From positions 1 through 62,088 of the forward strand of contig JBAZNZ010000011.1 of the NCBI GenBank assembly GCA_041648975.1: 62,088 nt of DNA, in the 5' to 3' direction. Numbering within the stretch: the first letter of the stretch is position 1; each line of letters opens with the position of its first letter. The position numbers and the translations under genes are program-made. This document shows positions 1 to 62,088 of the stretch, piece by piece. The notes under the pieces were generated by a model. It saw only the letters and a list, made by a program, of their open reading frames with translations. It did no database searches and was not told the DNA's origin. This stretch comes from Candidatus Omnitrophota bacterium. Its GTDB lineage: Bacteria; Omnitrophota; Gorgyraeia; 2-01-FULL-45-10.

Positions 1-1735
1 GTGGCCAGGACCGGGAAGCTCAATTCGACATCTTCGGCTACGGTCTTTGCTCCGATATCGCCTAATACCGGGGCGCGGTTGACGTTGTTGACGGTGATGG
101 TGACATTTTCTGTATCTGTACCGGTGCCGTCTGAGATCGTAAAGGTAAGCGTATAATCTTTTGTCTGTGATGTGCCCGCGGCGTCATAACCGGGGATCCA
201 TGAGAAAGTCATTGTGCCGGCATCGAAAGTCGCCCCACCTGGTAAATTTGCCGCCGAATATGCTATCGGGTCATTGTCCGCGTCGCTGCCTGAAATCGTG
301 AAGCTAAGCGCCTGGCCTTCATCGATGCTCTGAGCGCCAATTGGATCGATGACCGGCAGATAACCGACGTATATCGCTATGTCTTCCGTATCTGTCAACA
401 CTCCGTCCGGAGAATCATCCGTAACTACAAAATGAACGTTCTCATAGGTGCCGGGAAACGCGGGCGTCCATGTAAATACACCTGTGTTCGGATCAAGAGC
501 GGCGCCAACGGGCAGGTTCGTGCATGTATATGTGACATCATCCGCGTCCGGATCAGTAGAAGAGAGCGTGAATGTCAACGGCATAGTCTCATCTATCAAC
601 TTATTGCCTATAGGACTAAGGACAGGCGAACGATTGACGTTATTTACTATGATAGAGATGGTTTCAGGATCGGACAGGTCGCCGTCGGAAGCAGTAAAAG
701 TTATGTTCTCATAAAGCGCTGCTTGTTCATAGGTTGGTGTCCAGTTGAACGCCCCTGTTTCGGAGTCGAAGGCCGCGCCGTCCGGCAAATTCTCTACGTA
801 ATAGGTGATCGTCTGGCCGTCAGGATCCGTAGCTGATACTGTAAAAGCCAGAGCCTGGACCTCATCGACCGTCTTATTGCCTATCGAATTAAGGACAGGC
901 GGACGATTGACGTTATTGACCGTGATCGGAAAATCCTGAGCAACTATATTAACACCGTCAGTCACCTCGAAACGTATGGAATAGTCGCCTGCCTGGTCGT
1001 AATCCGGCGTCCATATAAAGGTCCCGCTGTTCCCGACTGAAGTAAAATTAGCATGGTCCGGCACATTAACCGCCGACAAAGTCAGAGGATCTCCGTCTTC
1101 ATCGCTCGCGGCTAGGTCTACGGCCAGCGTATCGTCTTCATTTATAGAATTAGCGCCTTCTATGTTAAGGAACGGCAGCGTGTTCACGTTATCGACCGTG
1201 ATCGTTATATCTTCAGAAACTACATTTACACCGTCAGTTACTTCAAAGTGGACGTTCGGGTAGACGCCTGCGCTCTGGTAGTCTGTATCCCATGTAAATG
1301 CCCGGTCTGCAGGGAAAAAGTTTCCACCCGGCAAATTTGACGCGGAATACGTAAGCACATCTCCGTCCTCATCAGTAGCCGATATGTCAAAGCTCAATGT
1401 ATTAGGCTCGTTCACGACCATATCGCCGATGCGCTCAAGGACAGGCACAGTGTTCACATTATTGACCGTAATCGTTATATCTTCCGCGTAGACATCGAAG
1501 CCATCCGTCACCTCAAAATGGACATTGTAATAATTGCCTGCCTGTTGATAAGTCGGCAGCCAGGAAAAGACGCCATTGGTAAAAGTCGCGCCTGAAGGAA
1601 GATTGTCCGCGGAATATGTAAGAACATCGTTATCAGCGTCCGTTCCGGTCGGCCCGATTTCAAGCAGTAAATTTTCATCTGTAGACTGGTCGCCGATAGG
1701 ATCCAGGACCGGAGGCGTGTTGATACGGAACGCGG
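1..1735 (-). repeat. in-frame tandem coding repeats, about 270-280 bp (about 91 aa) period, at least 7 units
   Basis: The unit boundary motif (I-T-V-N-N-V-N-x-x-P-V-L; plus-strand forms such as gacgttattgaccgtgatcg) recurs near 92, 365, 645, 915, 1190, 1465 and 1730. Confidence 0.8.
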
Positions 1736-2096
1736 CGTTAGAATTGTCAAAGGTTGTCCCGGTATGTTCCTTTACCTTAATAAGACAGTTTGCGCTCGGC
1801 ATATACGGCACAGTGACATTCTCGGTGCCGTCGTTTATCGTATCCGTTACTATGTTCATCCATGAAGCGCCGTTATTGACGGAAAGCTTGATATCGACGT
1901 TTCCGACATCTCCCGTGCTGGTCCATTCTATAGTCTGAGTCGCGCCCGGCGAAACAACCTCTCCTCCGTTCGGATAAGTGACGGTTATAGATTTATCGTC
2001 GGCGGACGCCTGACAGGCAAACCCAAAAGATAGCGCAAAAAATATACCGGCAAACAGAACCGCTTTTAATCCGGACCAATTCCTCAAAGCCTTCAT
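1..2096 (-). CDS. secreted surface/adhesin-like protein with tandem cadherin-like (dystroglycan-type Ig, He_PIG-like) repeats; N-terminal part only, C-terminus lies beyond the window start
   Basis: The minus-strand frame is open from the ATG at 2096 (SD AAAGGAGG just upstream) to the window edge. It has no in-window stop, so it is absent from the ORF track. My translation gives signal peptide MKALRNWSGLKAVLFAGIFFALSFGFACQASA, an Ig-like N-terminal module, then tandem units. The units share the recurring pattern NVN-x-x-PVL..IG...DE...L.F...A.D.DGD.L.YS..NLP.GA.F......F.W.P.Y.QAG.Y...F.V.DG. Confidence 0.8.
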   Translation of the reverse strand, partial: MKALRNWSGLKAVLFAGIFFALSFGFACQASADDKSITVTYPNGGEVVSPGATQTIEWTSTGDVGNVDIKLSVNNGASWMNIVTDTINDGTENVTVPYMPSANCLIKVKEHTGTTFDNSNAAFRINTPPVLDPIGDQSTDENLLLEIGPTGTDADNDVLTYSADNLPSGATFTNGVFSWLPTYQQAGNYYNVHFEVTDGFDVYAEDITITVNNVNTVPVLERIGDMVVNEPNTLSFDISATDEDGDVLTYSASNLPGGNFFPADRAFTWDTDYQSAGVYPNVHFEVTDGVNVVSEDITITVDNVNTLPFLNIEGANSINEDDTLAVDLAASDEDGDPLTLSAVNVPDHANFTSVGNSGTFIWTPDYDQAGDYSIRFEVTDGVNIVAQDFPITVNNVNRPPVLNSIGNKTVDEVQALAFTVSATDPDGQTITYYVENLPDGAAFDSETGAFNWTPTYEQAALYENITFTASDGDLSDPETISIIVNNVNRSPVLSPIGNKLIDETMPLTFTLSSTDPDADDVTYTCTNLPVGAALDPNTGVFTWTPAFPGTYENVHFVVTDDSPDGVLTDTEDIAIYVGYLPVIDPIGAQSIDEGQALSFTISGSDADNDPIAYSAANLPGGATFDAGTMTFSWIPGYDAAGTSQTKDYTLTFTISDGTGTDTENVTITVNNVNRAPVLGDIGAKTVAEDVELSFPVLA

Positions 2097-2154
2097 GACG
2101 CCTCCTTTAATTTTTTACAAAAATGTACTTATTAAATATTAAAATTTAAGACAT

Positions 2155-2202
2155 AAAAAATCCCCAATAGCGTCAAGCAAAACATTTTTGCTACTATTGG
2201 GG
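2155..2202 (-). terminator. intrinsic terminator (minus strand)
   Basis: Minus-strand read: CCCCAATAG-T-AGCAAAA-ATG-TTTTGCT-TGACG-CTATTGGGG followed by ATTTTTT. The outer stem is 9 bp (2162-2170 with 2194-2202), there is an inner 7-bp stem, and a U-run follows. Confidence 0.65.
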
Positions 2203-2265
2203 ATCGATGGTGCTGTTTCCAAATTTTCCGTTCCGTTCAGGTTGTTTCCCGAGTTATGTAGGTTG

Positions 2266-2294
2266 ATGATAACATTTAAGTGGAACTAAGTCAA
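2266..2294 (-). promoter_or_regulatory. sigma70-like promoter candidate (minus strand)
   Basis: Minus strand reads TTGACT (2294-2289), a 17-nt spacer, then TATCAT (2271-2266). This is a consensus match only. Confidence 0.45.
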
Positions 2295-2398
2295 CTGAAA
2301 AAAACTAACTTTTTTATTCCTTACAGGCCGATTTTTGGAATGCCGTCCCGACGGAGATTTAAAGTACCCCGTCGGTGGAAATTGACTTAACCATTGCA

Positions 2399-2443
2399 AA
2401 CCTACGAGGTGTGATTACTCAAACCCGTCACACCTCGTAGGTT
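2399..2443. repeat. REP-like palindromic element, family CCTACGAGG/CCTCGTAGG, copy 1
   Basis: Perfect 16-bp arms AACCTACGAGGTGTGA (2399-2414) and TCACACCTCGTAGGTT (2428-2443), with loop TTACTCAAACCCG. Confidence 0.85.
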
Positions 2444-2455
2444 ATTCCAAGTTAA

Positions 2456-2505
2456 AACCTCGTAGGTTGCCTTTGCGGTATAACTGATAGGCATCCTACG
2501 AGGTT
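2456..2505. repeat. REP-like palindromic element, same family, copy 2 (arms in the opposite order)
   Basis: Arms AACCTCGTAGG (2456-2466) and CCTACGAGGTT (2495-2505). An inner TGCC/GGCA pairing extends the stem. The element ends 10 nt from the galT stop. Confidence 0.75.
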
Positions 2506-2514
2506 AAACATAGA

Positions 2515-3525
2515 TCATTGGTTAACTGCAGGTACCTTAGCTTTGCGCAGGAATTCGGCGCAGTCTTCGGGGACCGAGGAATTGATGAAGATCCCGGAGC
2601 CGAGCTCGAACCCGGCAGGCTGGGATATCCTGGGGATGACATTTATATGCCAGTGGAAATGCTGGTCGCCCTTCTCTTTGACCGGTATCGAACGGATGGT
2701 GTAATTGAAATCGGGGTTGCCGAGCGCCGAATAGAGCTTGCCCAGCACCGTCTTCAGGTGGCGCGACAGGTCGGCTATCTCCGCCTCATTTATCTCATCG
2801 AAAGACGTAGTATGACGCCGCGGGACGATCCACATCATAAAAGGCATTGCCGCCGCGTAAGGGACGAACGTCACGAACGAATCAGTCTCCAGGACAAGCC
2901 GGGCCTTTTCCGACAATTCCTGTTTCAGGATGCCGCAGAACATGCATTCGCCGGTGATATCGCTGTATCTGGTCGCCTGCTCTACCCGCGTCCTGATAGC
3001 GGGCGGCACTATCGGGGTGGCGACGAGCTGGGAATGGGCGTGCGCCTGGGAACTGCCTGCCTGCGCTCCGTGGTTCTTAAAGATTATTATGGACTCGATG
3101 CCGCCCATGCGCTGGATAGCCTCATAACGGTCCTTATACATCCTGATGATGTCGAAAACCTCCTCGTCCTTCATAAAAGGTATGGTCATGTTATGGCGCG
3201 GGTGCTCTACCAGGACCTCGTGGACGCCGAAACCGTTGATAAAGTGGTGCGGGCCGTCGAGCGTCCGCGTCCTCTCCAGCGCCGGGGAGAGCGCCGGGAA
3301 CTTATTGTATACCGCGCGCACCTTCCAGCTTGAGCCGTCCTTTACGCGAAACGTCTCGTCTTTACAGTCTCCTTCGTTGCCGGCGCAGAACGGGCAAGCC
3401 GCCTCATATGCAGGAAGCTCGACGGCAACGCCTTTGGCCTTTTTGAAGTCCGAAGGCCGCTTAGCCCTTTCACGCGCTATTATCACCCAGTCGCGCGATA
3501 TCATGTTATATCTTAATTCCGACAT
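2515..3525 (-). CDS. galT: galactose-1-phosphate uridylyltransferase family protein (HIT superfamily)
   Basis: 336 aa. It has a CPFC zinc knuckle near the N-terminus, the active-site block KNHGAQAGSSQAHAHSQ (HxHxQ), and SD GGAGG upstream of the ATG. Confidence 0.8.
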   Translation of the reverse strand: MSELRYNMISRDWVIIARERAKRPSDFKKAKGVAVELPAYEAACPFCAGNEGDCKDETFRVKDGSSWKVRAVYNKFPALSPALERTRTLDGPHHFINGFGVHEVLVEHPRHNMTIPFMKDEEVFDIIRMYKDRYEAIQRMGGIESIIIFKNHGAQAGSSQAHAHSQLVATPIVPPAIRTRVEQATRYSDITGECMFCGILKQELSEKARLVLETDSFVTFVPYAAAMPFMMWIVPRRHTTSFDEINEAEIADLSRHLKTVLGKLYSALGNPDFNYTIRSIPVKEKGDQHFHWHINVIPRISQPAGFELGSGIFINSSVPEDCAEFLRKAKVPAVNQ

Positions 3526-3704
3526 CCATTACCTCCAGCGCCTTTTATTGTTCGAGAGAGCAATGGTTTCTTATAGGCGAATCGAGAACTTCTTCATATC
3601 GGTTCTTCTCGACCCTTCGACTTCGCTCAGGGTCGATACCGAGCTTTTGTCGAGGTATCGACGCGCCAGAGTTAAATTAGAGCTTGCTCGAAGAATAAAT
3701 GGTG

Positions 3705-5585
3705 CTACTTCTTGAATAGCGATTTTAGCGAATTGATCGTATCGTTGATGTCTTCGCTCTGTCCGGAGGCGTCCGCCGAAGATACCCCTTCCGCGTTTTT
3801 GTCGCCGCTGCCCTTATTGATCAGCTTTTTCAACGCGTCGATCCCCTTTTTCTTTAACTTCTCCCCAATGTCGGTGATATACGGCTTCACAAGCTTCATG
3901 AGCGACTCCTGGAAACCGCCGAATTCCGGCTTCTCGACTGTGCCGGTAATATTGAATTTCAGTTCCGCGGGATTTATCATATTAAGCGCGTCGATTATCA
4001 CTCCGACAGGCACAATGCCGACGGCCGTCGCGCCGGCGCCTTTCTGTTCCAGCAGATGGTTCTTCAGCTTTATATCATTGCGTGAATCTATGGAGTCGCC
4101 GCGTATGTTTGTCTTCGACCTCATCGTAAGAGCGCCCTTTTTTACCTTAACGGGTAATGAATCCTCATAAATAAACCGGACCGCGTCGAGGTCGATGTCA
4201 TCGAGCTCGACGTCAAGGCGGACATTCCCGGACGGCGCGCCGGAGCCTTTAGAGAAGAAGATATTGAACTTGCCGGCGGATGATCCTCCCCTATTTACAA
4301 CGCCTCTAAATTCCACAAGGTCCAGGGCCATCCCGTTCTCCGGGTCATACTTCAGCCCTCCCAGACGGACCTTCGCGCGCTCTACCTCTACCTTCTGTCC
4401 GCCTTCGGCTTCGATGTTAACGCGGCCGTTATCTATCGTAAGGTTCCTTATCTCGAAAAGATAGAGGTCCTTCTGCGTCTTGAAACGGACTAGCCTTCCT
4501 TTCGGAAGTTCTTCAACCGTCTTAGTCACCTTCCTGGCGCGGGCAGCCGCTTCCCTGGCCTTCTCCCGGGCCTCCCCGGAAGAGCGGCTCTTCACCATCT
4601 CGCATGCCTTACCAAACCAGTCCTTCTTCTTCATGGCAAGCTGCCACGCGCTCTCGCCGGGCGCGGCCTCTTTCTTCGCCAGCCGCTCGACATTAAAAGA
4701 ACCGTCAGGCTCGCCGACCAGGTCTATCTCCGCGCCGCTCATGCGCATGTTCGAGAAGACGATCTGCCGCCTAAGTAGCGCTAACGGGCTTATGCCGACC
4801 GAGACATCGTCCGCCTTCGCGATACGCACATCCTTATTATCGGGGTCAAATACCTTAAAATCGTTTATGGTGACCGATAACGTAAGCGGCCAGAAATTCG
4901 CCTTACCTATATGTATAGCGGCGTCATGCTTATTTATCTCGGACACAAGGAACGAGGTGACTGCCGGGCTCACGATGAGCCCCACCCCGAAATGGAATAT
5001 CAGAAGCGCGGCTATTATCATAATAATACCGGGTATATTTACATGCCGCAGAGTTTTTTTCGGCGCCGCTCCGGGGCCGGCGGCTCCGGCGGCCCGCTTC
5101 CTTCCCGATATCCGCGCCATGAACGCCGAATTTCTGATCCTATCCAGATACTTCGCGTTTATAACAGCGCTTATCTTTTTTGAAATGAGGTAAACCGGAA
5201 CGAAAAGCGCGGCCGAAACGGCAAGCCCTCCGGCAACAAGCGTATTATTTATATCCAAATACGCTATGACGGGCATGTGTGTTATCAACCTCCACATCCC
5301 GGCAAGATAATCGGCGCCTGCCAGCAGATATGTACCGACGCTTTCTGTAAGCCTGCTTGCTCCCATAAGATATACGGCCTTGAATAGCGGCAGGGCAACC
5401 AGCGTCGACATCCGGTTTATCCTGAAGACAAGGAAGAATACCATAAGGAGGAGCGCAATAGGCCCGTTCAACGGGATGAAGCCGAGAAACATCGCCAGGC
5501 ATACCCCGAGGGCCATTTCGCGCGGAGAGATGTTTGCCTGCAGGAATCTCATCACCTTTAACGGCATATTAATATATGAAAACAT
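3705..5585 (-). CDS. envelope protein: DUF2062/TIGR03546-like polytopic N-terminal domain fused to a large AsmA/DUF748/TIGR03545-like domain
   Basis: 626 aa. The first ~150 aa are hydrophobic (SPREMALGVCLAMFLGFIPLNGPIALLLMVFFLVFRINR...). A further TM anchor and a long soluble region follow. Domain names are from recall only. Confidence 0.5.
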   Translation of the reverse strand: MFSYINMPLKVMRFLQANISPREMALGVCLAMFLGFIPLNGPIALLLMVFFLVFRINRMSTLVALPLFKAVYLMGASRLTESVGTYLLAGADYLAGMWRLITHMPVIAYLDINNTLVAGGLAVSAALFVPVYLISKKISAVINAKYLDRIRNSAFMARISGRKRAAGAAGPGAAPKKTLRHVNIPGIIMIIAALLIFHFGVGLIVSPAVTSFLVSEINKHDAAIHIGKANFWPLTLSVTINDFKVFDPDNKDVRIAKADDVSVGISPLALLRRQIVFSNMRMSGAEIDLVGEPDGSFNVERLAKKEAAPGESAWQLAMKKKDWFGKACEMVKSRSSGEAREKAREAAARARKVTKTVEELPKGRLVRFKTQKDLYLFEIRNLTIDNGRVNIEAEGGQKVEVERAKVRLGGLKYDPENGMALDLVEFRGVVNRGGSSAGKFNIFFSKGSGAPSGNVRLDVELDDIDLDAVRFIYEDSLPVKVKKGALTMRSKTNIRGDSIDSRNDIKLKNHLLEQKGAGATAVGIVPVGVIIDALNMINPAELKFNITGTVEKPEFGGFQESLMKLVKPYITDIGEKLKKKGIDALKKLINKGSGDKNAEGVSSADASGQSEDINDTINSLKSLFKK

Positions 5586-5618
5586 CGATAACGTCCTCTT
5601 TTTTATTCAATCTAAATC

Positions 5619-7088
5619 TCACTCGCCATGCTGCGGAGCATCTTTGGCCAGTGACGCCAGGACAAGGGCAATGACACTGAGCAATACGCCGAATGCGAAC
5701 GCCCCGCGGAACCCTGTTATCGCTATATCCGGGTGTTCCCGGACCTCCGCGAACAGTATGTGCATCTTTGCCGCGTTGAAAAGGATTATCTGCGAGGTTA
5801 TGAGGACCAGGACGGCCAGGCCCATGGACGATCCGGCATTCGCGCATATCTTATAGACGCCGGAGCCGACGCCATGCCTGCCTGCCGGCACATGGCCCAT
5901 GACAAGCTTGTTGTTCGGCGCTATGAAGAGGCCCATTCCCATCCCCAGGAATAGCAACGCCAGGGCTATAAGCGCATCCGGCGAATTTTGCCCCACGAAA
6001 GAAAGCATTATGAAGGCGACCAGGATCAGGGCCGCTCCGGCAACGCATATCCTGCGGCAGCCCATGCGGTCCGAGAGGATCCCGGCAACCGGGGCAATAA
6101 GCATCATTAGTACGGAAGGGAATGTCATGATTAAACCCGCTTTTGCGATATCCAGGCTCCTTACCATTTCAAGATAAAAAGGGAACAGGAAGATGAAGCC
6201 TATAACCAGGGCCATGACGAGGAACAGGGCGCCGACGCTGAAAGTGAAATCGAGGTTTTTGAAAAGCTTGAGGTCCAACAGCGGCGCGGGCGCCGTCTTT
6301 TCCCTGAAGAAAAAAACGGCGAACAATATTAGCGACGCGGCCGCGAACGAAAATACCGCGAGATGGTCGAAGACCGGCTTCGACATGGAATTGACCGCGT
6401 AGAGAAGGGCGCCGAGGGCGAAAAACAGCAGCGCCGCGCCGGGAAGGTCAAACCTCTTTTCGGCGGGCGGGATGTGTTTCCACGGCAGGACTTTCAAGGA
6501 CAACAGGACGACAAAGATGCCCGCGGTGATGGAGAATACAAAGTTGTAACGCCAGTTAAGGACGCTGTTGATGTAACCGCCCAGAAGCGACCCGGCAACC
6601 ATGCCGAAACCCTGGAACATGGCATACAACCCGAACGCCCTGCCTCTTATGTTTTGCGGCAAAAACGCGGTGATGAGCACTATCTCCATCGGGCTGTAGA
6701 CCGCCTGCCCGCACGACTGGAACGTGCGCGCCAGGAGAAGCGTGTGGAACGTCGGTGAGATCGCGCACAGGAAGCCGCCGACGGCGAATCCGCTAACGCC
6801 GACCAGGAATATCTTTTTGTAGCCGACGATGTCGGCCAATTTGCCGAAACCGAGAAGCAGACTCGTTATTATCAAGAGGTATATTGTGGGGAGCCACGCT
6901 ACATCGATCAATCTTACCTTGAAATGGCTGGCTATAACAGACAGAGAAATGTTCAGGCTTGCGTAGTCATAAGTCACGAGGAAACCGACGAGGCAGATGA
7001 TGACGATAACTAGCAGCTGCTTTTTTTTATCTTCTATGACGTATTCGTCTGCCAATGCTACCTCGCTTCTTTGCTCGAGTAATGACAA
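5619..7088 (-). CDS. MFS transporter (DHA2/EmrB-like, about 14 TM)
   Basis: 489 aa and polytopic, with an MFS-type loop motif (GKLADIVGYKK). The ORF starts with TTG, so the start is uncertain. Confidence 0.75.
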   Translation of the reverse strand: MSLLEQRSEVALADEYVIEDKKKQLLVIVIICLVGFLVTYDYASLNISLSVIASHFKVRLIDVAWLPTIYLLIITSLLLGFGKLADIVGYKKIFLVGVSGFAVGGFLCAISPTFHTLLLARTFQSCGQAVYSPMEIVLITAFLPQNIRGRAFGLYAMFQGFGMVAGSLLGGYINSVLNWRYNFVFSITAGIFVVLLSLKVLPWKHIPPAEKRFDLPGAALLFFALGALLYAVNSMSKPVFDHLAVFSFAAASLILFAVFFFREKTAPAPLLDLKLFKNLDFTFSVGALFLVMALVIGFIFLFPFYLEMVRSLDIAKAGLIMTFPSVLMMLIAPVAGILSDRMGCRRICVAGAALILVAFIMLSFVGQNSPDALIALALLFLGMGMGLFIAPNNKLVMGHVPAGRHGVGSGVYKICANAGSSMGLAVLVLITSQIILFNAAKMHILFAEVREHPDIAITGFRGAFAFGVLLSVIALVLASLAKDAPQHGE

Positions 7089-7115
7089 ATCTATGATAGT
7101 AGGGGAGGTTTAAAC

Positions 7116-7379
7116 CTACCCTACACCGGAAGCGATGAGGACCGTTACGTTATTCTTCAGAACCTCTATAAATCCGTTTCGGTCCGAATTGAATATCTCG
7201 CGATCGCCCGATTCTTTTTTTACTGTGATCCTGCCGGAGCGCAGATTAGCTATTAACGGCGCATGGTCGGCCAACACTCCCATGAAGCCTGATTCGGAAG
7301 GAACGACCAGGGAAACGGCCCTGCCTTCATATACGACCTTTTCCGGAGAGAGTATGGTGAGGTTGAACGGTTTTGCCAT
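7116..7379 (-). CDS. atpC: F1 ATP synthase epsilon subunit, short form (beta-sandwich domain only)
   Basis: 87 aa. The sequence LTILSPEKVVYEGRAVSLVVPSESGFMGVLADHAPLIANL is typical of the epsilon N-terminal domain. It is the last gene of the atp operon. Confidence 0.85.
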   Translation of the reverse strand: MAKPFNLTILSPEKVVYEGRAVSLVVPSESGFMGVLADHAPLIANLRSGRITVKKESGDREIFNSDRNGFIEVLKNNVTVLIASGVG

Positions 7380-7389
7380 TAGATAAGCC

Positions 7390-8799
<1,410 letters not shown>

Positions 8800-8859
8800 C
8801 TATCCAAGCTTTGGCTGAATCCCGCCCCCAGCTGACTCCAGGCGGGATGAAGCTCCCGT

Positions 8860-9717
8860 TCAGTCTCTCAGCACTTCGGCGGCGGACGCGATCTCGATCA
8901 CCTCTCTGGTGATCGAGGCCTGCCGCGCTTTATTCCTCATCAGCGTAAGCGTGTCGATGAATTCGTCCGCGTTGTCGGTCGCGGCCTTCATCGCGATCAT
9001 GCGGGACGAGTGCTCCGACGCGAACGCGTCGAGGAGCGTAAGGCGCAGCTTTTCCGATATATACGCCGGTATAAGCGAATCGGCGGCGGCCCTGATATCA
9101 GGCTCTACCAGGTACTCGAGCCCCGCTTCATTTTTCGTATATTCGATGTTCAGGATCTTCTGCACCTTTATCTTGTAACGCAGCATAGAATTGAAATGCG
9201 TATGCGCGGTATAGACCTCATCGACGATATTGTTGAGGAACATGGCGATAAGGCCGTCGGATATATCTTTCGACGCTTCATACGAATATTTTCCGTGCAG
9301 CCCGACGTAATATCCGCTTATCTCGAAACCGCGAGCCTTAAAAAAATTATATCCTTCCTTCCCTACCAGAACCAGCTTCACCTTGTCTTTATCATACGCT
9401 CTCATGAACTCCCCGCACGAGCGCATTACGGCGTGGTTGTATGTGCCGCATAGCCCGGTATCCGATGTCATCACGCAGAGGGCTATGCTGCCGCCCCCCG
9501 GACGCTTCTCGAGCAGCGGATGGCTGACCTCCGTGCCTGACGCGAGCAGGTCGTTCAATATCGTCTCCAGTTTATTAAAATACGGCCGTGACTGGAATAG
9601 CGTCGACCTGACACGGTTCAATTTCGCCGCGGAGATCATCTGCATGGCCCGCGTTATCTTGCGGGTAGACTCGACGCTGCGGATCCTGCGTTTTATATTC
9701 TGCAAGGATTGGATCAT
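8860..9717 (-). CDS. atpG: F1 ATP synthase gamma subunit
   Basis: 285 aa. The N-terminus [26 protein letters not shown] and the C-terminal [13 protein letters not shown] are gamma hallmarks. Confidence 0.95.
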
Positions 9718-11234
9718 ACCTTATACTCTGCTTTGAACTCTTCCTTAAATTTCGTTATCGCGCTGTTGAGCCTGTCCATAAGTTCGGGGGCGAGCTCGCC
9801 CTTCGATTCTATCTGTATCTCGATGTCGGGATGCAGACTCTCCATATATTTATAAAAAGCTATTTCAAATTTACGCAAGGCGGCGACGGGCAGGTCGTCC
9901 AGGAAACCGTTAGTCCCCGCGTACAGGATCATGACCTGCTTAGAAAGCGGGAGCGGCTCATATTGCCCCTGCTTCAACAGCTCTACCATCCGCTCGCCGC
10001 GCGAGAGCTGCGCCTGCGTCGTCTTGTCGAGCTCAGAACCGAACTGCGTAAAGGCCGCGAGCTCCCTGTATTGGGCCAGGTCGAGGCGGAGTTTTCCCGC
10101 CACCTGTTTCATCGCCTTCTTCTGGGCGTTGCCGCCCACCCTGGAAACGGAAAGGCCCACGTTGATGGCCGGGCGGATGCCCGCGTAGAAAAGGTCGTTC
10201 TCCAGATATATCTGGCCGTCAGTTATCGAGATGACGTTCGTGGGTATGTAGCTCGTGATGTCGCCGGCCTGCGTTTCTATTATAGGAATGGCCGTAAGCG
10301 AGCCGCCTCCATGTTTATCGGTTAATTTCGCGGCGCGCTCCAATAGACGCGCGTGGAGATAGAATATATCGCCGGGATACGCCTCCCTGCCCGGCGGGCG
10401 CCTTAATAACAGAGAGAGCTGCCTGTATGCCTGGGCATGCTTGGAGAGATCATCGTAAATGACAAGCGCATGCTTGCCCGAATACATCAACTCTTCGCCG
10501 ATGGCGGTGCCGGCATACGGCGCCAGATATTGAGAGGTAGCCGCCGCGCGGGATGAGGCGCTCACTATCGTCGTATATGACATGGCCCCGTATTTTTCCA
10601 GCGTATCGTGGACCGATACTATATTCGACAGCTTCTGCCCTATAGCCACATAGACGCAGTAGACGCCTTTATTCTTCTGGTTTATTATCGTATCGAGGAC
10701 TATAGCCGTCTTTCCGGTCTGTCTGTCGGCTATTATCAGTTCGCGTTGTCCGCGGCCTATCGGTATCATGGCGTCGACGGCCTTTATTCCCGTCTGCAGC
10801 GGTTCCTTAACGGGCTGGCGTTCGATGACGCTCGGCGCGTGCGCCTCGAGAGGCCTGCGCCTGTGTGATTCTACAGACCCCTTGCCGTCTATAGGCTTGC
10901 CGAGGGAGTTGACGACCCTTCCCACTAGCGAGTCACCGACCGGGATATCGGCCACTTTGTACGTCCTCTTTACTATATCGCCTTCCTTTATATTCTTCTC
11001 GTCGCCGAAGATGACTATGCCGACCGACTCTTCTTCGAGGTTGAAGACCATGCCCGTTATGTCGCCCGGGAATTTTACGAGTTCTCCGGCCATGACGTCG
11101 TCGAGGCCGTATACGAGGGCGATCCCGTCGCCTACCTGCAGGACCGTGCCCGTAGACTCCATCCTGACACGGGTCTTATATTTCTCAAGCTCTTTCTTTA
11201 TTATAGACGTTACTTCTTCGGGTCTCAGTTCCAT
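9714..11234 (-). CDS. atpA: F1 ATP synthase alpha subunit
   Basis: 506 aa, with P-loop DRQTGKT. It overlaps atpG by 4 bp. Confidence 0.97.
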
Positions 11235-11238
11235 TATT

Positions 11239-11775
11239 TCAACTCATCCTTAGCGCCGTCATCTTCTCTTTTATCTCTTCGAGACGTTTCTTCACGGATC
11301 CGTCGATCACCTTATTCCCGACATCCACCTTCACCCCGCCGAGTAGATCCGGATCCAGCTTCACATAGAGTTGGAGCTTCTTATTCATCTTACGCTCCAT
11401 GGCGTCCTTTATCGACCGGACCAGGTCTGTATCCAGCATGTAACTTGTGCTCAGGACAGCTTCGACCTTTTCGCCGTGCGCGTATTTAATACGGGCGTAA
11501 TCGGCTATCTGGAAAAATATCTCCACACGGTCCTTTTTCAGGAGCAGTTTCAAAAAATTGCGCAGGTCCTGCGAAAAACTTTTTGCGAATACCTCGTCTA
11601 TAACGCCGCATTTTTCATTATAGGTTATTACCGGCTTGCCCAGGAATTTTAAAAATTCAGGATTGTCGCGGAAGACGTCTTTGGCGTTCTTAAGCTCCTC
11701 GAGCGCCTCCTCAAATCCTATCGCGCCCCTGGCGTATTCCAGAAATCCGTCGACATACCTCTTCGCGAGTATCAT
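11239..11775 (-). CDS. atpH: F1 ATP synthase delta (OSCP) subunit
   Basis: 178 aa. Its position between atpF and atpA, and the C-terminal GG.....G....DGS....L pattern, fit delta. Confidence 0.85.
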
Positions 11776-12266
11776 TTCTTCTCCACGCCCTCCAGGAACT
11801 CCTCCACCATCTTCCTGTCCGTCTTTTCGGTCAGTTTCTCCTGCACCACCTTTTCGGCGACCTCTATCGCAAGGTCCACTATATCGTCCTTAAGAACCTC
11901 GCGCGCTTTTGAGAGTTCGTCCTTCACGGTATCCTTTGCGGCCAGGATCAGCTTCTGCGCCTGGGCCTCGGCGCTCTTCTCTATTTCGGCGGCAACGCCT
12001 TTACCCTCGGCTATCGCCTCCTGCATCTTCGCTCGCGCGGCGTCTTCTATCTTCGTGAGCTTCGCCTCGTATTCGCCCCTCAGCTTAACGGTCTGGGCCT
12101 TCGCGTCCTCGATCCCCTTGAATTCGGACGCGATCCGCTCCTTGCGGTCATCCAGTATCTTAAGGAACTTTTTCCAGACAAGAAGGCGCAGCAGGACGAA
12201 GAGTATAAGGAAACTCACGACCTGAGCGACTATCTGGCTTGCGCTTAAAAGTTTGAATAATTCCAT
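11772..12266 (-). CDS. atpF: Fo ATP synthase subunit b
   Basis: 164 aa, with a single N-terminal TM followed by a long charged helix. It overlaps atpH by 4 bp. Confidence 0.85.
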   Translation of the reverse strand: MELFKLLSASQIVAQVVSFLILFVLLRLLVWKKFLKILDDRKERIASEFKGIEDAKAQTVKLRGEYEAKLTKIEDAARAKMQEAIAEGKGVAAEIEKSAEAQAQKLILAAKDTVKDELSKAREVLKDDIVDLAIEVAEKVVQEKLTEKTDRKMVEEFLEGVEKK

Positions 12267-12374
12267 TGTAAACTCATTTCCGGGTTTAGTTGTAAGTGGT
12301 AAGTTTTAAGTTGTAAACACTGATTTATTACAGCATACCACTTACAGCTTATAACTTACAACTTACGACTTTTT

Positions 12375-12605
12375 TTAGATTTTCCCCGCCAGGCCGAATA
12401 CGAAGACGAGCGCGTATATCGTAAGAGCCTCGATAAAGGCGCAGCCCGTCGCCATATTTATTAATATCTTCGTCGACGCCTCCGGCTGCCTGGACGTCGC
12501 GTCCATCGCGGCTGCGACGGCCTTACCCAACGCTATCGCCGAACCGAACCCCACAAGCCCCAATCCAAGCGGAAGGCCTATAGACAACACTGCCTTATAA
12601 TCCAT
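12375..12605 (-). CDS. atpE: Fo ATP synthase subunit c
   Basis: 76 aa two-helix hairpin with the loop RQPE and the ion-binding carboxylate in FIEALTIY. Confidence 0.92.
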   Translation of the reverse strand: MDYKAVLSIGLPLGLGLVGFGSAIALGKAVAAAMDATSRQPEASTKILINMATGCAFIEALTIYALVFVFGLAGKI

Positions 12606-12705
12606 GTTCCACCCCCGATTTGTTGTAATTTCACTCTGACAAATCGTCCCGAGCCATTGTAATCTAACTCATGTGGCGAGGGACTACATCTTTAACTACA
12701 CTATT

Positions 12706-13434
12706 TTAAGCCTCTTCGTGCGACAATACAAGCGCGAAGTATATAGTCGTCAGCAGACAGAATACGACGGCCTGCACTACCGACGCCAGTATCGCGATAA
12801 GGCTGTTAAAGAACAAGAGCGGGACGCCCTTAACGCCGAAGCCGGATATGAAAGCGAGCAGCATATCGTCTCCCCATATGTTGCTCCTGAGACGGAGCGA
12901 GAGGCTTATCGGCCTTATCAGTTCGCCTACTATATGGAGGAATAGCATCATAACAGGCGTGAATATCGTAAAGGCCACTATCCCGCGAGGCTTGCCTAAA
13001 AGGTGGTCTATATAGCCGAGGAAGCCGAGTTCTTTGATGCCGGCGTATTGGATATAGAAAAAGACGCAGATCGCGAGCGCCAGCGTTATGGACCAGCTAG
13101 TCGTAGATGATTTCATCAGCGGAATAAGGCCGGATAGATTCATGAAGAGGATATATATGAACAGGGTCCCGATAAAAGGAGTATACTTCCTGCCTTTGGG
13201 GCCTATTATGCCGCAGACGAAATCGTCCACCCCGCCGACGAACAGTTCGCAGGCAGCCTGAAGCCTCCCGGGGACCATGGCCTTTTTCCTCGACGCGAAA
13301 AAGGCTATTATCGTTATGACGCCGACGATAAAGACGGAGAATATGATATTTTCCCACGCCAGCAGGAACTCTTTAGCGGGAGTCCCTTCGAGCGAATCGG
13401 CAATGAGCGATACTAAATTCGGCGACTCAGTCAT
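12706..13434 (-). CDS. atpB: Fo ATP synthase subunit a
   Basis: 242 aa and polytopic, with the conserved stator Arg region LSLRLRSNIWGD. Confidence 0.92.
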   Translation of the reverse strand: MTESPNLVSLIADSLEGTPAKEFLLAWENIIFSVFIVGVITIIAFFASRKKAMVPGRLQAACELFVGGVDDFVCGIIGPKGRKYTPFIGTLFIYILFMNLSGLIPLMKSSTTSWSITLALAICVFFYIQYAGIKELGFLGYIDHLLGKPRGIVAFTIFTPVMMLFLHIVGELIRPISLSLRLRSNIWGDDMLLAFISGFGVKGVPLLFFNSLIAILASVVQAVVFCLLTTIYFALVLSHEEA

Positions 13435-13683
13435 TTAACCCTTCTTCTCCGCCTGCAGAGCTGCCTTGACTATCTTGACCGTCTCCGCGACGCTTCCGAT
13501 GAAACCCAGTGTTATGAAAATAAGCGACACGTAGGACGGCGATCCAAATCTCTTCTCCAGGTAATCCCCCAGGAAATATCCGCCCAGCGGGCCTGCGGCC
13601 ATGACAAAAGGCAGAAAAGAGAGGAGCCCTCCTATCTTTATCCACCTGTATACGCCGCTCCTTCGCTTTCCGTCAATCGCCAT
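13435..13683 (-). CDS. AtpZ/AtpI-family small membrane protein (ATP synthase gene 1)
   Basis: 82 aa with two TM segments. It lies immediately upstream of and abuts atpB (stop and start adjacent). Confidence 0.65.
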   Translation of the reverse strand: MAIDGKRRSGVYRWIKIGGLLSFLPFVMAAGPLGGYFLGDYLEKRFGSPSYVSLIFITLGFIGSVAETVKIVKAALQAEKKG

Positions 13684-13698
13684 AGGTTTATCCGGTCT

Positions 13699-15702
13699 TT
13701 AGTTCACGCGGACAGGCATTATGATGAACGGTATGCCTTTCTGGTGAAGCCTGCGCTGGACCGCGAAAGTAGTATGGTTATAGAACATCCTGGTGAATAT
13801 CGTATCCTGGGCGAATACTATCTGGCCTCCGAAAAATACGGTCCGGGGATACTCTTCGAATATCTTAATGGCGATATCCGACAGTTCATCCGCCACATCC
13901 GTGCCGTAAGTGGAAAAACCTTTGGCGTAGTAACCCTGTTTCTTCATATATCCCACATAACGGTCTAAACCTTTTACGACATGGTGTTTGAGCTTCTCTA
14001 TATCTTCCGCGCCTTTAAAGTTACCCGCGCCGACTACGCCCGCCTCGAGAAAGAAGAAGTTCTTGAAACTGCTGCCGAAAAGGTGCATCACATTGAAAAG
14101 GGTATGAAGCCCCATGCCGTTAAACCCCGTGACGAGGATGACCGCGGTCTTCGACTCCGGGTCATACTTGGGCGCTGCGCCGTTCTCCAACGCGAGCCCC
14201 TGTGAGCATTCAGGTTTCGGAAGATCGGTGACATTTATAAGAGTGTCGAGACGCTTCAGGAGGGTCAACGTCCCGTTGTAGTAGCGTTTTATCGTCATGG
14301 CCAGCGCTACGAGAGAGCCTGTGATAAAGATAGTGACCCAGCCTCCTTCATGAAATTTAATAATTATGATGGACATAAGGATAAAAGCGGTCATCGCCAA
14401 CCCCAGGCCGTTTATACATATCTTCTTCAGCCAACGCTTGATCTTGTTCCTCTTCCTCCACCAATAACGCACCATGCCGAGCTGGGACAGGAAAAACGTG
14501 ATGAAGACGTTTATACTGTAAAGAACGACGAGATATTTCACCGAACCGCGGCTTGCGATCATCAATACGATCGACGCGGTGCCCATCAGGAGTATGCCGT
14601 TCTGCGCGACGAATCGTTCGCTTAAAAGCGCGAACTGGAACGGGAACCACCGGTCCTGCGCCATATTGGATATGACCCGGGGGCCGTCCAGGAAACCCGT
14701 CTGGGCCGCGACAAAAAGAAGGACCGCTTCGGAAAAAAGCGTAACTAAAACGAAGATAGAGCCGATATCGCCCCAATTGGCGGTCATATTTTCAAAAAGG
14801 ACGGCATTCAGGGTCTTGCCGGGCTGATGCTGCACTTTGTAAAAGAGATATCCAAGCATCAATCCTACGGCGAGAAACGCGAGGGAAACGGCCATGTACT
14901 TCATAGTCTTTTTCGCGGTCTCTACCTGGGGTTCCCGCAAAAACGGCACACCGTTGGATGTAGCCTCGATACCTGTAAATGTCCCGGCGCCCATGCTGTA
15001 CGCGCGCATTATTAATATGAGCACACCGACTACACCTACCTCGGCTGTCGCGCTTCTGACATCGGCCACAGTAGCCCCGGCGACCGCTCCAAGATCCGAA
15101 GCATGGGTAATGAAACCATACACTACCGCGAAAACGTGCGTGATTATGAAAGCGAGGAAGATCGGGACAAGGGGCAGGATAGATTCTTTTACGCCCCTCA
15201 TATTCAATAAGATCATCACAAACACGATCACTACGGCAAAAGCGAGCCTGTATGGGTACCATTCTCTGGGAAGAAAGCTGAAAAGCGCGTCGGCGCCGCT
15301 GGCTATCGATATCGTGATGGTAAGGACATAGTCTATGATGAGCGCGCAGCCGGAGACCATGCCTGTTGTGGGCGAAAGCAATTTGCTGGCGACGAGGTAT
15401 CCGCCGCCGCCATGGGGAAAAAGTTCGATTATCTGCGAATAACTGTAGCTTATGACAAATATCGTTACCGCGGTGGCAAGAGCCACAAATATTCCCAAAA
15501 ACATGTGGCTCTTCAAGGCGAGGAATGCTTCTTCGGGGCCGTAACAGCAGGAGCTTAAGCCGTCGGATCCGAGCCCCACCCATGCGAAGAAAGCGACGAG
15601 CGATATCTTATGGAAAAGGTTCGGCTCCTGGAGACTCCTCGCCTTTCCGATGAGCAGACCCTTTATCTTCTTAAATAGTGACGGTTCAGGCTGATCGTCC
15701 AC
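13699..15702 (-). CDS. APC-superfamily permease with C-terminal cytoplasmic domain (KimA-like, possible K+/H+ symporter)
   Basis: 667 aa with a GTG start. The N-terminus IKGLLIGKARSL...GLGSDGLSSCCYGPEEA parallels my recollection of the KimA N-terminal region. About 12 TM segments are followed by a ~200-aa soluble tail. The substrate is not proven. Confidence 0.6.
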   Translation of the reverse strand: MDDQPEPSLFKKIKGLLIGKARSLQEPNLFHKISLVAFFAWVGLGSDGLSSCCYGPEEAFLALKSHMFLGIFVALATAVTIFVISYSYSQIIELFPHGGGGYLVASKLLSPTTGMVSGCALIIDYVLTITISIASGADALFSFLPREWYPYRLAFAVVIVFVMILLNMRGVKESILPLVPIFLAFIITHVFAVVYGFITHASDLGAVAGATVADVRSATAEVGVVGVLILIMRAYSMGAGTFTGIEATSNGVPFLREPQVETAKKTMKYMAVSLAFLAVGLMLGYLFYKVQHQPGKTLNAVLFENMTANWGDIGSIFVLVTLFSEAVLLFVAAQTGFLDGPRVISNMAQDRWFPFQFALLSERFVAQNGILLMGTASIVLMIASRGSVKYLVVLYSINVFITFFLSQLGMVRYWWRKRNKIKRWLKKICINGLGLAMTAFILMSIIIIKFHEGGWVTIFITGSLVALAMTIKRYYNGTLTLLKRLDTLINVTDLPKPECSQGLALENGAAPKYDPESKTAVILVTGFNGMGLHTLFNVMHLFGSSFKNFFFLEAGVVGAGNFKGAEDIEKLKHHVVKGLDRYVGYMKKQGYYAKGFSTYGTDVADELSDIAIKIFEEYPRTVFFGGQIVFAQDTIFTRMFYNHTTFAVQRRLHQKGIPFIIMPVRVN

Positions 15703-15732
15703 GCATAACCTTCAGTCAAACACTTTAATTAC

Positions 15733-15775
15733 ACCTACGAGGTGTGATTACTTCGACCCGTCACACCTCGTAGGT
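15733..15775. repeat. REP-like palindromic element, same family, copy 3
   Basis: Arms ACCTACGAGGTGTGA (15733-15747) and TCACACCTCGTAGGT (15761-15775), with loop TTACTTCGACCCG. It lies between the hppA stop and the APC permease start. Confidence 0.85.
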
Positions 15776-15797
15776 CTTCACCTCGGAGATTGATTTT

Positions 15798-18125
15798 TTA
15801 CGATTGCTGCGCTAATTCCGGAGCCGACTTTTTGCTGTGCAATATCGCCCATATGAGAGCCGCGCATAGTATCGCCACAGTGAGCCAGCCGCCGAACCCG
15901 AGCTTATTATACTGCACGACTATCGGCGCGATTATGACCGAGACGAGATTGACGACCTTTATCATGGGATTGAGCGCCGGGCCCGCGGTATCCTTCAGCG
16001 GATCGCCGACCGTGTCGCCGACTACGCCGGCTTTGTGCCGCTCCGAACCCTTGCCCGTATTATCGGTTACGCTGCTTATTTCGTCTTCTATCGTCTTCTT
16101 CGCGTTATCCCAGGCGCCTCCGGCGTTCGACATAAATACCGCCAAAAGCTGTCCGGAAAGTATTATACCTGCCAGGAAACCGCCGAGAGCCTCTACCTGC
16201 AGAACAAGCCCTACGAGGATAGGAGAAGCTATGCATATAATAGCCAGGCTCACGAGCTCTTTCTGCGCCGCGGACGTCGATATAGCCACCGCCTGCTTGT
16301 AATCGGGCTTCACCGTACCGTCCAGGACCCCGAGGCGGAATTGGCGCCTGACTTCTAAAACGATCAAAGAGGCCGCGCGGCTGACCGCCTGGATGGAGAA
16401 CGAGGAGAAGAGCCACGGTATCGCGCCGCCTATCAGCATACCCACGAAGACCTGGGGAACGGAAACACGTATACCTATACTGTTAAGCTGGTCGGCCGCG
16501 GCCATGCCTAACGAAGCCTGGACCTTGCTGACGTCGACCATATATGAACCGAAGAGCGATACGGCCGCTATTACCGCCGATCCTATCGCCACGCCTTTAG
16601 TAATGGCTTTTGTGGTGTTACCCACCCCGTCGAGGTCCGCCATTATCTTACGGGCCGAGCGCGTATTTTCATCATTCTCCGCGTGCCATGCCATCTCGCC
16701 GATGCCGTTCGCGTTGTCCGCGATCGGTCCGAAGGAGTCCATGGCCACGTTGTTGCCTGTAAGCGTCAGCATACCTATGCCTGTCATGGCAACACCGTAG
16801 AGTATATAAGTGATGCGCTCGACGGCCGACACATCCGGCATCGAACCGAATATCAGTATCGAGGCGAATATCGTCGCGGCGATGACGAGTATAGACCATA
16901 CGGAAGACTCGAAACCGACAGCTATGCCGGATAGTATCGTTGTGGCCGGGCCTGTGCGCGTCGATTTATTTATCTCCCGGACAGGCTTTGCTTCGGTGCC
17001 GGTAAAATATTCGGTAAGGCGGTCTATCGTTATAGCGAGCAGCACACCGATGGCAGTAGCCAGGAACGGCCTCCACCATCCGCCCGGAAGTTTATTCATA
17101 TAGAAATACGCGAGCGCGCCGAATAACGCTATTGATATGCACGCCGACGTAACGAATCCTTTGAATATCGCGTGCATAGCGTTGTCGCTCTTAGCCGACT
17201 GGCTTCCCTTAACGGCGTATGTGCCTATTATGGAGCACAGGACGCCTATGCCGCGGACGAGGAGCGGATAGATTATCCATTCCAGCCTGTGCGTCAGGTG
17301 GTAGAGAGCAAGCCCCAATATCAAACCGGATACTATAGTTACTTCGTATGATTCGAATATATCGGCTGCCATACCGGCGCAATCGCCTACATTATCGCCG
17401 ACGAGGTCCGCGATGACCGCCGGGTTCCTCGGATCGTCTTCAGGTATACCCGCCTCGACTTTCCCTACGAGGTCGGCGCCGACGTCGGCAGCTTTCGTGT
17501 AGATGCCGCCGCCCACCCTCATGAAGAGCGCGAGGAGCGTGCCGCCGAAACCAAAACCGAGCAGCGCGTCAGGCGCGGCTATGCCGAACGTTATAAATAT
17601 GATAGTGCCGCCGAAAAGCCCGAGGCCGTCGGTCAGCATACCGGTGATCGTCCCTGTACGATAAGCTATGCGAAGCGCGTCGCCGAAAGATCTCCTCGAC
17701 GCCGCGGCCACGCGCACATTGCCCTGTACGGCCATGCGCATGCCGAGCTGCCCCACGATAAGCGAAAAGATCGCGCCCATAACGAACGCGAGAGCCCGTC
17801 CTATTCCTACGATCAGGCGGACAGCGTCCTCCGAACGGCCGGCAAACCTCTGCATCGCTTCCTGGGAAGGCGGAACTATATATACGGAAAAGAAGAGCGC
17901 GAATGTGAGAAGTACTATTAACGGTAGTATGGAAAATAACTGCTTGCGCAGGTAAGCGTCCGCGCCTTCGCGTATGGCGTTCCAGACCTCCTGCATCTTA
18001 GGCGTGCCTTTATCCTCGCGCAATATCTGGCTGCGGAGGAAGAGCGCGTAGAGAAGTCCCAGAAGAGATATCCCCATAACGCTCCATATCGCAACCAGCT
18101 CAAACGTCGTGATCCCTGCTATCAT
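15798..18125 (-). CDS. hppA: membrane-bound proton-translocating pyrophosphatase (K+-independent type by motif)
   Basis: 775 aa, with GDNVGDCAGMAADIFESYEV and GNTTKAITKG. The Lys in the GNTT(A/K)A motif marks the K+-independent type. Confidence 0.93.
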   Translation of the reverse strand: MIAGITTFELVAIWSVMGISLLGLLYALFLRSQILREDKGTPKMQEVWNAIREGADAYLRKQLFSILPLIVLLTFALFFSVYIVPPSQEAMQRFAGRSEDAVRLIVGIGRALAFVMGAIFSLIVGQLGMRMAVQGNVRVAAASRRSFGDALRIAYRTGTITGMLTDGLGLFGGTIIFITFGIAAPDALLGFGFGGTLLALFMRVGGGIYTKAADVGADLVGKVEAGIPEDDPRNPAVIADLVGDNVGDCAGMAADIFESYEVTIVSGLILGLALYHLTHRLEWIIYPLLVRGIGVLCSIIGTYAVKGSQSAKSDNAMHAIFKGFVTSACISIALFGALAYFYMNKLPGGWWRPFLATAIGVLLAITIDRLTEYFTGTEAKPVREINKSTRTGPATTILSGIAVGFESSVWSILVIAATIFASILIFGSMPDVSAVERITYILYGVAMTGIGMLTLTGNNVAMDSFGPIADNANGIGEMAWHAENDENTRSARKIMADLDGVGNTTKAITKGVAIGSAVIAAVSLFGSYMVDVSKVQASLGMAAADQLNSIGIRVSVPQVFVGMLIGGAIPWLFSSFSIQAVSRAASLIVLEVRRQFRLGVLDGTVKPDYKQAVAISTSAAQKELVSLAIICIASPILVGLVLQVEALGGFLAGIILSGQLLAVFMSNAGGAWDNAKKTIEDEISSVTDNTGKGSERHKAGVVGDTVGDPLKDTAGPALNPMIKVVNLVSVIIAPIVVQYNKLGFGGWLTVAILCAALIWAILHSKKSAPELAQQS

Positions 18126-18174
18126 TTTTGTTACTCCTTTCTGCTTCGCCCATCATCTTATTATAAGTTTGGTA

Positions 18175-18213
18175 TAAAAAAATGTCTTCCAGCTTACCAT
18201 ACCCAGAAGACAT
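18175..18213 (-). terminator. intrinsic terminator (minus strand) after the flavoprotein gene
   Basis: Minus-strand read: ATGTCTTC, a 16-nt loop, GAAGACAT, then TTTTTTT. It lies 58 nt downstream of the stop at 18271. Confidence 0.6.
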
Positions 18214-18270
18214 TATTATATAGTATTTTGACATGATTGTAACACCAAATCGGGCTAAGGTCAATCCTTT

Positions 18271-19506
18271 TCATGAGGCCGCGTGACTGCCCGCGAGATA
18301 GCCCGTAGAGAACGCCTGCTGCAGGTTGTAGCCTCCGCTCGGCGCCGAGCCCTCTATAACTTCACCCGCAAAATAGAGCCCCGGCACGACCTTAGACTCC
18401 ATCGTCCTAGGGTCTATATCCTTCATCGACACTCCCCCGCCAGTCACCATAGCTTCCTCTAAAGGAAGGCTGCCGGTAATAGTCAGCTTAAAGGCTTTAA
18501 GCGCGCTGATAATGGCGGCGCGCTCTTCTTTTGTTATCTGGTTCGTCCTCTTACCGTGATGTATATTCAATTGCCTTAAGAATACGTCTATCATCCTTTT
18601 AGGCAATATATCCTGCATGAGGTTCTTCATCTGGACGTTGCCTTTAACGGTGAATTTATTGACGAGCTTGGACTCTAACTGCTCATTCTTCAGGCCCGGT
18701 TTGAGGTCGATGGTCATCGGTATCTCCGGGTATTTTTCAACGGCGGACATTATTTCACCGCTTAAGTCCAGGACAAGCGGCCCGGATACGCCGAAGTGCG
18801 TGAACATCACTTCGCCTATCTCGGAGACGATCTTCTTTTTACCGACGTGGAAAGTTATGCGGACGTTCTCGAGGCCGATCCCCTGAAGATCTTTGACCCA
18901 TGCCTCTTTGGCCTTAAGCGGGACGAGCGCGGGCCTGAGCGTCGCTACCGCATGCCCCGCTTTGCCGGCAAGAATAAACCCGTCCCCGGTCGAACCCGTC
19001 GCCTTATAAGACGCCCCTCCCGCGGCGACGATCACTTTCTTCACGTCGAGACGGGCGCCGCCTTCCGAGATAAGCGTAAACGCCCCTTTCCGGCCTTCGA
19101 CGCTGATGATCCGCGCGCCATAGATAATTTCTACCTTATTTTCCTTGAGACAATCTTCCAGCACAGATATCACTGAACGGGCTTTGTCCGTCACGGGAAA
19201 TACGCGGCCCTGCCTTTCGGCTTTCAGTTCCAAACCCCTCGAGCGGAAGAACTCCGTCAGGTCCTCGTTAGAGAACGCAAAGAACGCGGTCCTGTAGAAC
19301 TCGCCCTTCGGGCCGAACTTCTCCATAAAGACGTCGATGGAAGCCGTATTTGTGATATTACATCTTCCCTTGCCGGTTATCATTATCTTGCGGCCTATCG
19401 AGTCGTTCCTCTCTACGAGACAGACGGAGGACTTTAGCGCGCCGGCCCTTATCGCCGCCATCGTTCCCGCGGCCCCGCCGCCTATAACGGCTATGTCATA
19501 TATCAT
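18271..19506 (-). CDS. NAD(P)/FAD-dependent oxidoreductase, HI0933/BaiN-like flavoprotein
   Basis: The dinucleotide fold MIYDIAVIGGGAAGTMAA sits at the ATG at 19506, with SD AAGGA upstream. The track's longer ORF begins at a TTG at 19569. Confidence 0.75.
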   Translation of the reverse strand: MIYDIAVIGGGAAGTMAAIRAGALKSSVCLVERNDSIGRKIMITGKGRCNITNTASIDVFMEKFGPKGEFYRTAFFAFSNEDLTEFFRSRGLELKAERQGRVFPVTDKARSVISVLEDCLKENKVEIIYGARIISVEGRKGAFTLISEGGARLDVKKVIVAAGGASYKATGSTGDGFILAGKAGHAVATLRPALVPLKAKEAWVKDLQGIGLENVRITFHVGKKKIVSEIGEVMFTHFGVSGPLVLDLSGEIMSAVEKYPEIPMTIDLKPGLKNEQLESKLVNKFTVKGNVQMKNLMQDILPKRMIDVFLRQLNIHHGKRTNQITKEERAAIISALKAFKLTITGSLPLEEAMVTGGGVSMKDIDPRTMESKVVPGLYFAGEVIEGSAPSGGYNLQQAFSTGYLAGSHAAS

Positions 19507-19549
19507 GGATAGATCCTTTATTAACTGACCCTTACTATTATACCTTATA

Positions 19550-19804
19550 TCAGAACCTGAAATGGACAAATATTCTCCCGAAATTCTTGTCGTCTTTCTC
19601 TACGCGATGATAGAGCCTCTTTATCTCCGGCGAATCCAGGAACCGCAGGACGCGTTTCTTCAGTTGTCCGCTTCCTTTGCCGGGGATTATCTCAACTAAC
19701 GCGATCCTCTTCTCGACGGCCTCTCTCACGACCCGGCTCAACTCCGCCTCGATCGCGCAGCCCTTATTGAATATATCATGCAGGTCCAGTTTGATCTTCG
19801 CCAC
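19550..19804 (-). CDS. Smr-domain protein
   Basis: 84 aa with a GTG start and strong SD GGAGG. It shows the pattern LDLHD...VEIIPGKGSGQLKKRVLRFL. Confidence 0.7.
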   Translation of the reverse strand: MAKIKLDLHDIFNKGCAIEAELSRVVREAVEKRIALVEIIPGKGSGQLKKRVLRFLDSPEIKRLYHRVEKDDKNFGRIFVHFRF

Positions 19805-19822
19805 AGTCCTCTCCTCCTTCGC

Positions 19823-22261
19823 CTATTCCCCCCTGAAGACGTTTTTTATATCCTCTGCCATATCGGAAAAACTCGGCCTTATCTTGAACATGGGCTCTTC
19901 CAGAGTGCCGACGACGTCGATATAAGTATATTTCCCTATCGCGACGGCCAGGTTCATCTTCGCGCCCGGATACATGGCCTCTTCGGCCAGTTCGGATTTG
20001 AGCGCCGCTTTTATAGACTTATCGAACCCGATCCTCCCCGCCCCGGAAAGATCGAGAAGGCCGCTCCTCAAGATGAGGTCGTTCGTGGTGAACGCTTCAT
20101 CCTCGATCCTGAAGTTGCACGACCCATCGGCGAATACGATATCGCTGAAATCGCTCGTAAATATCAGCATGCCCAGGCCCTTAAAAAGATCCAGCTGCCA
20201 CAGTTTCCCTTTTGCTATCGATATCTTGCCTGCGCCGCCGACGGCAGACGCATCCTTCAATGAGCCGTTAATACCGCAGTATATCTTGATATCGCCGGAA
20301 ACGTCTTTGTCCTTAAAACCCATATCTTTCTTGAGCAACTCAAGCCTGACTTCTTTTATGTCAAAGTTTGCCGAATAAGGAAGGTCTTTCCGGTTCCAGT
20401 CCACTTTTGCCGCGGCCCATAGGGACCCGCCGTAAAAAGAAGAGCGCAAGGCCCTTATCTGCCCCAGGCCTTTTTCCTGGAAATAATTCATCGTAGGCCT
20501 CTCGAGTTTCAGGCCGTAAAGCGACAGGTAAGCGCTCTTCACGCCGGTTTCGATCTTACATCCCTTAATATCTTTAATATCGCCGTCCGTGGAAAATTCC
20601 GCGTTGACCCTTCCTTCGGCCTTTGCCTTGTCCTGAAATTCCCGGAGGGCGGCTATCCCATTCAGGTCCTTAAGATCGATATCGAGAACGCCTTTTATCT
20701 TTGCCGGCAGAGCGCCTGGGTCTCCCGTATCCACCGAGCCTGTGACCGAAAAATAAGAGTTGAGATACTTGCCGTCGAGCTTCGAGAAGTTCAGCGTCTT
20801 GCCGGCAATGGCGAGGACGGACTCGAACGACATCTCTTTAGACGACACATCCAACTGGATCCCGGGAGACTTGAAATTGGTCAATTCGCCGGACGACTTA
20901 TAGACCTTGCCGCCGCATGTAAGATCGACCCCGGACCATTTCAGGTTGTTCGGCGTAAAATGCGCTTCCCCCTTGACGTGTTCCAGCAGCATATTCCCGC
21001 CGCCCAGTCTTATCATGGCGTCCTGCGCGCGGATATATCCGTTCAGCTTTGGCGGATGGTCGCTCCGTATCTGGATCGCGCAATCGATCTCTCCCTTGCC
21101 GGCAAGGACAACGCCCAGGTCCATGCCGAATTTCTCTTCGAGTCCCCTCTGGAACGCGCTAAGCACCGTTTCGCAACCTGCGTATATATCGAGTATCGGG
21201 TCATTATAATTTACCAGGTTTATCTTCACCTTCCACTGTATCCCGAGCGCCTCCACAAGGACATTATCGGACGACAGCCTGGAGTCATCGAACTCCACTT
21301 TCGCTTTGATCCCACTGAGCTCTCCGATCGCCTCTATGCCGGAGATGTCCATAGAGCGGATATCGGCTGTCCCGGCATACTCTGTCTGCCCGGACCTTGT
21401 ATCGTACCGGACATATGCCTTAATGAACGAATCTACGCGGGCGCTTATATTATCTTTCAGGACATTAAGCCTCTTCGTCTCGGCTTTTATCCCGGCATCT
21501 ATTATGCCGCCTGCGCTGTCGATCGAGATCTTCGCGCCGACCGTCCCTTCGGGAAAATAGAAACCCGAGGCGCCGTAATATTCCGTAAAGTCCATAAGCT
21601 GTATGTCGTCGATCACGCACTCGGCGCGTAATTCGTCTTTCGGGACCGAATATTCGCCCGACGCCTTTATCCCGGCGGGAGGATCGGTCTCGAGCGCTCC
21701 GGAAAAAGTGAAGACGACCTTGTTCCTGATAGAGAAGCGGATATCCAGATCGGCCTTTGTCAGGCGCTTCTTAAAAGGAGGTTCAAGCGTATGGTCGACA
21801 AACTCGATACTGCCGTTCTTTAATTTCAGCCTGCGTATGGCTACATTCAGGCCGCCCGGCGAGATATACTCTTTCGGGATAAGTTCCAGTATCGGAAACG
21901 AATTATCGGGCATGCGTTCTACCAGGAGCGTCGGGGATTCTATCTTCAACTCCGGTATGATGATCATCTTCTTAAGGACCGGCATCGCTAAAAGAAGACA
22001 GCTTGCCTTTTTAGCTCTAAAGACGACGGAGGAGCCGTCATACAGGACGGGACCGTCTATGACGAGGCCTGTGGCCGGATTGACACGGATCGACTGAAAG
22101 AATAGTTTCTTGCGGGTAGCTCCTTCTATCTCATTCATGAGCGCCAGCTTCATGTTCGAAGCCAGGGCCAGGGCATTCATATACGCCGACGCGGCCGATA
22201 CGATCAGTATTAACGCTGCGAGAAAGATGAATATTATTTTTTTCCGGCGTCTTCTCTGCAT
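19823..22261 (-). CDS. AsmA-family / TamB-like large envelope protein
   Basis: 812 aa with an N-terminal membrane anchor (RRRRKKIIFIFLAALILIVSAASA) followed by a long beta-rich region. The family call is from recall. Confidence 0.5.
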   Translation of the reverse strand: MQRRRRKKIIFIFLAALILIVSAASAYMNALALASNMKLALMNEIEGATRKKLFFQSIRVNPATGLVIDGPVLYDGSSVVFRAKKASCLLLAMPVLKKMIIIPELKIESPTLLVERMPDNSFPILELIPKEYISPGGLNVAIRRLKLKNGSIEFVDHTLEPPFKKRLTKADLDIRFSIRNKVVFTFSGALETDPPAGIKASGEYSVPKDELRAECVIDDIQLMDFTEYYGASGFYFPEGTVGAKISIDSAGGIIDAGIKAETKRLNVLKDNISARVDSFIKAYVRYDTRSGQTEYAGTADIRSMDISGIEAIGELSGIKAKVEFDDSRLSSDNVLVEALGIQWKVKINLVNYNDPILDIYAGCETVLSAFQRGLEEKFGMDLGVVLAGKGEIDCAIQIRSDHPPKLNGYIRAQDAMIRLGGGNMLLEHVKGEAHFTPNNLKWSGVDLTCGGKVYKSSGELTNFKSPGIQLDVSSKEMSFESVLAIAGKTLNFSKLDGKYLNSYFSVTGSVDTGDPGALPAKIKGVLDIDLKDLNGIAALREFQDKAKAEGRVNAEFSTDGDIKDIKGCKIETGVKSAYLSLYGLKLERPTMNYFQEKGLGQIRALRSSFYGGSLWAAAKVDWNRKDLPYSANFDIKEVRLELLKKDMGFKDKDVSGDIKIYCGINGSLKDASAVGGAGKISIAKGKLWQLDLFKGLGMLIFTSDFSDIVFADGSCNFRIEDEAFTTNDLILRSGLLDLSGAGRIGFDKSIKAALKSELAEEAMYPGAKMNLAVAIGKYTYIDVVGTLEEPMFKIRPSFSDMAEDIKNVFRGE

Positions 22262-22265
22262 CTGA

Positions 22266-22592
22266 TCACGCGTTTTTTTCCGCCATATCTCCGGCTATCG
22301 GGATCTTGAACTTCTCGCCCTGATATGCCTTTATCATAAGGACTATCCAGAGAACGAGCTCCGCCGTCCAGAATATCACGCTTAATACGGGGATGAACCC
22401 GATGATGACGCCGGCCAGGAACAGAGTTCCGAATACGATAATTGACTGCATCGCGTGGAACCGGACGAACTTATTCTCTTTTTCAACAAGATAAAAGATC
22501 ACTCCCGTAATAAAACCCAGCAGATAACTCAGGAGCGCCGCCATATTCGGCTCTATGCCGGTAGACGACTTACCTAAACTTTTATTCTCCAT
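22266..22592 (-). CDS. DUF4870-family membrane protein
   Basis: 108 aa and multi-TM, with the ...RFHAMQS... motif. Confidence 0.55.
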   Translation of the reverse strand: MENKSLGKSSTGIEPNMAALLSYLLGFITGVIFYLVEKENKFVRFHAMQSIIVFGTLFLAGVIIGFIPVLSVIFWTAELVLWIVLMIKAYQGEKFKIPIAGDMAEKNA

Positions 22593-23535
22593 ATAATGCC
22601 CCCTTTCCAGCCAGTTTCAATACTACTTTGTATAACCCATCCACGACCCTGGACATCCTCTGATAATCCAGCGTTCCATAAGTATCACCTTTGGTGTGCA
22701 TATATGGATTGCGGTATATGCATGTATCGGAAAACCATACCGCTTCATAGCCGAACGTCCAGAAGGCCCGGTTATCGGACGTAACCAACTCAGGAACAAG
22801 CGGCGCGGGCGCGGCCATGTATTCGACAGGCATGTCGGAGGCCTTCTTAAATTCGTCTACGACCTTGCGAAGCAGGTTAGACGACCCCGTCTCTGCGCAT
22901 ATGCCTATAAAATTACCTTTATCCGGGTAGAAGAATTTGAAGATGAGCGGATATTTTTGGGAACCGGGTTCATCGGAATAATAGCCGATCATGTCGATGC
23001 ATAAAACAGCCTCTATATCCTCATGCGTCGCTTTCGCCTCTTTGGCGTACCTGTAGCTGCCCGTATCGGGGTCATCAAACAGGATATCCACCTCTTCATT
23101 CGTAAAAGCGATGAATTTAACCGTCTTGTCCAGGTCTACATCACGCGCCCGCCTGGCCAGTTCCAGGACGGCGGCGACGCCCGAGGCATTATCGTCCGCG
23201 CCCGGGGCCTCGCAGTAAGTGTCGTAGTGGGCGCAGATTATTATTATCTTATCTTTTCTGCCTGAACCTTCTTTGACGGCGATAATATTGCGGTAAGGCT
23301 TATCCCGGAACCCCTTCTTCTGCATATGGTAAGACTGTTCTTCGGGGTCATAACCGTATTTAATGAACTCCTCTTTTATGTAGTCCGCGGCGCGCTGCAG
23401 GCTATCGTAATTGGACGTGTTCCTCTTGCCTATATCCGCCGAGAGGAACTTCACGTGTTCCCGTATCGTATCGCCGGCGTATGCGTCGGATATTATGAAG
23501 AACGCCGCCAGTGTTATCGATAGGATCCGCTTCAT
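22582..23535 (-). CDS. M28-family metallopeptidase (aminopeptidase), secreted
   Basis: Signal peptide MKRILSITLAAFFIISDAYA. Zinc-ligand blocks are CAHYDT, DDNASGVA and FTNEE. Confidence 0.8.
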   Translation of the reverse strand: MKRILSITLAAFFIISDAYAGDTIREHVKFLSADIGKRNTSNYDSLQRAADYIKEEFIKYGYDPEEQSYHMQKKGFRDKPYRNIIAVKEGSGRKDKIIIICAHYDTYCEAPGADDNASGVAAVLELARRARDVDLDKTVKFIAFTNEEVDILFDDPDTGSYRYAKEAKATHEDIEAVLCIDMIGYYSDEPGSQKYPLIFKFFYPDKGNFIGICAETGSSNLLRKVVDEFKKASDMPVEYMAAPAPLVPELVTSDNRAFWTFGYEAVWFSDTCIYRNPYMHTKGDTYGTLDYQRMSRVVDGLYKVVLKLAGKGALYGE

Positions 23536-24023
23536 TTTTTTCGCTTTTTTGAACCCGCCTTCTTCTTCGCGCCGGTATGCCGGGACTCTTCATGCCGGCT
23601 CTTACCAAAATCGCTTACACGAAGATTATCCTGATGCCTGGGCATTTCATCGCGGTGACTTTTGAACGGGCCGCCTGTCTTGCGCTTCGAAAAACATTCT
23701 TTGCAATAGACCGGACGGTCTCCGCTTGGCTTGAAAGGCACCTCGCATCCTTTGCCGCAATCGGCGCAGACCGCTTTATGAAGGGTCCTCTCCCTGAAAT
23801 TCGTATCGCGATTCGCGTCGGAGGGCCGCTGTGAATTGCCGAAATGCTGGAACGGCCTTGGAGCGTGTTCCGCGTTGAAGGGCTTCGCCGCGGGCTTGTT
23901 GATCAACGAGTCTATCTTCTTCTCCAGAAAAACCAGTTGCTGCTGTATCTTGGCCAGCATCTCTGTTATATCCGGCTTGTCCTGCGGCGGAGAATAGCTT
24001 TTGTGTTTCGATTGCTTTTTCAT
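23532..24023 (-). CDS. CxxC-x17-CxxC domain protein
   Basis: 163 aa with CADCGKGCEVPFKPSGDRPVYCKECF and basic tails. It overlaps the M28 gene by 4 bp. Confidence 0.65.
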   Translation of the reverse strand: MKKQSKHKSYSPPQDKPDITEMLAKIQQQLVFLEKKIDSLINKPAAKPFNAEHAPRPFQHFGNSQRPSDANRDTNFRERTLHKAVCADCGKGCEVPFKPSGDRPVYCKECFSKRKTGGPFKSHRDEMPRHQDNLRVSDFGKSRHEESRHTGAKKKAGSKKRKK

Positions 24024-24109
24024 CTTACTCCTTTTTCTCTATATGCCGCTTCTTCGAAAAGCGGCGGTTAGCATTGCCTGTTACGGATATAATTATCTAC
24101 CTTTCTTGC

Positions 24110-24844
24110 TCATATCTTTTCATCCTCTCCGGCGGTATCCTGCAGTTTACCGCGCACGAGGTCTCTCAAAGCCGCAAAATCGGCGATCCGGTAAGACGAC
24201 GTATCGATCGGCGGGAATATCACCAGCCTCCCCGACACTTTCGTCTTGAAGATCCAGCCGCCCTTGGGGATGGCCTCTCTTGTGCCGCCGATAAATACGG
24301 GCAACAGAGGTTTCTTTTCCCGTATGGCCAGCTTAAAAGCGCCGTTCTGGAATTCATTCATGTCGTCCGTGCCGCTGCGCGTGCCTTCCGGGAAGAAGAG
24401 CATGGATACGCCGCTCCTGAGCCGCTCGGCCGCCTGCCTGTAGACCTTTTTTATACTGCCGAATTCTCCCCTGGAAAGCATGATGTGGTCATTGACCCAG
24501 AGCAGCCCGCCGATGAAAGGCAATTTAAGAAGGCTCTTCTTGGCTACCCATTTAAAGTACATGTGCGTCTTATATATGATTATTATATCGGCAAAACTTT
24601 GATGGTTGGCGACGACCACATACGTCTTATTGTGGTCGATATTTTCCAGCCCCTCCACCTTGATCTTCCAAAAGGGGTTCATGGCTACGAGCGCGTCCGC
24701 CCACCAGAAACACTGGGCATGCACAAGCCTTTCCCTGTTGGCGACCTGAAAAGGCATCTTCTTTATGATGAGGCTGGAAAGAAAAGCGGCCGCGGTGATG
24801 ACAACGCCCGCGATCCATATAAGTATCGATATGACGATCTTCAT
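24110..24844 (-). CDS. plsC: 1-acyl-sn-glycerol-3-phosphate acyltransferase
   Basis: 244 aa with an N-terminal TM, the HX4D motif NHQSFAD and the FPEGTRS block. Confidence 0.85.
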   Translation of the reverse strand: MKIVISILIWIAGVVITAAAFLSSLIIKKMPFQVANRERLVHAQCFWWADALVAMNPFWKIKVEGLENIDHNKTYVVVANHQSFADIIIIYKTHMYFKWVAKKSLLKLPFIGGLLWVNDHIMLSRGEFGSIKKVYRQAAERLRSGVSMLFFPEGTRSGTDDMNEFQNGAFKLAIREKKPLLPVFIGGTREAIPKGGWIFKTKVSGRLVIFPPIDTSSYRIADFAALRDLVRGKLQDTAGEDEKI

Positions 24845-24846
24845 TA

Positions 24847-25029
24847 CTATCTCTTCCTGCGGACCTTATCGAATACCTCTTTATTTATAGCCTGCAGATC
24901 TACCGGCTTCCCGGCGGCCTTCAGTTTTTTGACCGTCGCGCGAACCATCAACCGCTTGATCTTCTTCTGCTCCGTTACGCTCTTTTTTCTCTTGCCGAAT
25001 CCGCACTTCTCGCTATAAAGCCCCATCAC
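24847..25029 (-). CDS. small basic hypothetical protein
   Basis: 60 aa and Lys/Arg-rich. It ends 2 nt upstream of plsC. No family was recognised. Confidence 0.35.
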   Translation of the reverse strand: MMGLYSEKCGFGKRKKSVTEQKKIKRLMVRATVKKLKAAGKPVDLQAINKEVFDKVRRKR

Positions 25030-25085
25030 TATCCTCCCGGTTTATACTGCTGTTAAAACGGCATTTCATTACGTATTATTATATT

Positions 25086-26060
25086 TTATAACCATTTTTT
25101 GCGCTTGAAGAACATAAGCATAAAAATAGTTATGACGCCCATGGTTAATATGACGCCCGGATAGCCGAAGTCGTGCTCCAGCTCAGGCATGTGTTTGAAG
25201 TTCATACCGTAGATGCTCGCTATAAGCGTAAGGGGCATCATTATGGTGGCTATAATGGTTAGGGTCTTCATTATCTCATTCAGCCGGTTCGATACGATCG
25301 AGACATAGGCCTCCATAGCGCCCGATATGACGTCGCGAGACGTCCCCACTATATCGTTGAAACGCACCATGTTGTCGTAAAGGTTCCTGAAGTACATGAT
25401 ATTCGACGGCGTTATATACTTATAAGTCCCCCTCGACAGCATTCCTATGACATCCGCCTGCGGCCCTATGGTGCGCCGCAAGTTCATAACGTCGTTCTTG
25501 AGATTGTATATCTTCTGGAGCGTCCCCTGGTCCGGTGATTTGAAAAGTTCGTCGCTCATGACGTCCACCATATCGTCGAATTCGTTGATGATGGGGAAAT
25601 AATTATCGATGCACGATTCTAGGATGGAATAAAGGAGCATATCGGCCCCGTGCATTATCATGGGAGACTGCTTCCTGACCCTGTCCTTGCAGGTCGCGAT
25701 AGAGCTGGATTGTTCGCCGTGGAATGTGATGAGGAAGTTCCTGCCCAGGCAGCAGTCGACCTCCGCCATGGCGATCTTGCCTTTCTGGCTGTTATTGCCT
25801 CCCTGTATGGAGATGATCACCATAAACAGGTAGTCGGGGAACTCTTCTATTTTGGGCCGCGTGTTGGGCATAATAAAATCTTCAACGGTGAGCGGGTGGA
25901 GGTTAAACACATTGGTAAGCACGTCTATATCGTTATCGTCTATATCGCAGACGTCGAGCCACAATACGGCTCTCTCGTCTTTTGTGGCGCTCACCATCTC
26001 TTCCGGCGTAATGCCTGTCTTAAATCCATGCTCGGGATGGTAATAATGATTTTCATACAT
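25086..26060 (-). CDS. corA: CorA-family magnesium/cobalt transporter
   Basis: 324 aa with the YGMNF signature before the last TM. Confidence 0.9.
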   Translation of the reverse strand: MYENHYYHPEHGFKTGITPEEMVSATKDERAVLWLDVCDIDDNDIDVLTNVFNLHPLTVEDFIMPNTRPKIEEFPDYLFMVIISIQGGNNSQKGKIAMAEVDCCLGRNFLITFHGEQSSSIATCKDRVRKQSPMIMHGADMLLYSILESCIDNYFPIINEFDDMVDVMSDELFKSPDQGTLQKIYNLKNDVMNLRRTIGPQADVIGMLSRGTYKYITPSNIMYFRNLYDNMVRFNDIVGTSRDVISGAMEAYVSIVSNRLNEIMKTLTIIATIMMPLTLIASIYGMNFKHMPELEHDFGYPGVILTMGVITIFMLMFFKRKKWL

Positions 26061-26065
26061 GGCGG

Positions 26066-26932
26066 TTAATCTTTCCCTTTGACTTTGAGAGGCATCGCGC
26101 CGGCCAACTCGCCGATCACATTGACGAGCTCGCTGTTAGACGGGACGACGATCTTGGCGTTGTCCTTCAACGCCGCCTCTACGGCCTCTAACTTCCGCAG
26201 GAGCTGCGCGTTCCCGATGAAATATTTATCCGCCGCTTCATTGACGAGCGCGATCGCCTCGGCCTCGCCCTGGGCCGTGAGAATCTTCGCCTGCTTTATA
26301 CCTTCGGCCTTCTTGATCTCGGCGCGCCTGGCTCCGTCGGCCACCGTCTCCGTAGCCGTGGCGAAATCGACGGCGGCGATCTTCTCGTTCTCAGCCTTGA
26401 CGACTTTATTCATCGTCTCCTGGACGTCCTTTGGCGGATCTATCTCTTTAAGCTCCGTCCTGACGATGTCGATGCCCCAGCTCGCCGTCTCTTCGCAGAG
26501 CGTCTTGTGGAGCTCGGCGTTGATCTTTCCCCGTTCGCTATTCGCGGACTTCAACGTCAATGTCCCTATGATGTTCCTGAGTGTAGTACGGGCCAGGTTC
26601 ACGATCTGATACCTGTAATTGTTTACATTATACTGGCAGTTCTTTACGTTCTCCTCGTCCGCCTTGACGCGGAAATACACCTGAGCGTCGACCCTTGCGT
26701 TCAGGTTATCGTTGGTGATTATCTCCTGCGGTTCGGCGTCGACCATCTGTTCGGTGACATTTACCTGGTACATATTATCGATGATGGGGATTATCCAGTG
26801 GAATCCCGCCCCGGCAAAGGCGTGATATTTACCGAGCCGTTCTACAAGCCCTCTGTGCGTCGGCCGCACGATCCTTATTCCCGCGAAGAATAATATAATA
26901 GCCGCCAATGATAATGTGAACATTATGATCAT
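26066..26932 (-). CDS. SPFH/band-7 (stomatin/prohibitin-like) membrane protein
   Basis: The ATG at 26932 has a strong SD (GGAGGAG). An N-terminal TM, an SPFH core and an Ala/Glu-rich coiled tail follow. The track's upstream extension was rejected. Confidence 0.8.
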   Translation of the reverse strand: MIIMFTLSLAAIILFFAGIRIVRPTHRGLVERLGKYHAFAGAGFHWIIPIIDNMYQVNVTEQMVDAEPQEIITNDNLNARVDAQVYFRVKADEENVKNCQYNVNNYRYQIVNLARTTLRNIIGTLTLKSANSERGKINAELHKTLCEETASWGIDIVRTELKEIDPPKDVQETMNKVVKAENEKIAAVDFATATETVADGARRAEIKKAEGIKQAKILTAQGEAEAIALVNEAADKYFIGNAQLLRKLEAVEAALKDNAKIVVPSNSELVNVIGELAGAMPLKVKGKD

Positions 26933-27005
26933 AACTCCTCCTCTATATTTAAATACCGAGCAAAGCGCTTGAGCCATGTTTAGTTTACTACGCTGCGGAT
27001 AATAT

Positions 27006-28055
27006 TTAAAGAGAAATAATATTTTTCCAATCTTTTTGGATATTATAGGTGGGATGCATTTTGAACTTCAATCGCGCGGATTCGATACTATCACCGACCA
27101 GGCCGGCGAGGGAATAGTCTCCGAACCCTTCCTGCCCCAGGTAATAAAGATACCCTATCTCTTCAGGCTGAAGGCCCATCAATCTGGCTCCGATGCCGTC
27201 GGCCTTCAGGGGATCCGTCGAACAGACAGCGGCATTCAGGTCCACCGGAAAACCGTCCACCGGGCCGTTCCCGTCCATACAGCGAAAGCCGTCCAGCACC
27301 ACAAGATCCGGCCATGTATGGCGCGCGAGTTCAGCCACATTGCGATGGATAACCTTTGTCGCTTTCAGGTATGTAATGGATTTCTTAAATATCAAATTTA
27401 CTAAACCGGGCGCCCTCCGCCTCATCCATGCTATGTAAGAGGTCGGTATATAGGTGAATATCGTCCTGGAGTCGGGGGCGCTTGGCGTGCGCAACCCGTG
27501 AAGGATGGACTTGTCTTCCTGCTTTATCATGCCGGCCATATTCTTGATGCCGAATGTGGCGATGGCGTAATTATGGGTCTTAGGGACGGCTATGGATATA
27601 CGATGATCGAAATCGTAAAAATGTTTTATCACCCTTATCTTCTCGCCCCCGGCGATGGATCTTACATGAAGTTCGGTAAAATCGGAAAAGTCCTCTATGC
27701 ACTCCAGCTTGACGTTCCTGTATTTTTTTATAAGCTCATAATACCCGAATTTGCGGAAGACGTCTCTTGTAGCCGTTTTCTCATAGTAAGCGCTGCCGCT
27801 GCCTTCCAGTATGGTAAACCGGCTGCCGCTTAATTCACTGAAATTATCGAGCAAAAAATCTATTACAGCCTCTACGGCCTTTACGTCGGTATTTGCAAGC
27901 TCATTTTGGGTGGCTGTCAGGTTGGGTTTAATAAGGATATTCTTTTTATTTCTTACGCCCTCAAGGTCGGGCCTTATCAGGCCAAGCGCCTTTATGATAT
28001 TATCATACCTGTTGCCGCCTTTTACCAGAGAGACCTTCTTAAGATCGCCTTCCAT
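27006..28055 (-). CDS. DUF362 domain protein
   Basis: 349 aa. The N-terminal pattern ...VSLVKGGNRYDNIIKALGLI...ILIKPNL matches DUF362 from recall. Confidence 0.6.
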   Translation of the reverse strand: MEGDLKKVSLVKGGNRYDNIIKALGLIRPDLEGVRNKKNILIKPNLTATQNELANTDVKAVEAVIDFLLDNFSELSGSRFTILEGSGSAYYEKTATRDVFRKFGYYELIKKYRNVKLECIEDFSDFTELHVRSIAGGEKIRVIKHFYDFDHRISIAVPKTHNYAIATFGIKNMAGMIKQEDKSILHGLRTPSAPDSRTIFTYIPTSYIAWMRRRAPGLVNLIFKKSITYLKATKVIHRNVAELARHTWPDLVVLDGFRCMDGNGPVDGFPVDLNAAVCSTDPLKADGIGARLMGLQPEEIGYLYYLGQEGFGDYSLAGLVGDSIESARLKFKMHPTYNIQKDWKNIISL

Positions 28056-28094
28056 TTTATTGACTTCCTATTCTGATCGATCCCGCGCTTAAAG

Positions 28095-28133
28095 TTCCAG
28101 GGGACGCGTCATCTTGTGACGCGTCCCCTGGAA
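28095..28133 (-). terminator. strong hairpin, probable operon terminator
   Basis: Perfect 17-bp stem TTCCAGGGGACGCGTCA / TGACGCGTCCCCTGGAA with a 5-nt loop, 35 nt after the stop at 28168. The trailing U-tract is weak (CUUUAA). Confidence 0.5.
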
Positions 28134-28167
28134 TCCTATTACCTATTATCGGTTTTCACGGAATATA

Positions 28168-28413
28168 TTACAGCGTAAATACGGTCTTTTCTATCTTCTG
28201 CTTGGAAAACGCCGCCTTGACCTTATCCACCGAGCCCTGCAGCGCGGTCAGGATCTTCGTGACCTCTTCGGGGGTATATTCGTAACTGGAACCGGCGAGA
28301 TTCGCTATAAGCTCGACCTTGGATATAGCGTTTACCACCCTCTTTGACGCAAGCCGTTTAAATTTGTCGCTTTTGCTTTCACCTGCCACATCTTTTTCTT
28401 CACTCTCCGACAT
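28168..28413 (-). CDS. hypothetical acidic/helical small protein
   Basis: 81 aa with a good SD (AAAGGAGGAG) upstream of the ATG. It is the last ORF before the strong hairpin. No family was recognised. Confidence 0.5.
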   Translation of the reverse strand: MSESEEKDVAGESKSDKFKRLASKRVVNAISKVELIANLAGSSYEYTPEEVTKILTALQGSVDKVKAAFSKQKIEKTVFTL

Positions 28414-28489
28414 ACTTCTCCTCCTTTCATTATTTTGTATCTAGTATACCATAAATTTAGCGTAATTACCCGTAAACATTGAGGGGCAA

Positions 28490-29929
28490 TCAGGCATTTT
28501 TTATGAATATGCGTTTCAGGGAGTTGCCGAGCCTCTTCTTTTTCATTTCTCTTGCTACTACACTTTTTATCAAACGCGGACCTACGGATAAAAACATGAT
28601 GATCTCATTAAAAGTGAAGAATCTCACTATCAGCAGTTTCCTCAATATTTTTAAGACCTGAAGCGGCGTATAGAATGAAAATTTGATCTGCCTTCCTATT
28701 TTTTTTAAAGACGCATGGCTAAAAGTATCTGAATACAATTCGCCTTTTTCGGTAACGTGATAACCCGGCGTATTTTCTGCGACCTTTCTGAGCGGAGAGA
28801 ACTTCTCTATGCGCAACTTCTGGAACGTGATAGAATCAAGGCTTATCTCCTTTGAGAACCTCGCTATATACAACATCTCTTCCTTAGTCTCCTCTATGTT
28901 GCCGTAAATAAAGTAGCCGTGATAGTATATGGGGTATTTTTTCAATACGGCAAAGCATCTTCTTATTTCGGATGAGTCAAAACCTTTATTAAGCTCAGTC
29001 AATATATGGTCGTGCGGGGATTCTATGCCTATGAACAGCATCTTGAAACCCGCCTTCACCATCTTCTCCAATAACCCGGGATGCTTGGATATTTCGATAC
29101 GGGCCTGCGCCATAAAACGTTTTTTTATCTTGCGCGCTATTATCAGGTCGCAAATATCTTCCGACCTTTTTATATCCGTAAAAAAGTTATCGTCGTTGAA
29201 CAGGATGGTGCCGGCGCGTATCTCTCCTATCTCATTCACGACGGATTCAACACTGCGCGCCGCGTAATCTCTTTTTTGGCCAAGTGGATTCAGATTGAAT
29301 GTGCAGAACTTGCAGTTAAAAGGGCAGCCTCTCGCGCTTAAGACCGAGTCGAACGTAAAACCTTCCATGCCGATCCCGTTTATTCTCATGTAATATTTAT
29401 TCCGCCGCAATCGGCGGTCCGGCGAGCCTATGATATCGACATCGGGTAACGGCCTGTTCGCGTTATGGACTATCCCCTGATTTCCCCTGTAGGAGATGCC
29501 CAAAATATCTTCACGCGGTGTACCTTTTAATATCTCTTTTATAGTCTCTTCACCCTCACCCCTGACAATTATATCTATTTTTGGACAGGCTCGAAAAAGT
29601 TCCTCGACCTCTACCGTGGCTTTATACCCTCCTACTATCAGCGGTATATTATCCGGCAGCGTATTCAACAGGCCGCAGATCTCTTCATACTGGCGATCCC
29701 AACCGACGCTGACACATACGATATCGATCTCCTTGCGTATAAAATCGATCAGATTACCGGTATCGCACAGGTCCGTTTCGTATCGCAGGTCGAGAAGAGT
29801 TATTTTATCGGCAAGGCCCTCGGCGCTGGAGGCCACATATTCAAGGCCTGTTGGCGGAAATAGCCCCATTATGCTTGTCGCCGTGTTCTCGATATATGGA
29901 TTCAGGAACAGGGCGTGTTTATATTTCAT
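28490..29929 (-). CDS. B12-binding-domain radical SAM protein (class B, DUF4070-like C-terminus)
   Basis: 479 aa with an N-terminal cobalamin-binding-like fold and the CPFNCKFC (CxxxCxxC) cluster. Its ATG lies inside the last codons of the ABC-F gene (11-bp overlap). Confidence 0.85.
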   Translation of the reverse strand: MKYKHALFLNPYIENTATSIMGLFPPTGLEYVASSAEGLADKITLLDLRYETDLCDTGNLIDFIRKEIDIVCVSVGWDRQYEEICGLLNTLPDNIPLIVGGYKATVEVEELFRACPKIDIIVRGEGEETIKEILKGTPREDILGISYRGNQGIVHNANRPLPDVDIIGSPDRRLRRNKYYMRINGIGMEGFTFDSVLSARGCPFNCKFCTFNLNPLGQKRDYAARSVESVVNEIGEIRAGTILFNDDNFFTDIKRSEDICDLIIARKIKKRFMAQARIEISKHPGLLEKMVKAGFKMLFIGIESPHDHILTELNKGFDSSEIRRCFAVLKKYPIYYHGYFIYGNIEETKEEMLYIARFSKEISLDSITFQKLRIEKFSPLRKVAENTPGYHVTEKGELYSDTFSHASLKKIGRQIKFSFYTPLQVLKILRKLLIVRFFTFNEIIMFLSVGPRLIKSVVAREMKKKRLGNSLKRIFIKNA

Positions 29930-31868
29930 CGCTGAATTTCCGTTTCACGGCGTCATACTCTTTCATCGTCGTATCGAGTCGAGAATAACAGGAGTCGATC
30001 TTATCCGCCAGTTCTTTCAATTCTCTCGAGAGTTCGCTTCTCCGGATGGCTCCGAGGCCGCCTAGTTTAGAAGATTTCGCGAGCTCCTCATTCACGGAAG
30101 CCATCCTTGCCTCGGAAGATACTATCTCATCCTCCAGGCTCTTGATCTTCGCCTCGAGAGGCTTTAAAACCTTCGACTTCATAGCGATAAACTCAGCGCG
30201 GGCCTTGCGAGACATCTTACTATCATGCCCTTTCGGTGCGCGTTCCGGCGGGCTTTTCGGCCCGGTCGATCCTGACAGCCGCTGTTTGGTTTCCGTCGCG
30301 CCGGCCCGGCCGGATGGGGCTTGAGGCTGGACAGGCTTAGATTCCGGATAGCTTTCAGCCTTTGCGGCGGGCGAACCTTCGTCGTCCTCCCATCCGATCC
30401 TGTCCAGGAACTCCCGGTAATTACCCGGATACAGGAATGCCCTGTCGTTCTTGAAGACGATCAGCTTCGTCGCCACTTCGTTCAGGAAATGCTCGTCGTG
30501 CGCCACTACAAGCGCCGCTCCCTCGAAATCCCGCACGGCATCCATCATCGCCTGGCAGGATTCGATGTCAAGATGGTGCGTGGGCTCATCCAGGAAAAGG
30601 ATGTTTGAAGGCGCCGCGAGTATCTTTCCCAACAGAACCCGGCTGCGCTCGCCGCCGGAGAGGACCTTTACCTTCTTCTCGGCGTCGTCTCCGGAAAACA
30701 TCATCGCTCCGCATATCCCGCGCACGCGCGATTTATCTATAAATGCCCTGCCGAGGCATATCTCCTCTTCCACGGTAAGGCCGTCGTTAAGGTCGGCTGT
30801 ATTGGCCTGCTCGTAATAAGCCGGGAGCGCCGCGGTGTGCGTCTTAACGCTGCCACCTACGGGCTTAAGCCGTCCGGAGAGCAATTTTAAGAGCGTCGTC
30901 TTGCCTTTGCCGTTCTTTCCCACGATGCCGATCTTGTCATGCCTGCTCACGATAAAGTTCAGGCCGTTTATGAGGTACGGTTCCTTGCCGTCGTATGAAA
31001 ACGCAAGGTCATTCACATCCATAACCTGCCCGGCGCGGAACGGCTCATAATTGAATGAGAACGACAACGTGCGGATCTCTTCGAGCTTCTCCAGTTTTTC
31101 CATCTTTTCAAGCTTCTTGATGTTCGACTGGACGGTCCTGGCGTGGCTCGCCTTCGAGCGGAACGTGTTCACATACTCCATGATCTGCTTGCGCTTCTTC
31201 TCGTCCTCCAGGCGCCTCTTCTCGTGCACCTCTTCGTCCTTATGAAGCTGCGCGTAATACTTCGCAGTCGACCCTTTCATCTTCCTCACCATGCCGCGAT
31301 GGATACCCACTATATGCGTCGACACGCTATCGACCAGGTCCCTGTCGTGGCTTATCACGATGAGTTCGCCTTTCCACGACCGCAGGAACTTCTCGAGCCA
31401 CCTGATCGAGACTATATCCAGGAAGTTCGTAGGTTCGTCGAGGAGGAGCATGCCGGGTTCGGAGACGAGGGCCTTGGTGAGGGCGATGCGCATCTGGAAC
31501 CCTCCGGAGAATTCCGACGGGCTATGATTGAGATCCTCTTCGCGGAAGCCCAGCCCTGAGAGTATCTTCTCCGCTTTCCATTCGGACCCGATCTCTTCAG
31601 GGCCCAATCCGACGCAGCCTTCTTCCAGCACGGTAGGCTTTGTGAACTTAAGGTGCTGGCCGAGATATCCTATGGAGTAATTCCTGGGCTTAAAGACCTT
31701 GCCCTCGTTGGGCTCCTCTTCGCCGGTGATTATCCTGAAAAGCGTGGTCTTCCCCTGTCCGTTGCGGCCCACGAGCCCGATCTTCTCGCCCGCAAGGACA
31801 TCGAAACTCACGTCGGAGAAGAGCACGCGTGTGCCGTACCGCTTACTGATATTCTTTACTGCTATCAT
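29919..31868 (-). CDS. ABC-F family ATPase (two NBDs, no TMD; Uup/EttA-like) with C-terminal coiled coil
   Basis: 649 aa. NBD1 has GRNGQGKTT / FSGGFQMR / LLLDEPTN. NBD2 has GKNGKGKTT / LSGGERSR / LFLDEPTH. Confidence 0.9.
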   Translation of the reverse strand: MIAVKNISKRYGTRVLFSDVSFDVLAGEKIGLVGRNGQGKTTLFRIITGEEEPNEGKVFKPRNYSIGYLGQHLKFTKPTVLEEGCVGLGPEEIGSEWKAEKILSGLGFREEDLNHSPSEFSGGFQMRIALTKALVSEPGMLLLDEPTNFLDIVSIRWLEKFLRSWKGELIVISHDRDLVDSVSTHIVGIHRGMVRKMKGSTAKYYAQLHKDEEVHEKRRLEDEKKRKQIMEYVNTFRSKASHARTVQSNIKKLEKMEKLEKLEEIRTLSFSFNYEPFRAGQVMDVNDLAFSYDGKEPYLINGLNFIVSRHDKIGIVGKNGKGKTTLLKLLSGRLKPVGGSVKTHTAALPAYYEQANTADLNDGLTVEEEICLGRAFIDKSRVRGICGAMMFSGDDAEKKVKVLSGGERSRVLLGKILAAPSNILFLDEPTHHLDIESCQAMMDAVRDFEGAALVVAHDEHFLNEVATKLIVFKNDRAFLYPGNYREFLDRIGWEDDEGSPAAKAESYPESKPVQPQAPSGRAGATETKQRLSGSTGPKSPPERAPKGHDSKMSRKARAEFIAMKSKVLKPLEAKIKSLEDEIVSSEARMASVNEELAKSSKLGGLGAIRRSELSRELKELADKIDSCYSRLDTTMKEYDAVKRKFSDEI

Positions 31869-32698
31869 CTTTTTCCCCGGTAACGAACTGCTTCATAGAG
31901 GCATATAGCGGAGGCGCTGGCGACATTCAGCGAATCGATCGTCTTTGAGATAGGGATGCGGACCTCGGCGTCGGCGATATTCAATACCTGGCGCGATACT
32001 CCTTTATCCTCGTTGCCGAAGACAAAACAGATATTGCCGGAGAGCCCGGCCTTGGCGATATCGTCCGTGCCTTTGTCGGGAGTGGCGGCGATTATACGTA
32101 TATCAAATTTTTTCTTAAGCCTGACAAGGCTTGAAGCCAGGCCGCGTTCATAGCAGACCGGCAGCCTGAAGATAGCGCCCATCGAGACGCGAACGGCTTT
32201 CCGGTAATACGGATCGTATGTCTCGTTATCGACTATAAGCGCCTGGACCCCGAACGCGGCCGCGTTACGCGCTATGAGCCCGACATTCTGCGGGTCATTT
32301 ACGGCATTCAGCGCGACGAGGAATAACGGGCGCCTGAGAGTTTCCACCGTATTGGCGACTGTAAGTTTTTTGGGGCAATACCCAATGGCCATGATACCCT
32401 TATGAAAACGAAAACCTATGATCTCCTCTATCAACTTATCGGCCGCAACGTAAGTAGCGGCTCCTTTCGAAGCCATCATAGCAAGGAGTCCCTTGTATCT
32501 GGGGACCGTTCCTCTGGCCGTAAGGCATGACGCTATCCGGCATCCGCTCTGGACCATGCTGTTAACTACCTTCTCCCCTTCAGCTATAAAGATACCTTCC
32601 TTTTCCAGCTGTTTTCCCTTAAGAGAGCGGTATGACGCCAGGCGCGGATCATCCGCGTCCTGTATAGAGATAAAAGTCGACCTTGGTTTAGCTGTCAT
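31865..32698 (-). CDS. TrmH/SpoU-family RNA 2'-O-methyltransferase (RlmB-like)
   Basis: 277 aa with C-terminal SPOUT blocks GNEDKGVS and IPI...DSLNVASA..I.LYE. It shares an ATGA stop/start overlap with the ABC-F gene. Confidence 0.8.
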   Translation of the reverse strand: MTAKPRSTFISIQDADDPRLASYRSLKGKQLEKEGIFIAEGEKVVNSMVQSGCRIASCLTARGTVPRYKGLLAMMASKGAATYVAADKLIEEIIGFRFHKGIMAIGYCPKKLTVANTVETLRRPLFLVALNAVNDPQNVGLIARNAAAFGVQALIVDNETYDPYYRKAVRVSMGAIFRLPVCYERGLASSLVRLKKKFDIRIIAATPDKGTDDIAKAGLSGNICFVFGNEDKGVSRQVLNIADAEVRIPISKTIDSLNVASASAICLYEAVRYRGKR

Positions 32699-32731
32699 TT
32701 TCCGGTGCTTCCTTTCCGTTGCATTTTATAT

Positions 32732-32760
32732 ATTATACTTCCAAACAGCATATATGTAAA
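32732..32760 (-). promoter_or_regulatory. sigma70-like promoter for the trmH/ABC-F/rSAM operon
   Basis: Minus strand reads TTTACA (32760-32755), a 17-nt spacer, then TATAAT (32737-32732), about 35 nt upstream of the ATG at 32698. Confidence 0.6.
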
Positions 32761-32826
32761 GTCATCATAACTTGTTCAAGTCTTAATCACTTTACTTATG
32801 GTCTGTTTTGGTATAAGATTTATTAT

Positions 32827-33663
32827 ATGGAAGTGAAAAATTGTTATAATTGCGGATCTTCTGACCACCTATTTTACGCTGAGGAGAATGGCTTTAACCT
32901 GGTGAAATGCGCCGGATGCGGCTTATTATTCGTAAAGAACCGTCCGGATGACGATCAAATATCCCAGGCGCATAAACAGGGCAAACATGGCGGCGTAAAC
33001 ACATTTGACATGACCGGCAATTTTGATAATAGCAAAATATCAAAATATTTAAATATTCTTGACGACATGTTTAAGGGGAATCTGGGAAATAAAACAACGT
33101 GGCTTGACATCGGTTGCGGACACGGCGAGTTCATAATGGCTGTTCAAAAATACAGCTATGGAAAAATTACCGCTACAGGGACGGAGCCGAATATCAAAAA
33201 ACAGGGGTCAGCGCGCAGGAGAGGCTTGAACGTCGGCTATTTCGATATAGACTCCCATAGCGAAAAGTACGATGTCGTATCAATGTTGAATGTATATTCA
33301 CATCTTCCCAACCCTCCTTCATTTATCAGGTCTGCGCGAAAATTATTGAAAAAGGGCGGCGAGCTTATTTTAGAGACAGGAGATACCGCAAATTTTTCCG
33401 CGGCGGATCACTATAAGCCTTTCTTTCTGCCGGATCACTTGAGCTTCGCATCCGAAAAGATCGTTGTGAATATACTGGAGCGCATGGATTTTGAGATCTT
33501 AAGCGTACAGAAATACCCCCTCATAGGATGCGGTTTAGGCACTATTGCCAAAGAACTTATTAAAGCCCTGCTGCCCAAACATAAGTCCCGGATATGGTCG
33601 TGTTTCAGGCAAAAAATGTATTCAAAAGCAGACATGTTTATACGGAGCGGATTAAAGGATTAG
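32827..33663 (+). CDS. class I SAM-dependent methyltransferase with N-terminal zinc ribbon
   Basis: From the ATG at 32827 it reads MEVKNCYNCGS...KCAGCG, then motif I DIGCGHG. The track ORF starts at an upstream TTG at 32719. Confidence 0.75.
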   Translation: MEVKNCYNCGSSDHLFYAEENGFNLVKCAGCGLLFVKNRPDDDQISQAHKQGKHGGVNTFDMTGNFDNSKISKYLNILDDMFKGNLGNKTTWLDIGCGHGEFIMAVQKYSYGKITATGTEPNIKKQGSARRRGLNVGYFDIDSHSEKYDVVSMLNVYSHLPNPPSFIRSARKLLKKGGELILETGDTANFSAADHYKPFFLPDHLSFASEKIVVNILERMDFEILSVQKYPLIGCGLGTIAKELIKALLPKHKSRIWSCFRQKMYSKADMFIRSGLKD

Positions 33664-33674
33664 AAATCGCGTTT

Positions 33675-33860
33675 TTATCTTTCGCGGATAAAAAGTCCGT
33701 CCACCTGAAGAAGCTCTGCAGTATCGGGATGGCGCAATTCCGACAAATGGCCGCGATAGACAAAACCTCTTTTGCATCCATACCGCAAATACGCCTTGAA
33801 TGCGCAGTGTATTGAAAGTACCATCAGTAATTGTTCAAGCCTTCTACAGAATTGATTTCA
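33675..33860 (-). pseudogene. possible C-terminal fragment of a GNAT-type acetyltransferase (tentative)
   Basis: My minus-strand translation is ...LSIHCAFKAYLRYGCKRGFVYRGHLSELRHPDTAELLQVDGLFIRER*. It loosely fits the GNAT C-terminal pattern (A..Y...GF...G). There is no N-terminal part, and it is squeezed between convergent genes. Confidence 0.3.
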
Positions 33861-33871
33861 AATATCCGCCA

Positions 33872-34816
33872 TCACAACCATTTGGAAATTATATTTTTTG
33901 CGCTTTTCCGGGCAGAATAAAAAAATCGTTGTAATTTATAAAACGCCCTCGTCGTTACGTTCGGCATCGTCCTCTTCATATGCTCTTCCACTATTTTTAC
34001 TACACACGGATCTTCTTCCGGTTTTACCTTTTCTACTACGATAGGACGGTCAGACATATTTACACTATATAACTTTGCATAAGGTGTCACATTATGACTA
34101 GAGTCCGGGGCAATCCCTATATGATCGACAAGGGACCTGCCGGGGAAAAGATTCAAGCTATTTCTCAGATATGAGGACGCATACCAGCGGGCAGCCCACG
34201 CATCGCTCAGGCCCGTAGACTGCTTTTTAAGCGTGCGCATGAATGGGTACATTCCATTCATGTCAAATGCTTTGCCGCATTTCAATTCTTCCAATTTACG
34301 CAAAAGCTTTTTCCCATCCTTCTCGAAAAAACCCCAGGCTCTCTTCCATGTCGCCCATCCATAAGAGGAAAACATTTTTAAAAAAAAGGTTTCCGGAATT
34401 TTTCCAGTTACTCCGAAAAAGTGACCGCATACACTGCTTACCCTGTCTTCATTGCTGTATAGCTCCAAGGCTTCGTTCATAAATTTCAAAAAATACGGAG
34501 ACAGGTCCAGGTCGTCTTCCAAAACAATTACCCTATCGCGCATATTTACGATTTCGGTAACCCCGCTGATTATCGATTCGGCCAATCCAAGATTAGTGTC
34601 CTTTTCGATAATTTCTATTTTTTTAAATCCGTCCACTTTTCGTAAAAATTCCCTCATTTCAGATACGCGTTTTTCATCATAATTGGATTTTGGACCATCT
34701 GAAAATACAAAAAGATCGCTCTCGCCAGCCAAAAGGTTTTTTTGTAAAGCCTCGATGGTCCTCTTGGCAAAGAAAACTCGGTTATAAACAAATAATGCTA
34801 TGGGTGCAAGCCTCAT
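33872..34816 (-). CDS. GT-A fold glycosyltransferase, GnT-I (GT13)-like
   Basis: 314 aa. PIALFVYNR... and VLEDDLDLSPYF resemble the GnT-I EDD block (recall). Confidence 0.55.
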   Translation of the reverse strand: MRLAPIALFVYNRVFFAKRTIEALQKNLLAGESDLFVFSDGPKSNYDEKRVSEMREFLRKVDGFKKIEIIEKDTNLGLAESIISGVTEIVNMRDRVIVLEDDLDLSPYFLKFMNEALELYSNEDRVSSVCGHFFGVTGKIPETFFLKMFSSYGWATWKRAWGFFEKDGKKLLRKLEELKCGKAFDMNGMYPFMRTLKKQSTGLSDAWAARWYASSYLRNSLNLFPGRSLVDHIGIAPDSSHNVTPYAKLYSVNMSDRPIVVEKVKPEEDPCVVKIVEEHMKRTMPNVTTRAFYKLQRFFYSARKSAKNIISKWL

Positions 34817-35652
34817 TTTTTAACACCTGCGATAACCAGAAGACGGTTAAATACATTACGGAAATATCTTACGAATATGATCAACAGGTCACGGGTAAAA
34901 GACACAACCCAGAATCTTGAATGTTTTCTATTGAAAATATAACGGGTCCGGATATTAAACGGATTTTTTATTGCGAAAATCCATTTTGCATACTCGATGG
35001 GATTGATTATATATAAACGCATCTTTTCTTCCTTGCTTTCGTTCGCATAGACAACCGATTTAGCGCACACTATCAGATCGAAACCGGCCTTTTTGGCGTT
35101 AATGCTGAAATCTTCGTCTGCCGCCGATTGAGGCAACGCTTCATCAAAAAAACCTATTTTTTCGAACACAGGGACAGGTATGAGCATTCCCCTCCCTACT
35201 AACATATCCATCTTGATAGCTTCCTGCCCTTCAGGCAACTTACACCCCTTGTTTTTCATAACAGGAAAAGTAATGTTTCCTGATTTTATATCTATGGCAA
35301 GCGCGCCGATTAAAAGACCCGGATTATTTCCGGCGCATTTCACGATATTCGCCAGAAAATCATCCCTGATCTCGACATCATCATTTAACGTCAATATGAA
35401 GTCTTCTTTTTTGCACCCCGGCAGCACACTCTTTATCCCTAAATTGACAGATTTTGTCCACCATAGATTTCCATCCCCGCTCAGCAAGACAACGTCGGGG
35501 AATTCGTTCCTTACCATATCGCCTGTGCCGTCGCTGGAACCATCGTTAATTACAACGCATTTAAAATCTGTGAACGTCTGTCTCTTTAAACAGGCAAGGC
35601 AGTTTCGAGTTAGCTCTCTTCGATTATGTACCGGAATTATAATATGAATCAT
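34813..35652 (-). CDS. family 2 glycosyltransferase
   Basis: 279 aa with IIIPVHNR, a DGSSDGT block and LNDDVE. Confidence 0.8.
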   Translation of the reverse strand: MIHIIIPVHNRRELTRNCLACLKRQTFTDFKCVVINDGSSDGTGDMVRNEFPDVVLLSGDGNLWWTKSVNLGIKSVLPGCKKEDFILTLNDDVEIRDDFLANIVKCAGNNPGLLIGALAIDIKSGNITFPVMKNKGCKLPEGQEAIKMDMLVGRGMLIPVPVFEKIGFFDEALPQSAADEDFSINAKKAGFDLIVCAKSVVYANESKEEKMRLYIINPIEYAKWIFAIKNPFNIRTRYIFNRKHSRFWVVSFTRDLLIIFVRYFRNVFNRLLVIAGVKK

Positions 35653-36854
35653 AATAATGTACTCTTTGTCTCATTATTTTGCAAACATACAAAAGCTAAT
35701 CCCAATATAGCAAAAACAAATTCCGGTAACTCATAGGAAAGGGACCAAAGAAAAGCGCTGGACAAAAAAGAGAATAATGCAATATTTTCCAAAGAATATT
35801 GTTGTAATTTCAAAAACCTAACCACATAATACACAAACGAACCAAAGATAAGCCATAGACCAAATATTCCATTATATAGTAAAGCCGTTAAGTACCCGCT
35901 ATGGAAATGATGGCCGGTTAGTTTACCTGGGATAAAGTCATATAGTGGTGGTAACTCAAATCCTTTGAAACGCATGCCGAATAAAGAATTTTTTGCAATA
36001 AACGGCATATAGTATTTATATTGTTCATAGCGCCAGGCGCCTGTTCCTTTTTCTTTAAATTCAGATATCTCCTTAAACCTCATGTTCAAAAACTCCATAA
36101 TCTTATCATATTTTTCTCCTCCAAAAATTACAGCATGCGACAATATGACTAATATTATAAGAATTGCGAAAAAAGAGAGTCGAATATGCTTGTTTTTCAA
36201 ATCTACATTCTTACACCTCAGCAATAAAATGCTGAATATAGATAATGACCAAATACTGCATATCCATACAGTCCTGTGTTGTTCTATAAGGATTATGAAA
36301 AAATTAGTTATGATAAAAGCAATATTAATCTTTCTCCCGTTTTGAAAATAACTAATTATTAAAAGAAGATTAGCCAGAAGTAATAAATATACATAATGAG
36401 CGGCTGTGGCCCTTTTAACCTCGAAAATATTGGATAAATAAGTCGTCTTACTAAGTATAATAATATATACAATGCCACATGCCGAATAGCACAATCTTCT
36501 TATGAATCGCATTACGTCACGTTGATCCGAAAACAAGCCATAAAAAGCAAAAGTATATAATATATAACTCAAAAATAAAATAATATGCGGATATAACATA
36601 ATTTTACCGTATCGCAAAATAGATTCCGTGGATAAAAACATATAGCAAATCAACAAAAATATAAAATTTATCTTAAAATACCTAACATTCATTTTATTTG
36701 TTACAAAATAAAACAGCGATACTAGAAAACAAAACAATATCCCATAGTCTTCTAACATGCCGAATAACTTTCTTTCGGGATCAAGCAAATCCGTTGAGAA
36801 TATGAGACACAACAGATAAGCCAGGATTAGAAAGCTAATTATTTTTTTTTCCAT
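35649..36854 (-). CDS. O-antigen polymerase/ligase-like (Wzy/WaaL family) polytopic membrane protein
   Basis: 401 aa, very AT-rich, with ten or more hydrophobic segments and one larger loop. It sits inside the glycosyltransferase cluster. Confidence 0.55.
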   Translation of the reverse strand: MEKKIISFLILAYLLCLIFSTDLLDPERKLFGMLEDYGILFCFLVSLFYFVTNKMNVRYFKINFIFLLICYMFLSTESILRYGKIMLYPHIILFLSYILYTFAFYGLFSDQRDVMRFIRRLCYSACGIVYIIILSKTTYLSNIFEVKRATAAHYVYLLLLANLLLIISYFQNGRKINIAFIITNFFIILIEQHRTVWICSIWSLSIFSILLLRCKNVDLKNKHIRLSFFAILIILVILSHAVIFGGEKYDKIMEFLNMRFKEISEFKEKGTGAWRYEQYKYYMPFIAKNSLFGMRFKGFELPPLYDFIPGKLTGHHFHSGYLTALLYNGIFGLWLIFGSFVYYVVRFLKLQQYSLENIALFSFLSSAFLWSLSYELPEFVFAILGLAFVCLQNNETKSTLL

Positions 36855-36911
36855 TACACATATCCAGTTTAATTATTACATTTATCCCGACTTTTCAATA
36901 TCTATTGACCG

Positions 36912-37556
36912 CTATAAATGCAGTGACATTTCGCTGAATACCATAATATTATTAATATACCAATAAAAAATATCCGGTATGCTTGATAGTTTTTTTCTTA
37001 ATTTATCCGTACGATTTTTGTCGAATTCAAAATTGTATTTTTTGAATCTCTCAATCCACCATACATAAGGCTTTTCATTACAGTGGTCTGTGCCTCCTTG
37101 ACCTACGGGTGCGGCTCCAAATAGGATGGTAGAACTTGACATAATCAAATTGTTAATAAGCATATCAGAATATTTTTCTTCTATATGCTCTCCCACTTCT
37201 AAGCACATACATAAATCATATTTATGCGTAACGGTATACTTTCTCCTTATGTCGAATAATACAAAATTTTTAACATTTATTCTGGAATATTTTCTATTGG
37301 CTTCGCTACCGTCAATTCCTAAGATTTCTATTCCTTTTCTTTCAAAATATTCCAATATGGTTGCTGTGCCGCACCCAAAGTCAACAACTGATTGCGGATG
37401 AAATTCAATATCAATAATTTCGCCCATTTTGTTGGCGAATTTTAAACCCTGAAGATTTTCAATAGCAAAAGGTTCATTATAAATAAAGTTAATATCTTTT
37501 TTAAAAATTTTTAATATTTTAATACGCGCTTTTTTTATAAAGCTCCTTAACCTCAT
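36912..37556 (-). CDS. class I SAM-dependent methyltransferase
   Basis: 214 aa with motif I VVDFGCGTA and the later block LEVGEHI. Confidence 0.7.
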   Translation of the reverse strand: MRLRSFIKKARIKILKIFKKDINFIYNEPFAIENLQGLKFANKMGEIIDIEFHPQSVVDFGCGTATILEYFERKGIEILGIDGSEANRKYSRINVKNFVLFDIRRKYTVTHKYDLCMCLEVGEHIEEKYSDMLINNLIMSSSTILFGAAPVGQGGTDHCNEKPYVWWIERFKKYNFEFDKNRTDKLRKKLSSIPDIFYWYINNIMVFSEMSLHL

Positions 37557-37607
37557 ACGACTTTCCTTTCATTTATACACAATACTAGTTTAACCCAAAA
37601 CGATTTT

Positions 37608-38576
37608 TTATCCATTTTTATGCATGAAGATTTGTAACGTCATCACTTGCTTTAAAGTCTGAGTAATATAGCCCGCGCACCTTATTATTTTACATTCTAA
37701 TAAAATAATGCGTTTTTCATCGTTACCCGATATGTACCCCAAGCGATATACCAAGTATTTAAGCATATAGTACATAACGTGGAGGATTTTTTTAATGGCT
37801 ATTATCAGGCCAAACTTTACGCCTCTTTCATGCAAATCAATAATCGCTTCGGATATGCCTTCCTGATACAGTCTGTTCCTAAGCCAGTTTTTGTTTAGCC
37901 GTGAAAGATGAAGCTTATGATGGATTACCGCATCCGGTGAATAATAAATCATGCCTCCCTCTCGTCGTACTTTACAGCAAATATCAGTTTCATCTCTGGA
38001 TAACAATAAATTATCCTTTCTGCCTATACTGGTATTGAACAGCCCTATTTTATCAAATATTTTCTTTTTAAACGACATATTTGCTCCAACAGGATAGCAT
38101 TTATCCTTAAGCAATAAGTATTTATCTCCAAGATCAAATCTTCCCGTTACGAAATATGCTATTTCATCCGGCAGCCACTTGGGCATGTCGGTATACCCCA
38201 ACGGCAGTATCTTGCCTCCAACAACATCAGCATCATATTCATCATAGGCTTTTAATAGATTTTTTAACCATTTTTTATCTGCCACAGCATCGTCATCAAT
38301 AAAAGCCACTATATCCGCTTCGGAATATTTGAGTCCGGCATTCCTGGCAAACGAAAGTCCGATTTGATTCTCAATTATATGTTTTATTCTAGGAGCTTGA
38401 ATGTGAAGATATTTGTCGACTAATTTTTTGGTATCATCCTGCGAGGCGTTATCGACTACTATAATCTCATATTTATCCTTATCAAAATCTTGGTCAGCAA
38501 GGCTCTTTAAAGAATTCTCTAGATCTTGATATCGGTCTTTAGTGCAAATGATTGCGGATATAAGAGGCTTAGGCAT
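37608..38576 (-). CDS. family 2 glycosyltransferase
   Basis: 322 aa with SAIICTKDR, VDNASQDDT and FIDDDAV. Confidence 0.8.
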   Translation of the reverse strand: MPKPLISAIICTKDRYQDLENSLKSLADQDFDKDKYEIIVVDNASQDDTKKLVDKYLHIQAPRIKHIIENQIGLSFARNAGLKYSEADIVAFIDDDAVADKKWLKNLLKAYDEYDADVVGGKILPLGYTDMPKWLPDEIAYFVTGRFDLGDKYLLLKDKCYPVGANMSFKKKIFDKIGLFNTSIGRKDNLLLSRDETDICCKVRREGGMIYYSPDAVIHHKLHLSRLNKNWLRNRLYQEGISEAIIDLHERGVKFGLIIAIKKILHVMYYMLKYLVYRLGYISGNDEKRIILLECKIIRCAGYITQTLKQVMTLQIFMHKNG

Positions 38577-38637
38577 AGTTACTATTTTTTACCCCATTAG
38601 CATACGCTGCATAAGTCAAGTCTATTTTAATTAATAA

Positions 38638-39894
38638 CTAATGTCCTTTTATGATCTTTTTAATTGCATTCTTAACATCCTCTATCGTAACTTGCGCAAT
38701 ACAATGTGATTCGGAGCTAACACAATCATATACACATGGGCTGAGCGGATGTCTCGGATTAACTATAACACAGCGAGTTTTCCAAGGCGCGAACCTAAAT
38801 GGGGATTTTGCCGAGAATTTGTTTCCGGAATCCGACCAGGAGCTTATTTCTATTACCGGAATCTTCATTGCCGCTGCTATATGCATTACACCTGTATCGT
38901 TTCCAAGATAAAATCTGCAATATTTCAATAAACCCGCTGTTTGTCGAAGGGTCGTTTCACCCATTATATTTATTATTCTGTCTGAGAATTCCTTTTTAAT
39001 ATTATTTTCGATATAATCGCCTATTAATCGCTCATTTTTATTACCCAAAAGAACTATTTTAGACGCTGTTTCTTTTAAAAACCAATCGAGCATATCCAAA
39101 TACCTTTCTTTTGGCCACATCCTAAGATTTTCTTGTGCAGCGGGGCCAATTCCTACGAAAAAACATTTTGCATCTATGTTAAATCGCCGTAACAACGACT
39201 GTGCAAAAGTCGAATCATCTTCTTTTAACCAGAGTTCTAAATTATCCCTTTCAATTTTTCCTCCGATAAACGTGATAACATCTAAATTGTGCTCAACCTC
39301 ATGCTTAAGAGTTTTATCTGATATTACATGAGTAAAAAGAATATCATATCTTTTGTTCAATTCAATTTTTTCAGGCCTTACATTTTCAGAATACCCTACT
39401 CTTAACCTGGCTCCGCTAAAATATATTATAAATGAACTATTACGGTTATCAACATCCCAGCGAGGTAAGATCGATAAATCAAAACGTCTTTTCCAAAGAT
39501 GAAAAATAGAAAATTTTAGAGCGCTGATGTGCCACATTAAGTATGCAAAGATACCGGGCTCTTTCCAATCATGTGTTAATATCTCATCAACATATGGGCA
39601 AAGTTTTACTAAATTAAGAGCTTCAGGCCTTACTATCAACGTAATCCGCGCATTAGGTAAATTTTTGCGCAGCTCTCTTAAAAAAGGTGTAGTTAATACT
39701 ACATCGCCAATCCCGTCGAGGCGTACAACCAATACCCGTTTTAAATGAGGCATGTCGATCTTTTTTCTATTCCAACGCCTGCCAAGAATCCAAAAGACCG
39801 GCTCACCGATAAAGAAAATAAACAAAGGCAAGGGGAAGATAATCAATATCCGTCGGATAACGATTTTACAAAGAGTTATGACCTTGTTTGACAT
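38638..39894 (-). CDS. family 9 glycosyltransferase (heptosyltransferase-like)
   Basis: RLDGIGDVVLTTPFLRELRKN and GNDTGVMHIAAAM are GT9 hallmarks. The start is uncertain: TTG 39921, ATG 39894 or ATG 39753 (MPHLKRVLVV, the classic GT9 N-terminus). Confidence 0.8.
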   Translation of the reverse strand: MSNKVITLCKIVIRRILIIFPLPLFIFFIGEPVFWILGRRWNRKKIDMPHLKRVLVVRLDGIGDVVLTTPFLRELRKNLPNARITLIVRPEALNLVKLCPYVDEILTHDWKEPGIFAYLMWHISALKFSIFHLWKRRFDLSILPRWDVDNRNSSFIIYFSGARLRVGYSENVRPEKIELNKRYDILFTHVISDKTLKHEVEHNLDVITFIGGKIERDNLELWLKEDDSTFAQSLLRRFNIDAKCFFVGIGPAAQENLRMWPKERYLDMLDWFLKETASKIVLLGNKNERLIGDYIENNIKKEFSDRIINIMGETTLRQTAGLLKYCRFYLGNDTGVMHIAAAMKIPVIEISSWSDSGNKFSAKSPFRFAPWKTRCVIVNPRHPLSPCVYDCVSSESHCIAQVTIEDVKNAIKKIIKGH

Positions 39895-40564
39895 GCTCAC
39901 AATCCGTTTTTTTCGCAACAATATGAAAACTCCAGTATTTATCCTTACTGGGATTATATTCTATTATTTCCATTCCATTTTTTTTCAAAAATTTATTTAC
40001 AACTTCGGCAGTAGGAATCCATTTATGTCCATAACCAACCCACGGACCTCCCCTATTCCACATCTTCATTGATTTATGGGGTAGATATAGAAATAGAATT
40101 CCCTGTTGTTTGATTTTCTTAATCCATAGCTTTAAAGCAGCCTGCCATTTGTCAAGGTGTTCAAGGCAATGTGAACTAAAAACATAATCTAAACTGTTAT
40201 CAGGAAAATTGTCTAATTTGTAAGCATTTTGATGCTCTTCGTTCAATATTGGGATTGCTCCCGGCAATGGCCACGCATCAGCGCCTATGTCAATCCCCTT
40301 GCCAATGCAATATTGTTTTGCTTTATCAACAATAAACGAACTCGCATTTCCTTTATTCAGGTATTCAGGATACAGATCTCCTTTGTACTTATAATACATA
40401 TCTCCGTTTTTATAAATCTGTACTATCTCCCGGCTTCTTAGCGACACGATAAAATAATGCCAGTGTTTATGTAAATAAAGAATAATTAACCAAGGGTTTT
40501 TTATTGCTTTTAAAATTTTCGCTGGCATACTTCTACTCATCAATGAATTATATCCATTTATCAA
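39866..40564 (-). CDS. class I SAM-dependent methyltransferase (Methyltransf_11-like)
   Basis: 232 aa with GIDIGA... and VFSSHCLEHL blocks. Confidence 0.5.
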   Translation of the reverse strand: MINGYNSLMSRSMPAKILKAIKNPWLIILYLHKHWHYFIVSLRSREIVQIYKNGDMYYKYKGDLYPEYLNKGNASSFIVDKAKQYCIGKGIDIGADAWPLPGAIPILNEEHQNAYKLDNFPDNSLDYVFSSHCLEHLDKWQAALKLWIKKIKQQGILFLYLPHKSMKMWNRGGPWVGYGHKWIPTAEVVNKFLKKNGMEIIEYNPSKDKYWSFHIVAKKTDCEHVKQGHNSL

Positions 40565-40660
40565 TATAAAAATAAATAATATGAATGCTTTTTATATAAA
40601 ACGAATTTTATGCCGATAGCTATATCAGCATACCATCTAATTTTGCAAAAGTAAATGAAA

Positions 40661-40703
40661 GTCCTATAAATTGTCCTATAAATTGTCAAGCCAAAATAGA
40701 AAT
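40661..40703 (+). repeat. short tandem duplication (GTCCTATAAATT x2) abutting shared motif GTCAAGCCAAAATAGAAATG, copy 1
   Basis: The motif at 40684-40703 recurs at 42154-42187. A third partial GTCCTAT follows. Confidence 0.8.
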
Positions 40704-40773
40704 GTCCTATTTTGTTGGAAACAGCCCTTTCTCTTTTGGGGTAACCTTTTCTTTTTGTTGATACTGTGTTGGC

Positions 40774-40910
40774 CTTTCGACGAGGGCATACGACAAGATA
40801 TTGAAGGTCACGCGCACAATCGCAGATATTGACGGCAAGGATATCAAGAAGCACGCCACATCTCGGAGGCGACCTCCTACCGCAGCCTGGACAGGAATTT
40901 GTGGGATTAA
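40774..40910 (+). pseudogene. comM: 3'-terminal fragment of a comM/yifB (Mg-chelatase-like ATPase) gene, frameshifted
   Basis: My translation is LSTRAYDKILKVTRTIADIDGKDIKK, then after a -1 frame change HISEATSYRSLDRNLWD*. This matches the conserved ComM/YifB C-terminus (LS.R...R.LKVARTIAD......H..EA..YR..DR). The other ~450 aa of the gene are absent. Confidence 0.7.
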
Positions 40911-41035
40911 TTGCGCAGCAAATTATCCGAAAAAGTAGACTAGCCTTAAGCTTCGTATAATATAAAGACGTTAAATAATAAAGCTATCCACAGCCATATT
41001 TATGCAACAAAATTATACGAAAAAATGTTTCAAAA

Positions 41036-41923
41036 CTACACCTCAACCCATGGAAAATCCTTAACAGTTAGGAATCGTTCTTTTATGCCCCAAAGAACTT
41101 TTGGGTGCTTAAAACATTCCTGTATCGGTATCTCCGGGATCTCTTTTTCCCCGAATGGATAGCGAATAAAAAAAGCATTGTATCCATATTTATTACACCC
41201 AACAAGGCGATAATTTTTTTTCTTTGCTAATTTTACTAAAGCAGGTAAAGACGCTCCGCAAAAATTCGGCATTCCACGGGTTAATGGGTACGTATATGCA
41301 TTAAAATCGTCTTTATATGGAGCTGTTAACGCCTTATCCGGGCCGATTATATCTTGGTACTCAATTACAACAACTCTGGGGTTAATTACACTTATTGCTT
41401 CCCATATCCAGTAATCCATACCGTCCATATCTATTGATAAAAGATCTATTTCTCCCATAAAACCATTTTTCTTGATAATCTCATTGACATTATCCCGGGT
41501 TATCCAAGAATGTACAAAAACAGGAGGATATATCCAGGTATGTATATTTTTCTTGTAAAATTCTTGCCCTTCTTTGACTAGAGTCTCGTTACCGTCTACT
41601 AGCAGCCCATGCCATCCATGATTAATAATTAGATTTGCAGTATTGCATTCAATCCCATCTCCAGCACAAATCTCGACTGACTTTTTAATAGCCGCTCCAA
41701 TTATTGAGAAAATATATAGCAGAATACCATCTTCATCTGTCTGAGAAAAAACTTTAAATCCAACCTCATCTATACCTGGGAGGCGATTTTTTGACTCGGC
41801 AAATAATTTATAAGCCAACTTTAATTGCAGCTGACAAACCGCGGAGGAGTAATTCTCTTGTTTAAGAAGAGGGGAAACTAAAAAGCCCCTAGCTTTACAT
41901 GCTATCTTTTTTAATAAATTCAT
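41036..41923 (-). CDS. FkbM-like methyltransferase family protein
   Basis: 295 aa. SQTDEDGILLYIF...VEICAGDGIECNT..L....GW.GLLVDG and DLLSIDMDGMDYWIW fit the FkbM-type pattern (recall). Confidence 0.5.
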   Translation of the reverse strand: MNLLKKIACKARGFLVSPLLKQENYSSAVCQLQLKLAYKLFAESKNRLPGIDEVGFKVFSQTDEDGILLYIFSIIGAAIKKSVEICAGDGIECNTANLIINHGWHGLLVDGNETLVKEGQEFYKKNIHTWIYPPVFVHSWITRDNVNEIIKKNGFMGEIDLLSIDMDGMDYWIWEAISVINPRVVVIEYQDIIGPDKALTAPYKDDFNAYTYPLTRGMPNFCGASLPALVKLAKKKNYRLVGCNKYGYNAFFIRYPFGEKEIPEIPIQECFKHPKVLWGIKERFLTVKDFPWVEV

Positions 41924-42132
41924 ATTTTTTCTTTCTTTATTCTATCTATGTAGTTACAAAAATCTAGGATTGTTATATTTTTTTGCTATATTGATTTTAT
42001 TCAAAATGCACTATTTTTATAAAAACTCCCTCGCCTTCCCTAACCATAGTAACTAGCTACTTACCGTAAAACATGATTATATACATATATGAGCTATATT
42101 TTATCACAAGTATATGATTATAGAAATAAATT

Positions 42133-42187
42133 TCTGATATGTGTCTGATATGTGTCAAGCCAAAATAGAAAAGCCAAAATAGAAATG
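42133..42187 (+). repeat. short tandem duplication (TCTGATATGTG x2) abutting GTCAAGCCAAAATAGAAA plus a second AGCCAAAATAGAAA unit, copy 2
   Basis: Sequence 42154-42187 is GTCAAGCCAAAATAGAAAAGCCAAAATAGAAATG. It lies directly upstream of the -35 box at 42190. Confidence 0.8.
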
Positions 42188-42189
42188 AT

Positions 42190-42218
42190 TTGACCTCGAA
42201 ATGATCAAAGGGTATAAT
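42190..42218 (+). promoter_or_regulatory. sigma70-like promoter for the ABC exporter gene
   Basis: TTGACC (42190-42195), a 17-nt spacer, then TATAAT (42213-42218). Confidence 0.6.
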
Positions 42219-42256
42219 ATGGACTTATAGCCCTGAAGAAGAAAGCATGAAATATC

Positions 42257-44092
42257 TTGCGATTTCAACGACCAAACATTAAAATACTGTCCAGCCTACT
42301 CGCAGCATGGGACTTACTCCAGAAAACCGGCGTAAGTGTCTATTATCTTATAATCTCATCAATCCTCGCGATAGTTTCCAGCATTTTTGAAGGCATCAGC
42401 GCGATCACTCTTATACCATTATTAAACGGGGTAATACATGTAGATTTTAGTTTCACTAAAGAAAATAAAGCATTTTCTTATCTTATTTATATATTTTCCG
42501 GCAATCTCAACCTTTCCAATACCGCTATATTCATAATCCTTTTAGTAATCGTTTTCCTATCGGCTGTGTTAAAAAATATTTTCCAATATCTCTCCGCTTT
42601 GAGTTTTTCATATTTTTCGTGGCAGTCAATTAATAAGTTACGTACGTCTATTTTTGACCGCTATCTCTCATTCGGAAAATTATTTTATGACCGATCAAGC
42701 GCGGGATACCTCCAAACTGTTATGCTGGATTATACAAACCAAATTTCCCAGAGGATGCTGCAAGCAAACGTAGCGTTGACTCAAATATTTCTGCTTGTCA
42801 TATACTCTATTTTAATGATTTTCATATCATGGAAACTTACGTTAGTTATAATTATTATCTCCCCATTTTTTTACTTTGGCTCGCAATGGCTTATTGTAAA
42901 GATCAAGAAAAACTCCAACGCTTATACCGAATTTTACGCAGCTATGAGCCGCAAGCTGCAAAATGTTCTTTCCTGCATTCCGTTGGTTAAAGTCTATAAC
43001 AACGAAGATGGAGAAAATAGGGATTTCATTCGCATAAATAATATTACTACAAAACTCGAGTTCGGCCTCGACAAGAAGTATTACCTGATCTTCCCCTTGC
43101 AGGAAGTAATCATGCTCTTTGTCATACTCCTTTTGGTATCCGCGATAGCTTTTATGGCGGCGAGGGGAAAACGCGACCTGGGTGAATTCCTTGTGTATTT
43201 CTATGTTTTAAAAAAATCCGTAACTGCAATAGGAGGGTTAAATACTTTCAGGGGATATATTTCAACGATAGACGGCCCTATTTCCGATATAATGAAAATG
43301 TTTGACAATAAAGATAAGTTCTTCGTATCAGACGGCTCGGAAGAATTTACCGGGCTTAAAGAAACTATCAGATTTAACCATTTGAAATTCTCTTATTTTG
43401 GTAACGAGAAAATGGTCCTGGAAAATATTAATTTTTCTATTAAGAATGGCTCTCTCACGGCGATAGTAGGTGAGACAGGAGCCGGCAAGACGACCCTGAT
43501 AAACCTCCTTTTACGATTTTATGATTGTCCCCCATCGACTATTCTCATTGACAATGTAGACATTAGAAAATTTAGCACGAAATCTCTCATGTCCCATATG
43601 GCGCTAGTATCGCAGGAAGGATTGATATTCAACGATACTATACGGAACAACATAGTATACGGCTTGAAGGAGAAGGTGTCCGATAAAGACTTGAACGAGG
43701 CTATCGCGAAAGCTCGCCTAAGCAATTTTATCAACAGCCTCCCCGCCGGCCTGGATACGGTTATAGGTGACCGTGGCGTGAGGCTTTCAGGCGGCGAAAA
43801 ACAGCGCCTCGCGATCGCAAGAATGCTTCTTAAGCCCGCGGACATAATCATCCTTGATGAAGCAACTAATGCACTGGATACGCAGACTGAAAAATTGATC
43901 GAGGAATCAATTTCAGAGTTGATAAAAAGTAGAACGGCGATCGTGATCGCCCATAGACTGTCCACCATAAAAAATGCCGACAAAATCGTAGTTATACAAA
44001 ATAAAATATTGGCAGAAGAAGGCACATTGTCAGAATTGTTGGAAAGGAAAGGCGCGTTTTACCAATATTGGCAAGCACAAAAATTTTATTGA
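42257..44092 (+). CDS. ABC exporter, fused TMD-NBD (MsbA/PglK-like lipid or lipid-linked-glycan flippase)
   Basis: 611 aa with a 6-TM domain followed by GETGAGKTT, LSGGEKQR and IIILDEAT. The only in-frame start near the 5' end is the TTG at 42257. Confidence 0.85.
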   Translation: MRFQRPNIKILSSLLAAWDLLQKTGVSVYYLIISSILAIVSSIFEGISAITLIPLLNGVIHVDFSFTKENKAFSYLIYIFSGNLNLSNTAIFIILLVIVFLSAVLKNIFQYLSALSFSYFSWQSINKLRTSIFDRYLSFGKLFYDRSSAGYLQTVMLDYTNQISQRMLQANVALTQIFLLVIYSILMIFISWKLTLVIIIISPFFYFGSQWLIVKIKKNSNAYTEFYAAMSRKLQNVLSCIPLVKVYNNEDGENRDFIRINNITTKLEFGLDKKYYLIFPLQEVIMLFVILLLVSAIAFMAARGKRDLGEFLVYFYVLKKSVTAIGGLNTFRGYISTIDGPISDIMKMFDNKDKFFVSDGSEEFTGLKETIRFNHLKFSYFGNEKMVLENINFSIKNGSLTAIVGETGAGKTTLINLLLRFYDCPPSTILIDNVDIRKFSTKSLMSHMALVSQEGLIFNDTIRNNIVYGLKEKVSDKDLNEAIAKARLSNFINSLPAGLDTVIGDRGVRLSGGEKQRLAIARMLLKPADIIILDEATNALDTQTEKLIEESISELIKSRTAIVIAHRLSTIKNADKIVVIQNKILAEEGTLSELLERKGAFYQYWQAQKFY

Positions 44093-44344
44093 GCGTATGA
44101 TACGAAAATCTTAGTAAGACCGGAAAGATAATCGCAGATTATCGGATCGATTATAACAATAAAAGATAGGGCACGATACTTTAAACCAATGAATAGGTAA
44201 TATAAGACGTGGAAGATTGGCTTATACAAAAACAGAAAGACGCTATAAATAAAAAATTTGCCGATAATAAATCAATAGCGTTCGAAAGTAATTATTGCCA
44301 TGACTATTTTCGAAAAATTCCATTATCGGCAGGAATAACATAAT

Positions 44345-45133
44345 ATGAAACCGCAGGATTTAACGGATTTTAAGGTGCTGGGTGTGCGTATAAATGCCGT
44401 CCAGATCCCGGATGTTATTGCCAGGATAGAAGATTGGATCAAGGAAAAGGCCGGATGCCATTTTATAGCTGTCACCAGCATGCACGGCATAGTAGAAGCC
44501 CAGCGTAATCCGGGCTTTAAACAAATTTTAAATTCAGCAGATATGGTCGTCCCTGACGGCGCGCCGCTCGTGTGGCTCGGCCGTATGAACGGGAAAGCGT
44601 TAAAACGTCGTGTTTATGGTTCAAAGCTAATGGATGCCTTCTGCCGGCAGACCGGAAAAAAATATAAACATTTCTTATACGGCGGAGCGCCGGGCACGCC
44701 TGAACTCCTGGCGAAGGTCCTGGGTAAAAATTATGGATCAAATATTGTAGGAACTTTCTCTCCCCCATTCCGGGCTCTTACGCCCGAAGAAGACTCCAAA
44801 ATAATGGCCTTTATCAACAAAGCTCAACCTGACATAATATGGGTCGGATTGAGTACGCCTATACAAGAAGGATGGATGTACTCGCATAGAAATAAATTGA
44901 ATGCTCCCGTAATGATTGGTGTAGGAGCGGCGTTCGATTTTCTGGCAGGGTTAAAGGCTCAAGCCCCCCGGTGGATGCGGGAACATGGTTTGGAATGGTT
45001 CTTCAGGCTTATCACAGAACCTGCGCGGCTCTGGCGCCGCTATTTGATCGGCGGTTCAAAATTTATCTACTATCTTATAATTGAACGACTGGGAATAAAA
45101 AATCCGAAAGGAGTCGGAAATGATAAAGAATAA
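44345..45133 (+). CDS. WecB/TagA/CpsF-family (GT26) glycosyltransferase
   Basis: 262 aa with PDGAPLVW, GGAPG and [11 protein letters not shown]....AP.WM...GLEWFFRL..EP.RLW.RY. Confidence 0.85.
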   Translation: MKPQDLTDFKVLGVRINAVQIPDVIARIEDWIKEKAGCHFIAVTSMHGIVEAQRNPGFKQILNSADMVVPDGAPLVWLGRMNGKALKRRVYGSKLMDAFCRQTGKKYKHFLYGGAPGTPELLAKVLGKNYGSNIVGTFSPPFRALTPEEDSKIMAFINKAQPDIIWVGLSTPIQEGWMYSHRNKLNAPVMIGVGAAFDFLAGLKAQAPRWMREHGLEWFFRLITEPARLWRRYLIGGSKFIYYLIIERLGIKNPKGVGNDKE

Positions 45134-46109
45134 AAAAATTCTGGTAACCGGGGCGGGCGGGTTCGTGGCGTCTCATCTGGCGCGGGAATTGTATGCTCAA
45201 GGTAATTTTGTAAGAGTAGCGGATATAAAATGGGACGGATATATAGATGAGCCTTACTATTCCGAAAAATTAACGCTTGATCTGAGAGATTCTAAAAATT
45301 GCCTGACAGCGACAAAAGGGATGGATTATGTTTTCAACCTGGCGGCAAATATGGGCGGCATAGGTTTCATTACCGAGGTTTGCGCGGATATCGTATATGA
45401 CAATACGCTTATAAACGCGAATATGGCAAAGAGCTGCGTCGAAAATAAAATAAACCGTGTCTTCTTTTCCTCATCCGCATGCATATACCCTACATTTAAA
45501 CAGGAAACGCCCGATGTCAAACCGCTCAAGGAAGAGGACGCGTACCCTGCGGATCCGGACAGTTTTTACGGCTGGGAGAAACTTTATGCGGAAAAGATAT
45601 TCCAGGCATTTAAGCGGGATTATAAGCTTGATATACGCATAGCGCGGTTTCATAATATTTACGGCCCTGAGGGAACTTACGAAGGCGGCAGGGAAAAATC
45701 TCCCGCTGCCCTGTGTAAAAAAGTGGCGGATGCAAACAACCCAGGCGAAATAGAGATCTGGGGGGACGGCGACCAGACGCGCTCCTATTGCTATATCGAT
45801 GACTGCGTTAAGGGATGCATCCTGCTTATGGAATCGGATCATATCGAGCCTTTGAATATAGGATCAGACAGGCTGATCTCCATTAATAAATTGGCGGATA
45901 TGATCATAGCGATATCAGGTAAAAAGATAAGCAAAAAACATAATCTTTCCGCTCCGCAAGGCGTGAGAGGAAGGAACAGCGACAATACCAGATTGCGCCA
46001 GATCCTCGGGTGGGAACCGCAGATCACTTATGAAAAGGGTTTGGTAATAACATATAATTGGATAAAAAACCGGACTTCGAAAAAAGAAGCTGTTAAATCT
46101 AAGAACTAA
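45120..46109 (+). CDS. NAD-dependent sugar-nucleotide epimerase, GDP-mannose 3,5-epimerase (GME)-like
   Basis: 329 aa. GAGGFVASH, FNLAANMGGIGFI, SSACIYP, YGWEKL (YxxxK), RFHNIYGP.GT..GGREK.PAA and GVRGRNSDN run collinear with plant GME as I recall it. Confidence 0.65.
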   Translation: MIKNKKILVTGAGGFVASHLARELYAQGNFVRVADIKWDGYIDEPYYSEKLTLDLRDSKNCLTATKGMDYVFNLAANMGGIGFITEVCADIVYDNTLINANMAKSCVENKINRVFFSSSACIYPTFKQETPDVKPLKEEDAYPADPDSFYGWEKLYAEKIFQAFKRDYKLDIRIARFHNIYGPEGTYEGGREKSPAALCKKVADANNPGEIEIWGDGDQTRSYCYIDDCVKGCILLMESDHIEPLNIGSDRLISINKLADMIIAISGKKISKKHNLSAPQGVRGRNSDNTRLRQILGWEPQITYEKGLVITYNWIKNRTSKKEAVKSKN

Positions 46110-46113
46110 GCCC

Positions 46114-47538
46114 ATGTATACATCTCAAAGAAAAGTATTAACGTCGCTAAACATCCTCCTGGATAGCGCCATAGCGACATTATCCTGGTTCGCCGCGTTT
46201 ATCTTAAAGGGCGCTATCGAGAAGGCCGGCCTCTACGACTTCAAAGGATTGACCGGCCATCAAAACTGGTCGGCGCTGATCCTGCTGTCAATTCCCCTTT
46301 TCCCTATCCTTCTCCGGCTGAATAAGCTATACCCCACAAACAGGCTGAGGCCGTTTTCGAAAGTCTGTATGGACGCGATAAAATCAACTGTAGAGCTGGT
46401 GATCATATTCGTCGCCTTTTCATTTTTCAGCAACGAATATCAATACAACCGTTCACTCATAGTATTGTACGGCGCCATACTTCCCGCCTTTTTCTGCCTG
46501 AAAGAATATTGGGCGAAGAAGATCTATCTGAAATATGGCAATGTTAAATCAGCCATTCTCATCGGAAAGGTCCACGACGTAGATCGCATCCTGGAAGAAT
46601 TAAAGAACGAGGATCTGGGATTAAAGATCGAAGGAGTAATATACTTTAGTCATGGTGAAGCCGCTGAAAAAGAGCGTAAAGATAAAATTCCTGTGTTCGA
46701 AGAAGGCGTGAAAAATCTCGGCGATATACTCGAAAGGCTCAATATCGAACTTGTCATAACGGCCTCATATGAAGGGTTTGAGTCCGATGTGAGAAACATC
46801 CTGTTCCTGTGCGGCGAGAGAGGTGTAGAGGGCTGGATAAAACTTGCCCTGTTCGGCTTGCGTAGCGCCCGGCTCGACAGCGGGCGTATCGGCAATTCAC
46901 ACCTGCTGGTATTCAGCACAACTCCGCCCTACGACTGGCCGATATTCATCAAGACTCTCTTCGATTTTACCGTGGCGCTTATCTTCTTCCCCGTTTTCTG
47001 TTTTTTATACCTGCTGATAGGCATAGGTATAAAATTAAGCTCCCCCGGCCCCGTCCTTTTTAAACAAAAACGCGGCGGCCTGTACGGAAAACCGTTTATA
47101 TTTTACAAGTTCAGGACCATGTATAATAACGCCGAGCAGAGACGTGAAGAGCTGCAAAAATTTAACATCATGAAAGGACCTGTCTTCAAGGTAAAAGACG
47201 ATCCCCGCGTATTCCCATTCGGAAAATTTTTAAGGAGGACCAGTCTGGATGAGATCGCGCAAATAATAAATGTGCTAAAAGGCGAGATGAGTATAGTCGG
47301 CCCCAGGCCACTTCCTATGGTCGAGGTGAGCCAGATAAAGGGGTGGCAGAGGAGAAGGTTCAGCATGAAACCCGGCGTCACATGCCTCTGGCAGATCTGC
47401 GGAAGAAATAAGGTCTGCGATTTTACGGATTGGGCAAAGCTCGACCTGGAATATATTGACCATTGGTCCCTGCATCTTGACTTCTCGATATTCTTGAAGA
47501 CTATTCCGGCAGTCTTAACGCGAAAAGGCGCCGAATAA
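46114..47538 (+). CDS. polyprenyl-phosphate hexose-1-phosphate transferase (WbaP/EpsB-type priming sugar transferase)
   Basis: 474 aa with N-terminal TMs, then YKFRTM, SLDEIAQIINVLKGEMSIVGPRP and WSL..D. Confidence 0.88.
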   Translation: MYTSQRKVLTSLNILLDSAIATLSWFAAFILKGAIEKAGLYDFKGLTGHQNWSALILLSIPLFPILLRLNKLYPTNRLRPFSKVCMDAIKSTVELVIIFVAFSFFSNEYQYNRSLIVLYGAILPAFFCLKEYWAKKIYLKYGNVKSAILIGKVHDVDRILEELKNEDLGLKIEGVIYFSHGEAAEKERKDKIPVFEEGVKNLGDILERLNIELVITASYEGFESDVRNILFLCGERGVEGWIKLALFGLRSARLDSGRIGNSHLLVFSTTPPYDWPIFIKTLFDFTVALIFFPVFCFLYLLIGIGIKLSSPGPVLFKQKRGGLYGKPFIFYKFRTMYNNAEQRREELQKFNIMKGPVFKVKDDPRVFPFGKFLRRTSLDEIAQIINVLKGEMSIVGPRPLPMVEVSQIKGWQRRRFSMKPGVTCLWQICGRNKVCDFTDWAKLDLEYIDHWSLHLDFSIFLKTIPAVLTRKGAE

Positions 47539-47582
47539 TAAATAGAATGGTATAAAAATAACCGCAAAATAGGAGGGAGACA

Positions 47583-47777
47583 ATGGTAAAAACAGCCCGG
47601 GCATTGATTTTTTTAGGATTGGTCGGTTTAGTCGCGGGGGTATTATTACGGGTTACTATAGGCACCGAGATGATCAATCTGGGCATCACACAAATGAAGA
47701 CGATAAGCGTCCTCGTATTTTCAAATTCTCTTATTCTCGCGGGGTTGGGGCTCAGTAAGCTGACGACCGGCTTATAA
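47583..47777 (+). CDS. small two-TM membrane protein, hypothetical
   Basis: 64 aa with SD GGAGGGAG upstream of the ATG. Confidence 0.4.
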   Translation: MVKTARALIFLGLVGLVAGVLLRVTIGTEMINLGITQMKTISVLVFSNSLILAGLGLSKLTTGL

Positions 47778-47779
47778 TA

Positions 47780-48793
47780 TTATTTGGAGTTTACTATCGA
47801 TATCGAGTCGGTGACGGCAAGATTAATGATCTTCTTTTCTTTTGCGGGATTCCCGGAGTAATCCTGGACTACCATCACTATAGGTTTCAACGGTGAGCCC
47901 GGCTCTACCCCGATTACCCGCGCGATCTCTCCCGTATCCAGTTCGGCAAGAGTTCCTATAGGATACAGGGATAACGCGTTCAAGAGAGACCTCATCGTAT
48001 CATGGTCAAAACTTCCTTTCAACGAACTCAGGAGAAGCTTTATCGTCTCGTGGGCGTTCCCCCCTTCGCGATACGGCCTGTCGTTAGTCAACGCGTCATA
48101 AGTGTCTACCAGCCCTATTATCTTCGCGTAATCGCTGATTTCATCCATCTTCAAACCGTCCGGGTAACCGCTGCCGTCCGTCCTCTCGTGATGCTCTATT
48201 ATCGCGTCTTTAACGGTTTTACTGATATGCGGGATCCCGTCCAGGATTTCGATGCTGTCCGCGACATGCTTTTTTATTAACTCCAACTCTTTCTGGTCCA
48301 GCTTGTCCGGTTTAGAGATGATATCTTTATACCGGTCAAGGCCGATATCGCAGAACAGAGCCGCCTGGCCCAGCTGTCCCAGCCTGGACTTATTCAAGCC
48401 CATCTTTATACCTAAGAAAGACGCCAGGACGATCATGTTGGCTATATGATACGGTAAATAGTACCCTTCCCGCGTCTCGTATATCTCTTCCAGTATAGAC
48501 TCCCCCGTGACAAGCTTATTGAAGAGCTCATCGAAAACAGCGTAAGCCTCCCGCATACAGGAGGCCATATCCCCCTTCTCCCTTGTCTTCTCAAGCAATT
48601 GGGACGCTGCCCGGACGATCCTTTCGTACAAAACGGCCATATCTTTTTTGGCTTCCGTATCTTCGTTCTTCATGGCGGATATTATCTTTTTTGACATAGA
48701 CAGATAGTCCCTGTCTTTCTTTTTGTTTTCGAAATTATCTCCCCCGTCCCGGACACCGCCTGAACCGCCTATGAGATCAACCATTCTGGGCAT
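47780..48793 (-). CDS. HD-GYP-domain protein with variant metal site (Cys-Asp in place of His-Asp)
   Basis: HHERTDGSGYPDGL and DTYDALTNDRPYR are present, but the HD dyad reads LFCDIG. Alternative starts are 48784 and 48697. Confidence 0.75.
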   Translation of the reverse strand: MPRMVDLIGGSGGVRDGGDNFENKKKDRDYLSMSKKIISAMKNEDTEAKKDMAVLYERIVRAASQLLEKTREKGDMASCMREAYAVFDELFNKLVTGESILEEIYETREGYYLPYHIANMIVLASFLGIKMGLNKSRLGQLGQAALFCDIGLDRYKDIISKPDKLDQKELELIKKHVADSIEILDGIPHISKTVKDAIIEHHERTDGSGYPDGLKMDEISDYAKIIGLVDTYDALTNDRPYREGGNAHETIKLLLSSLKGSFDHDTMRSLLNALSLYPIGTLAELDTGEIARVIGVEPGSPLKPIVMVVQDYSGNPAKEKKIINLAVTDSISIVNSK

Positions 48794-49607
48794 ACTGCGC
48801 GATCTCCATTGTCATATCATCACCGACCTTTTTCATGAAATCTATGTCGATATTTTTCAGCTCGCTGCCGAAACCCATAAAAAGCGCCATGTCGCAGATA
48901 TTGTTGATCTTGCGGGGTATGCCTCCGGAATAATCGCAGATAGCGTCTACCGCGGACGGGGTGAATATCTCGGAGGCCCTGCCGGCCACATTCAAACGAT
49001 GATTTACATATTTAGCCACCTCATCGCGGCCGAGCCCGGTCAGATGGTATGTCACCGCCAGCCTTTGCGCCAGCTGCGGCATGGTAGCGACTTTTTGGCG
49101 TAATTCCGGTTGGCCGATCAATACCAGGGTCACGAAAAAACGGTCATCATGCTGGAAATTGAGCAGGAGCCTCAATTCGTCGAACGTCTCTTTATGTTTA
49201 ATTATCTGCGCCTCGTCCACTATGAGGACGGTCCGCTTATTCGCGCTGAAATTCTTATAAATCACGTTTTGGAATTCGTGTATCATCTGCGCTTTCGGCA
49301 TTTTACGGTAATCGCCGGTAAGCTGGTAGAATATCTCCTGGATGAGCTGGGCGGAAGTCAGGTACGGGTGAGTCAGCAGGGCTACTTCGTATTCTTTGCC
49401 CTTGAGCAGGCCGTTTATCACGATACGGCTTAAGACCGTCTTGCCGGAGCCGTAGTCCCCGGTGAGCATTACAGCGCCTTTCCCCTCCCTGATGCCGTAT
49501 AATATCCTCGCCAGCGCTTCTTCATGCCTGGAGGAGTAATACATGAATTTCGGATCGGGCGTGTTCTCGAAAGGCTTCTCTTTCAGCCCCCAATATGTCT
49601 CGTACAT
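48777..49607 (-). CDS. ExeA-like AAA ATPase (type found in polysaccharide/PEP-CTERM-type loci)
   Basis: 276 aa with N-terminal GLKEKPFENTPDPKF, Walker A GDYGSGKT and Walker B LIVDEAQ. Its ATG directly follows the BY-kinase stop (TAAATG). Confidence 0.7.
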   Translation of the reverse strand: MYETYWGLKEKPFENTPDPKFMYYSSRHEEALARILYGIREGKGAVMLTGDYGSGKTVLSRIVINGLLKGKEYEVALLTHPYLTSAQLIQEIFYQLTGDYRKMPKAQMIHEFQNVIYKNFSANKRTVLIVDEAQIIKHKETFDELRLLLNFQHDDRFFVTLVLIGQPELRQKVATMPQLAQRLAVTYHLTGLGRDEVAKYVNHRLNVAGRASEIFTPSAVDAICDYSGGIPRKINNICDMALFMGFGSELKNIDIDFMKKVGDDMTMEIAQYAQNG

Positions 49608-51557
49608 TTAAGTCGTCTTCCTGTTTGCGCCGGAGGCCGGTTTTGCCGCATTGGCGTAATATTTTCCCCCGTAGCTGTAATAAGGGGCCATGGTAAGTTT
49701 CGAGATGACGTTATTCAATATAAGGCCGTTTACTGTGCCTTTGCCCCTTATGTTCTCTATGTTCGATTTAGTCCTCCTAAGGGTAAGGCGGGAGGTAAAA
49801 CCTACTTTGTACACTATCAGCACATCATCTACCATAGGTAATAAGACAGAGGTATCGCTTACCGATAAGATCGGGCATGTGTCCAGTATAACTATATCGT
49901 ATTTTGGTTTAAAATATTCTATTATCTCTTTTATGCGTTCCGCGCCGAACATGTGCATACCGGTAGGCGCAATAGAACCGGCCGTCATAATATGTAAGTT
50001 ATTAAGCCATGATTTTTTGAACATCTCCTCGGCATTTTGTTCCTGATCACTCAACATGATATCGGTGATATTCTTTATCACCGACTGTTCGGCTTCTTTA
50101 AGGTCGTTCTTCCCCGCTATTATATCGACGAATCCTTTGGATTTTTCAGGAAAGCCGAATAATTGATGGACTGAAGGCCTCCGTGAATCCGCGTCGATGA
50201 GAAGAGTCTTATATCCCATCTGCGCCATTAATGTCGCCAGGTTTGATGAGATCATGCTCTTCCCCTCCTGGGGCACGGCGCTGGTTATAAGCAACGTCTT
50301 GTTCTTAATGCGGCCGGCAGGTCCGCCTAAGATCGCCTGTATGTTCGTTCCGAGTATGCGGAAAGCTTCCTCGAATAACGGATCCACCGAATAGAAAGCC
50401 ATTAAAAGACCTTTGGGGTTTATCCCAGCCGTAGATCGCTTCACTTTGAAGATGCGCTGCCGCCAGACCCCTTCTTTCACAGCGGACTTAGAGGCGCAGG
50501 GAATAATCCCGACCACTTTGATCTTGAGAAGATTCTCTATGTCTTCGACACTGTTGAAGGATGTCTCTACCACATGCTCGATAAAGAGCGGCACAGTTAT
50601 CCCGGCCAGCGCTCCATATAATATGCCAAGCAAATAATGGATCAACGTCGGGAACGACTTCTTCTGCGGAGGTATCGCGTCCTCAACGAGGGAAATATTA
50701 TCGATCACCTCAGCCTCTTTTATCTGGGCTTCCTGCAATTTCTGCTTTAAGTCGTTATATATCTGCTGATCAAGCGTTATATCCCTAAGCAGTGTGCTGT
50801 ATTCAAACTCCTCTACCGGAAGTTTTTGCAATTCCTGTTTCATCTCTTCTATCTGCTGTCTTAAAGCCAGGACATCGGGATGCTTCTCCGTATATATATT
50901 CAAAAGATCCACCCGCTTCTGGTCGAGCTGGTCTATCTGTTTCCGAAGCGTTTCAGCAGTTCCGATGACTCCGGACGAAGTAAGCTGGCGCATCCTGCCC
51001 TCTTCTTTTTTCAGCTTCTCCGAAACCTCCTCCAGCGATTTTTTTATAAAGACGGCCACATTACGTTTCTGGAAATTTTTCTCGTTGAAGTTTATTTCTT
51101 TAAAAACTTCAAACATTTTATTCGCGATCCTGGCTGTCATGACGGGGTCGGTATCGGTCACTTCGAGTTCGATCAGGTTGCTTTTAGGGACGACGGTAGT
51201 CGAGATGTTCTTCATATAATCTTCGATCTTGCTGATATCCCTGCTTGTCACCAGCCCTAAGTCGACAAGGGTCTTCTCGATATTGGACCTGCTGGAGATC
51301 AATTTCGCGTAATCATAAAGCTCCTCCACGGTCGTGGCAACACGGCCGGTGGGCTGTTCCTGATATACTTGAGACGGTATTATAGCGCTGTAAGCGCTAT
51401 CCACTTTGAATATAAGCCTGGCCTTATAAGTGGGCGCCTGCATCTTTAAAAAAAAGACCCAGCATATTACCGTAACAACGCAGACAACTATAGCCGTAAA
51501 TCTACGACGGTAGATTATATCCAGGTAATCGTTCAAGTTTAGATTTGGGACGTCCAT
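49608..51557 (-). CDS. polysaccharide co-polymerase (Wzz domain) fused to BY-type tyrosine autokinase (Wzc/GumC-like)
   Basis: Two TMs flank a coiled periplasmic domain. The kinase shows PQEGKS, DADSRRP, ILDTCP and the C-terminal Tyr cluster YYSYGGKYY. The start was chosen at MDVPNLNLNDYL (51557); the track's ATG at 51653 would overlap wza by 89 nt. Confidence 0.85.
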   Translation of the reverse strand: MDVPNLNLNDYLDIIYRRRFTAIVVCVVTVICWVFFLKMQAPTYKARLIFKVDSAYSAIIPSQVYQEQPTGRVATTVEELYDYAKLISSRSNIEKTLVDLGLVTSRDISKIEDYMKNISTTVVPKSNLIELEVTDTDPVMTARIANKMFEVFKEINFNEKNFQKRNVAVFIKKSLEEVSEKLKKEEGRMRQLTSSGVIGTAETLRKQIDQLDQKRVDLLNIYTEKHPDVLALRQQIEEMKQELQKLPVEEFEYSTLLRDITLDQQIYNDLKQKLQEAQIKEAEVIDNISLVEDAIPPQKKSFPTLIHYLLGILYGALAGITVPLFIEHVVETSFNSVEDIENLLKIKVVGIIPCASKSAVKEGVWRQRIFKVKRSTAGINPKGLLMAFYSVDPLFEEAFRILGTNIQAILGGPAGRIKNKTLLITSAVPQEGKSMISSNLATLMAQMGYKTLLIDADSRRPSVHQLFGFPEKSKGFVDIIAGKNDLKEAEQSVIKNITDIMLSDQEQNAEEMFKKSWLNNLHIMTAGSIAPTGMHMFGAERIKEIIEYFKPKYDIVILDTCPILSVSDTSVLLPMVDDVLIVYKVGFTSRLTLRRTKSNIENIRGKGTVNGLILNNVISKLTMAPYYSYGGKYYANAAKPASGANRKTT

Positions 51558-51564
51558 AATAAGA

Positions 51565-52317
51565 TTATTGTTTGTCCAGTGGCTTTGTAAGTGTACGGTA
51601 ATAAAAAGCCCCGTTAGAAGAATAATACGCGGCCTGCGCCCAAACATTGACATTTCTCATAAACTGCGTGAAGTCCGCGATAAAATGCCTGGGCACATAG
51701 ACTATATCGCCGTTAGTCAGTAAAAGGGCCCTATCGACGCTTCCCTTGCGCAGAGCCTTAAATAAATCAACCCTCTTTACCTTCGGGTGATCGGTCAGGT
51801 TATCGCTTACTACTATGAGGCTTTCCATCTTTGCATCACGCGTGATATCGCCGGCCAACGCTATGGCGTCAACTATCGTTATCACTCCTTCATACGTATA
51901 GACGCCCGGATACTGGACCTCGCCGAGGATGATGATCTTATTTCCCGATATCTCCGATATCAGCACTGTGACATCCGGGACCCTGATATACAACGATAGT
52001 TTTTCCTTAAGGCTTGCTTGAAGCTGGTCGACCGTAAGCCCGATCGCCTTTATTTTTCCCGCCAGAGGATAATACAGATAACCGTCGGGATTTATCCTGA
52101 CCTTCCGCGTAAGATTGGGATGGTTCCATATGCTGATCTCCAGCACATCACCTATGCACAGATAATACTCCTGCACCTGGGCGCTGTCGCCTACTATGGG
52201 AAACTGCCATCCCATAACGCGCGTGCCCCTATCCCTGAATCCTTGAGCGAATATCTGCGAAGAAAATAAAGCGGTTAATAATGACAGGACTATGTAGGTC
52301 TTAAATAGAGCTTTCAT
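51565..52317 (-). CDS. polysaccharide export protein (Wza-like Poly_export + SLBB), short form
   Basis: The signal peptide MKALFKTYIVLSLLTALFSSQIFAQG begins at the ATG at 52317 (SD AGAGG). YYLCIGDVLEISIW and NPDGYLYYPL are typical Poly_export blocks. Confidence 0.8.
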   Translation of the reverse strand: MKALFKTYIVLSLLTALFSSQIFAQGFRDRGTRVMGWQFPIVGDSAQVQEYYLCIGDVLEISIWNHPNLTRKVRINPDGYLYYPLAGKIKAIGLTVDQLQASLKEKLSLYIRVPDVTVLISEISGNKIIILGEVQYPGVYTYEGVITIVDAIALAGDITRDAKMESLIVVSDNLTDHPKVKRVDLFKALRKGSVDRALLLTNGDIVYVPRHFIADFTQFMRNVNVWAQAAYYSSNGAFYYRTLTKPLDKQ

Positions 52318-52379
52318 CCAGCCTCTTGGAAATGTTACACTAGATATAATATATAAATATTTAATTTGATTGTAACAAA

Positions 52380-52408
52380 AGTATATCACAAAGAAAATAT
52401 TTAGTCAA
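52380..52408 (-). promoter_or_regulatory. sigma70-like promoter (extended -10) for the wza export operon
   Basis: Minus strand reads TTGACT (52408-52403), a 17-nt spacer, then TGA-TATACT (52388-52380). Confidence 0.6.
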
Positions 52409-52415
52409 CGCCGCT

Positions 52416-52437
52416 ATCCTTACTGGATCCTTACTGG
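52416..52437 (-). promoter_or_regulatory. perfect tandem 11-bp direct repeat next to the -35 box, candidate activator site
   Basis: The plus strand reads ATCCTTACTGG twice (52416-52426 and 52427-52437). A partial third ATCCTTA lies at 52445-52451. Confidence 0.45.
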
Positions 52438-52456
52438 ACACGTCATCCTTATTTTT

Positions 52457-53251
52457 TTAAGTTTTTTTACAAAAAAACACATTTCTGTAATTTGTAGCTA
52501 AGGGATGAGGTGACAATACCGGAGGGAATAAGACATGTTTACGTCCGACAGTTTCAGAGAACATTGCTTCGTTGACGGCAATTACGGAAAAGCCTCTGCT
52601 TTCAACGGTTTTAGAAAAATCACTCCCAAAGATCCTAAGATGGTCCCATTGGCCAAAATACTTTATCCTGTCTTTCGGCGTAACGATAGCCGGGTCTTCA
52701 AAAGTCAACTCCAGATTATCTTTCTGCGGCACAGTGAAAATAGCGTTGCCGTTCGGGGATAATATCCTGTGCACTTCTTCGATGGCTTTTTTGTAATCGG
52801 CCACATGTTCCAGGACATCGAATGCAATTACAGAATCGAATGCTCCTTCTTTAATTTCCGGCATATTGGAAATATCAATTTTATAGTCGCAATCATCCCG
52901 CAAAAGATCAGCCGTAGAATAGCGGGACGATATACTCTTCAATATCCCGCTTATTGCGTCCTCGGGGGCAAAATGCAGTATCCTTTTATCCCGCACTGTA
53001 TTTTCAAACGGTATATTACCGGTATTTTGAATAGCGGCAATGAACAGCCTTTGTCTGACACTGGTATGACATACCGGACAATTGACATATTTATGCCACG
53101 GATCGCTTAGAAAACGACGGCCGCTCCAACCACAAATATTGCATTGTATTTTTTTAGGATAGGATAGAAAAGCGGCCTCAACATCGGACCCCGCTTTTTT
53201 TACAAAGGATATCAACATCTTCACCGGCAAAAGCTTACGAGTACTTATCAC
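52457..53251 (-). CDS. SAM-dependent methyltransferase with N-terminal zinc ribbon
   Basis: 264 aa with CNICGW...CPVCH, then DSVIAFDVLEHV and a Methyltransf_11-like core. Confidence 0.65.
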   Translation of the reverse strand: MISTRKLLPVKMLISFVKKAGSDVEAAFLSYPKKIQCNICGWSGRRFLSDPWHKYVNCPVCHTSVRQRLFIAAIQNTGNIPFENTVRDKRILHFAPEDAISGILKSISSRYSTADLLRDDCDYKIDISNMPEIKEGAFDSVIAFDVLEHVADYKKAIEEVHRILSPNGNAIFTVPQKDNLELTFEDPAIVTPKDRIKYFGQWDHLRIFGSDFSKTVESRGFSVIAVNEAMFSETVGRKHVLFPPVLSPHPLATNYRNVFFCKKT

Positions 53252-53294
53252 TTTCTATTCCTCCGCAACTGCTATAAAAAACGTAAAGGCTTTT

Positions 53295-53642
53295 TTAAAC
53301 ATTCCACTTGCTCGGCGGATCTAACAGCAAAATTATTAGCAGAGGAACGAATATTATGAGCATCGCGCTCATGACGAATATCTCGTGCGGGAATTTCTGC
53401 GTCGGCAAAAGGAGCATGATCGCGATACCAACGGTCGGGATCAGCAGGAATGTCACGAGGAACCACCAGGCGGATTTACTTCCTTTGTTGATCTTATCCG
53501 CGGATAAGAGCAGGATCGCCATGATCAATGTATAGGTCACCAGTTCACCCCTCTCCATCGCCAATATCGCAAGTAAAACGACTACTGCGGCGATCGCCAG
53601 CCACTTTATTATGACGCCGGCCGCCATCGTAATCTTTTTCAT
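53295..53642 (-). CDS. small polytopic membrane protein, hypothetical
   Basis: The ATG at 53642 has SD GGGGGAG. Four hydrophobic segments are present. No family was recognised. Confidence 0.45.
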   Translation of the reverse strand: MKKITMAAGVIIKWLAIAAVVVLLAILAMERGELVTYTLIMAILLLSADKINKGSKSAWWFLVTFLLIPTVGIAIMLLLPTQKFPHEIFVMSAMLIIFVPLLIILLLDPPSKWNV

Positions 53643-53738
53643 CCTTGCTCCCCCTTTCATGTTATGGAACGGATTTGTCTGTATCCATATCCCTGCTGAT
53701 AATATAAATTATAACGGCATCCAAGTAAAATGCAAAAC

Positions 53739-54158
53739 TCACGCTATGGTTAAATGCGATCTCAAAAACTTTTCTGTCGCTTTTATCGTTTCCTCTTTTG
53801 CTTTAGCCGGACTTTGGGCTATCCACATTGTGAAGTTGTAAAGCTCCTGTGTATCCACCGAGAGCCATTTCCTGTTTTTATGCAGGACCACAAACAATGT
53901 CGTCATAGCTATGCGCTTATTACCGTTTTGGAACGGATGATTTTTCACCATGAGATAGAAAAGGACAGCTGTCTTTGAAGACAGGTCATGATAGGGCGAT
54001 CTTCCGCCAAACGTCTGGAACGGCGCGGCAAAACAGCTTTCCAGGATATTGGGAAAACGCGTTGAAAAATCCGGTATAGGCTCATTGAAAGACATCATCT
54101 CCTGCGCAAGACGGAACGCCACATATTCTATCTCTTTTATCGTTACGGTCTTCATCAC
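53739..54158 (-). CDS. doc: Doc (death-on-curing) Fic-fold toxin
   Basis: 139 aa with the Doc-type motif HPFQNGNKRIAMT. The start is GTG 54158 or ATG 54155, overlapping the upstream stop. Confidence 0.85.
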   Translation of the reverse strand: MMKTVTIKEIEYVAFRLAQEMMSFNEPIPDFSTRFPNILESCFAAPFQTFGGRSPYHDLSSKTAVLFYLMVKNHPFQNGNKRIAMTTLFVVLHKNRKWLSVDTQELYNFTMWIAQSPAKAKEETIKATEKFLRSHLTIA

Positions 54159-54439
54159 ATATTACCCAGCATCTTCAGCGTATCTCCGTATTCCCTCACG
54201 GTCTTCCTTACAGCCGCGTCTATCTCTTTTTTCTGGCTATCTTTAAGCGTTCTGCCCAATATGCTGTCTAAATACTTGCGGGGTATGGCAAAGCTCCGCC
54301 CTATACGTATGGCCTTTATCTGGCCCTTCTTGACCTTTTTATAAACGGCTATCCTGCTTATACCAAGTATACCGGCAAGCTGTTGTATACTGATGAACCC
54401 ATTTACCGCCATATGGCGCCTTTCGTTAACTTCATTCAT
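54155..54439 (-). CDS. excisionase/MerR-like HTH (HTH_17) DNA-binding protein, putative antitoxin of Doc
   Basis: ISIQQLAGILGISRIAVYKKVKKGQIKAIRIG is a helix-turn-helix. The stop overlaps the doc start. The start is uncertain (TTG 54451, ATG 54439 or ATG 54412). Confidence 0.7.
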   Translation of the reverse strand: MNEVNERRHMAVNGFISIQQLAGILGISRIAVYKKVKKGQIKAIRIGRSFAIPRKYLDSILGRTLKDSQKKEIDAAVRKTVREYGDTLKMLGNM

Positions 54440-54444
54440 ATAGG

Positions 54445-54458
54445 TTAACAATTGTTAA
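54445..54458. promoter_or_regulatory. perfect 14-bp palindrome, candidate operator of the HTH-doc operon
   Basis: TTAACAATTGTTAA lies at the 5' edge of the HTH gene. Further GTTAAC hexamers occur at 54425-54430 and 54473-54478. Confidence 0.5.
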
Positions 54459-54503
54459 GCTATATAGATAAAGTTAACATACAATCACTGAAAATGCAAA
54501 TAA

Positions 54504-55031
54504 TTATCGCTCTGCCGCTCCGGTCTCTTTTTTTAACGCGCCAAGCGCGCCGTCGTAATCTGGCCCGGAGCTCAGCTCTTTTACGATCTGCGCATATTTA
54601 ACAACGTCATCTTTCCCTATAATGAATATCGCCCGGGCGAGCAATCTCAACTCTTTTATAAGCACCCCGTAATTCTGACCAAAGCTTGCGTCCCGGTGGT
54701 CCGACAATGTCTTCACTTTCTTGATATCGAATTCCTGGCAAAAACGCTTCTGCGCGAACGGCAGGTCCATGCTGATAAATATGATCGCTACGTCTTTCGA
54801 GACCTTTGCTGCCTCGTCGTTAAAACGCTTTATCTCGGTATCGCAGACAGGCGTATCGAGCGACGGGACGGAGGCTATGAGTTTGATCTTTCCGCTAAAA
54901 TCTGAAAGGCCCTTCGTTTCCATATCCTGCGAAAGCGCCTGAAACGCCGGGGCCTTCTGTCCGGGGCTGATCGCCGGGCCCTCAAGCGTTAAACCCTCCC
55001 CCTTCATCGTAATGACTTCTTTTCTTTCCAC
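54504..55031 (-). CDS. tpx: thiol peroxidase
   Basis: 175 aa with the SVPSLDTPVCDTE peroxidatic Cys block and Tpx-type length. Confidence 0.88.
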   Translation of the reverse strand: MERKEVITMKGEGLTLEGPAISPGQKAPAFQALSQDMETKGLSDFSGKIKLIASVPSLDTPVCDTEIKRFNDEAAKVSKDVAIIFISMDLPFAQKRFCQEFDIKKVKTLSDHRDASFGQNYGVLIKELRLLARAIFIIGKDDVVKYAQIVKELSSGPDYDGALGALKKETGAAER

Positions 55032-55044
55032 GATAAACCTCCTC

Positions 55045-55293
55045 TTATTTTTCTACCGGTATCTCTTTTTTAATGAACCATGCCTTGACAGGCGCGGCCT
55101 TGTCTCCCTGGATCTCAACCTTTCCGCCCTTGACCGTTCCTCCTGTGCCAAGGAGCGTCTTCAACTCCCTGGCAATGTCATCCAACCGTTTTGCCCCATA
55201 AGTATGCAGTCCGGCTATGACAGTGACGGACTTACCCATTCTCTTCTCTAAATATATCTTCGGTTTCGGCGATCTCGGATTATTTTTCATCAT
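55045..55293 (-). CDS. SUI1/eIF1-family translation factor (YciH-like), short
   Basis: 82 aa. KSVTVIAGL....L..IA.ELK...G.GGTVK.G.IEIQGD is the SUI1 fold pattern. Confidence 0.7.
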   Translation of the reverse strand: MMKNNPRSPKPKIYLEKRMGKSVTVIAGLHTYGAKRLDDIARELKTLLGTGGTVKGGKVEIQGDKAAPVKAWFIKKEIPVEK

Positions 55294-56051
55294 AAAAATT
55301 CAATGTCGGCAACCTTCTCCTTGAACTTGCCGGACCATTCGGGATTTGTATCCAGTATCGGCAGTTGAAAAGCTTTTGAACTGCCCGGCTTCACGGAATT
55401 GGGCTTATCTTTGGTTCCCAGTATAGGCGCTATCGTACCCTCGGCGATACACCGGTCATTTTTATCAAAATAATAGACGGCCAGCGTCAATTTGATCACG
55501 GTCTTATCTCCGGCGTTATTGATCGTCCCGTAGAAATATTTTGTCGCCGCCGAGGACTTTAAGTCCGTTTCTTCCAGTGTCCCGATATCTGTGACGGTAA
55601 TATACTTCTTAACATAATCCGCCTTAGCGGGATCTCTCTTCAACTCCGAACTGACGCTTTTATCATACTTAATAGCCGAAGCGCCTTTTAGAAAATTGGA
55701 AGTTCCGATAAATATTAACACTAAGAAAACGAGCGCCCCTATGCCGCCCAGTAATATCAATAATAAATTCTTATATTTTTTTACATCATCGGCCGGTTTT
55801 TTAATAAATTCTCCGCAATACCGGCATTTGATCGCGTCCGCCTGTATCTCCTCGGCGCAAAACGGGCATTTTCTCATTTGTCCGGAATATTTTTTTAACC
55901 CGGCATGCAGGACCTTGCCTTGCTCCTCTATGGTTTTTGCGGTATTATCGACGGAAGCGGCGCGTTCCAAAGGTTCAAAACAATATTCACAGGCCGGCGA
56001 ATACTTATTGGTCTCTTTGCCGCATTTAGTACAAATTATCAGATCGCTCAC
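55290..56051 (-). CDS. double zinc-ribbon, single-TM protein with extracytoplasmic domain, hypothetical
   Basis: 253 aa with CTKCG...CEYC and CPFC...CRYCG, then a TM (LLLILLGGIGALVFLVLIFIG). It overlaps the SUI1 gene by 4 bp. Confidence 0.55.
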   Translation of the reverse strand: MSDLIICTKCGKETNKYSPACEYCFEPLERAASVDNTAKTIEEQGKVLHAGLKKYSGQMRKCPFCAEEIQADAIKCRYCGEFIKKPADDVKKYKNLLLILLGGIGALVFLVLIFIGTSNFLKGASAIKYDKSVSSELKRDPAKADYVKKYITVTDIGTLEETDLKSSAATKYFYGTINNAGDKTVIKLTLAVYYFDKNDRCIAEGTIAPILGTKDKPNSVKPGSSKAFQLPILDTNPEWSGKFKEKVADIEFL

Positions 56052-56097
56052 TATCTATTCTCCCTCTTTGGTTATCGGGGTCCCAATCTCCGGAATC

Positions 56098-57219
56098 TCA
56101 ACTATCCATCTTCGGCCATACTAAATCATACTTAACGCTCCGGCCCTTGCCGGGCAGCTGACGCAGTAATTTTTTATCGACCATATCCGCTATTTCACGA
56201 AACGCCGTAGCGCGGCTTACCCCGGCGATGCTCACATATTTGCGCGTTGTCAGGCCTCCGGTAAAATTTCCGGGACCCGCCTCGAGGATCCGGTTCAACA
56301 CTTTCTTCTGCCGCTCGCCAAGTCCGATTTGGGCATGCTGATTCCAGAAATCGACCCGCGCGAATATGTTGGCGATGATACTCTGCGAGTGCTCGATAGA
56401 CGCGGTAACGCATTTAATGAACCATAGATACCACTGCGTCACATCGATCCTGCATCTCTGGACGTCTTCGAGGATCTTATAATATGCATTCCTCATCTTC
56501 ATGATCTCGGAAGAAACACTGTAAAACCTGACTTTCAACTTCTCGTCATGGGCCAAAGCCATATCGGTCAGGGCCCGCGCCAACCGGCCGTTGCCGTCTT
56601 CGTAAGGATGTATCGTTACAAAACGCAGATGCGCGCTTGCCGCGCGCAGTATACCGTCCATGGTGTCGGATGAAGAATTCCACCACTTCAGGAATGATCT
56701 CATTTCTTCGTCGAGCCGCTGCCTTGGCAAGGCTTCAAAATGCACTTTTTCTTTGCCGATGGGGCCGGATACTATCTGCATAAGCTCACCGCCCCTCAGT
56801 CTTCCCACCCTGATCTTCCTCAATCCCGAATGCCCGGATGGAAATAGCGCGGCATGCCAGCCGTTCAACCGTTCCAACGTCAAAAGTTTGTCGTGAAAGC
56901 GCACGGCATCCAGCAGGACATCTACGAGCCCTTCAACATTGCGGTCGTGCGCACCCACACCCCTGGGCAGGCCAAGCTTAACGGCAACCGAGGAACGGAC
57001 CGCGCTGCGGTCAAGCCTCTGCCCTTCGATCTCCGCGGTCCGGACGGTCTCTTCTACCAATATATCGGCTTGGGCTTCGGTCTCAAGCTTAATGCCAAGG
57101 GACACTACACGGCCCAAGAGCTTCCCCTGCAAAACCCTCAATTCTCCCAGTGGTTTAAGCAGGCGGGCCTTGTCATATTTAAAATCGAACCAGTTTTTGC
57201 GTTCCCATATATACTTCAT
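56098..57219 (-). CDS. Fic-family protein (DUF4172-like N-terminus, C-terminal winged helix)
   Basis: It has the Fic motif HPYEDGNGRLARAL. The start was chosen at MKYIWERKNWFDF (57219) because the track's longer ORF runs through a strong promoter. Confidence 0.85.
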   Translation of the reverse strand: MKYIWERKNWFDFKYDKARLLKPLGELRVLQGKLLGRVVSLGIKLETEAQADILVEETVRTAEIEGQRLDRSAVRSSVAVKLGLPRGVGAHDRNVEGLVDVLLDAVRFHDKLLTLERLNGWHAALFPSGHSGLRKIRVGRLRGGELMQIVSGPIGKEKVHFEALPRQRLDEEMRSFLKWWNSSSDTMDGILRAASAHLRFVTIHPYEDGNGRLARALTDMALAHDEKLKVRFYSVSSEIMKMRNAYYKILEDVQRCRIDVTQWYLWFIKCVTASIEHSQSIIANIFARVDFWNQHAQIGLGERQKKVLNRILEAGPGNFTGGLTTRKYVSIAGVSRATAFREIADMVDKKLLRQLPGKGRSVKYDLVWPKMDS

Positions 57220-57277
57220 TTTTTGCCTTATGCGGTTGAAGCGATTAGATGGGCTAATCGCTTCATAATATGATACA

Positions 57278-57306
57278 ATTATATCACATATTGCCTCATC
57301 GGGCAA
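57278..57306 (-). promoter_or_regulatory. sigma70-like promoter (extended -10) for fic
   Basis: Minus strand reads TTGCCC (57306-57301), a 17-nt spacer, then TGA-TATAAT (57286-57278). Confidence 0.6.
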
Positions 57307-57326
57307 ATTTATTTTCGTCCATGCCT

Positions 57327-57794
57327 TTATCTATTGATATGCATTATAGCGGCGTTCAGATAAAATGCGAAGCTCACCCAAAATATGTACGGCATCAGCA
57401 GGTAAGCCGCGGACTTCGAGACCCGATAAAAAAGCGCTATGGTAAGCACTATCGCGCTCCATAAAAGCGCTATGACAGCCAGGCCTAACACAGGCGACCT
57501 CATTCCGAAGAACGCGAATGACCACAGGAAATTTAAGAGCATCTGCGCCCAAAAAACATAAAGCGCTGTCCTCGCGAGCTTGTCGCGCGCGCCCTTGTGC
57601 CACACCAGAGCCGCGGCTGTCCCCATCATAGTGTAAAGCACGGTCCATACCGGCGCGAATACCCATGACGGCGGATTGAGCGGCGGTTTCTTCAGGTAAG
57701 CATACCACATGCCGATAGAATCACCCATTGATAATGAGCTGATAAACCCGCCGACAAGGCAGGCGGCGATACAGATCATGATCTTGACTGCCAT
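57327..57794 (-). CDS. tspO: TspO/MBR tryptophan-rich sensory protein
   Basis: 155 aa with five TM segments and Trp-rich content, including PPLNPPSWVFAPVWTVLY. Confidence 0.88.
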   Translation of the reverse strand: MAVKIMICIAACLVGGFISSLSMGDSIGMWYAYLKKPPLNPPSWVFAPVWTVLYTMMGTAAALVWHKGARDKLARTALYVFWAQMLLNFLWSFAFFGMRSPVLGLAVIALLWSAIVLTIALFYRVSKSAAYLLMPYIFWVSFAFYLNAAIMHINR

Positions 57795-57869
57795 ATCACC
57801 TCATATGTATTGTCCCCAAATAAAAAAACCGGGTCACGCCTTGCGCCCGGTTTGGATCAATATGCGGTT

Positions 57870-57957
57870 TGTGCTCTCATTAGCTTATGGCCCCTTACTG
57901 GGCGTTATTATACCATTGTGGCAACATTCCGGGCAACTCATTTTAAGGTTATGGCGG
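57870..57957. repeat. about 88-bp direct repeat, copy A (carries a minus-strand sigma70-like promoter facing tspO)
   Basis: It aligns with 60080-60168, and the core ACATTCCGGGCAACTCATTTTAAGGTTATGGCGG is nearly identical. On the minus strand it reads TTGCCC (57936-57931), an 18-nt spacer, then TGG-TATAAT (57915-57907). Confidence 0.8.
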
Positions 57958-57993
57958 GAGGGGTGATTAGGGAGAGGTGGAAGACCTTTGCAG

Positions 57994-58036
57994 ACCTACG
58001 AGCACGAATCACTTAAACTCGTTCGACCTCGTAGGC
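57994..58036. repeat. REP-like palindromic element, same family, diverged copy 4
   Basis: The sequence is ACCTACGAG-CACGAA-TCACTTAAACTCG-TTCGAC-CTCGTAGGC. The outer arms are conserved, the inner arm changed on both sides (CGAA/TTCG still pair), and the loop is similar. Confidence 0.65.
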
Positions 58037-58192
58037 CGTGAGCAGGCGAATGGCCTCGGAACTTTTACTTTCATTCACGCCTTCTTTCTGGTATACTGCC
58101 CGTAAGCATTTCTTTTTTACAAAACGGTTGTTTATCCAACTTCATTTTTTTATGCGGGGAAATTATTCGTTTGAAAGGATGAGCGCTAAACT

Positions 58193-59269
58193 ATGAAAAG
58201 TATTCTAATAACCGGAAGCGCCGGGCTGGTAGGATCGGAGTCGGCGCTGCATTTCGCAAGTAAAGGACACACGATAATCGGAATAGATAACGATATGCGG
58301 GCGAAGTTTTTTGGGCCCGATGCGTCTACCCGCTGGAGTCTTCGTAATTTGCAAAAAGAGCTTGGCGGAAGATACAGCCATTTCAATGTTGACATACGAG
58401 ATAAGAAAAAGTTGGGAGAGATATTTAAGTCAAGGTACAGGAATATCAAGGCCATAATCCACACGGCGGCGCAACCTTCACACGACTGGGCTGCAAGAGA
58501 TCCGGAGACGGATTTTTCTGTCAATGCGGTCAGCACGTTAAATCTTCTTGAACTTGCCAGAAGATATTGCCCTGAAACGCCTTTTGTCTTCATGTCAACA
58601 AACAAGGTGTATGGAGACCTCCCGAATCGACTTCCGCTCATAGAAAAAAAGACGCGGTGGGAATTGGCTAGAGGGCACAAGTATTGCGATGGCATAGATG
58701 AAACGATGAGTATAGATCAATCCAAACATAGCCTGTTTGGCGCATCTAAGATAGCGGCTGACGTCCTTGTGCAGGAATATGGAAGATATTTCAACATGCC
58801 CACGGTATGTTTCCGTGGAGGCTGCCTTACAGGGCCAAACCATTCCGGTACGATATTGCATGGATTTTTGTCTTATCTTATGAAGTGCGCTGTAACCGAA
58901 AAAGAGTATTTTATATTCGGATACAAAGGTAAGCAGGTGCGTGATAATATACACAGCCATGACCTCGTCAGAATGTTTGATGAGTTCATAAAGAGGCCAA
59001 GGCGGGCAGAGGTGTATAATACGGGCGGTTCCAGATTTAGCAATTGTTCTATGATAGAGGCCATAGCTTTATGTGAGGAAATAGCGGGAAATAAGGTCAA
59101 GACAAAGTATTGTACAAAAAATAGAGAAGGTGACCATATTTGGTATATTTCAAATGTTAATAAATTTAAGATGGACTATCCTAAATGGAATTACGAGCAT
59201 GGTATAGAAGCGATTCTTGCGGAGATATATACGAAGAACAGGGATAGATGGATAAAAGAGAAGAGTTAG
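58193..59269 (+). CDS. extended-SDR NAD-dependent sugar epimerase/dehydratase (CDP-paratose-2-epimerase-like) with Phe in the catalytic Tyr position
   Basis: 358 aa with [16 protein letters not shown] and GKQVRD. The expected YxxxK reads FGASK (nucleotides ttt ggc gca tct aag). Confidence 0.75.
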
Positions 59270-60024
59270 AATTCCCGCGGCGATTGAATGTTCTGGGAGC
59301 TAACGTGAGCCGAGTTGACTACGAGAGCGCCGTTAAGATAATCATGTCGGCCGCTAAAAAACGCGCAAGCATCGGTGTAACAGCGCTTGCTGTACATGGA
59401 GTAATGGAGGGTTATTTCAACAAAGAGTTTTTAGGTCAGCTAAACAGTCTTCATATGCTCAATCCTGATGGCCAGCCGGTACGATGGGCGTTAAATTTTC
59501 TTGGCGCTAAAGAGTTAAAGGACAGGGTATATGGACCGACTTTAATGCTGAAGATATGTGAAAGTGCTGAGCGGGAGAAGCTGCCGATATACATATACGG
59601 CAGCAGGGAAATTGTGTTGAAAAATTTGGTAGACAATCTAAAGGCTAAATATCCGGATCTCATAATAGTAGGGGCCCAAGCGGATAGATTTAGAGATGCT
59701 ACGACAGAGGAAGACGTTACAGACATAGCCGCCGTCAACAATTCTGGCGCTCGTATAGTATTTGTGGGCCGCGGCTGCCCGCGTCAGGAAAAATGGATTG
59801 CGCAACATATCGGCACGATAAATGCTGTCATGATCGGCGTTGGTGCCGCGTTCGATTTTCATGCCGGGATATTAAAGCAGGCTCCGAAATTTATGCAGGA
59901 CCATGGGCTTGAGTGGATATATCGGCTTTTGAAAGAACCAACACGCTTATGGAAACGGTATTTAATCCTCAATCCGTTATTTGTCATACTGTTCACCGCA
60001 CAGCTAATAAAAAGAAAATTCTAA
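59248..60024 (+). CDS. WecB/TagA/CpsF-family (GT26) glycosyltransferase, second copy
   Basis: 258 aa with [19 protein letters not shown]....AP.FM...[15 protein letters not shown]. It overlaps the epimerase gene by 22 bp. Confidence 0.85.
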
Positions 60025-60079
60025 TAATTGTAGACGTCCTATTTTTGGTACAGCCTATAGAGTGTACCTTTTTAGCTGT

Positions 60080-60168
60080 ATGTACTTTCATAGCCTTATA
60101 GCCCCTTATCTGGCGCCATTGTATCACTACAGCGACATTCCGGACAACTCATTTTAAGGTTATGGCGG
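60080..60168. repeat. about 88-bp direct repeat, copy B
   Basis: It aligns with 57870-57957. The equivalent minus-strand boxes are TTGTCC, 18 nt, then TACAAT, pointing antisense into the GT26 gene. Confidence 0.8.
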
Positions 60169-60193
60169 AAACCTATCCCATATATGTAAAAAC

Positions 60194-60225
60194 AAAAAAG
60201 ACCCTCAACTCCGGGGGTCTTTTTG
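60194..60225. terminator. bidirectional intrinsic terminator
   Basis: The sequence is AAAAAAGACCC, a loop, then GGGTCTTTTT, with an A-run on one side and a T-run on the other. It lies between convergent genes (the GT26 end at 60024 and the small ORF end at 60279). Confidence 0.65.
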
Positions 60226-60278
60226 TAGGTGATAGGCCTGATGGCTTCCGCTATCGCTCCATCTCCTCCATTTATATC

Positions 60279-60410
60279 TTACGCGGCGCCCTCCTTGTTC
60301 TCAGGCGCCGAATCTTTCGCGGGAATATTCCATCCGCAGACCGTACACATCTTGCATGAATGATCGATCTCATCAATATGTTTGCCGCAACTCGTGCATT
60401 TCATATTCAT
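60279..60410 (-). CDS. small zinc-ribbon protein (43 aa), below the ORF-track size cutoff
   Basis: My translation is MNMKCTSCGKHIDEIDHSCKMCTVCGWNIPAKDSAPENKEGAA*. SD AAAGGAG precedes the ATG. It has its own promoter-like boxes upstream and a terminator downstream. Confidence 0.55.
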   Translation of the reverse strand: MNMKCTSCGKHIDEIDHSCKMCTVCGWNIPAKDSAPENKEGAA

Positions 60411-60500
60411 CTCCTTTATTATGATATTCCTATTTTTAAACCTTTTTACTAAGTAGAGAAAAAAAATACGCCGCTACAAAACTGCTCCAACAACAATTGA

Positions 60501-60529
60501 AGTATACCCTATGAAATCATAATTGGCAA
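60501..60529 (-). promoter_or_regulatory. sigma70-like promoter for the small zinc-ribbon ORF
   Basis: Minus strand reads TTGCCA (60529-60524), a 17-nt spacer, then TATACT (60506-60501). Confidence 0.5.
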
Positions 60530-60543
60530 GGCCTGGAAGCCTA

Positions 60544-61590
60544 CTATTTTTTTTCTAACTTCAGCAGTTCTTTGGATACGGCCACCGCGCGTTCGACAAG
60601 GTCTCCGGCTTGCCGCTTAAGTTCTTTACTCGACGCGACATAATTTACGTTATTGTCCATGTCCTCGGCCTCCCAACCGCGGCTATGCGCTATAAAGGGG
60701 TTCCGGGGAAACAAGAATCCGAGCTCACTGAAGAACATCATCATGTTCCCCGCGACTGCCTGGACGTTATCCTGGCCTCCGGTGATTATAAAAGCCGCGA
60801 CCTTATCCTTTATGAGCGGCTTATTGTGGATGAGGATCTGGTTCTCTACGCAATTCAACCGCTCGGCCATCTTATAATACAGCGAACTCGCGTTCCCCCA
60901 GCGGATCGGAGTAGCGATGATAACGACGTCCGCCCAAAAGACGAGCGCCTCATATACCTGGACCAGCTGGTCTTTCTCATCGATCTGCGTAAAGGTGCAC
61001 GGCCATGTGCAGGCCCTTTCGTCTATCGAATAGAAACCGCCGCAATGGTTGAACTTCAAATCTCTAAGTTTTATCAGCTTCGTTTCCGCCTTTAACTTCG
61101 AACGTGCATGCGCCAGCGCCGCGTTAAGCAGGTCTTCGGATGTGGAATACCTCGGCAGGCTTTTGCTCATAGGCGTCGTTGAAATTCCGGCTACCCTGAT
61201 CGGGCCCTTCTCCCGTTTTACTTCCCGGGACAGGGGATGTACGGGATGGGGATATTCGACTCTCTTGTTCGATGGTTTTAAATTTATGAAGAGGCGGCCG
61301 GACTTTTCTTTTACCTCATGCCTGGGAAGACAGGCCTTCTCAAATGGGGGCTTGGCATGGCCGGTCTTTCTGTGGTACGTCCATCCGTGCCAGGGGCATA
61401 TGACATAATCGCCGTCCATCCTGCCTTTGCCCAAAGGGCCTTTTTCATGATTACACTCTCCCGACACCGCGGTGAATTCACCGTCCTTATAAATAAGCGC
61501 GATCCGGGTCTTCCCGGCGATAACTTGCCGGAGCGCTTTTTTCTTCAATTCCTTGACAGGCCCGGCATTGATCCAATTTTTATCCGGCAT
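60544..61590 (-). CDS. Rieske [2Fe-2S] domain fused to a flavodoxin-fold NAD(P)H-FMN reductase / iron-sulfur-flavoprotein-like domain
   Basis: 348 aa. The N-terminus has CNH...(17)...CPWH (Rieske). The C-terminal ~200 aa has IRVAGISTTP..., a Cys cluster HC..(11)..C..PC, and VIIATPIRWGN / FIITGGQDN blocks as in Isf/FMN-reductase proteins (recall). Confidence 0.75.
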   Translation of the reverse strand: MPDKNWINAGPVKELKKKALRQVIAGKTRIALIYKDGEFTAVSGECNHEKGPLGKGRMDGDYVICPWHGWTYHRKTGHAKPPFEKACLPRHEVKEKSGRLFINLKPSNKRVEYPHPVHPLSREVKREKGPIRVAGISTTPMSKSLPRYSTSEDLLNAALAHARSKLKAETKLIKLRDLKFNHCGGFYSIDERACTWPCTFTQIDEKDQLVQVYEALVFWADVVIIATPIRWGNASSLYYKMAERLNCVENQILIHNKPLIKDKVAAFIITGGQDNVQAVAGNMMMFFSELGFLFPRNPFIAHSRGWEAEDMDNNVNYVASSKELKRQAGDLVERAVAVSKELLKLEKK

Positions 61591-61602
61591 AGGATCTCCT
61601 AA

Positions 61603-62088
61603 TCTATTTCGTATATTCCGGCTACCCGGGCGGTGATCTTAATAGGATCAATTTTCGCCTGACTAAGTCAGTGGCAAAAATTGGCGGCGTCGAAGCCAGA
61701 GGCTTCGGCATCCGCCATCATTTTCATGAGAAAATGATGGCGGTGTGTTCTCGAGTCAGTTCGAACATATTTTAGGGGGTTCCCCCTAAAATAACCGCCC
61801 ATAAACTATCAACCCTGCTCGGCATCGTCCCGCCCTAACCCTAACCACAGGCGGGACTTTCGCGTCCTCGCTCCACAAGCTACAACACGAAAAACCGTAC
61901 GCCCCTACAGGCTCGTCCGCACCCGCCTGCTACAACCTAAAATGATCTCGTGGACGGCGGGTTGCCGAGCCACCCACGCGAAAAGACTCGAGAGCGAAAG
62001 GCAAATTTTGGGGCGCGGCAAAATTTGCCTTTCGCCCAATGACTCAAAATAGTTATGCTAAGCCTGCCGAGCCATCAAGAATACCTAA
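61603..62088 (-). ncRNA. unclassified hairpin-dense non-coding region: candidate large structured RNA or very long 5' leader of the Rieske-flavoprotein gene (strand and extent uncertain, may continue off-window)
   Basis: No ORF of 60 aa or more lies on either strand. At least eight inverted repeats are present, including perfect stems of 14 bp (61712-61743), 12 bp (61768-61793) and 17 bp (61994-62035). One CCGCC arm is shared between two adjacent hairpins. Distal complementary 8-mers are also present. Confidence 0.35.

Follow-up and report, generated by a model that had tools for sequence, protein, structure and literature searches.

In 32 of 148 distinct loci of the large uncultured phylum Omnitrophota, the gene of a predicted class B radical SAM (rSAM) enzyme has as its neighbour an ABC-F gene or the gene of a DEAD-box RNA helicase; no locus holds both, and the tree shows 16 changes of state. 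Because the slot beside rSAM is repeatedly filled by a ribosome-associated ATPase of one or the other kind, never both, the substrate of the enzyme may lie in the translation apparatus, and the reading proposed here, held at slightly less than an even chance, is a lineage-specific housekeeping operon whose rSAM substrate would most likely be found there. The locus was met in a 62,088-nucleotide stretch of DNA from a Candidatus Omnitrophota bacterium (the window), where rSAM follows a SpoU and an ABC-F gene and precedes a small gene, orf81. As a module the four genes are not conserved, the exact operon being confined to one small lineage.

Organisation of the locus

The features of the locus, in order of transcription and with coordinates of the window, are the following.

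32732-32760, minus strand: putative sigma-70-like promoter, TTTACA-17-TATAAT, 11 of 12 consensus matches
31865-32698, minus strand: SpoU gene, 277 aa (ORF calling and Pfam)
29919-31868, minus strand: ABC-F gene, 649 aa (ORF calling and Pfam)
28490-29929, minus strand: class B rSAM gene, 479 aa (ORF calling and Pfam)
28443-28451, minus strand: candidate extended -10 (TGgTATACT), a possible separate promoter of orf81, read by eye in a 76-bp gap
28168-28413, minus strand: orf81, 81 aa (ORF calling)
28095-28133, minus strand: stem-loop with a perfect 17-bp stem, 3' of orf81 and 40 bp ahead of a DUF362 gene

ORF calling, a promoter scan and folding place the four genes, their overlaps, the near-consensus promoter and the 17-bp hairpin where the preliminary description of the window had put them. 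SpoU and a plus-strand methyltransferase gene diverge from 128 bp of intergenic DNA, inside which the promoter-like site lies; it is the top-scoring candidate of the region in the scan. Consensus sites with at most one mismatch number two in the whole 62-kb window against 0.36 expected, and since both fall in divergent intergenic regions, of which the window has two, the position at 32732-32760 is meaningful. The extended -10 ahead of orf81 is absent from the scan output for the region. The hairpin sequence occurs once in the genome, and the 91-nt segment containing it has a folding energy of -45.9 kcal/mol (z = -9.0); it carries no T-run (U-tract), the terminator scan did not call an intrinsic terminator there, and it is likely a transcript end or stabiliser. 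SpoU, ABC-F and rSAM would be transcribed together from the sigma-70-like promoter of the divergent region, the transcript ending at or near the hairpin.

The SpoU and ABC-F genes share 4 bp and the ABC-F and rSAM genes 11 bp, while orf81 follows rSAM after a gap of 76 bp with the Shine-Dalgarno sequence of its own that had been ascribed to it (AAAGGAGGAG). The overlaps had been read as translational coupling of the first three genes. However, 17 of the 49 same-strand adjacent gene pairs in the 62-kb window overlap, including a second 11-bp case between unrelated genes, and such start/stop overlaps are nothing special here. Outside the four genes, a PlsC gene lies 3.6 kb downstream within the window and a glycan locus begins 1.2 kb upstream.

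The SpoU and ABC-F proteins

The SpoU protein belongs to the SpoU/TrmH (SPOUT) family, matching PF00588 (SpoU_methylase) in Pfam with 126.7 bits against a cut-off of 29.7 (1e-36), and its nearest PDB entries are the 23S rRNA methyltransferases RlmB (1gz0) and RrmA (1ipa). It shares with the methyltransferases of this type the SPOUT catalytic domain and may share the N-terminal substrate-binding domain, for which the match is weak (MRM3-like, 19.7, below 27 in Pfam), and it is predicted to be an RNA 2'-O-methyltransferase of the RlmB/RrmA-like group. Its score with the RlmB equivalog lies under the cut-off (TIGR00186, 119.5 against 160 in NCBIfam), and the gene was found in only 16 of the 41 related genomes searched. 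With a single PF00588 match in a genome that is 95% complete, it is the sole SpoU-domain gene.

The ABC-F protein resembles EttA, Uup, YbiT and YheS in having two nucleotide-binding domains (PF00005, ABC_tran, twice), the PtIM linker of ABC-F proteins (PF12848, ABC_tran_Xtn) and no membrane domain, and Uup and YheS also in having a C-terminal extension, here of ~150 aa. It differs from all four in falling below the cut-off of each subfamily model (YbiT-type 339/762, EttA 337/807, Uup 309/900, YheS-type 292/917, score/cut-off), and by sequence comparison it is a subfamily separate from them, found mainly in one Omnitrophota family. The same four are its best PDB matches (220-270 bits), in the order YbiT, YheS, EttA and Uup, and PoxtA and other ARE types come after them. 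It is the sole ABC-F of the genome (one PF12848 match); apart from it, twin NBDs occur there only in a GguA/XylG sugar ATPase. The single-copy status, together with the proximity to YbiT, YheS, EttA and Uup, points to a housekeeping role and not to antibiotic protection.

The families concerned nonetheless include resistance members, namely NshR/TsnR among SpoU enzymes, the ARE ABC-Fs and Cfr, and the ABC-F protein passes the generic NCBIfam model NF000355 ('ribosomal protection-like ABC-F', 408.5 against 380). An antibiotic self-resistance or ribosome-protection module could be imagined on this footing, in which SpoU would methylate rRNA to block a drug, ABC-F would displace the drug and rSAM would add a Cfr-like methyl group. 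This is very improbable, since every resistance-specific model stays far under its cut-off. SpoU scores 49.7 against 425 with the NshR/TsnR equivalog, and the ABC-F protein scores between 169 and 288 bits with the Vga, Msr, Lsa, Sal, OptrA, CplR and producer-type models, whose cut-offs run from 680 to 1450 (Vga 288/725, Msr 281/680, Lsa 209/750, OptrA 248/1450, producer type 219/800). Moreover, the genome has no second SpoU or ABC-F gene, the overlap of the ABC-F start with SpoU leaves no room for a leader region, housekeeping ABC-Fs lead the PDB ranking, the window shows no biosynthetic cluster for a compound that targets the ribosome, and rSAM is a class B enzyme with neither Cfr nor RlmN among its 24 NCBIfam matches. 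The protection function suggested in the preliminary description is thus not supported, given single-copy genes, resistance models far from their cut-offs and a missing leader.

The class B radical SAM enzyme

Pfam finds in rSAM both domains by which class B membership is recognised, the B12-binding domain (PF02310, 43.9 bits) and Radical_SAM (PF04055, 55.8 bits). The CxxxCxxC motif (C202-x3-C206-x2-C209) is invariant in 43 of 43 aligned orthologues, among which C260 is the sole other invariant cysteine. No SPASM domain was found in the Pfam search, as expected from the earlier statement that the enzyme lacks a SPASM-type extra cluster, and no RiPP recognition element either. No NCBIfam family reaches its cut-off, the best being HpnJ (124.9/577.6, score/cut-off) and BchE (112.2/481), with HpnR, ApyD and rSAM_ocin_1 among the weak matches, and none of 2450 homologues bears a functional name. 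Judged by these searches, rSAM is an orphan class B enzyme with an orthogroup that spans Omnitrophota.

The AF2 model of the enzyme (pLDDT 88) finds with Foldseek the structures of MgmA (9ccb), TsrM (6wte), AprD4 (6fd2), OxsB (5ul4), CysS (9n1b) and TokK (7kdx), at TM 0.6-0.7 and E 1e-15 to 5e-21. All share with it an N-terminal Rossmann-type B12-binding domain, over which the model superposes on TsrM, MgmA, OxsB and TokK, a partial radical SAM barrel carrying CxxxCxxC and a C-terminal part made of helices, whereas the likeness, at ~15% identity, goes no further than class level. To our knowledge, no genomic linkage to translation factors has been reported for any of the six. C-methylation is the commonest outcome in class B enzymes, whose known substrates are antibiotics, lipids, cofactors, peptides and one archaeal enzyme (MCR); AprD4, however, is a diol dehydratase according to its PDB title and NCBIfam name, and its place among the top structural matches means that the class B fold is no proof of methylation. 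The basic C-terminal tail of rSAM recurs in the glycan-locus paralogues and does not discriminate. In the sole fused form found, the partner of rSAM is a MobA-like nucleotidyltransferase, a hint of chemistry on small molecules or cofactors.

Methylation of rRNA by a radical SAM enzyme, one of the activities considered for the Omnitrophota protein, is established for RlmN and Cfr, the methylases of 23S rRNA A2503, and we know of no other such case, nor of another in which a radical SAM enzyme and an ABC-F protein share one ribosomal region. These enzymes are of class A, without a B12 domain, and no sequence match that would place the Omnitrophota enzyme in their family was found in NCBIfam. In clinical isolates they sometimes occur alongside ABC-F resistance genes such as optrA or poxtA, but those are mobile resistance genes, in contrast to the single-copy chromosomal genes of this genome.

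Conservation of the four-gene arrangement

Across the 148 loci of the rSAM orthologue survey, SpoU accompanies the enzyme in 6, the window-type ABC-F in 8 and orf81 in 3. All occurrences of SpoU (6 rows) and of the window-type ABC-F, type A (8 rows), belong to the window clade of 16 rows, and neither is found outside it, so that the linkage of rSAM with ABC-F and SpoU envisaged in the preliminary description largely fails to hold in homologues. Both genes are missing from the locus of L034, at 87% identity the nearest orthologue whose flanks are complete. In one Omnitrophota clade the SpoU-ABC-F pair does lie directly upstream of rSAM, and the pair also stays adjacent in relatives that have no rSAM at that position; the two genes are neighbours in 6 of the 13 relatives having both, and in genome G022 the pair occurs with no rSAM orthologue and with RsmE after ABC-F. 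ABC-F likewise exists without rSAM. Some near-complete genomes with rSAM have no detectable ABC-F, which is therefore not required.

ABC-F and DEAD-box neighbours across the phylum

Neighbours were counted as adjacent within 1.3 kb of the rSAM orthologue, related loci not being independent of one another in these counts and the estimate of what chance would give being a rough one. ABC-F genes are adjacent in 15 of 148 loci (7 changes on the tree) and DEAD-box helicase genes in 17 (9 changes), as against 6 loci at most for the next most frequent neighbours by the same criterion; where each flank extends for 2 kb or more (76 loci), an ABC-F or a DEAD-box gene is adjacent in 21. In an unbiased clustering of all ORFs from 82 loci, the DEAD-box helicase, with 15 loci, and ABC-F, with 9, again come first. 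The adjacent ABC-Fs fall into three subfamilies with 27-37% mutual identity (window type, YbiT-like and Uup-like) and lie upstream or downstream of rSAM, with gaps from overlapping to ~500 bp, while DEAD-box genes stand 8-12 bp from rSAM in four loci. Within the window clade the upstream slot is held by ABC-F type A in six rows, by a Uup-like ABC-F in L117 and by a DEAD-box gene with a Zn-ribbon protein in L118. Other recurring RNA-linked neighbours are a CxxC-x17-CxxC Zn-ribbon protein, a cold-shock protein, Dus, YchF and SpoU. Paralogous rSAM genes lie near ABC-F in 0 of 120 cases when rSAM and ABC-F match positions are cross-compared. The association is absent from the outgroup clade (11 rows, 52-56% identity).

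The remaining 116 of the 148 loci have neither ATPase within 1.3 kb, and the immediate neighbours are mostly unrelated (GAPDH, MoxR, patatin, GT2, HD domain proteins, PEPCK). The enzyme might have no functional link to its neighbours; its substrate would then be an envelope lipid, glycan or small molecule, and where the gene sits would reflect decaying ancestral synteny or co-expressed growth-related housekeeping genes in a compact genome; this is a serious contender, although it too falls short of an even chance. Turnover of the neighbourhood is heavy, 1017 ORFs forming 692 clusters, gene overlaps are routine, and rSAM and ABC-F each exist without the other. PlsC (within 1.3 kb in 5 loci), fab clusters (within 7 kb in ~6), patatin and GT2 recur nearby, PlsC and the glycan locus lie close in the window, the best if weak NCBIfam similarity includes the lipid enzymes HpnJ and HpnR, besides BchE, and the one fusion is with an NTP transferase. 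Yet by the same 1.3-kb criterion the ATPases are 3-8 times as frequent as lipid and glycan neighbours, and paralogous rSAMs lack the ABC-F adjacency. In many clades, and in both orientations, the slot beside rSAM is taken by a DEAD-box helicase or by an ABC-F from one of three non-orthologous subfamilies, and within a single clade of at least 80% identity three of these ATPase types alternate. Inherited synteny alone is an insufficient explanation for such a pattern.

A possible link to translation

The earlier claim that a class B radical SAM enzyme is tied to ribosome-directed proteins gains support in a broader form from the ABC-F and DEAD-box neighbours in 32 loci. In E. coli, the cold-sensitive defect in 50S assembly that a bipA mutant shows is suppressed by Uup (PMC6723617), so that ribosome assembly is a plausible common setting for ABC-F proteins and cold-active helicases. 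In the proposed housekeeping operon, rSAM would perform radical chemistry with its B12-type domain on a substrate that would most likely be an RNA (rRNA or tRNA) or a protein of the ribosome or of translation, and that is possibly handled while ribosomes assemble. We know of no class B enzyme that acts on RNA or the ribosome, which gives a translation role a low prior, and such a role for the orphan enzyme, read from gene neighbourhood only, is put forward tentatively. More specifically, rSAM could be the first class B enzyme to act on the translation apparatus, introducing a radical-dependent modification, in the simplest case a C-methyl group, into one of these RNAs or proteins during ribosome assembly or rescue, with access provided by the adjoining ABC-F or DEAD-box ATPase; in this full form the proposal is rather unlikely. 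If the pairing is functional, it would point to a modification of the translation machinery, anaerobic and not yet described, in a large uncultured phylum, and would offer a concrete enzyme to test. If it is not, the locus cautions that overlaps and a promoter-to-hairpin bracket in compact genomes do not make a functional module.

The small gene orf81

The position of orf81 directly downstream of rSAM, in the window and again in L113 (348 bp gap, rSAM orthologue 66% identical), could suggest a RiPP-like or enzyme-partner pair in which its product is substrate or chaperone of the enzyme, all the more as some class B enzymes modify peptides and ApyD and rSAM_ocin_1 appear among the weak matches. 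The preliminary description had rejected such a pair, and the survey bears this out, leaving it with scarcely any probability. The gene is near rSAM in just 3 of the 148 loci; its homologues form 200 clusters at E <= 0.001, and identity among the 120 listed, none with a Pfam domain, is 79-91%, so that it is more conserved than the enzyme, unlike a precursor peptide. It has no Cys, its own Shine-Dalgarno sequence and possibly its own promoter, and rSAM, without a SPASM domain or a RiPP recognition element match, does not belong to the SPASM/twitch RiPP maturases. With no Pfam domain of its own, orf81 is probably a separate gene unit and not a partner of rSAM, encoding a highly conserved small helical Omnitrophota protein. 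The product had been described as acidic and helical. Two helices are indeed predicted (pLDDT 64), whereas the pI is 8.9, with 14 K+R against 12 D+E, and the acidic character is limited to an N-terminal stretch.

Gene organisation and flanking signals

The four minus-strand genes, their overlaps, the promoter and the hairpin that the preliminary description combined into a module for ribosome modification or protection were all found in the arrangement it had reported. The features on which the following analysis draws are:

31865–32698, minus strand: SpoU (trmH family), 277 aa, Pfam family confirmed
29919–31868, minus strand: ABC-F, 649 aa, Pfam family confirmed
28490–29929, minus strand: rSAM, a B12-binding radical SAM protein, 479 aa, Pfam family confirmed
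28168–28413, minus strand: orf81, 81 aa, no Pfam match
32760–32732, minus strand: promoter-like site TTTACA-17-TATAAT, the top-scoring site of the region in a promoter scan
28095–28133, minus strand: hairpin with a perfect 17-bp stem, the segment folding at −45.9 kcal/mol (z = −9.0)
42190–42218, plus strand: second near-consensus sigma-70 promoter, TTGACC-17-TATAAT, upstream of an ABC exporter gene (42257–44092)
23532–24023, minus strand: Zn-ribbon protein, 4.5 kb downstream of rSAM

The end of SpoU and the start of ABC-F have ATGA in common, a 4-bp overlap, while ABC-F and rSAM overlap by 11 bp and orf81 follows 76 bp after rSAM with a strong Shine-Dalgarno sequence of its own. These overlaps had been taken as translational coupling. 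They are real, but their significance is weak: overlapping starts and stops occur in 17 of the 49 same-strand pairs of this 92%-coding window, another 11-bp overlap joins unrelated genes, and overlap, being the norm here, therefore says little about functional coupling.

Since SpoU and its upstream neighbour point away from each other, a promoter must lie in the 128-bp region between the two. Consensus-like promoter sites with at most one mismatch occur twice in the 62-kb window, against 0.36 expected, and both sit in divergent intergenic regions, of which the window has no others: the first precedes SpoU, the second the plus-strand ABC exporter. These two near-consensus sites suggest, as far as sequence can, that the organism uses E. 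coli-like promoters. The hairpin is unique in sequence within the genome; it has no T-run, the terminator scan made no call there, it is not among the 25 listed of 42 inverted-repeat pairs, and an Rfam search of 27500–33500 at E ≤ 1 gave no match.

The radical SAM protein

rSAM is a new, uncharacterised class B radical SAM enzyme. It reaches no NCBIfam cut-off, the top models being HpnJ (125 against 577) and BchE (112 against 481), and none of 2450 homologues carries a functional name. Orthologues of 52–88% identity are widespread across Omnitrophota, with a few in MAGs labelled Planctomycetes, Kiritimatiellia or Deltaproteobacteria. In an alignment of 43 orthologues the mean column identity is 74% and C202, C206 and C209 are invariant, whereas C72, C85 and C115 are conserved without being invariant. 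Pfam agrees with the earlier statement that a SPASM domain is lacking. The structure prediction that had been proposed as a check gave a class B fold (AF2, pLDDT 88), the model matching the class B structures MgmA, TsrM, AprD4, OxsB, CysS and TokK at TM 0.6–0.7 and about 15% identity; such matches to a predicted model confirm the class of the protein, not its function.

The C-terminal tail of rSAM is very basic (pI 11.7), an argument from charge that was dropped, similar tails and overall pI being present in five of the six class B paralogues that the window genome encodes besides the operon rSAM. Four of these six genes are clustered on one contig (C3, ~23.8–42.2 kb), probably an rSAM-rich glycan locus; that contig carries a fifth at ~100 kb.

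SpoU and ABC-F as housekeeping-type genes

In the window genome, which spans 1.8 Mb and is 95% complete, the operon SpoU is the sole match to PF00588 and the operon ABC-F the sole match to PF12848, the only other protein with twin nucleotide-binding domains being a GguA/XylG-type sugar-transport ATPase. SpoU is closest to the RlmB/RrmA-type 23S rRNA 2'-O-methyltransferases, scoring under the RlmB equivalog cut-off. Among the NCBIfam models, ABC-F passes the generic ABC-F model NF000355 alone (score 408.5, cut-off 380) and falls under the cut-offs for EttA, Uup and the YbiT and YheS types and far under that of every resistance subfamily. Solved structures rank in the order YbiT, YheS, EttA and Uup, followed by PoxtA and other antibiotic-resistance (ARE) proteins. 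Because the ABC-F start sits inside SpoU, there is also no leader region. SpoU and ABC-F are thus single-copy genes of housekeeping type, and the suggested self-resistance or protection module finds no support in their copy number, in the resistance models or in a leader.

Distribution of the gene set among relatives

Loci of rSAM were collected from 13 related genomes, 80 species genomes and 80 metagenome contigs, and removal of 14 duplicate rows left 148 distinct loci. The window type of ABC-F (type A) adjoins rSAM in eight of them and SpoU is present in six, all within one clade of 16 rows whose rSAM identity is at least 80%, so the linkage that had been expected of the specific module is not conserved. 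The order is SpoU–ABC-F–rSAM in the window, genome G014 and loci L044 and L126, ABC-F–rSAM in L036 and L120, and rSAM–SpoU–ABC-F in L037 and L116; L034, the closest orthologue with full flanks (87%), has neither SpoU nor ABC-F beside it.

Among 41 relatives, rSAM is present in 14, window-type ABC-F in 18 and both in nine, while SpoU is present in 16 and accompanies rSAM in seven; presence and absence show no tight coupling of rSAM with either gene. Four genomes (99, 96, 90 and 75% complete) hold rSAM with no detectable ABC-F, and ABC-F is therefore not its obligatory substrate or partner. SpoU adjoins ABC-F in six of the 13 relatives having both. In G022, a 95% complete genome with no rSAM orthologue, the order is YjbQ–SpoU–ABC-F–RsmE (L115, contig C57, 1265–5452), the 16S rRNA methyltransferase RsmE holding the position of the window rSAM. 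The four-gene set is best read as a housekeeping operon limited to one clade, not as a device for resistance.

Two relatives carry odd forms of ABC-F. On contig C54 of genome G007 (loci L023 and L037) the orthologue lies in two different frames, covering residues 1–151 and 156–647, and in L044 it stops at 498 aa, lacking the C-terminal extension; both could reflect frameshift, decay or assembly error.

The product of orf81 had been called acidic and is instead slightly basic overall. It matches no Pfam or NCBIfam model, its PHROG matches are weak, and the protein atlas gave unnamed clusters only; the AF2 model predicts two long helices at low confidence (pLDDT 64). This Omnitrophota family comprises 200 clusters, of which the 120 listed are 79–99% identical over 81 aa. 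orf81 is more conserved than rSAM and lies near it in three of the 148 loci, and the earlier dismissal of a RiPP-like pair stands, this idea being rejected here as well. The high conservation marks orf81 as an independent small gene and points to a protein that is abundant and either structural or associated with nucleic acid.

Ribosome-associated ATPases beside rSAM

When all ORFs from 82 loci were clustered without bias, the most frequent neighbour of rSAM was a DEAD-box RNA helicase (15 loci), followed by ABC-F (nine). Within 1.3 kb of rSAM, an ABC-F gene occurs in 15 of 148 loci with seven state changes on the rSAM tree and a DEAD-box helicase in 17 with nine, and no locus has both within that distance. 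Where at least 2 kb is available on both flanks, an ABC-F or a DEAD-box gene is the neighbour in 21 of 76 loci. Counted likewise within 1.3 kb, response regulators, which form a very large family, come next with six loci, ahead of PlsC (5), RecG (5), patatin (3) and FabF (2).

The neighbouring ABC-Fs belong to three subfamilies of 27–37% mutual identity, the window type, a YbiT-like type (665 bits to PRK15064) and a Uup-like type (716–792 bits to the Uup model), and lie on either side of rSAM at spacings from overlapping to ~500 bp; the gap from DEAD-box gene to rSAM is 8–12 bp in four loci. In the window clade itself, the slot immediately upstream of rSAM is occupied by ABC-F type A (six rows), a Uup-like ABC-F (L117) or a DEAD-box gene with a Zn-ribbon gene (L118). 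Zn-ribbon proteins of the CxxC-x17-CxxC type (TIGR04272) lie beside rSAM, ABC-F or DEAD-box genes at L083, L088, L151, L118, L065 and L089, and cold-shock protein, Dus, YchF and SpoU are further RNA-linked genes that recur nearby.

As a control, none of 120 places of paralogous rSAM genes in 41 genomes is near an ABC-F place, the one pair on the same contig being 36 kb apart. For a genome of ~1700 genes that include one to four ABC-Fs, a rough estimate, inferential rather than a formal test and applied to related loci that are non-independent, is that several dozen independent arrangements would yield far fewer than one adjacency by chance.

Translation or an unrelated substrate

A slot refilled by non-orthologous genes of like function is classically taken as the mark of a tie in function or regulation, and repeated refilling of the slot beside rSAM is not produced by inherited gene order alone. 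DEAD-box helicases are known factors of ribosome assembly and cold adaptation. E. coli Uup is described as suppressing the cold-sensitive defect in 50S assembly that a bipA mutant shows (PMC6723617). The recurrent slot together with these assembly roles makes a role of rSAM in translation or ribosome biogenesis possible, a tentative reading that we hold well short of even confidence. Nearly as likely, and likewise short of even, is that rSAM has no functional link to its neighbours and acts on a lipid, glycan or small-molecule substrate. No ABC-F or DEAD-box neighbour is found in 116 of 148 loci, the association is absent from an outgroup clade of 11 rows, lipid genes recur near rSAM too, and the window rSAM is flanked by a glycan locus (33.9–47.5 kb) and PlsC. 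To our knowledge no class B radical SAM enzyme is known to act on RNA, which also counts against a translational role. Complex prediction of rSAM with ABC-F residues 1–500, from alignments built for the purpose, scored 0.00 and weighs neither way.

A further point against the translational role is the sole fused form found. A search for longer forms returned a single record (P0241, high GC, 876 aa, 47% identity), in which an orthologue-like rSAM with its motifs kept is fused at its C-terminal end with an NTP transferase domain of MobA-like type. The MobA-like family also includes a guanylyltransferase of the cobamide pathway. The fusion, ambiguous as a single record, might indicate that the substrate is nucleotide-activated or that a cofactor is supplied; tblastn found no MobA-like gene near rSAM in 162 loci.

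Literature searches found nothing that ties a class B rSAM to ABC-F, DEAD-box or rRNA genes, and Murina et al. 2019, in classifying the ABC-Fs, do not use the terms 'radical SAM', 'operon' or 'methyltransferase' in their main text. The recurrent pairing of rSAM with ribosome-associated ATPases offers a lead that can be tested.

Other genes of the window

From 1 to 41.9 kb, the plus strand has a single convincing gene, which encodes a methyltransferase at ~32827–33663. The long plus-strand ORF at 24074–25018 is the shadow of a real minus-strand gene for a PlsC-type acyltransferase (24110–24844).

Follow-up and report, generated by a model that had tools for sequence, protein, structure and literature searches.

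In LSR systems of the phiC31, Bxb1 and TnpX type, the large serine recombinase (LSR) contains Resolvase, Recombinase and Zn-ribbon domains and, as serine recombinases do, acts on double-stranded sites. The att sites comprise approximately 40–50 bp of duplex DNA with quasi-palindromic junctions, share a short core between element end and target and follow a spacing rule for the attP and attB half-sites. In the Gin, Cin, Pin and Hin systems, the gene of a small serine invertase lies directly outside an invertible segment bounded by inverted repeats of approximately 26–34 bp. The GOLLD, ROOL and HEARO/omega RNAs are large, covarying, multi-branched non-coding elements of mobile DNA, often near tRNA genes. 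Element boundaries are also the site of action of attC, AAV-type T-shaped termini and plasmid single-strand origins, which keep their structure while the sequence varies, pair perfectly, show flip/flop-like loop inversions and rely on tyrosine recombinases, on HUH or Rep proteins and on intermediates that are single-stranded. REP/BIME repeats and bidirectional intrinsic terminators are intergenic, GC-rich perfect hairpins at operon ends that can insulate or stabilise transcripts; REPs are approximately 35 nt long and occur in high copy number.

The window, a 62,088-nt stretch of a Candidatus Omnitrophota contig, ends in 0.5 kb of hairpin-dense DNA, approximately two thirds of which is one copy of a structure-conserved end module (61738–62052). 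This module is a discrete, non-coding and previously undescribed unit, sharply bounded and approximately 320–340 nt in length. Ten canonical copies, which do not include that of the window, lie next to an LSR with the domains of the phiC31, Bxb1 and TnpX enzymes. As at LSR att sites, the junctions are quasi-palindromic and the element end shares a short core with a tRNA 3′ end, and an offset of approximately 5 bp in a TTCGAA motif between module arm and tRNA recalls the attP/attB half-site spacing. However, known att sites have no conserved folded 300-nt extension, and here the LSR occupies its own unit of approximately 1.6 kb with inverted repeats of 106–152 nt, whereas the islands carry two inverted modules of approximately 330 nt. 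The recombinase gene directly outside an inverted-repeat-bounded segment is reminiscent of Gin, Cin, Pin and Hin, but the repeats here are far longer and structured, the enzyme is a large recombinase rather than a small invertase, and no inversion polymorphism was seen among 12 recombinase-adjacent loci. Like GOLLD, ROOL and HEARO, the module is a covarying, multi-branched non-coding element of mobile DNA near tRNA genes; it differs in being shorter (~320 nt), almost purely Watson–Crick and arranged in inverted pairs with precise DNA ends, and it has no Rfam match in the window at E ≤ 10 or in 18 family loci. Conserved structure with variable sequence, perfect pairing, loop inversions and a place at element boundaries are shared with attC, AAV-type termini and single-strand origins, but their enzymes and single-stranded intermediates were not found here. 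Two hairpins, H7 and H2, are terminator-like in the manner of REP/BIME and bidirectional terminators; unlike a REP, the module spans 320 nt and combines several parts, among them a conserved three-way junction.

If confirmed, the module would represent a cross-phylum family (Omnitrophota, Planctomycetota and CPR) without an Rfam match, delimiting small cargo islands and indicating where compact LSR units insert at tRNA genes. It would help to locate these islands, and the cargo they carry, in phyla that have received little study. It also points to a family of LSRs that target tRNA ends and whose structured arms are unusually long; enzymes of this class are in demand as tools for genome integration. 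The evolutionary signature is unusual, combining strictly Watson–Crick, strand-neutral covariation with loop flipping, for which folded DNA, use of both strands and palindrome correction are candidate causes.

Architecture of the region

The Rieske-flavoprotein gene starts with an ATG at 61590 on the minus strand. The initial annotation had reported no ORF of 60 aa or more in 61603–62088, and indeed no ORF past 61602 is longer than 44 aa on either strand. The possibility that a coding frame reaches in from past the contig end was rejected, as all minus-strand frames are closed within 36 nt and the plus strand has only an 11-codon exit. The palindromes of that annotation are present at its coordinates (Table 1); the 7-bp stems CGAAGCC/GGCTTCG (61683–61716) and ACCCGCC/GGCGGGT (61921–61962) are too short for the repeat search and were read from the sequence and predicted folds. 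Also present are the distal complementary 8-mers from which a multi-branch domain had been proposed (61750–61757 with 61985–61992, and 61817–61824 with 61963–61970 or 62065–62072).

For 61591–62088, the MFE was −216.7 kcal/mol (z = −7.2) for the minus strand and −196.9 kcal/mol (z = −9.4) for the plus strand; none of 100 shuffles folded as well in either case, so that the structure exceeds what chance would give. The module by itself gave z-scores of −4.0 (minus) and −6.7 (plus). A search with Rfam 15 (cmscan) returned no match at the gathering score in the whole window and none at E ≤ 10 in 61400–62088, in keeping with the initial annotation, which could not match the region to any RNA family it knew. 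An rRNA or a CRISPR leader was rejected, there being no Rfam match and no repeats. The consensus scan of 61300–62088 detected no sigma70-like promoter, as had been noted for the vicinity of the gene, and ARAGORN detected neither tRNA nor tmRNA in the window.

Table 1 Features of the region at the end of the window
Feature	Position	Strand	Evidence
Rieske + FMN_red (flavodoxin-like) fusion gene	60544..61590	-	ORF; Pfam PF00355, PF03358
H1 palindrome CAATTTTCGCC..GGCAAAAATTG, junction/host DNA	61649..61683	.	No homologue among fetched loci; repeat search (61649-61659/61673-61683, 11 nt, 91%)
H2 GC-rich hairpin GGCGG..CGAAGCC/GGCTTCG..CCGCC	61683..61716	-	Sequence and folds
H3 perfect 14+14-bp palindrome CCGCCATCATTTTC-ATGA-GAAAATGATGGCGG	61712..61743	.	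Repeat search (61712-61725/61730-61743, 14 nt, 100%)
One complete ~320-nt end module, outer end facing the Rieske gene	61738..62052	.	L008 homology, alignments
Outer arm TGGCGGTGTG..N..GTTCGAAC	61738..61766	.	Module ends compared with tRNA 3′ ends
H4 hairpin, 12-bp stem, 2-nt centre	61768..61793	.	Repeat search (61768-61779/61782-61793, 12 nt, 100%)
Three-way-junction core (P2, H5, H6)	61811..61976	-	Covariance model, covariation
P2 GCTCGGCA/TGCCGAGC, closing helix of the three-way junction	61817-61824/61963-61970		
H5, stem in the three-way-junction core	61827-61834/61850-61857		Repeat search (8 nt, 100%)
H6, stem in the three-way-junction core	61921-61927/61956-61962		
Unpaired conserved core motif GCGTCCTCGC	61862-61871		
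Unpaired conserved core motif GGCTCGTCCGC	61910-61920		
H7 perfect 17-bp hairpin (GGCAAATTTTG..CAAAATTTGCC core), GGGCGCGG loop	61994..62035	.	Repeat search (61994-62010/62019-62035, 17 nt, 100%)
36 nt past the conserved block; TGCCGAGCCA recurs at 62065-62074	62053..62088	.	Contig end

The stretch between the gene and the module (61603–61737) is junction/host DNA, and the fusion gene is a flanking host gene with no functional tie to the module. No homologue of H1–H3 (61649–61743) was found, save for TGGCGG at 61738–61743, the first six bases of the module. The right arm of H3 terminates in this TGGCGG, and H3 is a junction palindrome, composed of the module end and an inverted copy of it, rather than an arm of an RNA switch; a comparable junction, CCGCCA-AT-TGGCGG, occurs at tRNA-Ser in locus L018. 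On the minus strand, H2 lies between module and Rieske gene and is followed by AAUUUUUG; it appears terminator-like in this sense, although it is absent from the minus-strand list of consensus terminators. Within the module, the H4 stem is retained in other members with altered sequence. H7 resembles a bidirectional terminator, being flanked by A- and T-runs in many members, although the H7 of the window lacks a U-tract. A REP-like palindrome family, unrelated to the module, is also present in the window.

A family of end modules

A covariance model, which covers the module core rather than its full length, identified 41 matches at E ≤ 0.01 among the fetched loci (39 distinct sequences), distributed over Omnitrophota, Planctomycetota and one Woesebacteria MAG (CPR). 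The core in the window scores 184.6 bits (E = 2e-51), and approximately 50 high-GC chance matches of the DNA pattern received no covariance-model score. The module in the window is 81% identical to L008 over 332 nt and 94.5% identical to L006 over 55 nt at a contig end; in both, homology begins at the TGGCGG at 61738.

The limits of the unit (323–340 nt) are defined by same-genome copies with approximately 98–100% identity: L063/L084 (337 nt, 100%) and L082/L097 (324 nt, 98.8%), each pair on one contig, L041/L076 (340 nt, 97.9%) and L037/L090 (323 nt, 99.7%). Further pairs occur in L010 (copies a and b), L062 and L069. One or two copies per genome were detected among the GTDB representatives, and one in the 62-kb window. 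A genome-wide REP/MITE family of the same palindromes, which the initial annotation had named as evidence against its reading, does apply in modified form: the module belongs to a repeat family with members elsewhere, but this is low-copy and borne by mobile elements, not a set of many dispersed copies.

Apart from tRNAs and a single group II intron, Rfam matched nothing in the window, in the region or in 18 family loci. Comparison of the region with plasmids and phages by BLAST yielded no meaningful match, and a 23-mer scan of GTDB genomes gave no match. In IMG/VR, exact-pattern scans with three module segments and with a three-anchor pattern returned no match; a two-anchor pattern returned 33 loci, none confirmed by the covariance model. 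Full-text literature searches turned up no account of such a module; the nearest, unrelated descriptions concern Aca-bound 5′ UTR motifs and RNA-based prophage origins.

Structure conservation and covariation

In the core alignment of the 39 distinct sequences, which had been fitted to the covariance model, 94.7% of the cells are paired, compared with 69% in shuffles and 29–41% with slid partners, and the covariation score is 0.538, compared with 0.119 and at most 0.076, respectively. Changes on both sides were observed for 19 of the 23 core pairs, with 175 double-changed cells against 43 expected. The multi-branched structure is thus conserved, with compensatory changes beyond the controls. 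Its closing helix P2 is the pair GCTCGGCA/TGCCGAGC (61817/61963) of the earlier proposal, and it covaries across the 39 sequences. The other proposed closing pair, CTCGAGTC/GACTCGAG, is confined to the window and L008, its closest relative, and was rejected as a conserved helix, as was GGCGGT/ACCGCC; the alternative partner at 62065–62072 falls outside the conserved block. The notion of a novel structured RNA or switch survives as a conserved multi-branched structure without an Rfam family, but not as a switch of the Rieske-flavoprotein gene.

The pairing is almost entirely canonical, with 788 Watson–Crick, 10 G-U and 8 A-C cells out of 843 in the core. Wobble pairs show no strand bias in the core, where the G-U strand signature of a transcribed RNA is absent, and are weakly minus-rich over whole hairpins (70 versus 30). 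GGGYGSGG hairpin loops occur in either orientation among close relatives. Watson–Crick purity, strand neutrality and loop flips fit a folded-DNA or two-strand constraint at least as well as a single-stranded RNA. Kissing between the loops of H5 and H7 was rejected, loop complementarity being inconsistent, and so were protein operator sites as an explanation of the palindromes, because H5 differs between L010 a and b, two copies in a single element.

Genomic context of the module

Module copies that share a contig are always inverted, with 3–5 kb of variable cargo between them. Genes of the nuclease, methylase and RadC types occur in this cargo, and the cargo sampled yielded no gene for a relaxase, Rep or HUH protein. 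A divergent LSR gene (Resolvase, Recombinase and Zn_ribbon_recom domains) outside and an XRE HTH gene inside accompany 10 of the 36 module copies, and the remaining 26 have no adjacent LSR gene. In all eight loci compared (8/8), inverted repeats of 106–152 nt flank the LSR gene and continue into the outer end of the module. The resulting unit of approximately 1.6 kb is inserted at the 3′ end of a tRNA gene, in the order tRNA, LSR unit, module. The orientation is the same in 12 of 12 recombinase-adjacent loci (L006, L008, L010, L012, L013, L029, L045, L046, L049, L063, L075 and L076).

The first 6–8 nt of the module mirror the 3′ end of the adjacent tRNA: TGGCGG, TGGTGGAG and TGGGGT match, in reverse complement, the 3′ ends of the neighbouring tRNA-Ser, tRNA-Ala and tRNA-His, respectively. 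In the window, the first 6 nt of the outer arm are the reverse complement of the tRNA-Ser 3′ end CCGCCA. In L018, tRNA-Ser directly abuts the module at a junction that appears LSR-free. In the module arm, the TTCGAA motif is separated from the TGG end by approximately 5 bp more than it is in the tRNA. A simple attP × attB scheme with one central dinucleotide was rejected, as mirror-symmetric junctions do not fit it. On the inner side, 8 of 8 canonical loci have a sigma70-like promoter (TTGACW, 17–18 nt, TATAAT-like) 7–11 nt upstream of the XRE ATG. These consensus matches point across H7 and the rest of the module to the LSR gene, the minus-strand sense of the window.

Proposed role and alternatives

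The region may be a composite of an island end module, with an outer DNA arm and a folded interior, and junction DNA, an explanation in which we place about even confidence. The module itself bounds small mobile gene islands among bacteria of the Omnitrophota, Planctomycetota and CPR: two inverted modules, outer ends facing out, enclose 3–5 kb of variable cargo, and one island end often adjoins an LSR unit inserted at a tRNA 3′ end. Judging from the anatomy, the outer ~30 bp (TGGCGG-N17-GTTCGAAC) would act as DNA, a candidate recombination arm or att core at the island boundary that mimics the target tRNA 3′ end in inverted orientation. Least certain is the part played by the inner ~290 nt, in which H4, the P2/H5/H6 three-way junction and H7 may form, and which may be transcribed outward from island promoters (the minus strand of the window) and might, as RNA, serve as a structured leader or insulator gating read-through between the island and the outside. 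In canonical copies the gene outside would be that of the LSR, and in the window it would be the Rieske-flavoprotein gene; the copy in the window would be a solo, distal (attR-like) end, with the rest of the island past base 62088.

The initial annotation suggested a very long cis-regulatory leader of the Rieske-flavoprotein gene, a riboswitch or attenuator on the minus strand with H2 and H3 as alternative hairpins. The minus strand does lead from the module through H3, H2 and H1 to the SD and ATG of the gene, with no promoter-like site close by, and outward transcription from the module is plausible. The CCGCC at 61712–61716 is indeed common to H2 and H3, but both hairpins lie outside the conserved block, in junction DNA, and the lack of homologues of H1–H3 leaves a conserved switch without backing. 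In the closest homologues of the gene (80–82% aa identity), the upstream gaps are short (47, 132 and 84 nt) and unrelated in sequence, with other neighbours and without the block; BLAST of the region against their loci gave no syntenic match. The block itself occurs beside unrelated neighbours in more than 35 loci, next to serine recombinase, XRE, tRNA and cargo genes, and Rfam matched no aptamer. Comparative context thus largely refutes the leader, which we regard as very improbable. A more serious competitor, although still rather unlikely, is that the inverted ~330-bp modules are long terminal inverted repeats that function as DNA only, with transcription irrelevant, and that, while the island recombines, is transferred or replicates, its single-stranded or extruded DNA adopts the hairpins and the three-way junction, much as in attC sites, single-strand origins and T-shaped hairpin termini. 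Strictly Watson–Crick pairs without strand bias, long perfect stems (one with a 2-nt centre), loops that flip between close relatives, precise ends, inverted pairs with near-100% intragenomic identity and the physical coupling to a recombinase unit and tRNA ends would all be expected of such an element. Against it stand the duplex sites of serine recombinases (none is known to rely on folded DNA), the sampled cargo without relaxase, Rep or HUH, a 40–56-nt unpaired segment within the junction that makes extrusion from duplex costly, and the conserved promoter directed at the module.

The module could also be a functional RNA or folded-DNA part of the LSR mobility system, such that the LSR family needs or is controlled by a three-way-junction element embedded in its recombination arms, a serine-recombinase counterpart of the IS110-family bridge or seek RNAs; this we consider improbable. 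We see little chance, too, for a reading in which the module would encode a structured RNA that binds or regulates the LSR as cofactor, guide or directionality control, by analogy with the bridge and seek RNAs next to IS110/IS1111 recombinases. The canonical module lies immediately upstream of the LSR gene and is probably co-transcribed with it, conserved unpaired motifs stand alongside variable hairpins, and the terminal nucleotides follow the target tRNA. However, the 26 copies without an adjacent LSR gene, and islands such as L082/L097 with paired modules but no LSR match, argue against an RNA partner, as does the position of the target-matching bases at the DNA junction, with no target-matching variable segment found; LSRs are not known to need an RNA. 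Precise ends, near-identical copies within a genome, perfect stems in which one-sided changes are nearly absent, and the presence of the REP-like family in the same window would suit a selfish, non-autonomous REP- or MITE-like repeat that serves neither host nor island and whose stems are kept perfect by palindrome correction at the DNA level. Such a repeat seems a poor prospect given only 1–2 detected copies per genome (one in the window), unpaired motifs and junction architecture kept across three phyla, a fixed position and orientation relative to cargo, XRE, LSR and tRNA, and consistent pairing around cargo.

The module copy in the window

No second module copy, LSR, XRE or tRNA gene was detected within the 62-kb window, and the island membership of this copy therefore rests on homology. 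The inner side lies past the contig end, which is why the promoter is not visible in the window. For the window itself, the proposed composite removes a false riboswitch candidate and accounts for the break of two assemblies at 62088: ENA contig k141_2135474 is 100% identical and has the same last base, as expected at a repeat or mobile boundary.

Identity and distribution of the module

The hairpin-rich end of the window carries a non-coding module of approximately 320 nt, which is a real, conserved, covarying, low-copy structured element of mobile islands, with no match in Rfam and no description in the literature searched. From 61603 to the window end the longest open reading frame is ≤44 aa, in agreement with the initial annotation, and the inverted repeats given there are present, including the perfect 17-, 14- and 12-bp stems. 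The 498 nt are far more stable than dinucleotide shuffles on either strand, with −216.7 kcal/mol on the minus strand (z −7.2) and −196.9 kcal/mol on the plus strand (z −9.4). The failure to recognize a known RNA family was upheld with Rfam 15, which matched nothing in the window with the gathering-score cutoff and nothing in 61400-62088 at E ≤ 10.

BLAST of the region against loci fetched from other genomes and contigs gave an unexpected first match at the far end of locus L006 (window 61737-61791, 94.5% identity), adjoining a serine recombinase gene and a tRNA-Ser. A 23-mer from this stretch, used as a query, retrieved one JGI contig, L008, which aligns with window 61738-62052 (81% identity over 332 nt) and in which the block has an XRE-type HTH gene on one side and a divergent serine recombinase gene on the other. 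More distant copies lie upstream of recombinase homologues in L010 (two copies), L012 and L013. Homology in the window has its exact start at TGGCGG (61738) and its end at ..CTCAAAATA (62052), leaving hairpins H1, H2 and most of H3 (61649-61737) outside; comparison of intragenomic copies defines a repeat unit of ~320-340 nt, from the TGG end to 10-26 nt beyond hairpin H7.

GTDB representative genomes were scanned with a three-anchor pattern (GCTCGGC..GCGTCCTCRC..GYTCGTCCGC) derived from the conserved unpaired motifs of the module, yielding 84 loci. A covariance model of the core only (R1), for which six close relatives and a structure assigned by the analyst were used, matched the searched loci 41 times at E ≤ 0.01. 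It scored every low-GC pattern match, none of the ~50 high-GC chance matches, and extra copies beyond the pattern (L012, L013 and second copies in L062 and L069); the marginal match in a Bacteroidales locus (L035, E 8.5e-4) is probably false. The hosts are mostly Candidatus Omnitrophota, with several Planctomycetia/Planctomycetales MAGs, one Woesebacteria MAG and unclassified bacteria; pattern scans of IMG/VR viral contigs confirmed no module copy.

Long-form variants have one more conserved domain (..TTGGCGCTCGCTTGGCCGCTCGCTTC..AATGCGTGTGCG), located outward of helix P2 towards the TGG end (L012, L023, L043, L046, L049, L053, L054, L059, L060, L062, L066, L069, L070, L073, L075 and L088), and in other members the TGGCGG..GTTCGAAC arm is exchanged for a different module (GGTAGCCTTCACAAGGAGAAAACCC..). 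In L053, ~1.3 kb separates a module copy from a group II intron domain (Rfam RF02001, 46.4 bits).

Features of the window, related module copies and tRNA junctions
Feature	Position or loci	Strand	Length or score	Identity or sequence
Rieske/FMN_red fusion gene	start 61590	minus
R1 match, one copy	61811-61976	minus (model)	184.6 bits
Second TGCCGAGCCA	62065-62074
Low G+C region	~33000-43000		~10 kb	G+C 0.29-0.42
REP-like palindrome	2400-2442, 15733-15775, 57994-58036		43 nt	ACCTACGAGGTGTGA..TCACACCTCGTAGGT
Direct repeat	57864-57957, 60075-60168		94 nt	78%
Epimerase and WecG glycosyltransferase pair	58193-60024
Repeats	545-1541		~105-109 nt	61-73%
Overlapping palindrome arms	54425-54478		32 nt	GTTAACTTCATTCATATAGGTTAACAATTGTT...
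Group II intron domain	L053:4464-4636		46.4 bits
Inverted pair	L010 a/b		432 nt	83%
Inverted pair	L063/L084		337 nt	100%
Inverted pair	L082/L097		324 nt	98.8%
Module pair in each	L062, L069
One genome, different contigs	L041/L076		340 nt	97.9%
One genome, different contigs	L037/L090		323 nt	99.7%
tRNA-Ser junction	L018, L029			3' end ..CCGCCA, module start TGGCGG
tRNA-Ala junction	L063			3' end CTCCACCA, module start TGGTGGAG
tRNA-His junction	L045			3' end ACCCCA, module start TGGGGT

Island architecture and tRNA junctions

Module copies on the same contig are always inverted, with the TGG ends outward and 3-5 kb between them. In 10 of the 36 copies the arrangement is canonical, with a large serine recombinase (LSR) on the outer side and an XRE gene on the inner side. 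The divergent LSR (ORFs of 480-540 aa in most loci) comprises Resolvase, Recombinase and Zn_ribbon_recom domains; the inner 65-aa XRE/HTH_3 gene is followed by diverse cargo, including RadC, DUF2130, an HNH-repeat protein, a PLD nuclease, an OLD-family nuclease, a methylase and, as judged by eye, a predicted outer-membrane protein.

The LSR gene is bounded by inverted repeats of 106-152 nt (82-100% identity, ~1.5 kb apart) in eight of eight such loci (L029, L075, L063, L045, L076, L049, L046 and L010; for example, L063:1354-2978). The resulting compact unit of ~1.6 kb is inserted between the module and a tRNA 3' end, in the same orientation every time, and resembles a minimal mobile unit with only an LSR.

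The gene order is tRNA(->), LSR unit, module(->), and the first 6-8 nt of the module are the reverse complement of the 3' end of the adjacent tRNA. In L018, tRNA-Ser directly abuts the module (CCGCCA-AT-TGGCGG), without an LSR unit. The one fully contained island (L084 and L063, ~6.1 kb) has CTCCA at both the distal module end and the tRNA-Ala end. These junctions suggest that the outer ~30 bp (TGGCGG-N17-GTTCGAAC) would serve as a DNA-level recombination arm or core. A TTCGAA motif lies ~5 bp farther from the end in the module arm than in the tRNA, an offset that recalls, as a likeness only, the attP/attB half-site rule known for LSRs. The tRNA/LSR-unit/module junctions are mirror-symmetric, which prevents placement of the crossover.

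Structure, predicted transcription and possible roles

The core is a three-way junction of P2 (GCTCGGCA/TGCCGAGC), H6 and H5. In the covariance-model alignment of 39 distinct sequences, 94.7% of cells are standard pairs, against 69% after shuffling and 29-41% with slid partners, and 175 cells are double-changed, against 43 and 9-32, respectively; because the alignment was fitted to the model these figures lean towards structure, although the slid-partner control is still far lower. Nineteen of the 23 pairs change on both sides, and the core pairs covary, including those of P2 (UA to GC, GC to AU), one of two distal pairings proposed in the initial annotation. The other, CTCGAGTC/GACTCGAG, is present only in the window and L008. 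A candidate GGCGGT/ACCGCC helix was rejected, the pair occurring in only a subset and without covariation. H4 and H7 retain their hairpin form with differing sequence among members. The structure is clearly selected or maintained.

A role as a very long leader of the redox (Rieske/FMN_red) gene had been put forward. The lack of a promoter near this gene holds, with no sigma70-like site in 61300-62088, and the leader itself does not: in the closest homologues of the gene (80-82% aa identity) the upstream gaps are only 47, 132 and 84 nt and the neighbouring genes are unrelated. The module is not a conserved leader of the redox gene. In eight of eight canonical loci a strong sigma70-like promoter (TTGACW, 17-18 nt, TATAAT-like) is predicted whose −35 hexamer precedes the XRE start by 7-11 nt. 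This promoter overlaps with the ribosome-binding region of XRE, is directed away from that gene and would read across H7 and the module to the LSR gene. Opposite it, at about −100, is a second predicted promoter, which would serve XRE. These conserved facing pairs occupy the H7-to-XRE interval in L008, L010, L029, L045, L049, L063, L075 and L076, a layout similar to that of a Cro/CI-type switch. In L010 the end of the cargo operon runs into the distal copy in this sense too. This outward sense corresponds to the minus strand of the window. H7 is flanked by A- and T-runs in many members and therefore looks like a bidirectional terminator.

The module interior would be transcribed outward and, between island and flank, would act as a structured leader, insulator or terminator. 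A role as folded DNA, or a constraint on both strands, is a serious rival, favoured by Watson–Crick-only, strand-neutral covariation and by loop flips. Unusually, the core pairs are almost purely Watson–Crick (788 cells, with 10 G-U and 8 A-C). H5 stems comprise 402 Watson–Crick and 3 G-U cells on the plus strand and 401 and 17 on the minus strand; H6 stems have 27 and 53 G-U cells, respectively. The usual RNA strand signature is weak or absent. The H5 and H7 loops are GGGYGSGG or its reverse complement, and their orientation flips among close relatives with unchanged stems (for example, L046 versus L060 and L018 versus L063); L010 has a further hairpin with a GGGYGSGG-type loop after H7. A direct role of the module with the LSR is unlikely.

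The window copy and other repeats

The window module is a solo copy, and no recombinase, XRE gene, tRNA, tmRNA or second module was found in the 62-kb window. The outer end, TGGCGG, is turned towards the Rieske gene, and the island is therefore expected to the right of 62088. The sequence left of the module is junction DNA. Here the module's TGGCGG, eight flanking bases and their inverted copy make up H3, a perfect palindrome; H2, read by eye, is terminator-like on the minus strand (a GC-rich hairpin, then AAUUUUUG); and H1 is a further local palindrome. H2 and H3 had been annotated as mutually exclusive hairpins: the palindromes exist, but H2 and most of H3 fall outside the conserved block, and the data gathered contain no homologues of H1, H2 or the left-junction parts of H3. 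The second TGCCGAGCCA, ten nt past the module end, resembles the P2 3' strand and linker of another module copy; the contig stops 14 nt on. ENA contig k141_2135474 (29,564 nt) is 100% identical to the window and has the same last base, 62088, which suggests that assembly broke off at a repeat or variable boundary.

That contig would start at about window 32525, the onset of a drop in G+C from about 0.5, and the low-G+C region may have been acquired. The REP-like palindrome has three intergenic copies and is unrelated to the module. The direct repeat brackets the epimerase and WecG pair and may mark a cassette boundary. The repeats at the window start, spaced 270-276 nt and 546 nt apart, probably represent repetitive coding sequence, and the overlapping palindrome arms are intergenic.
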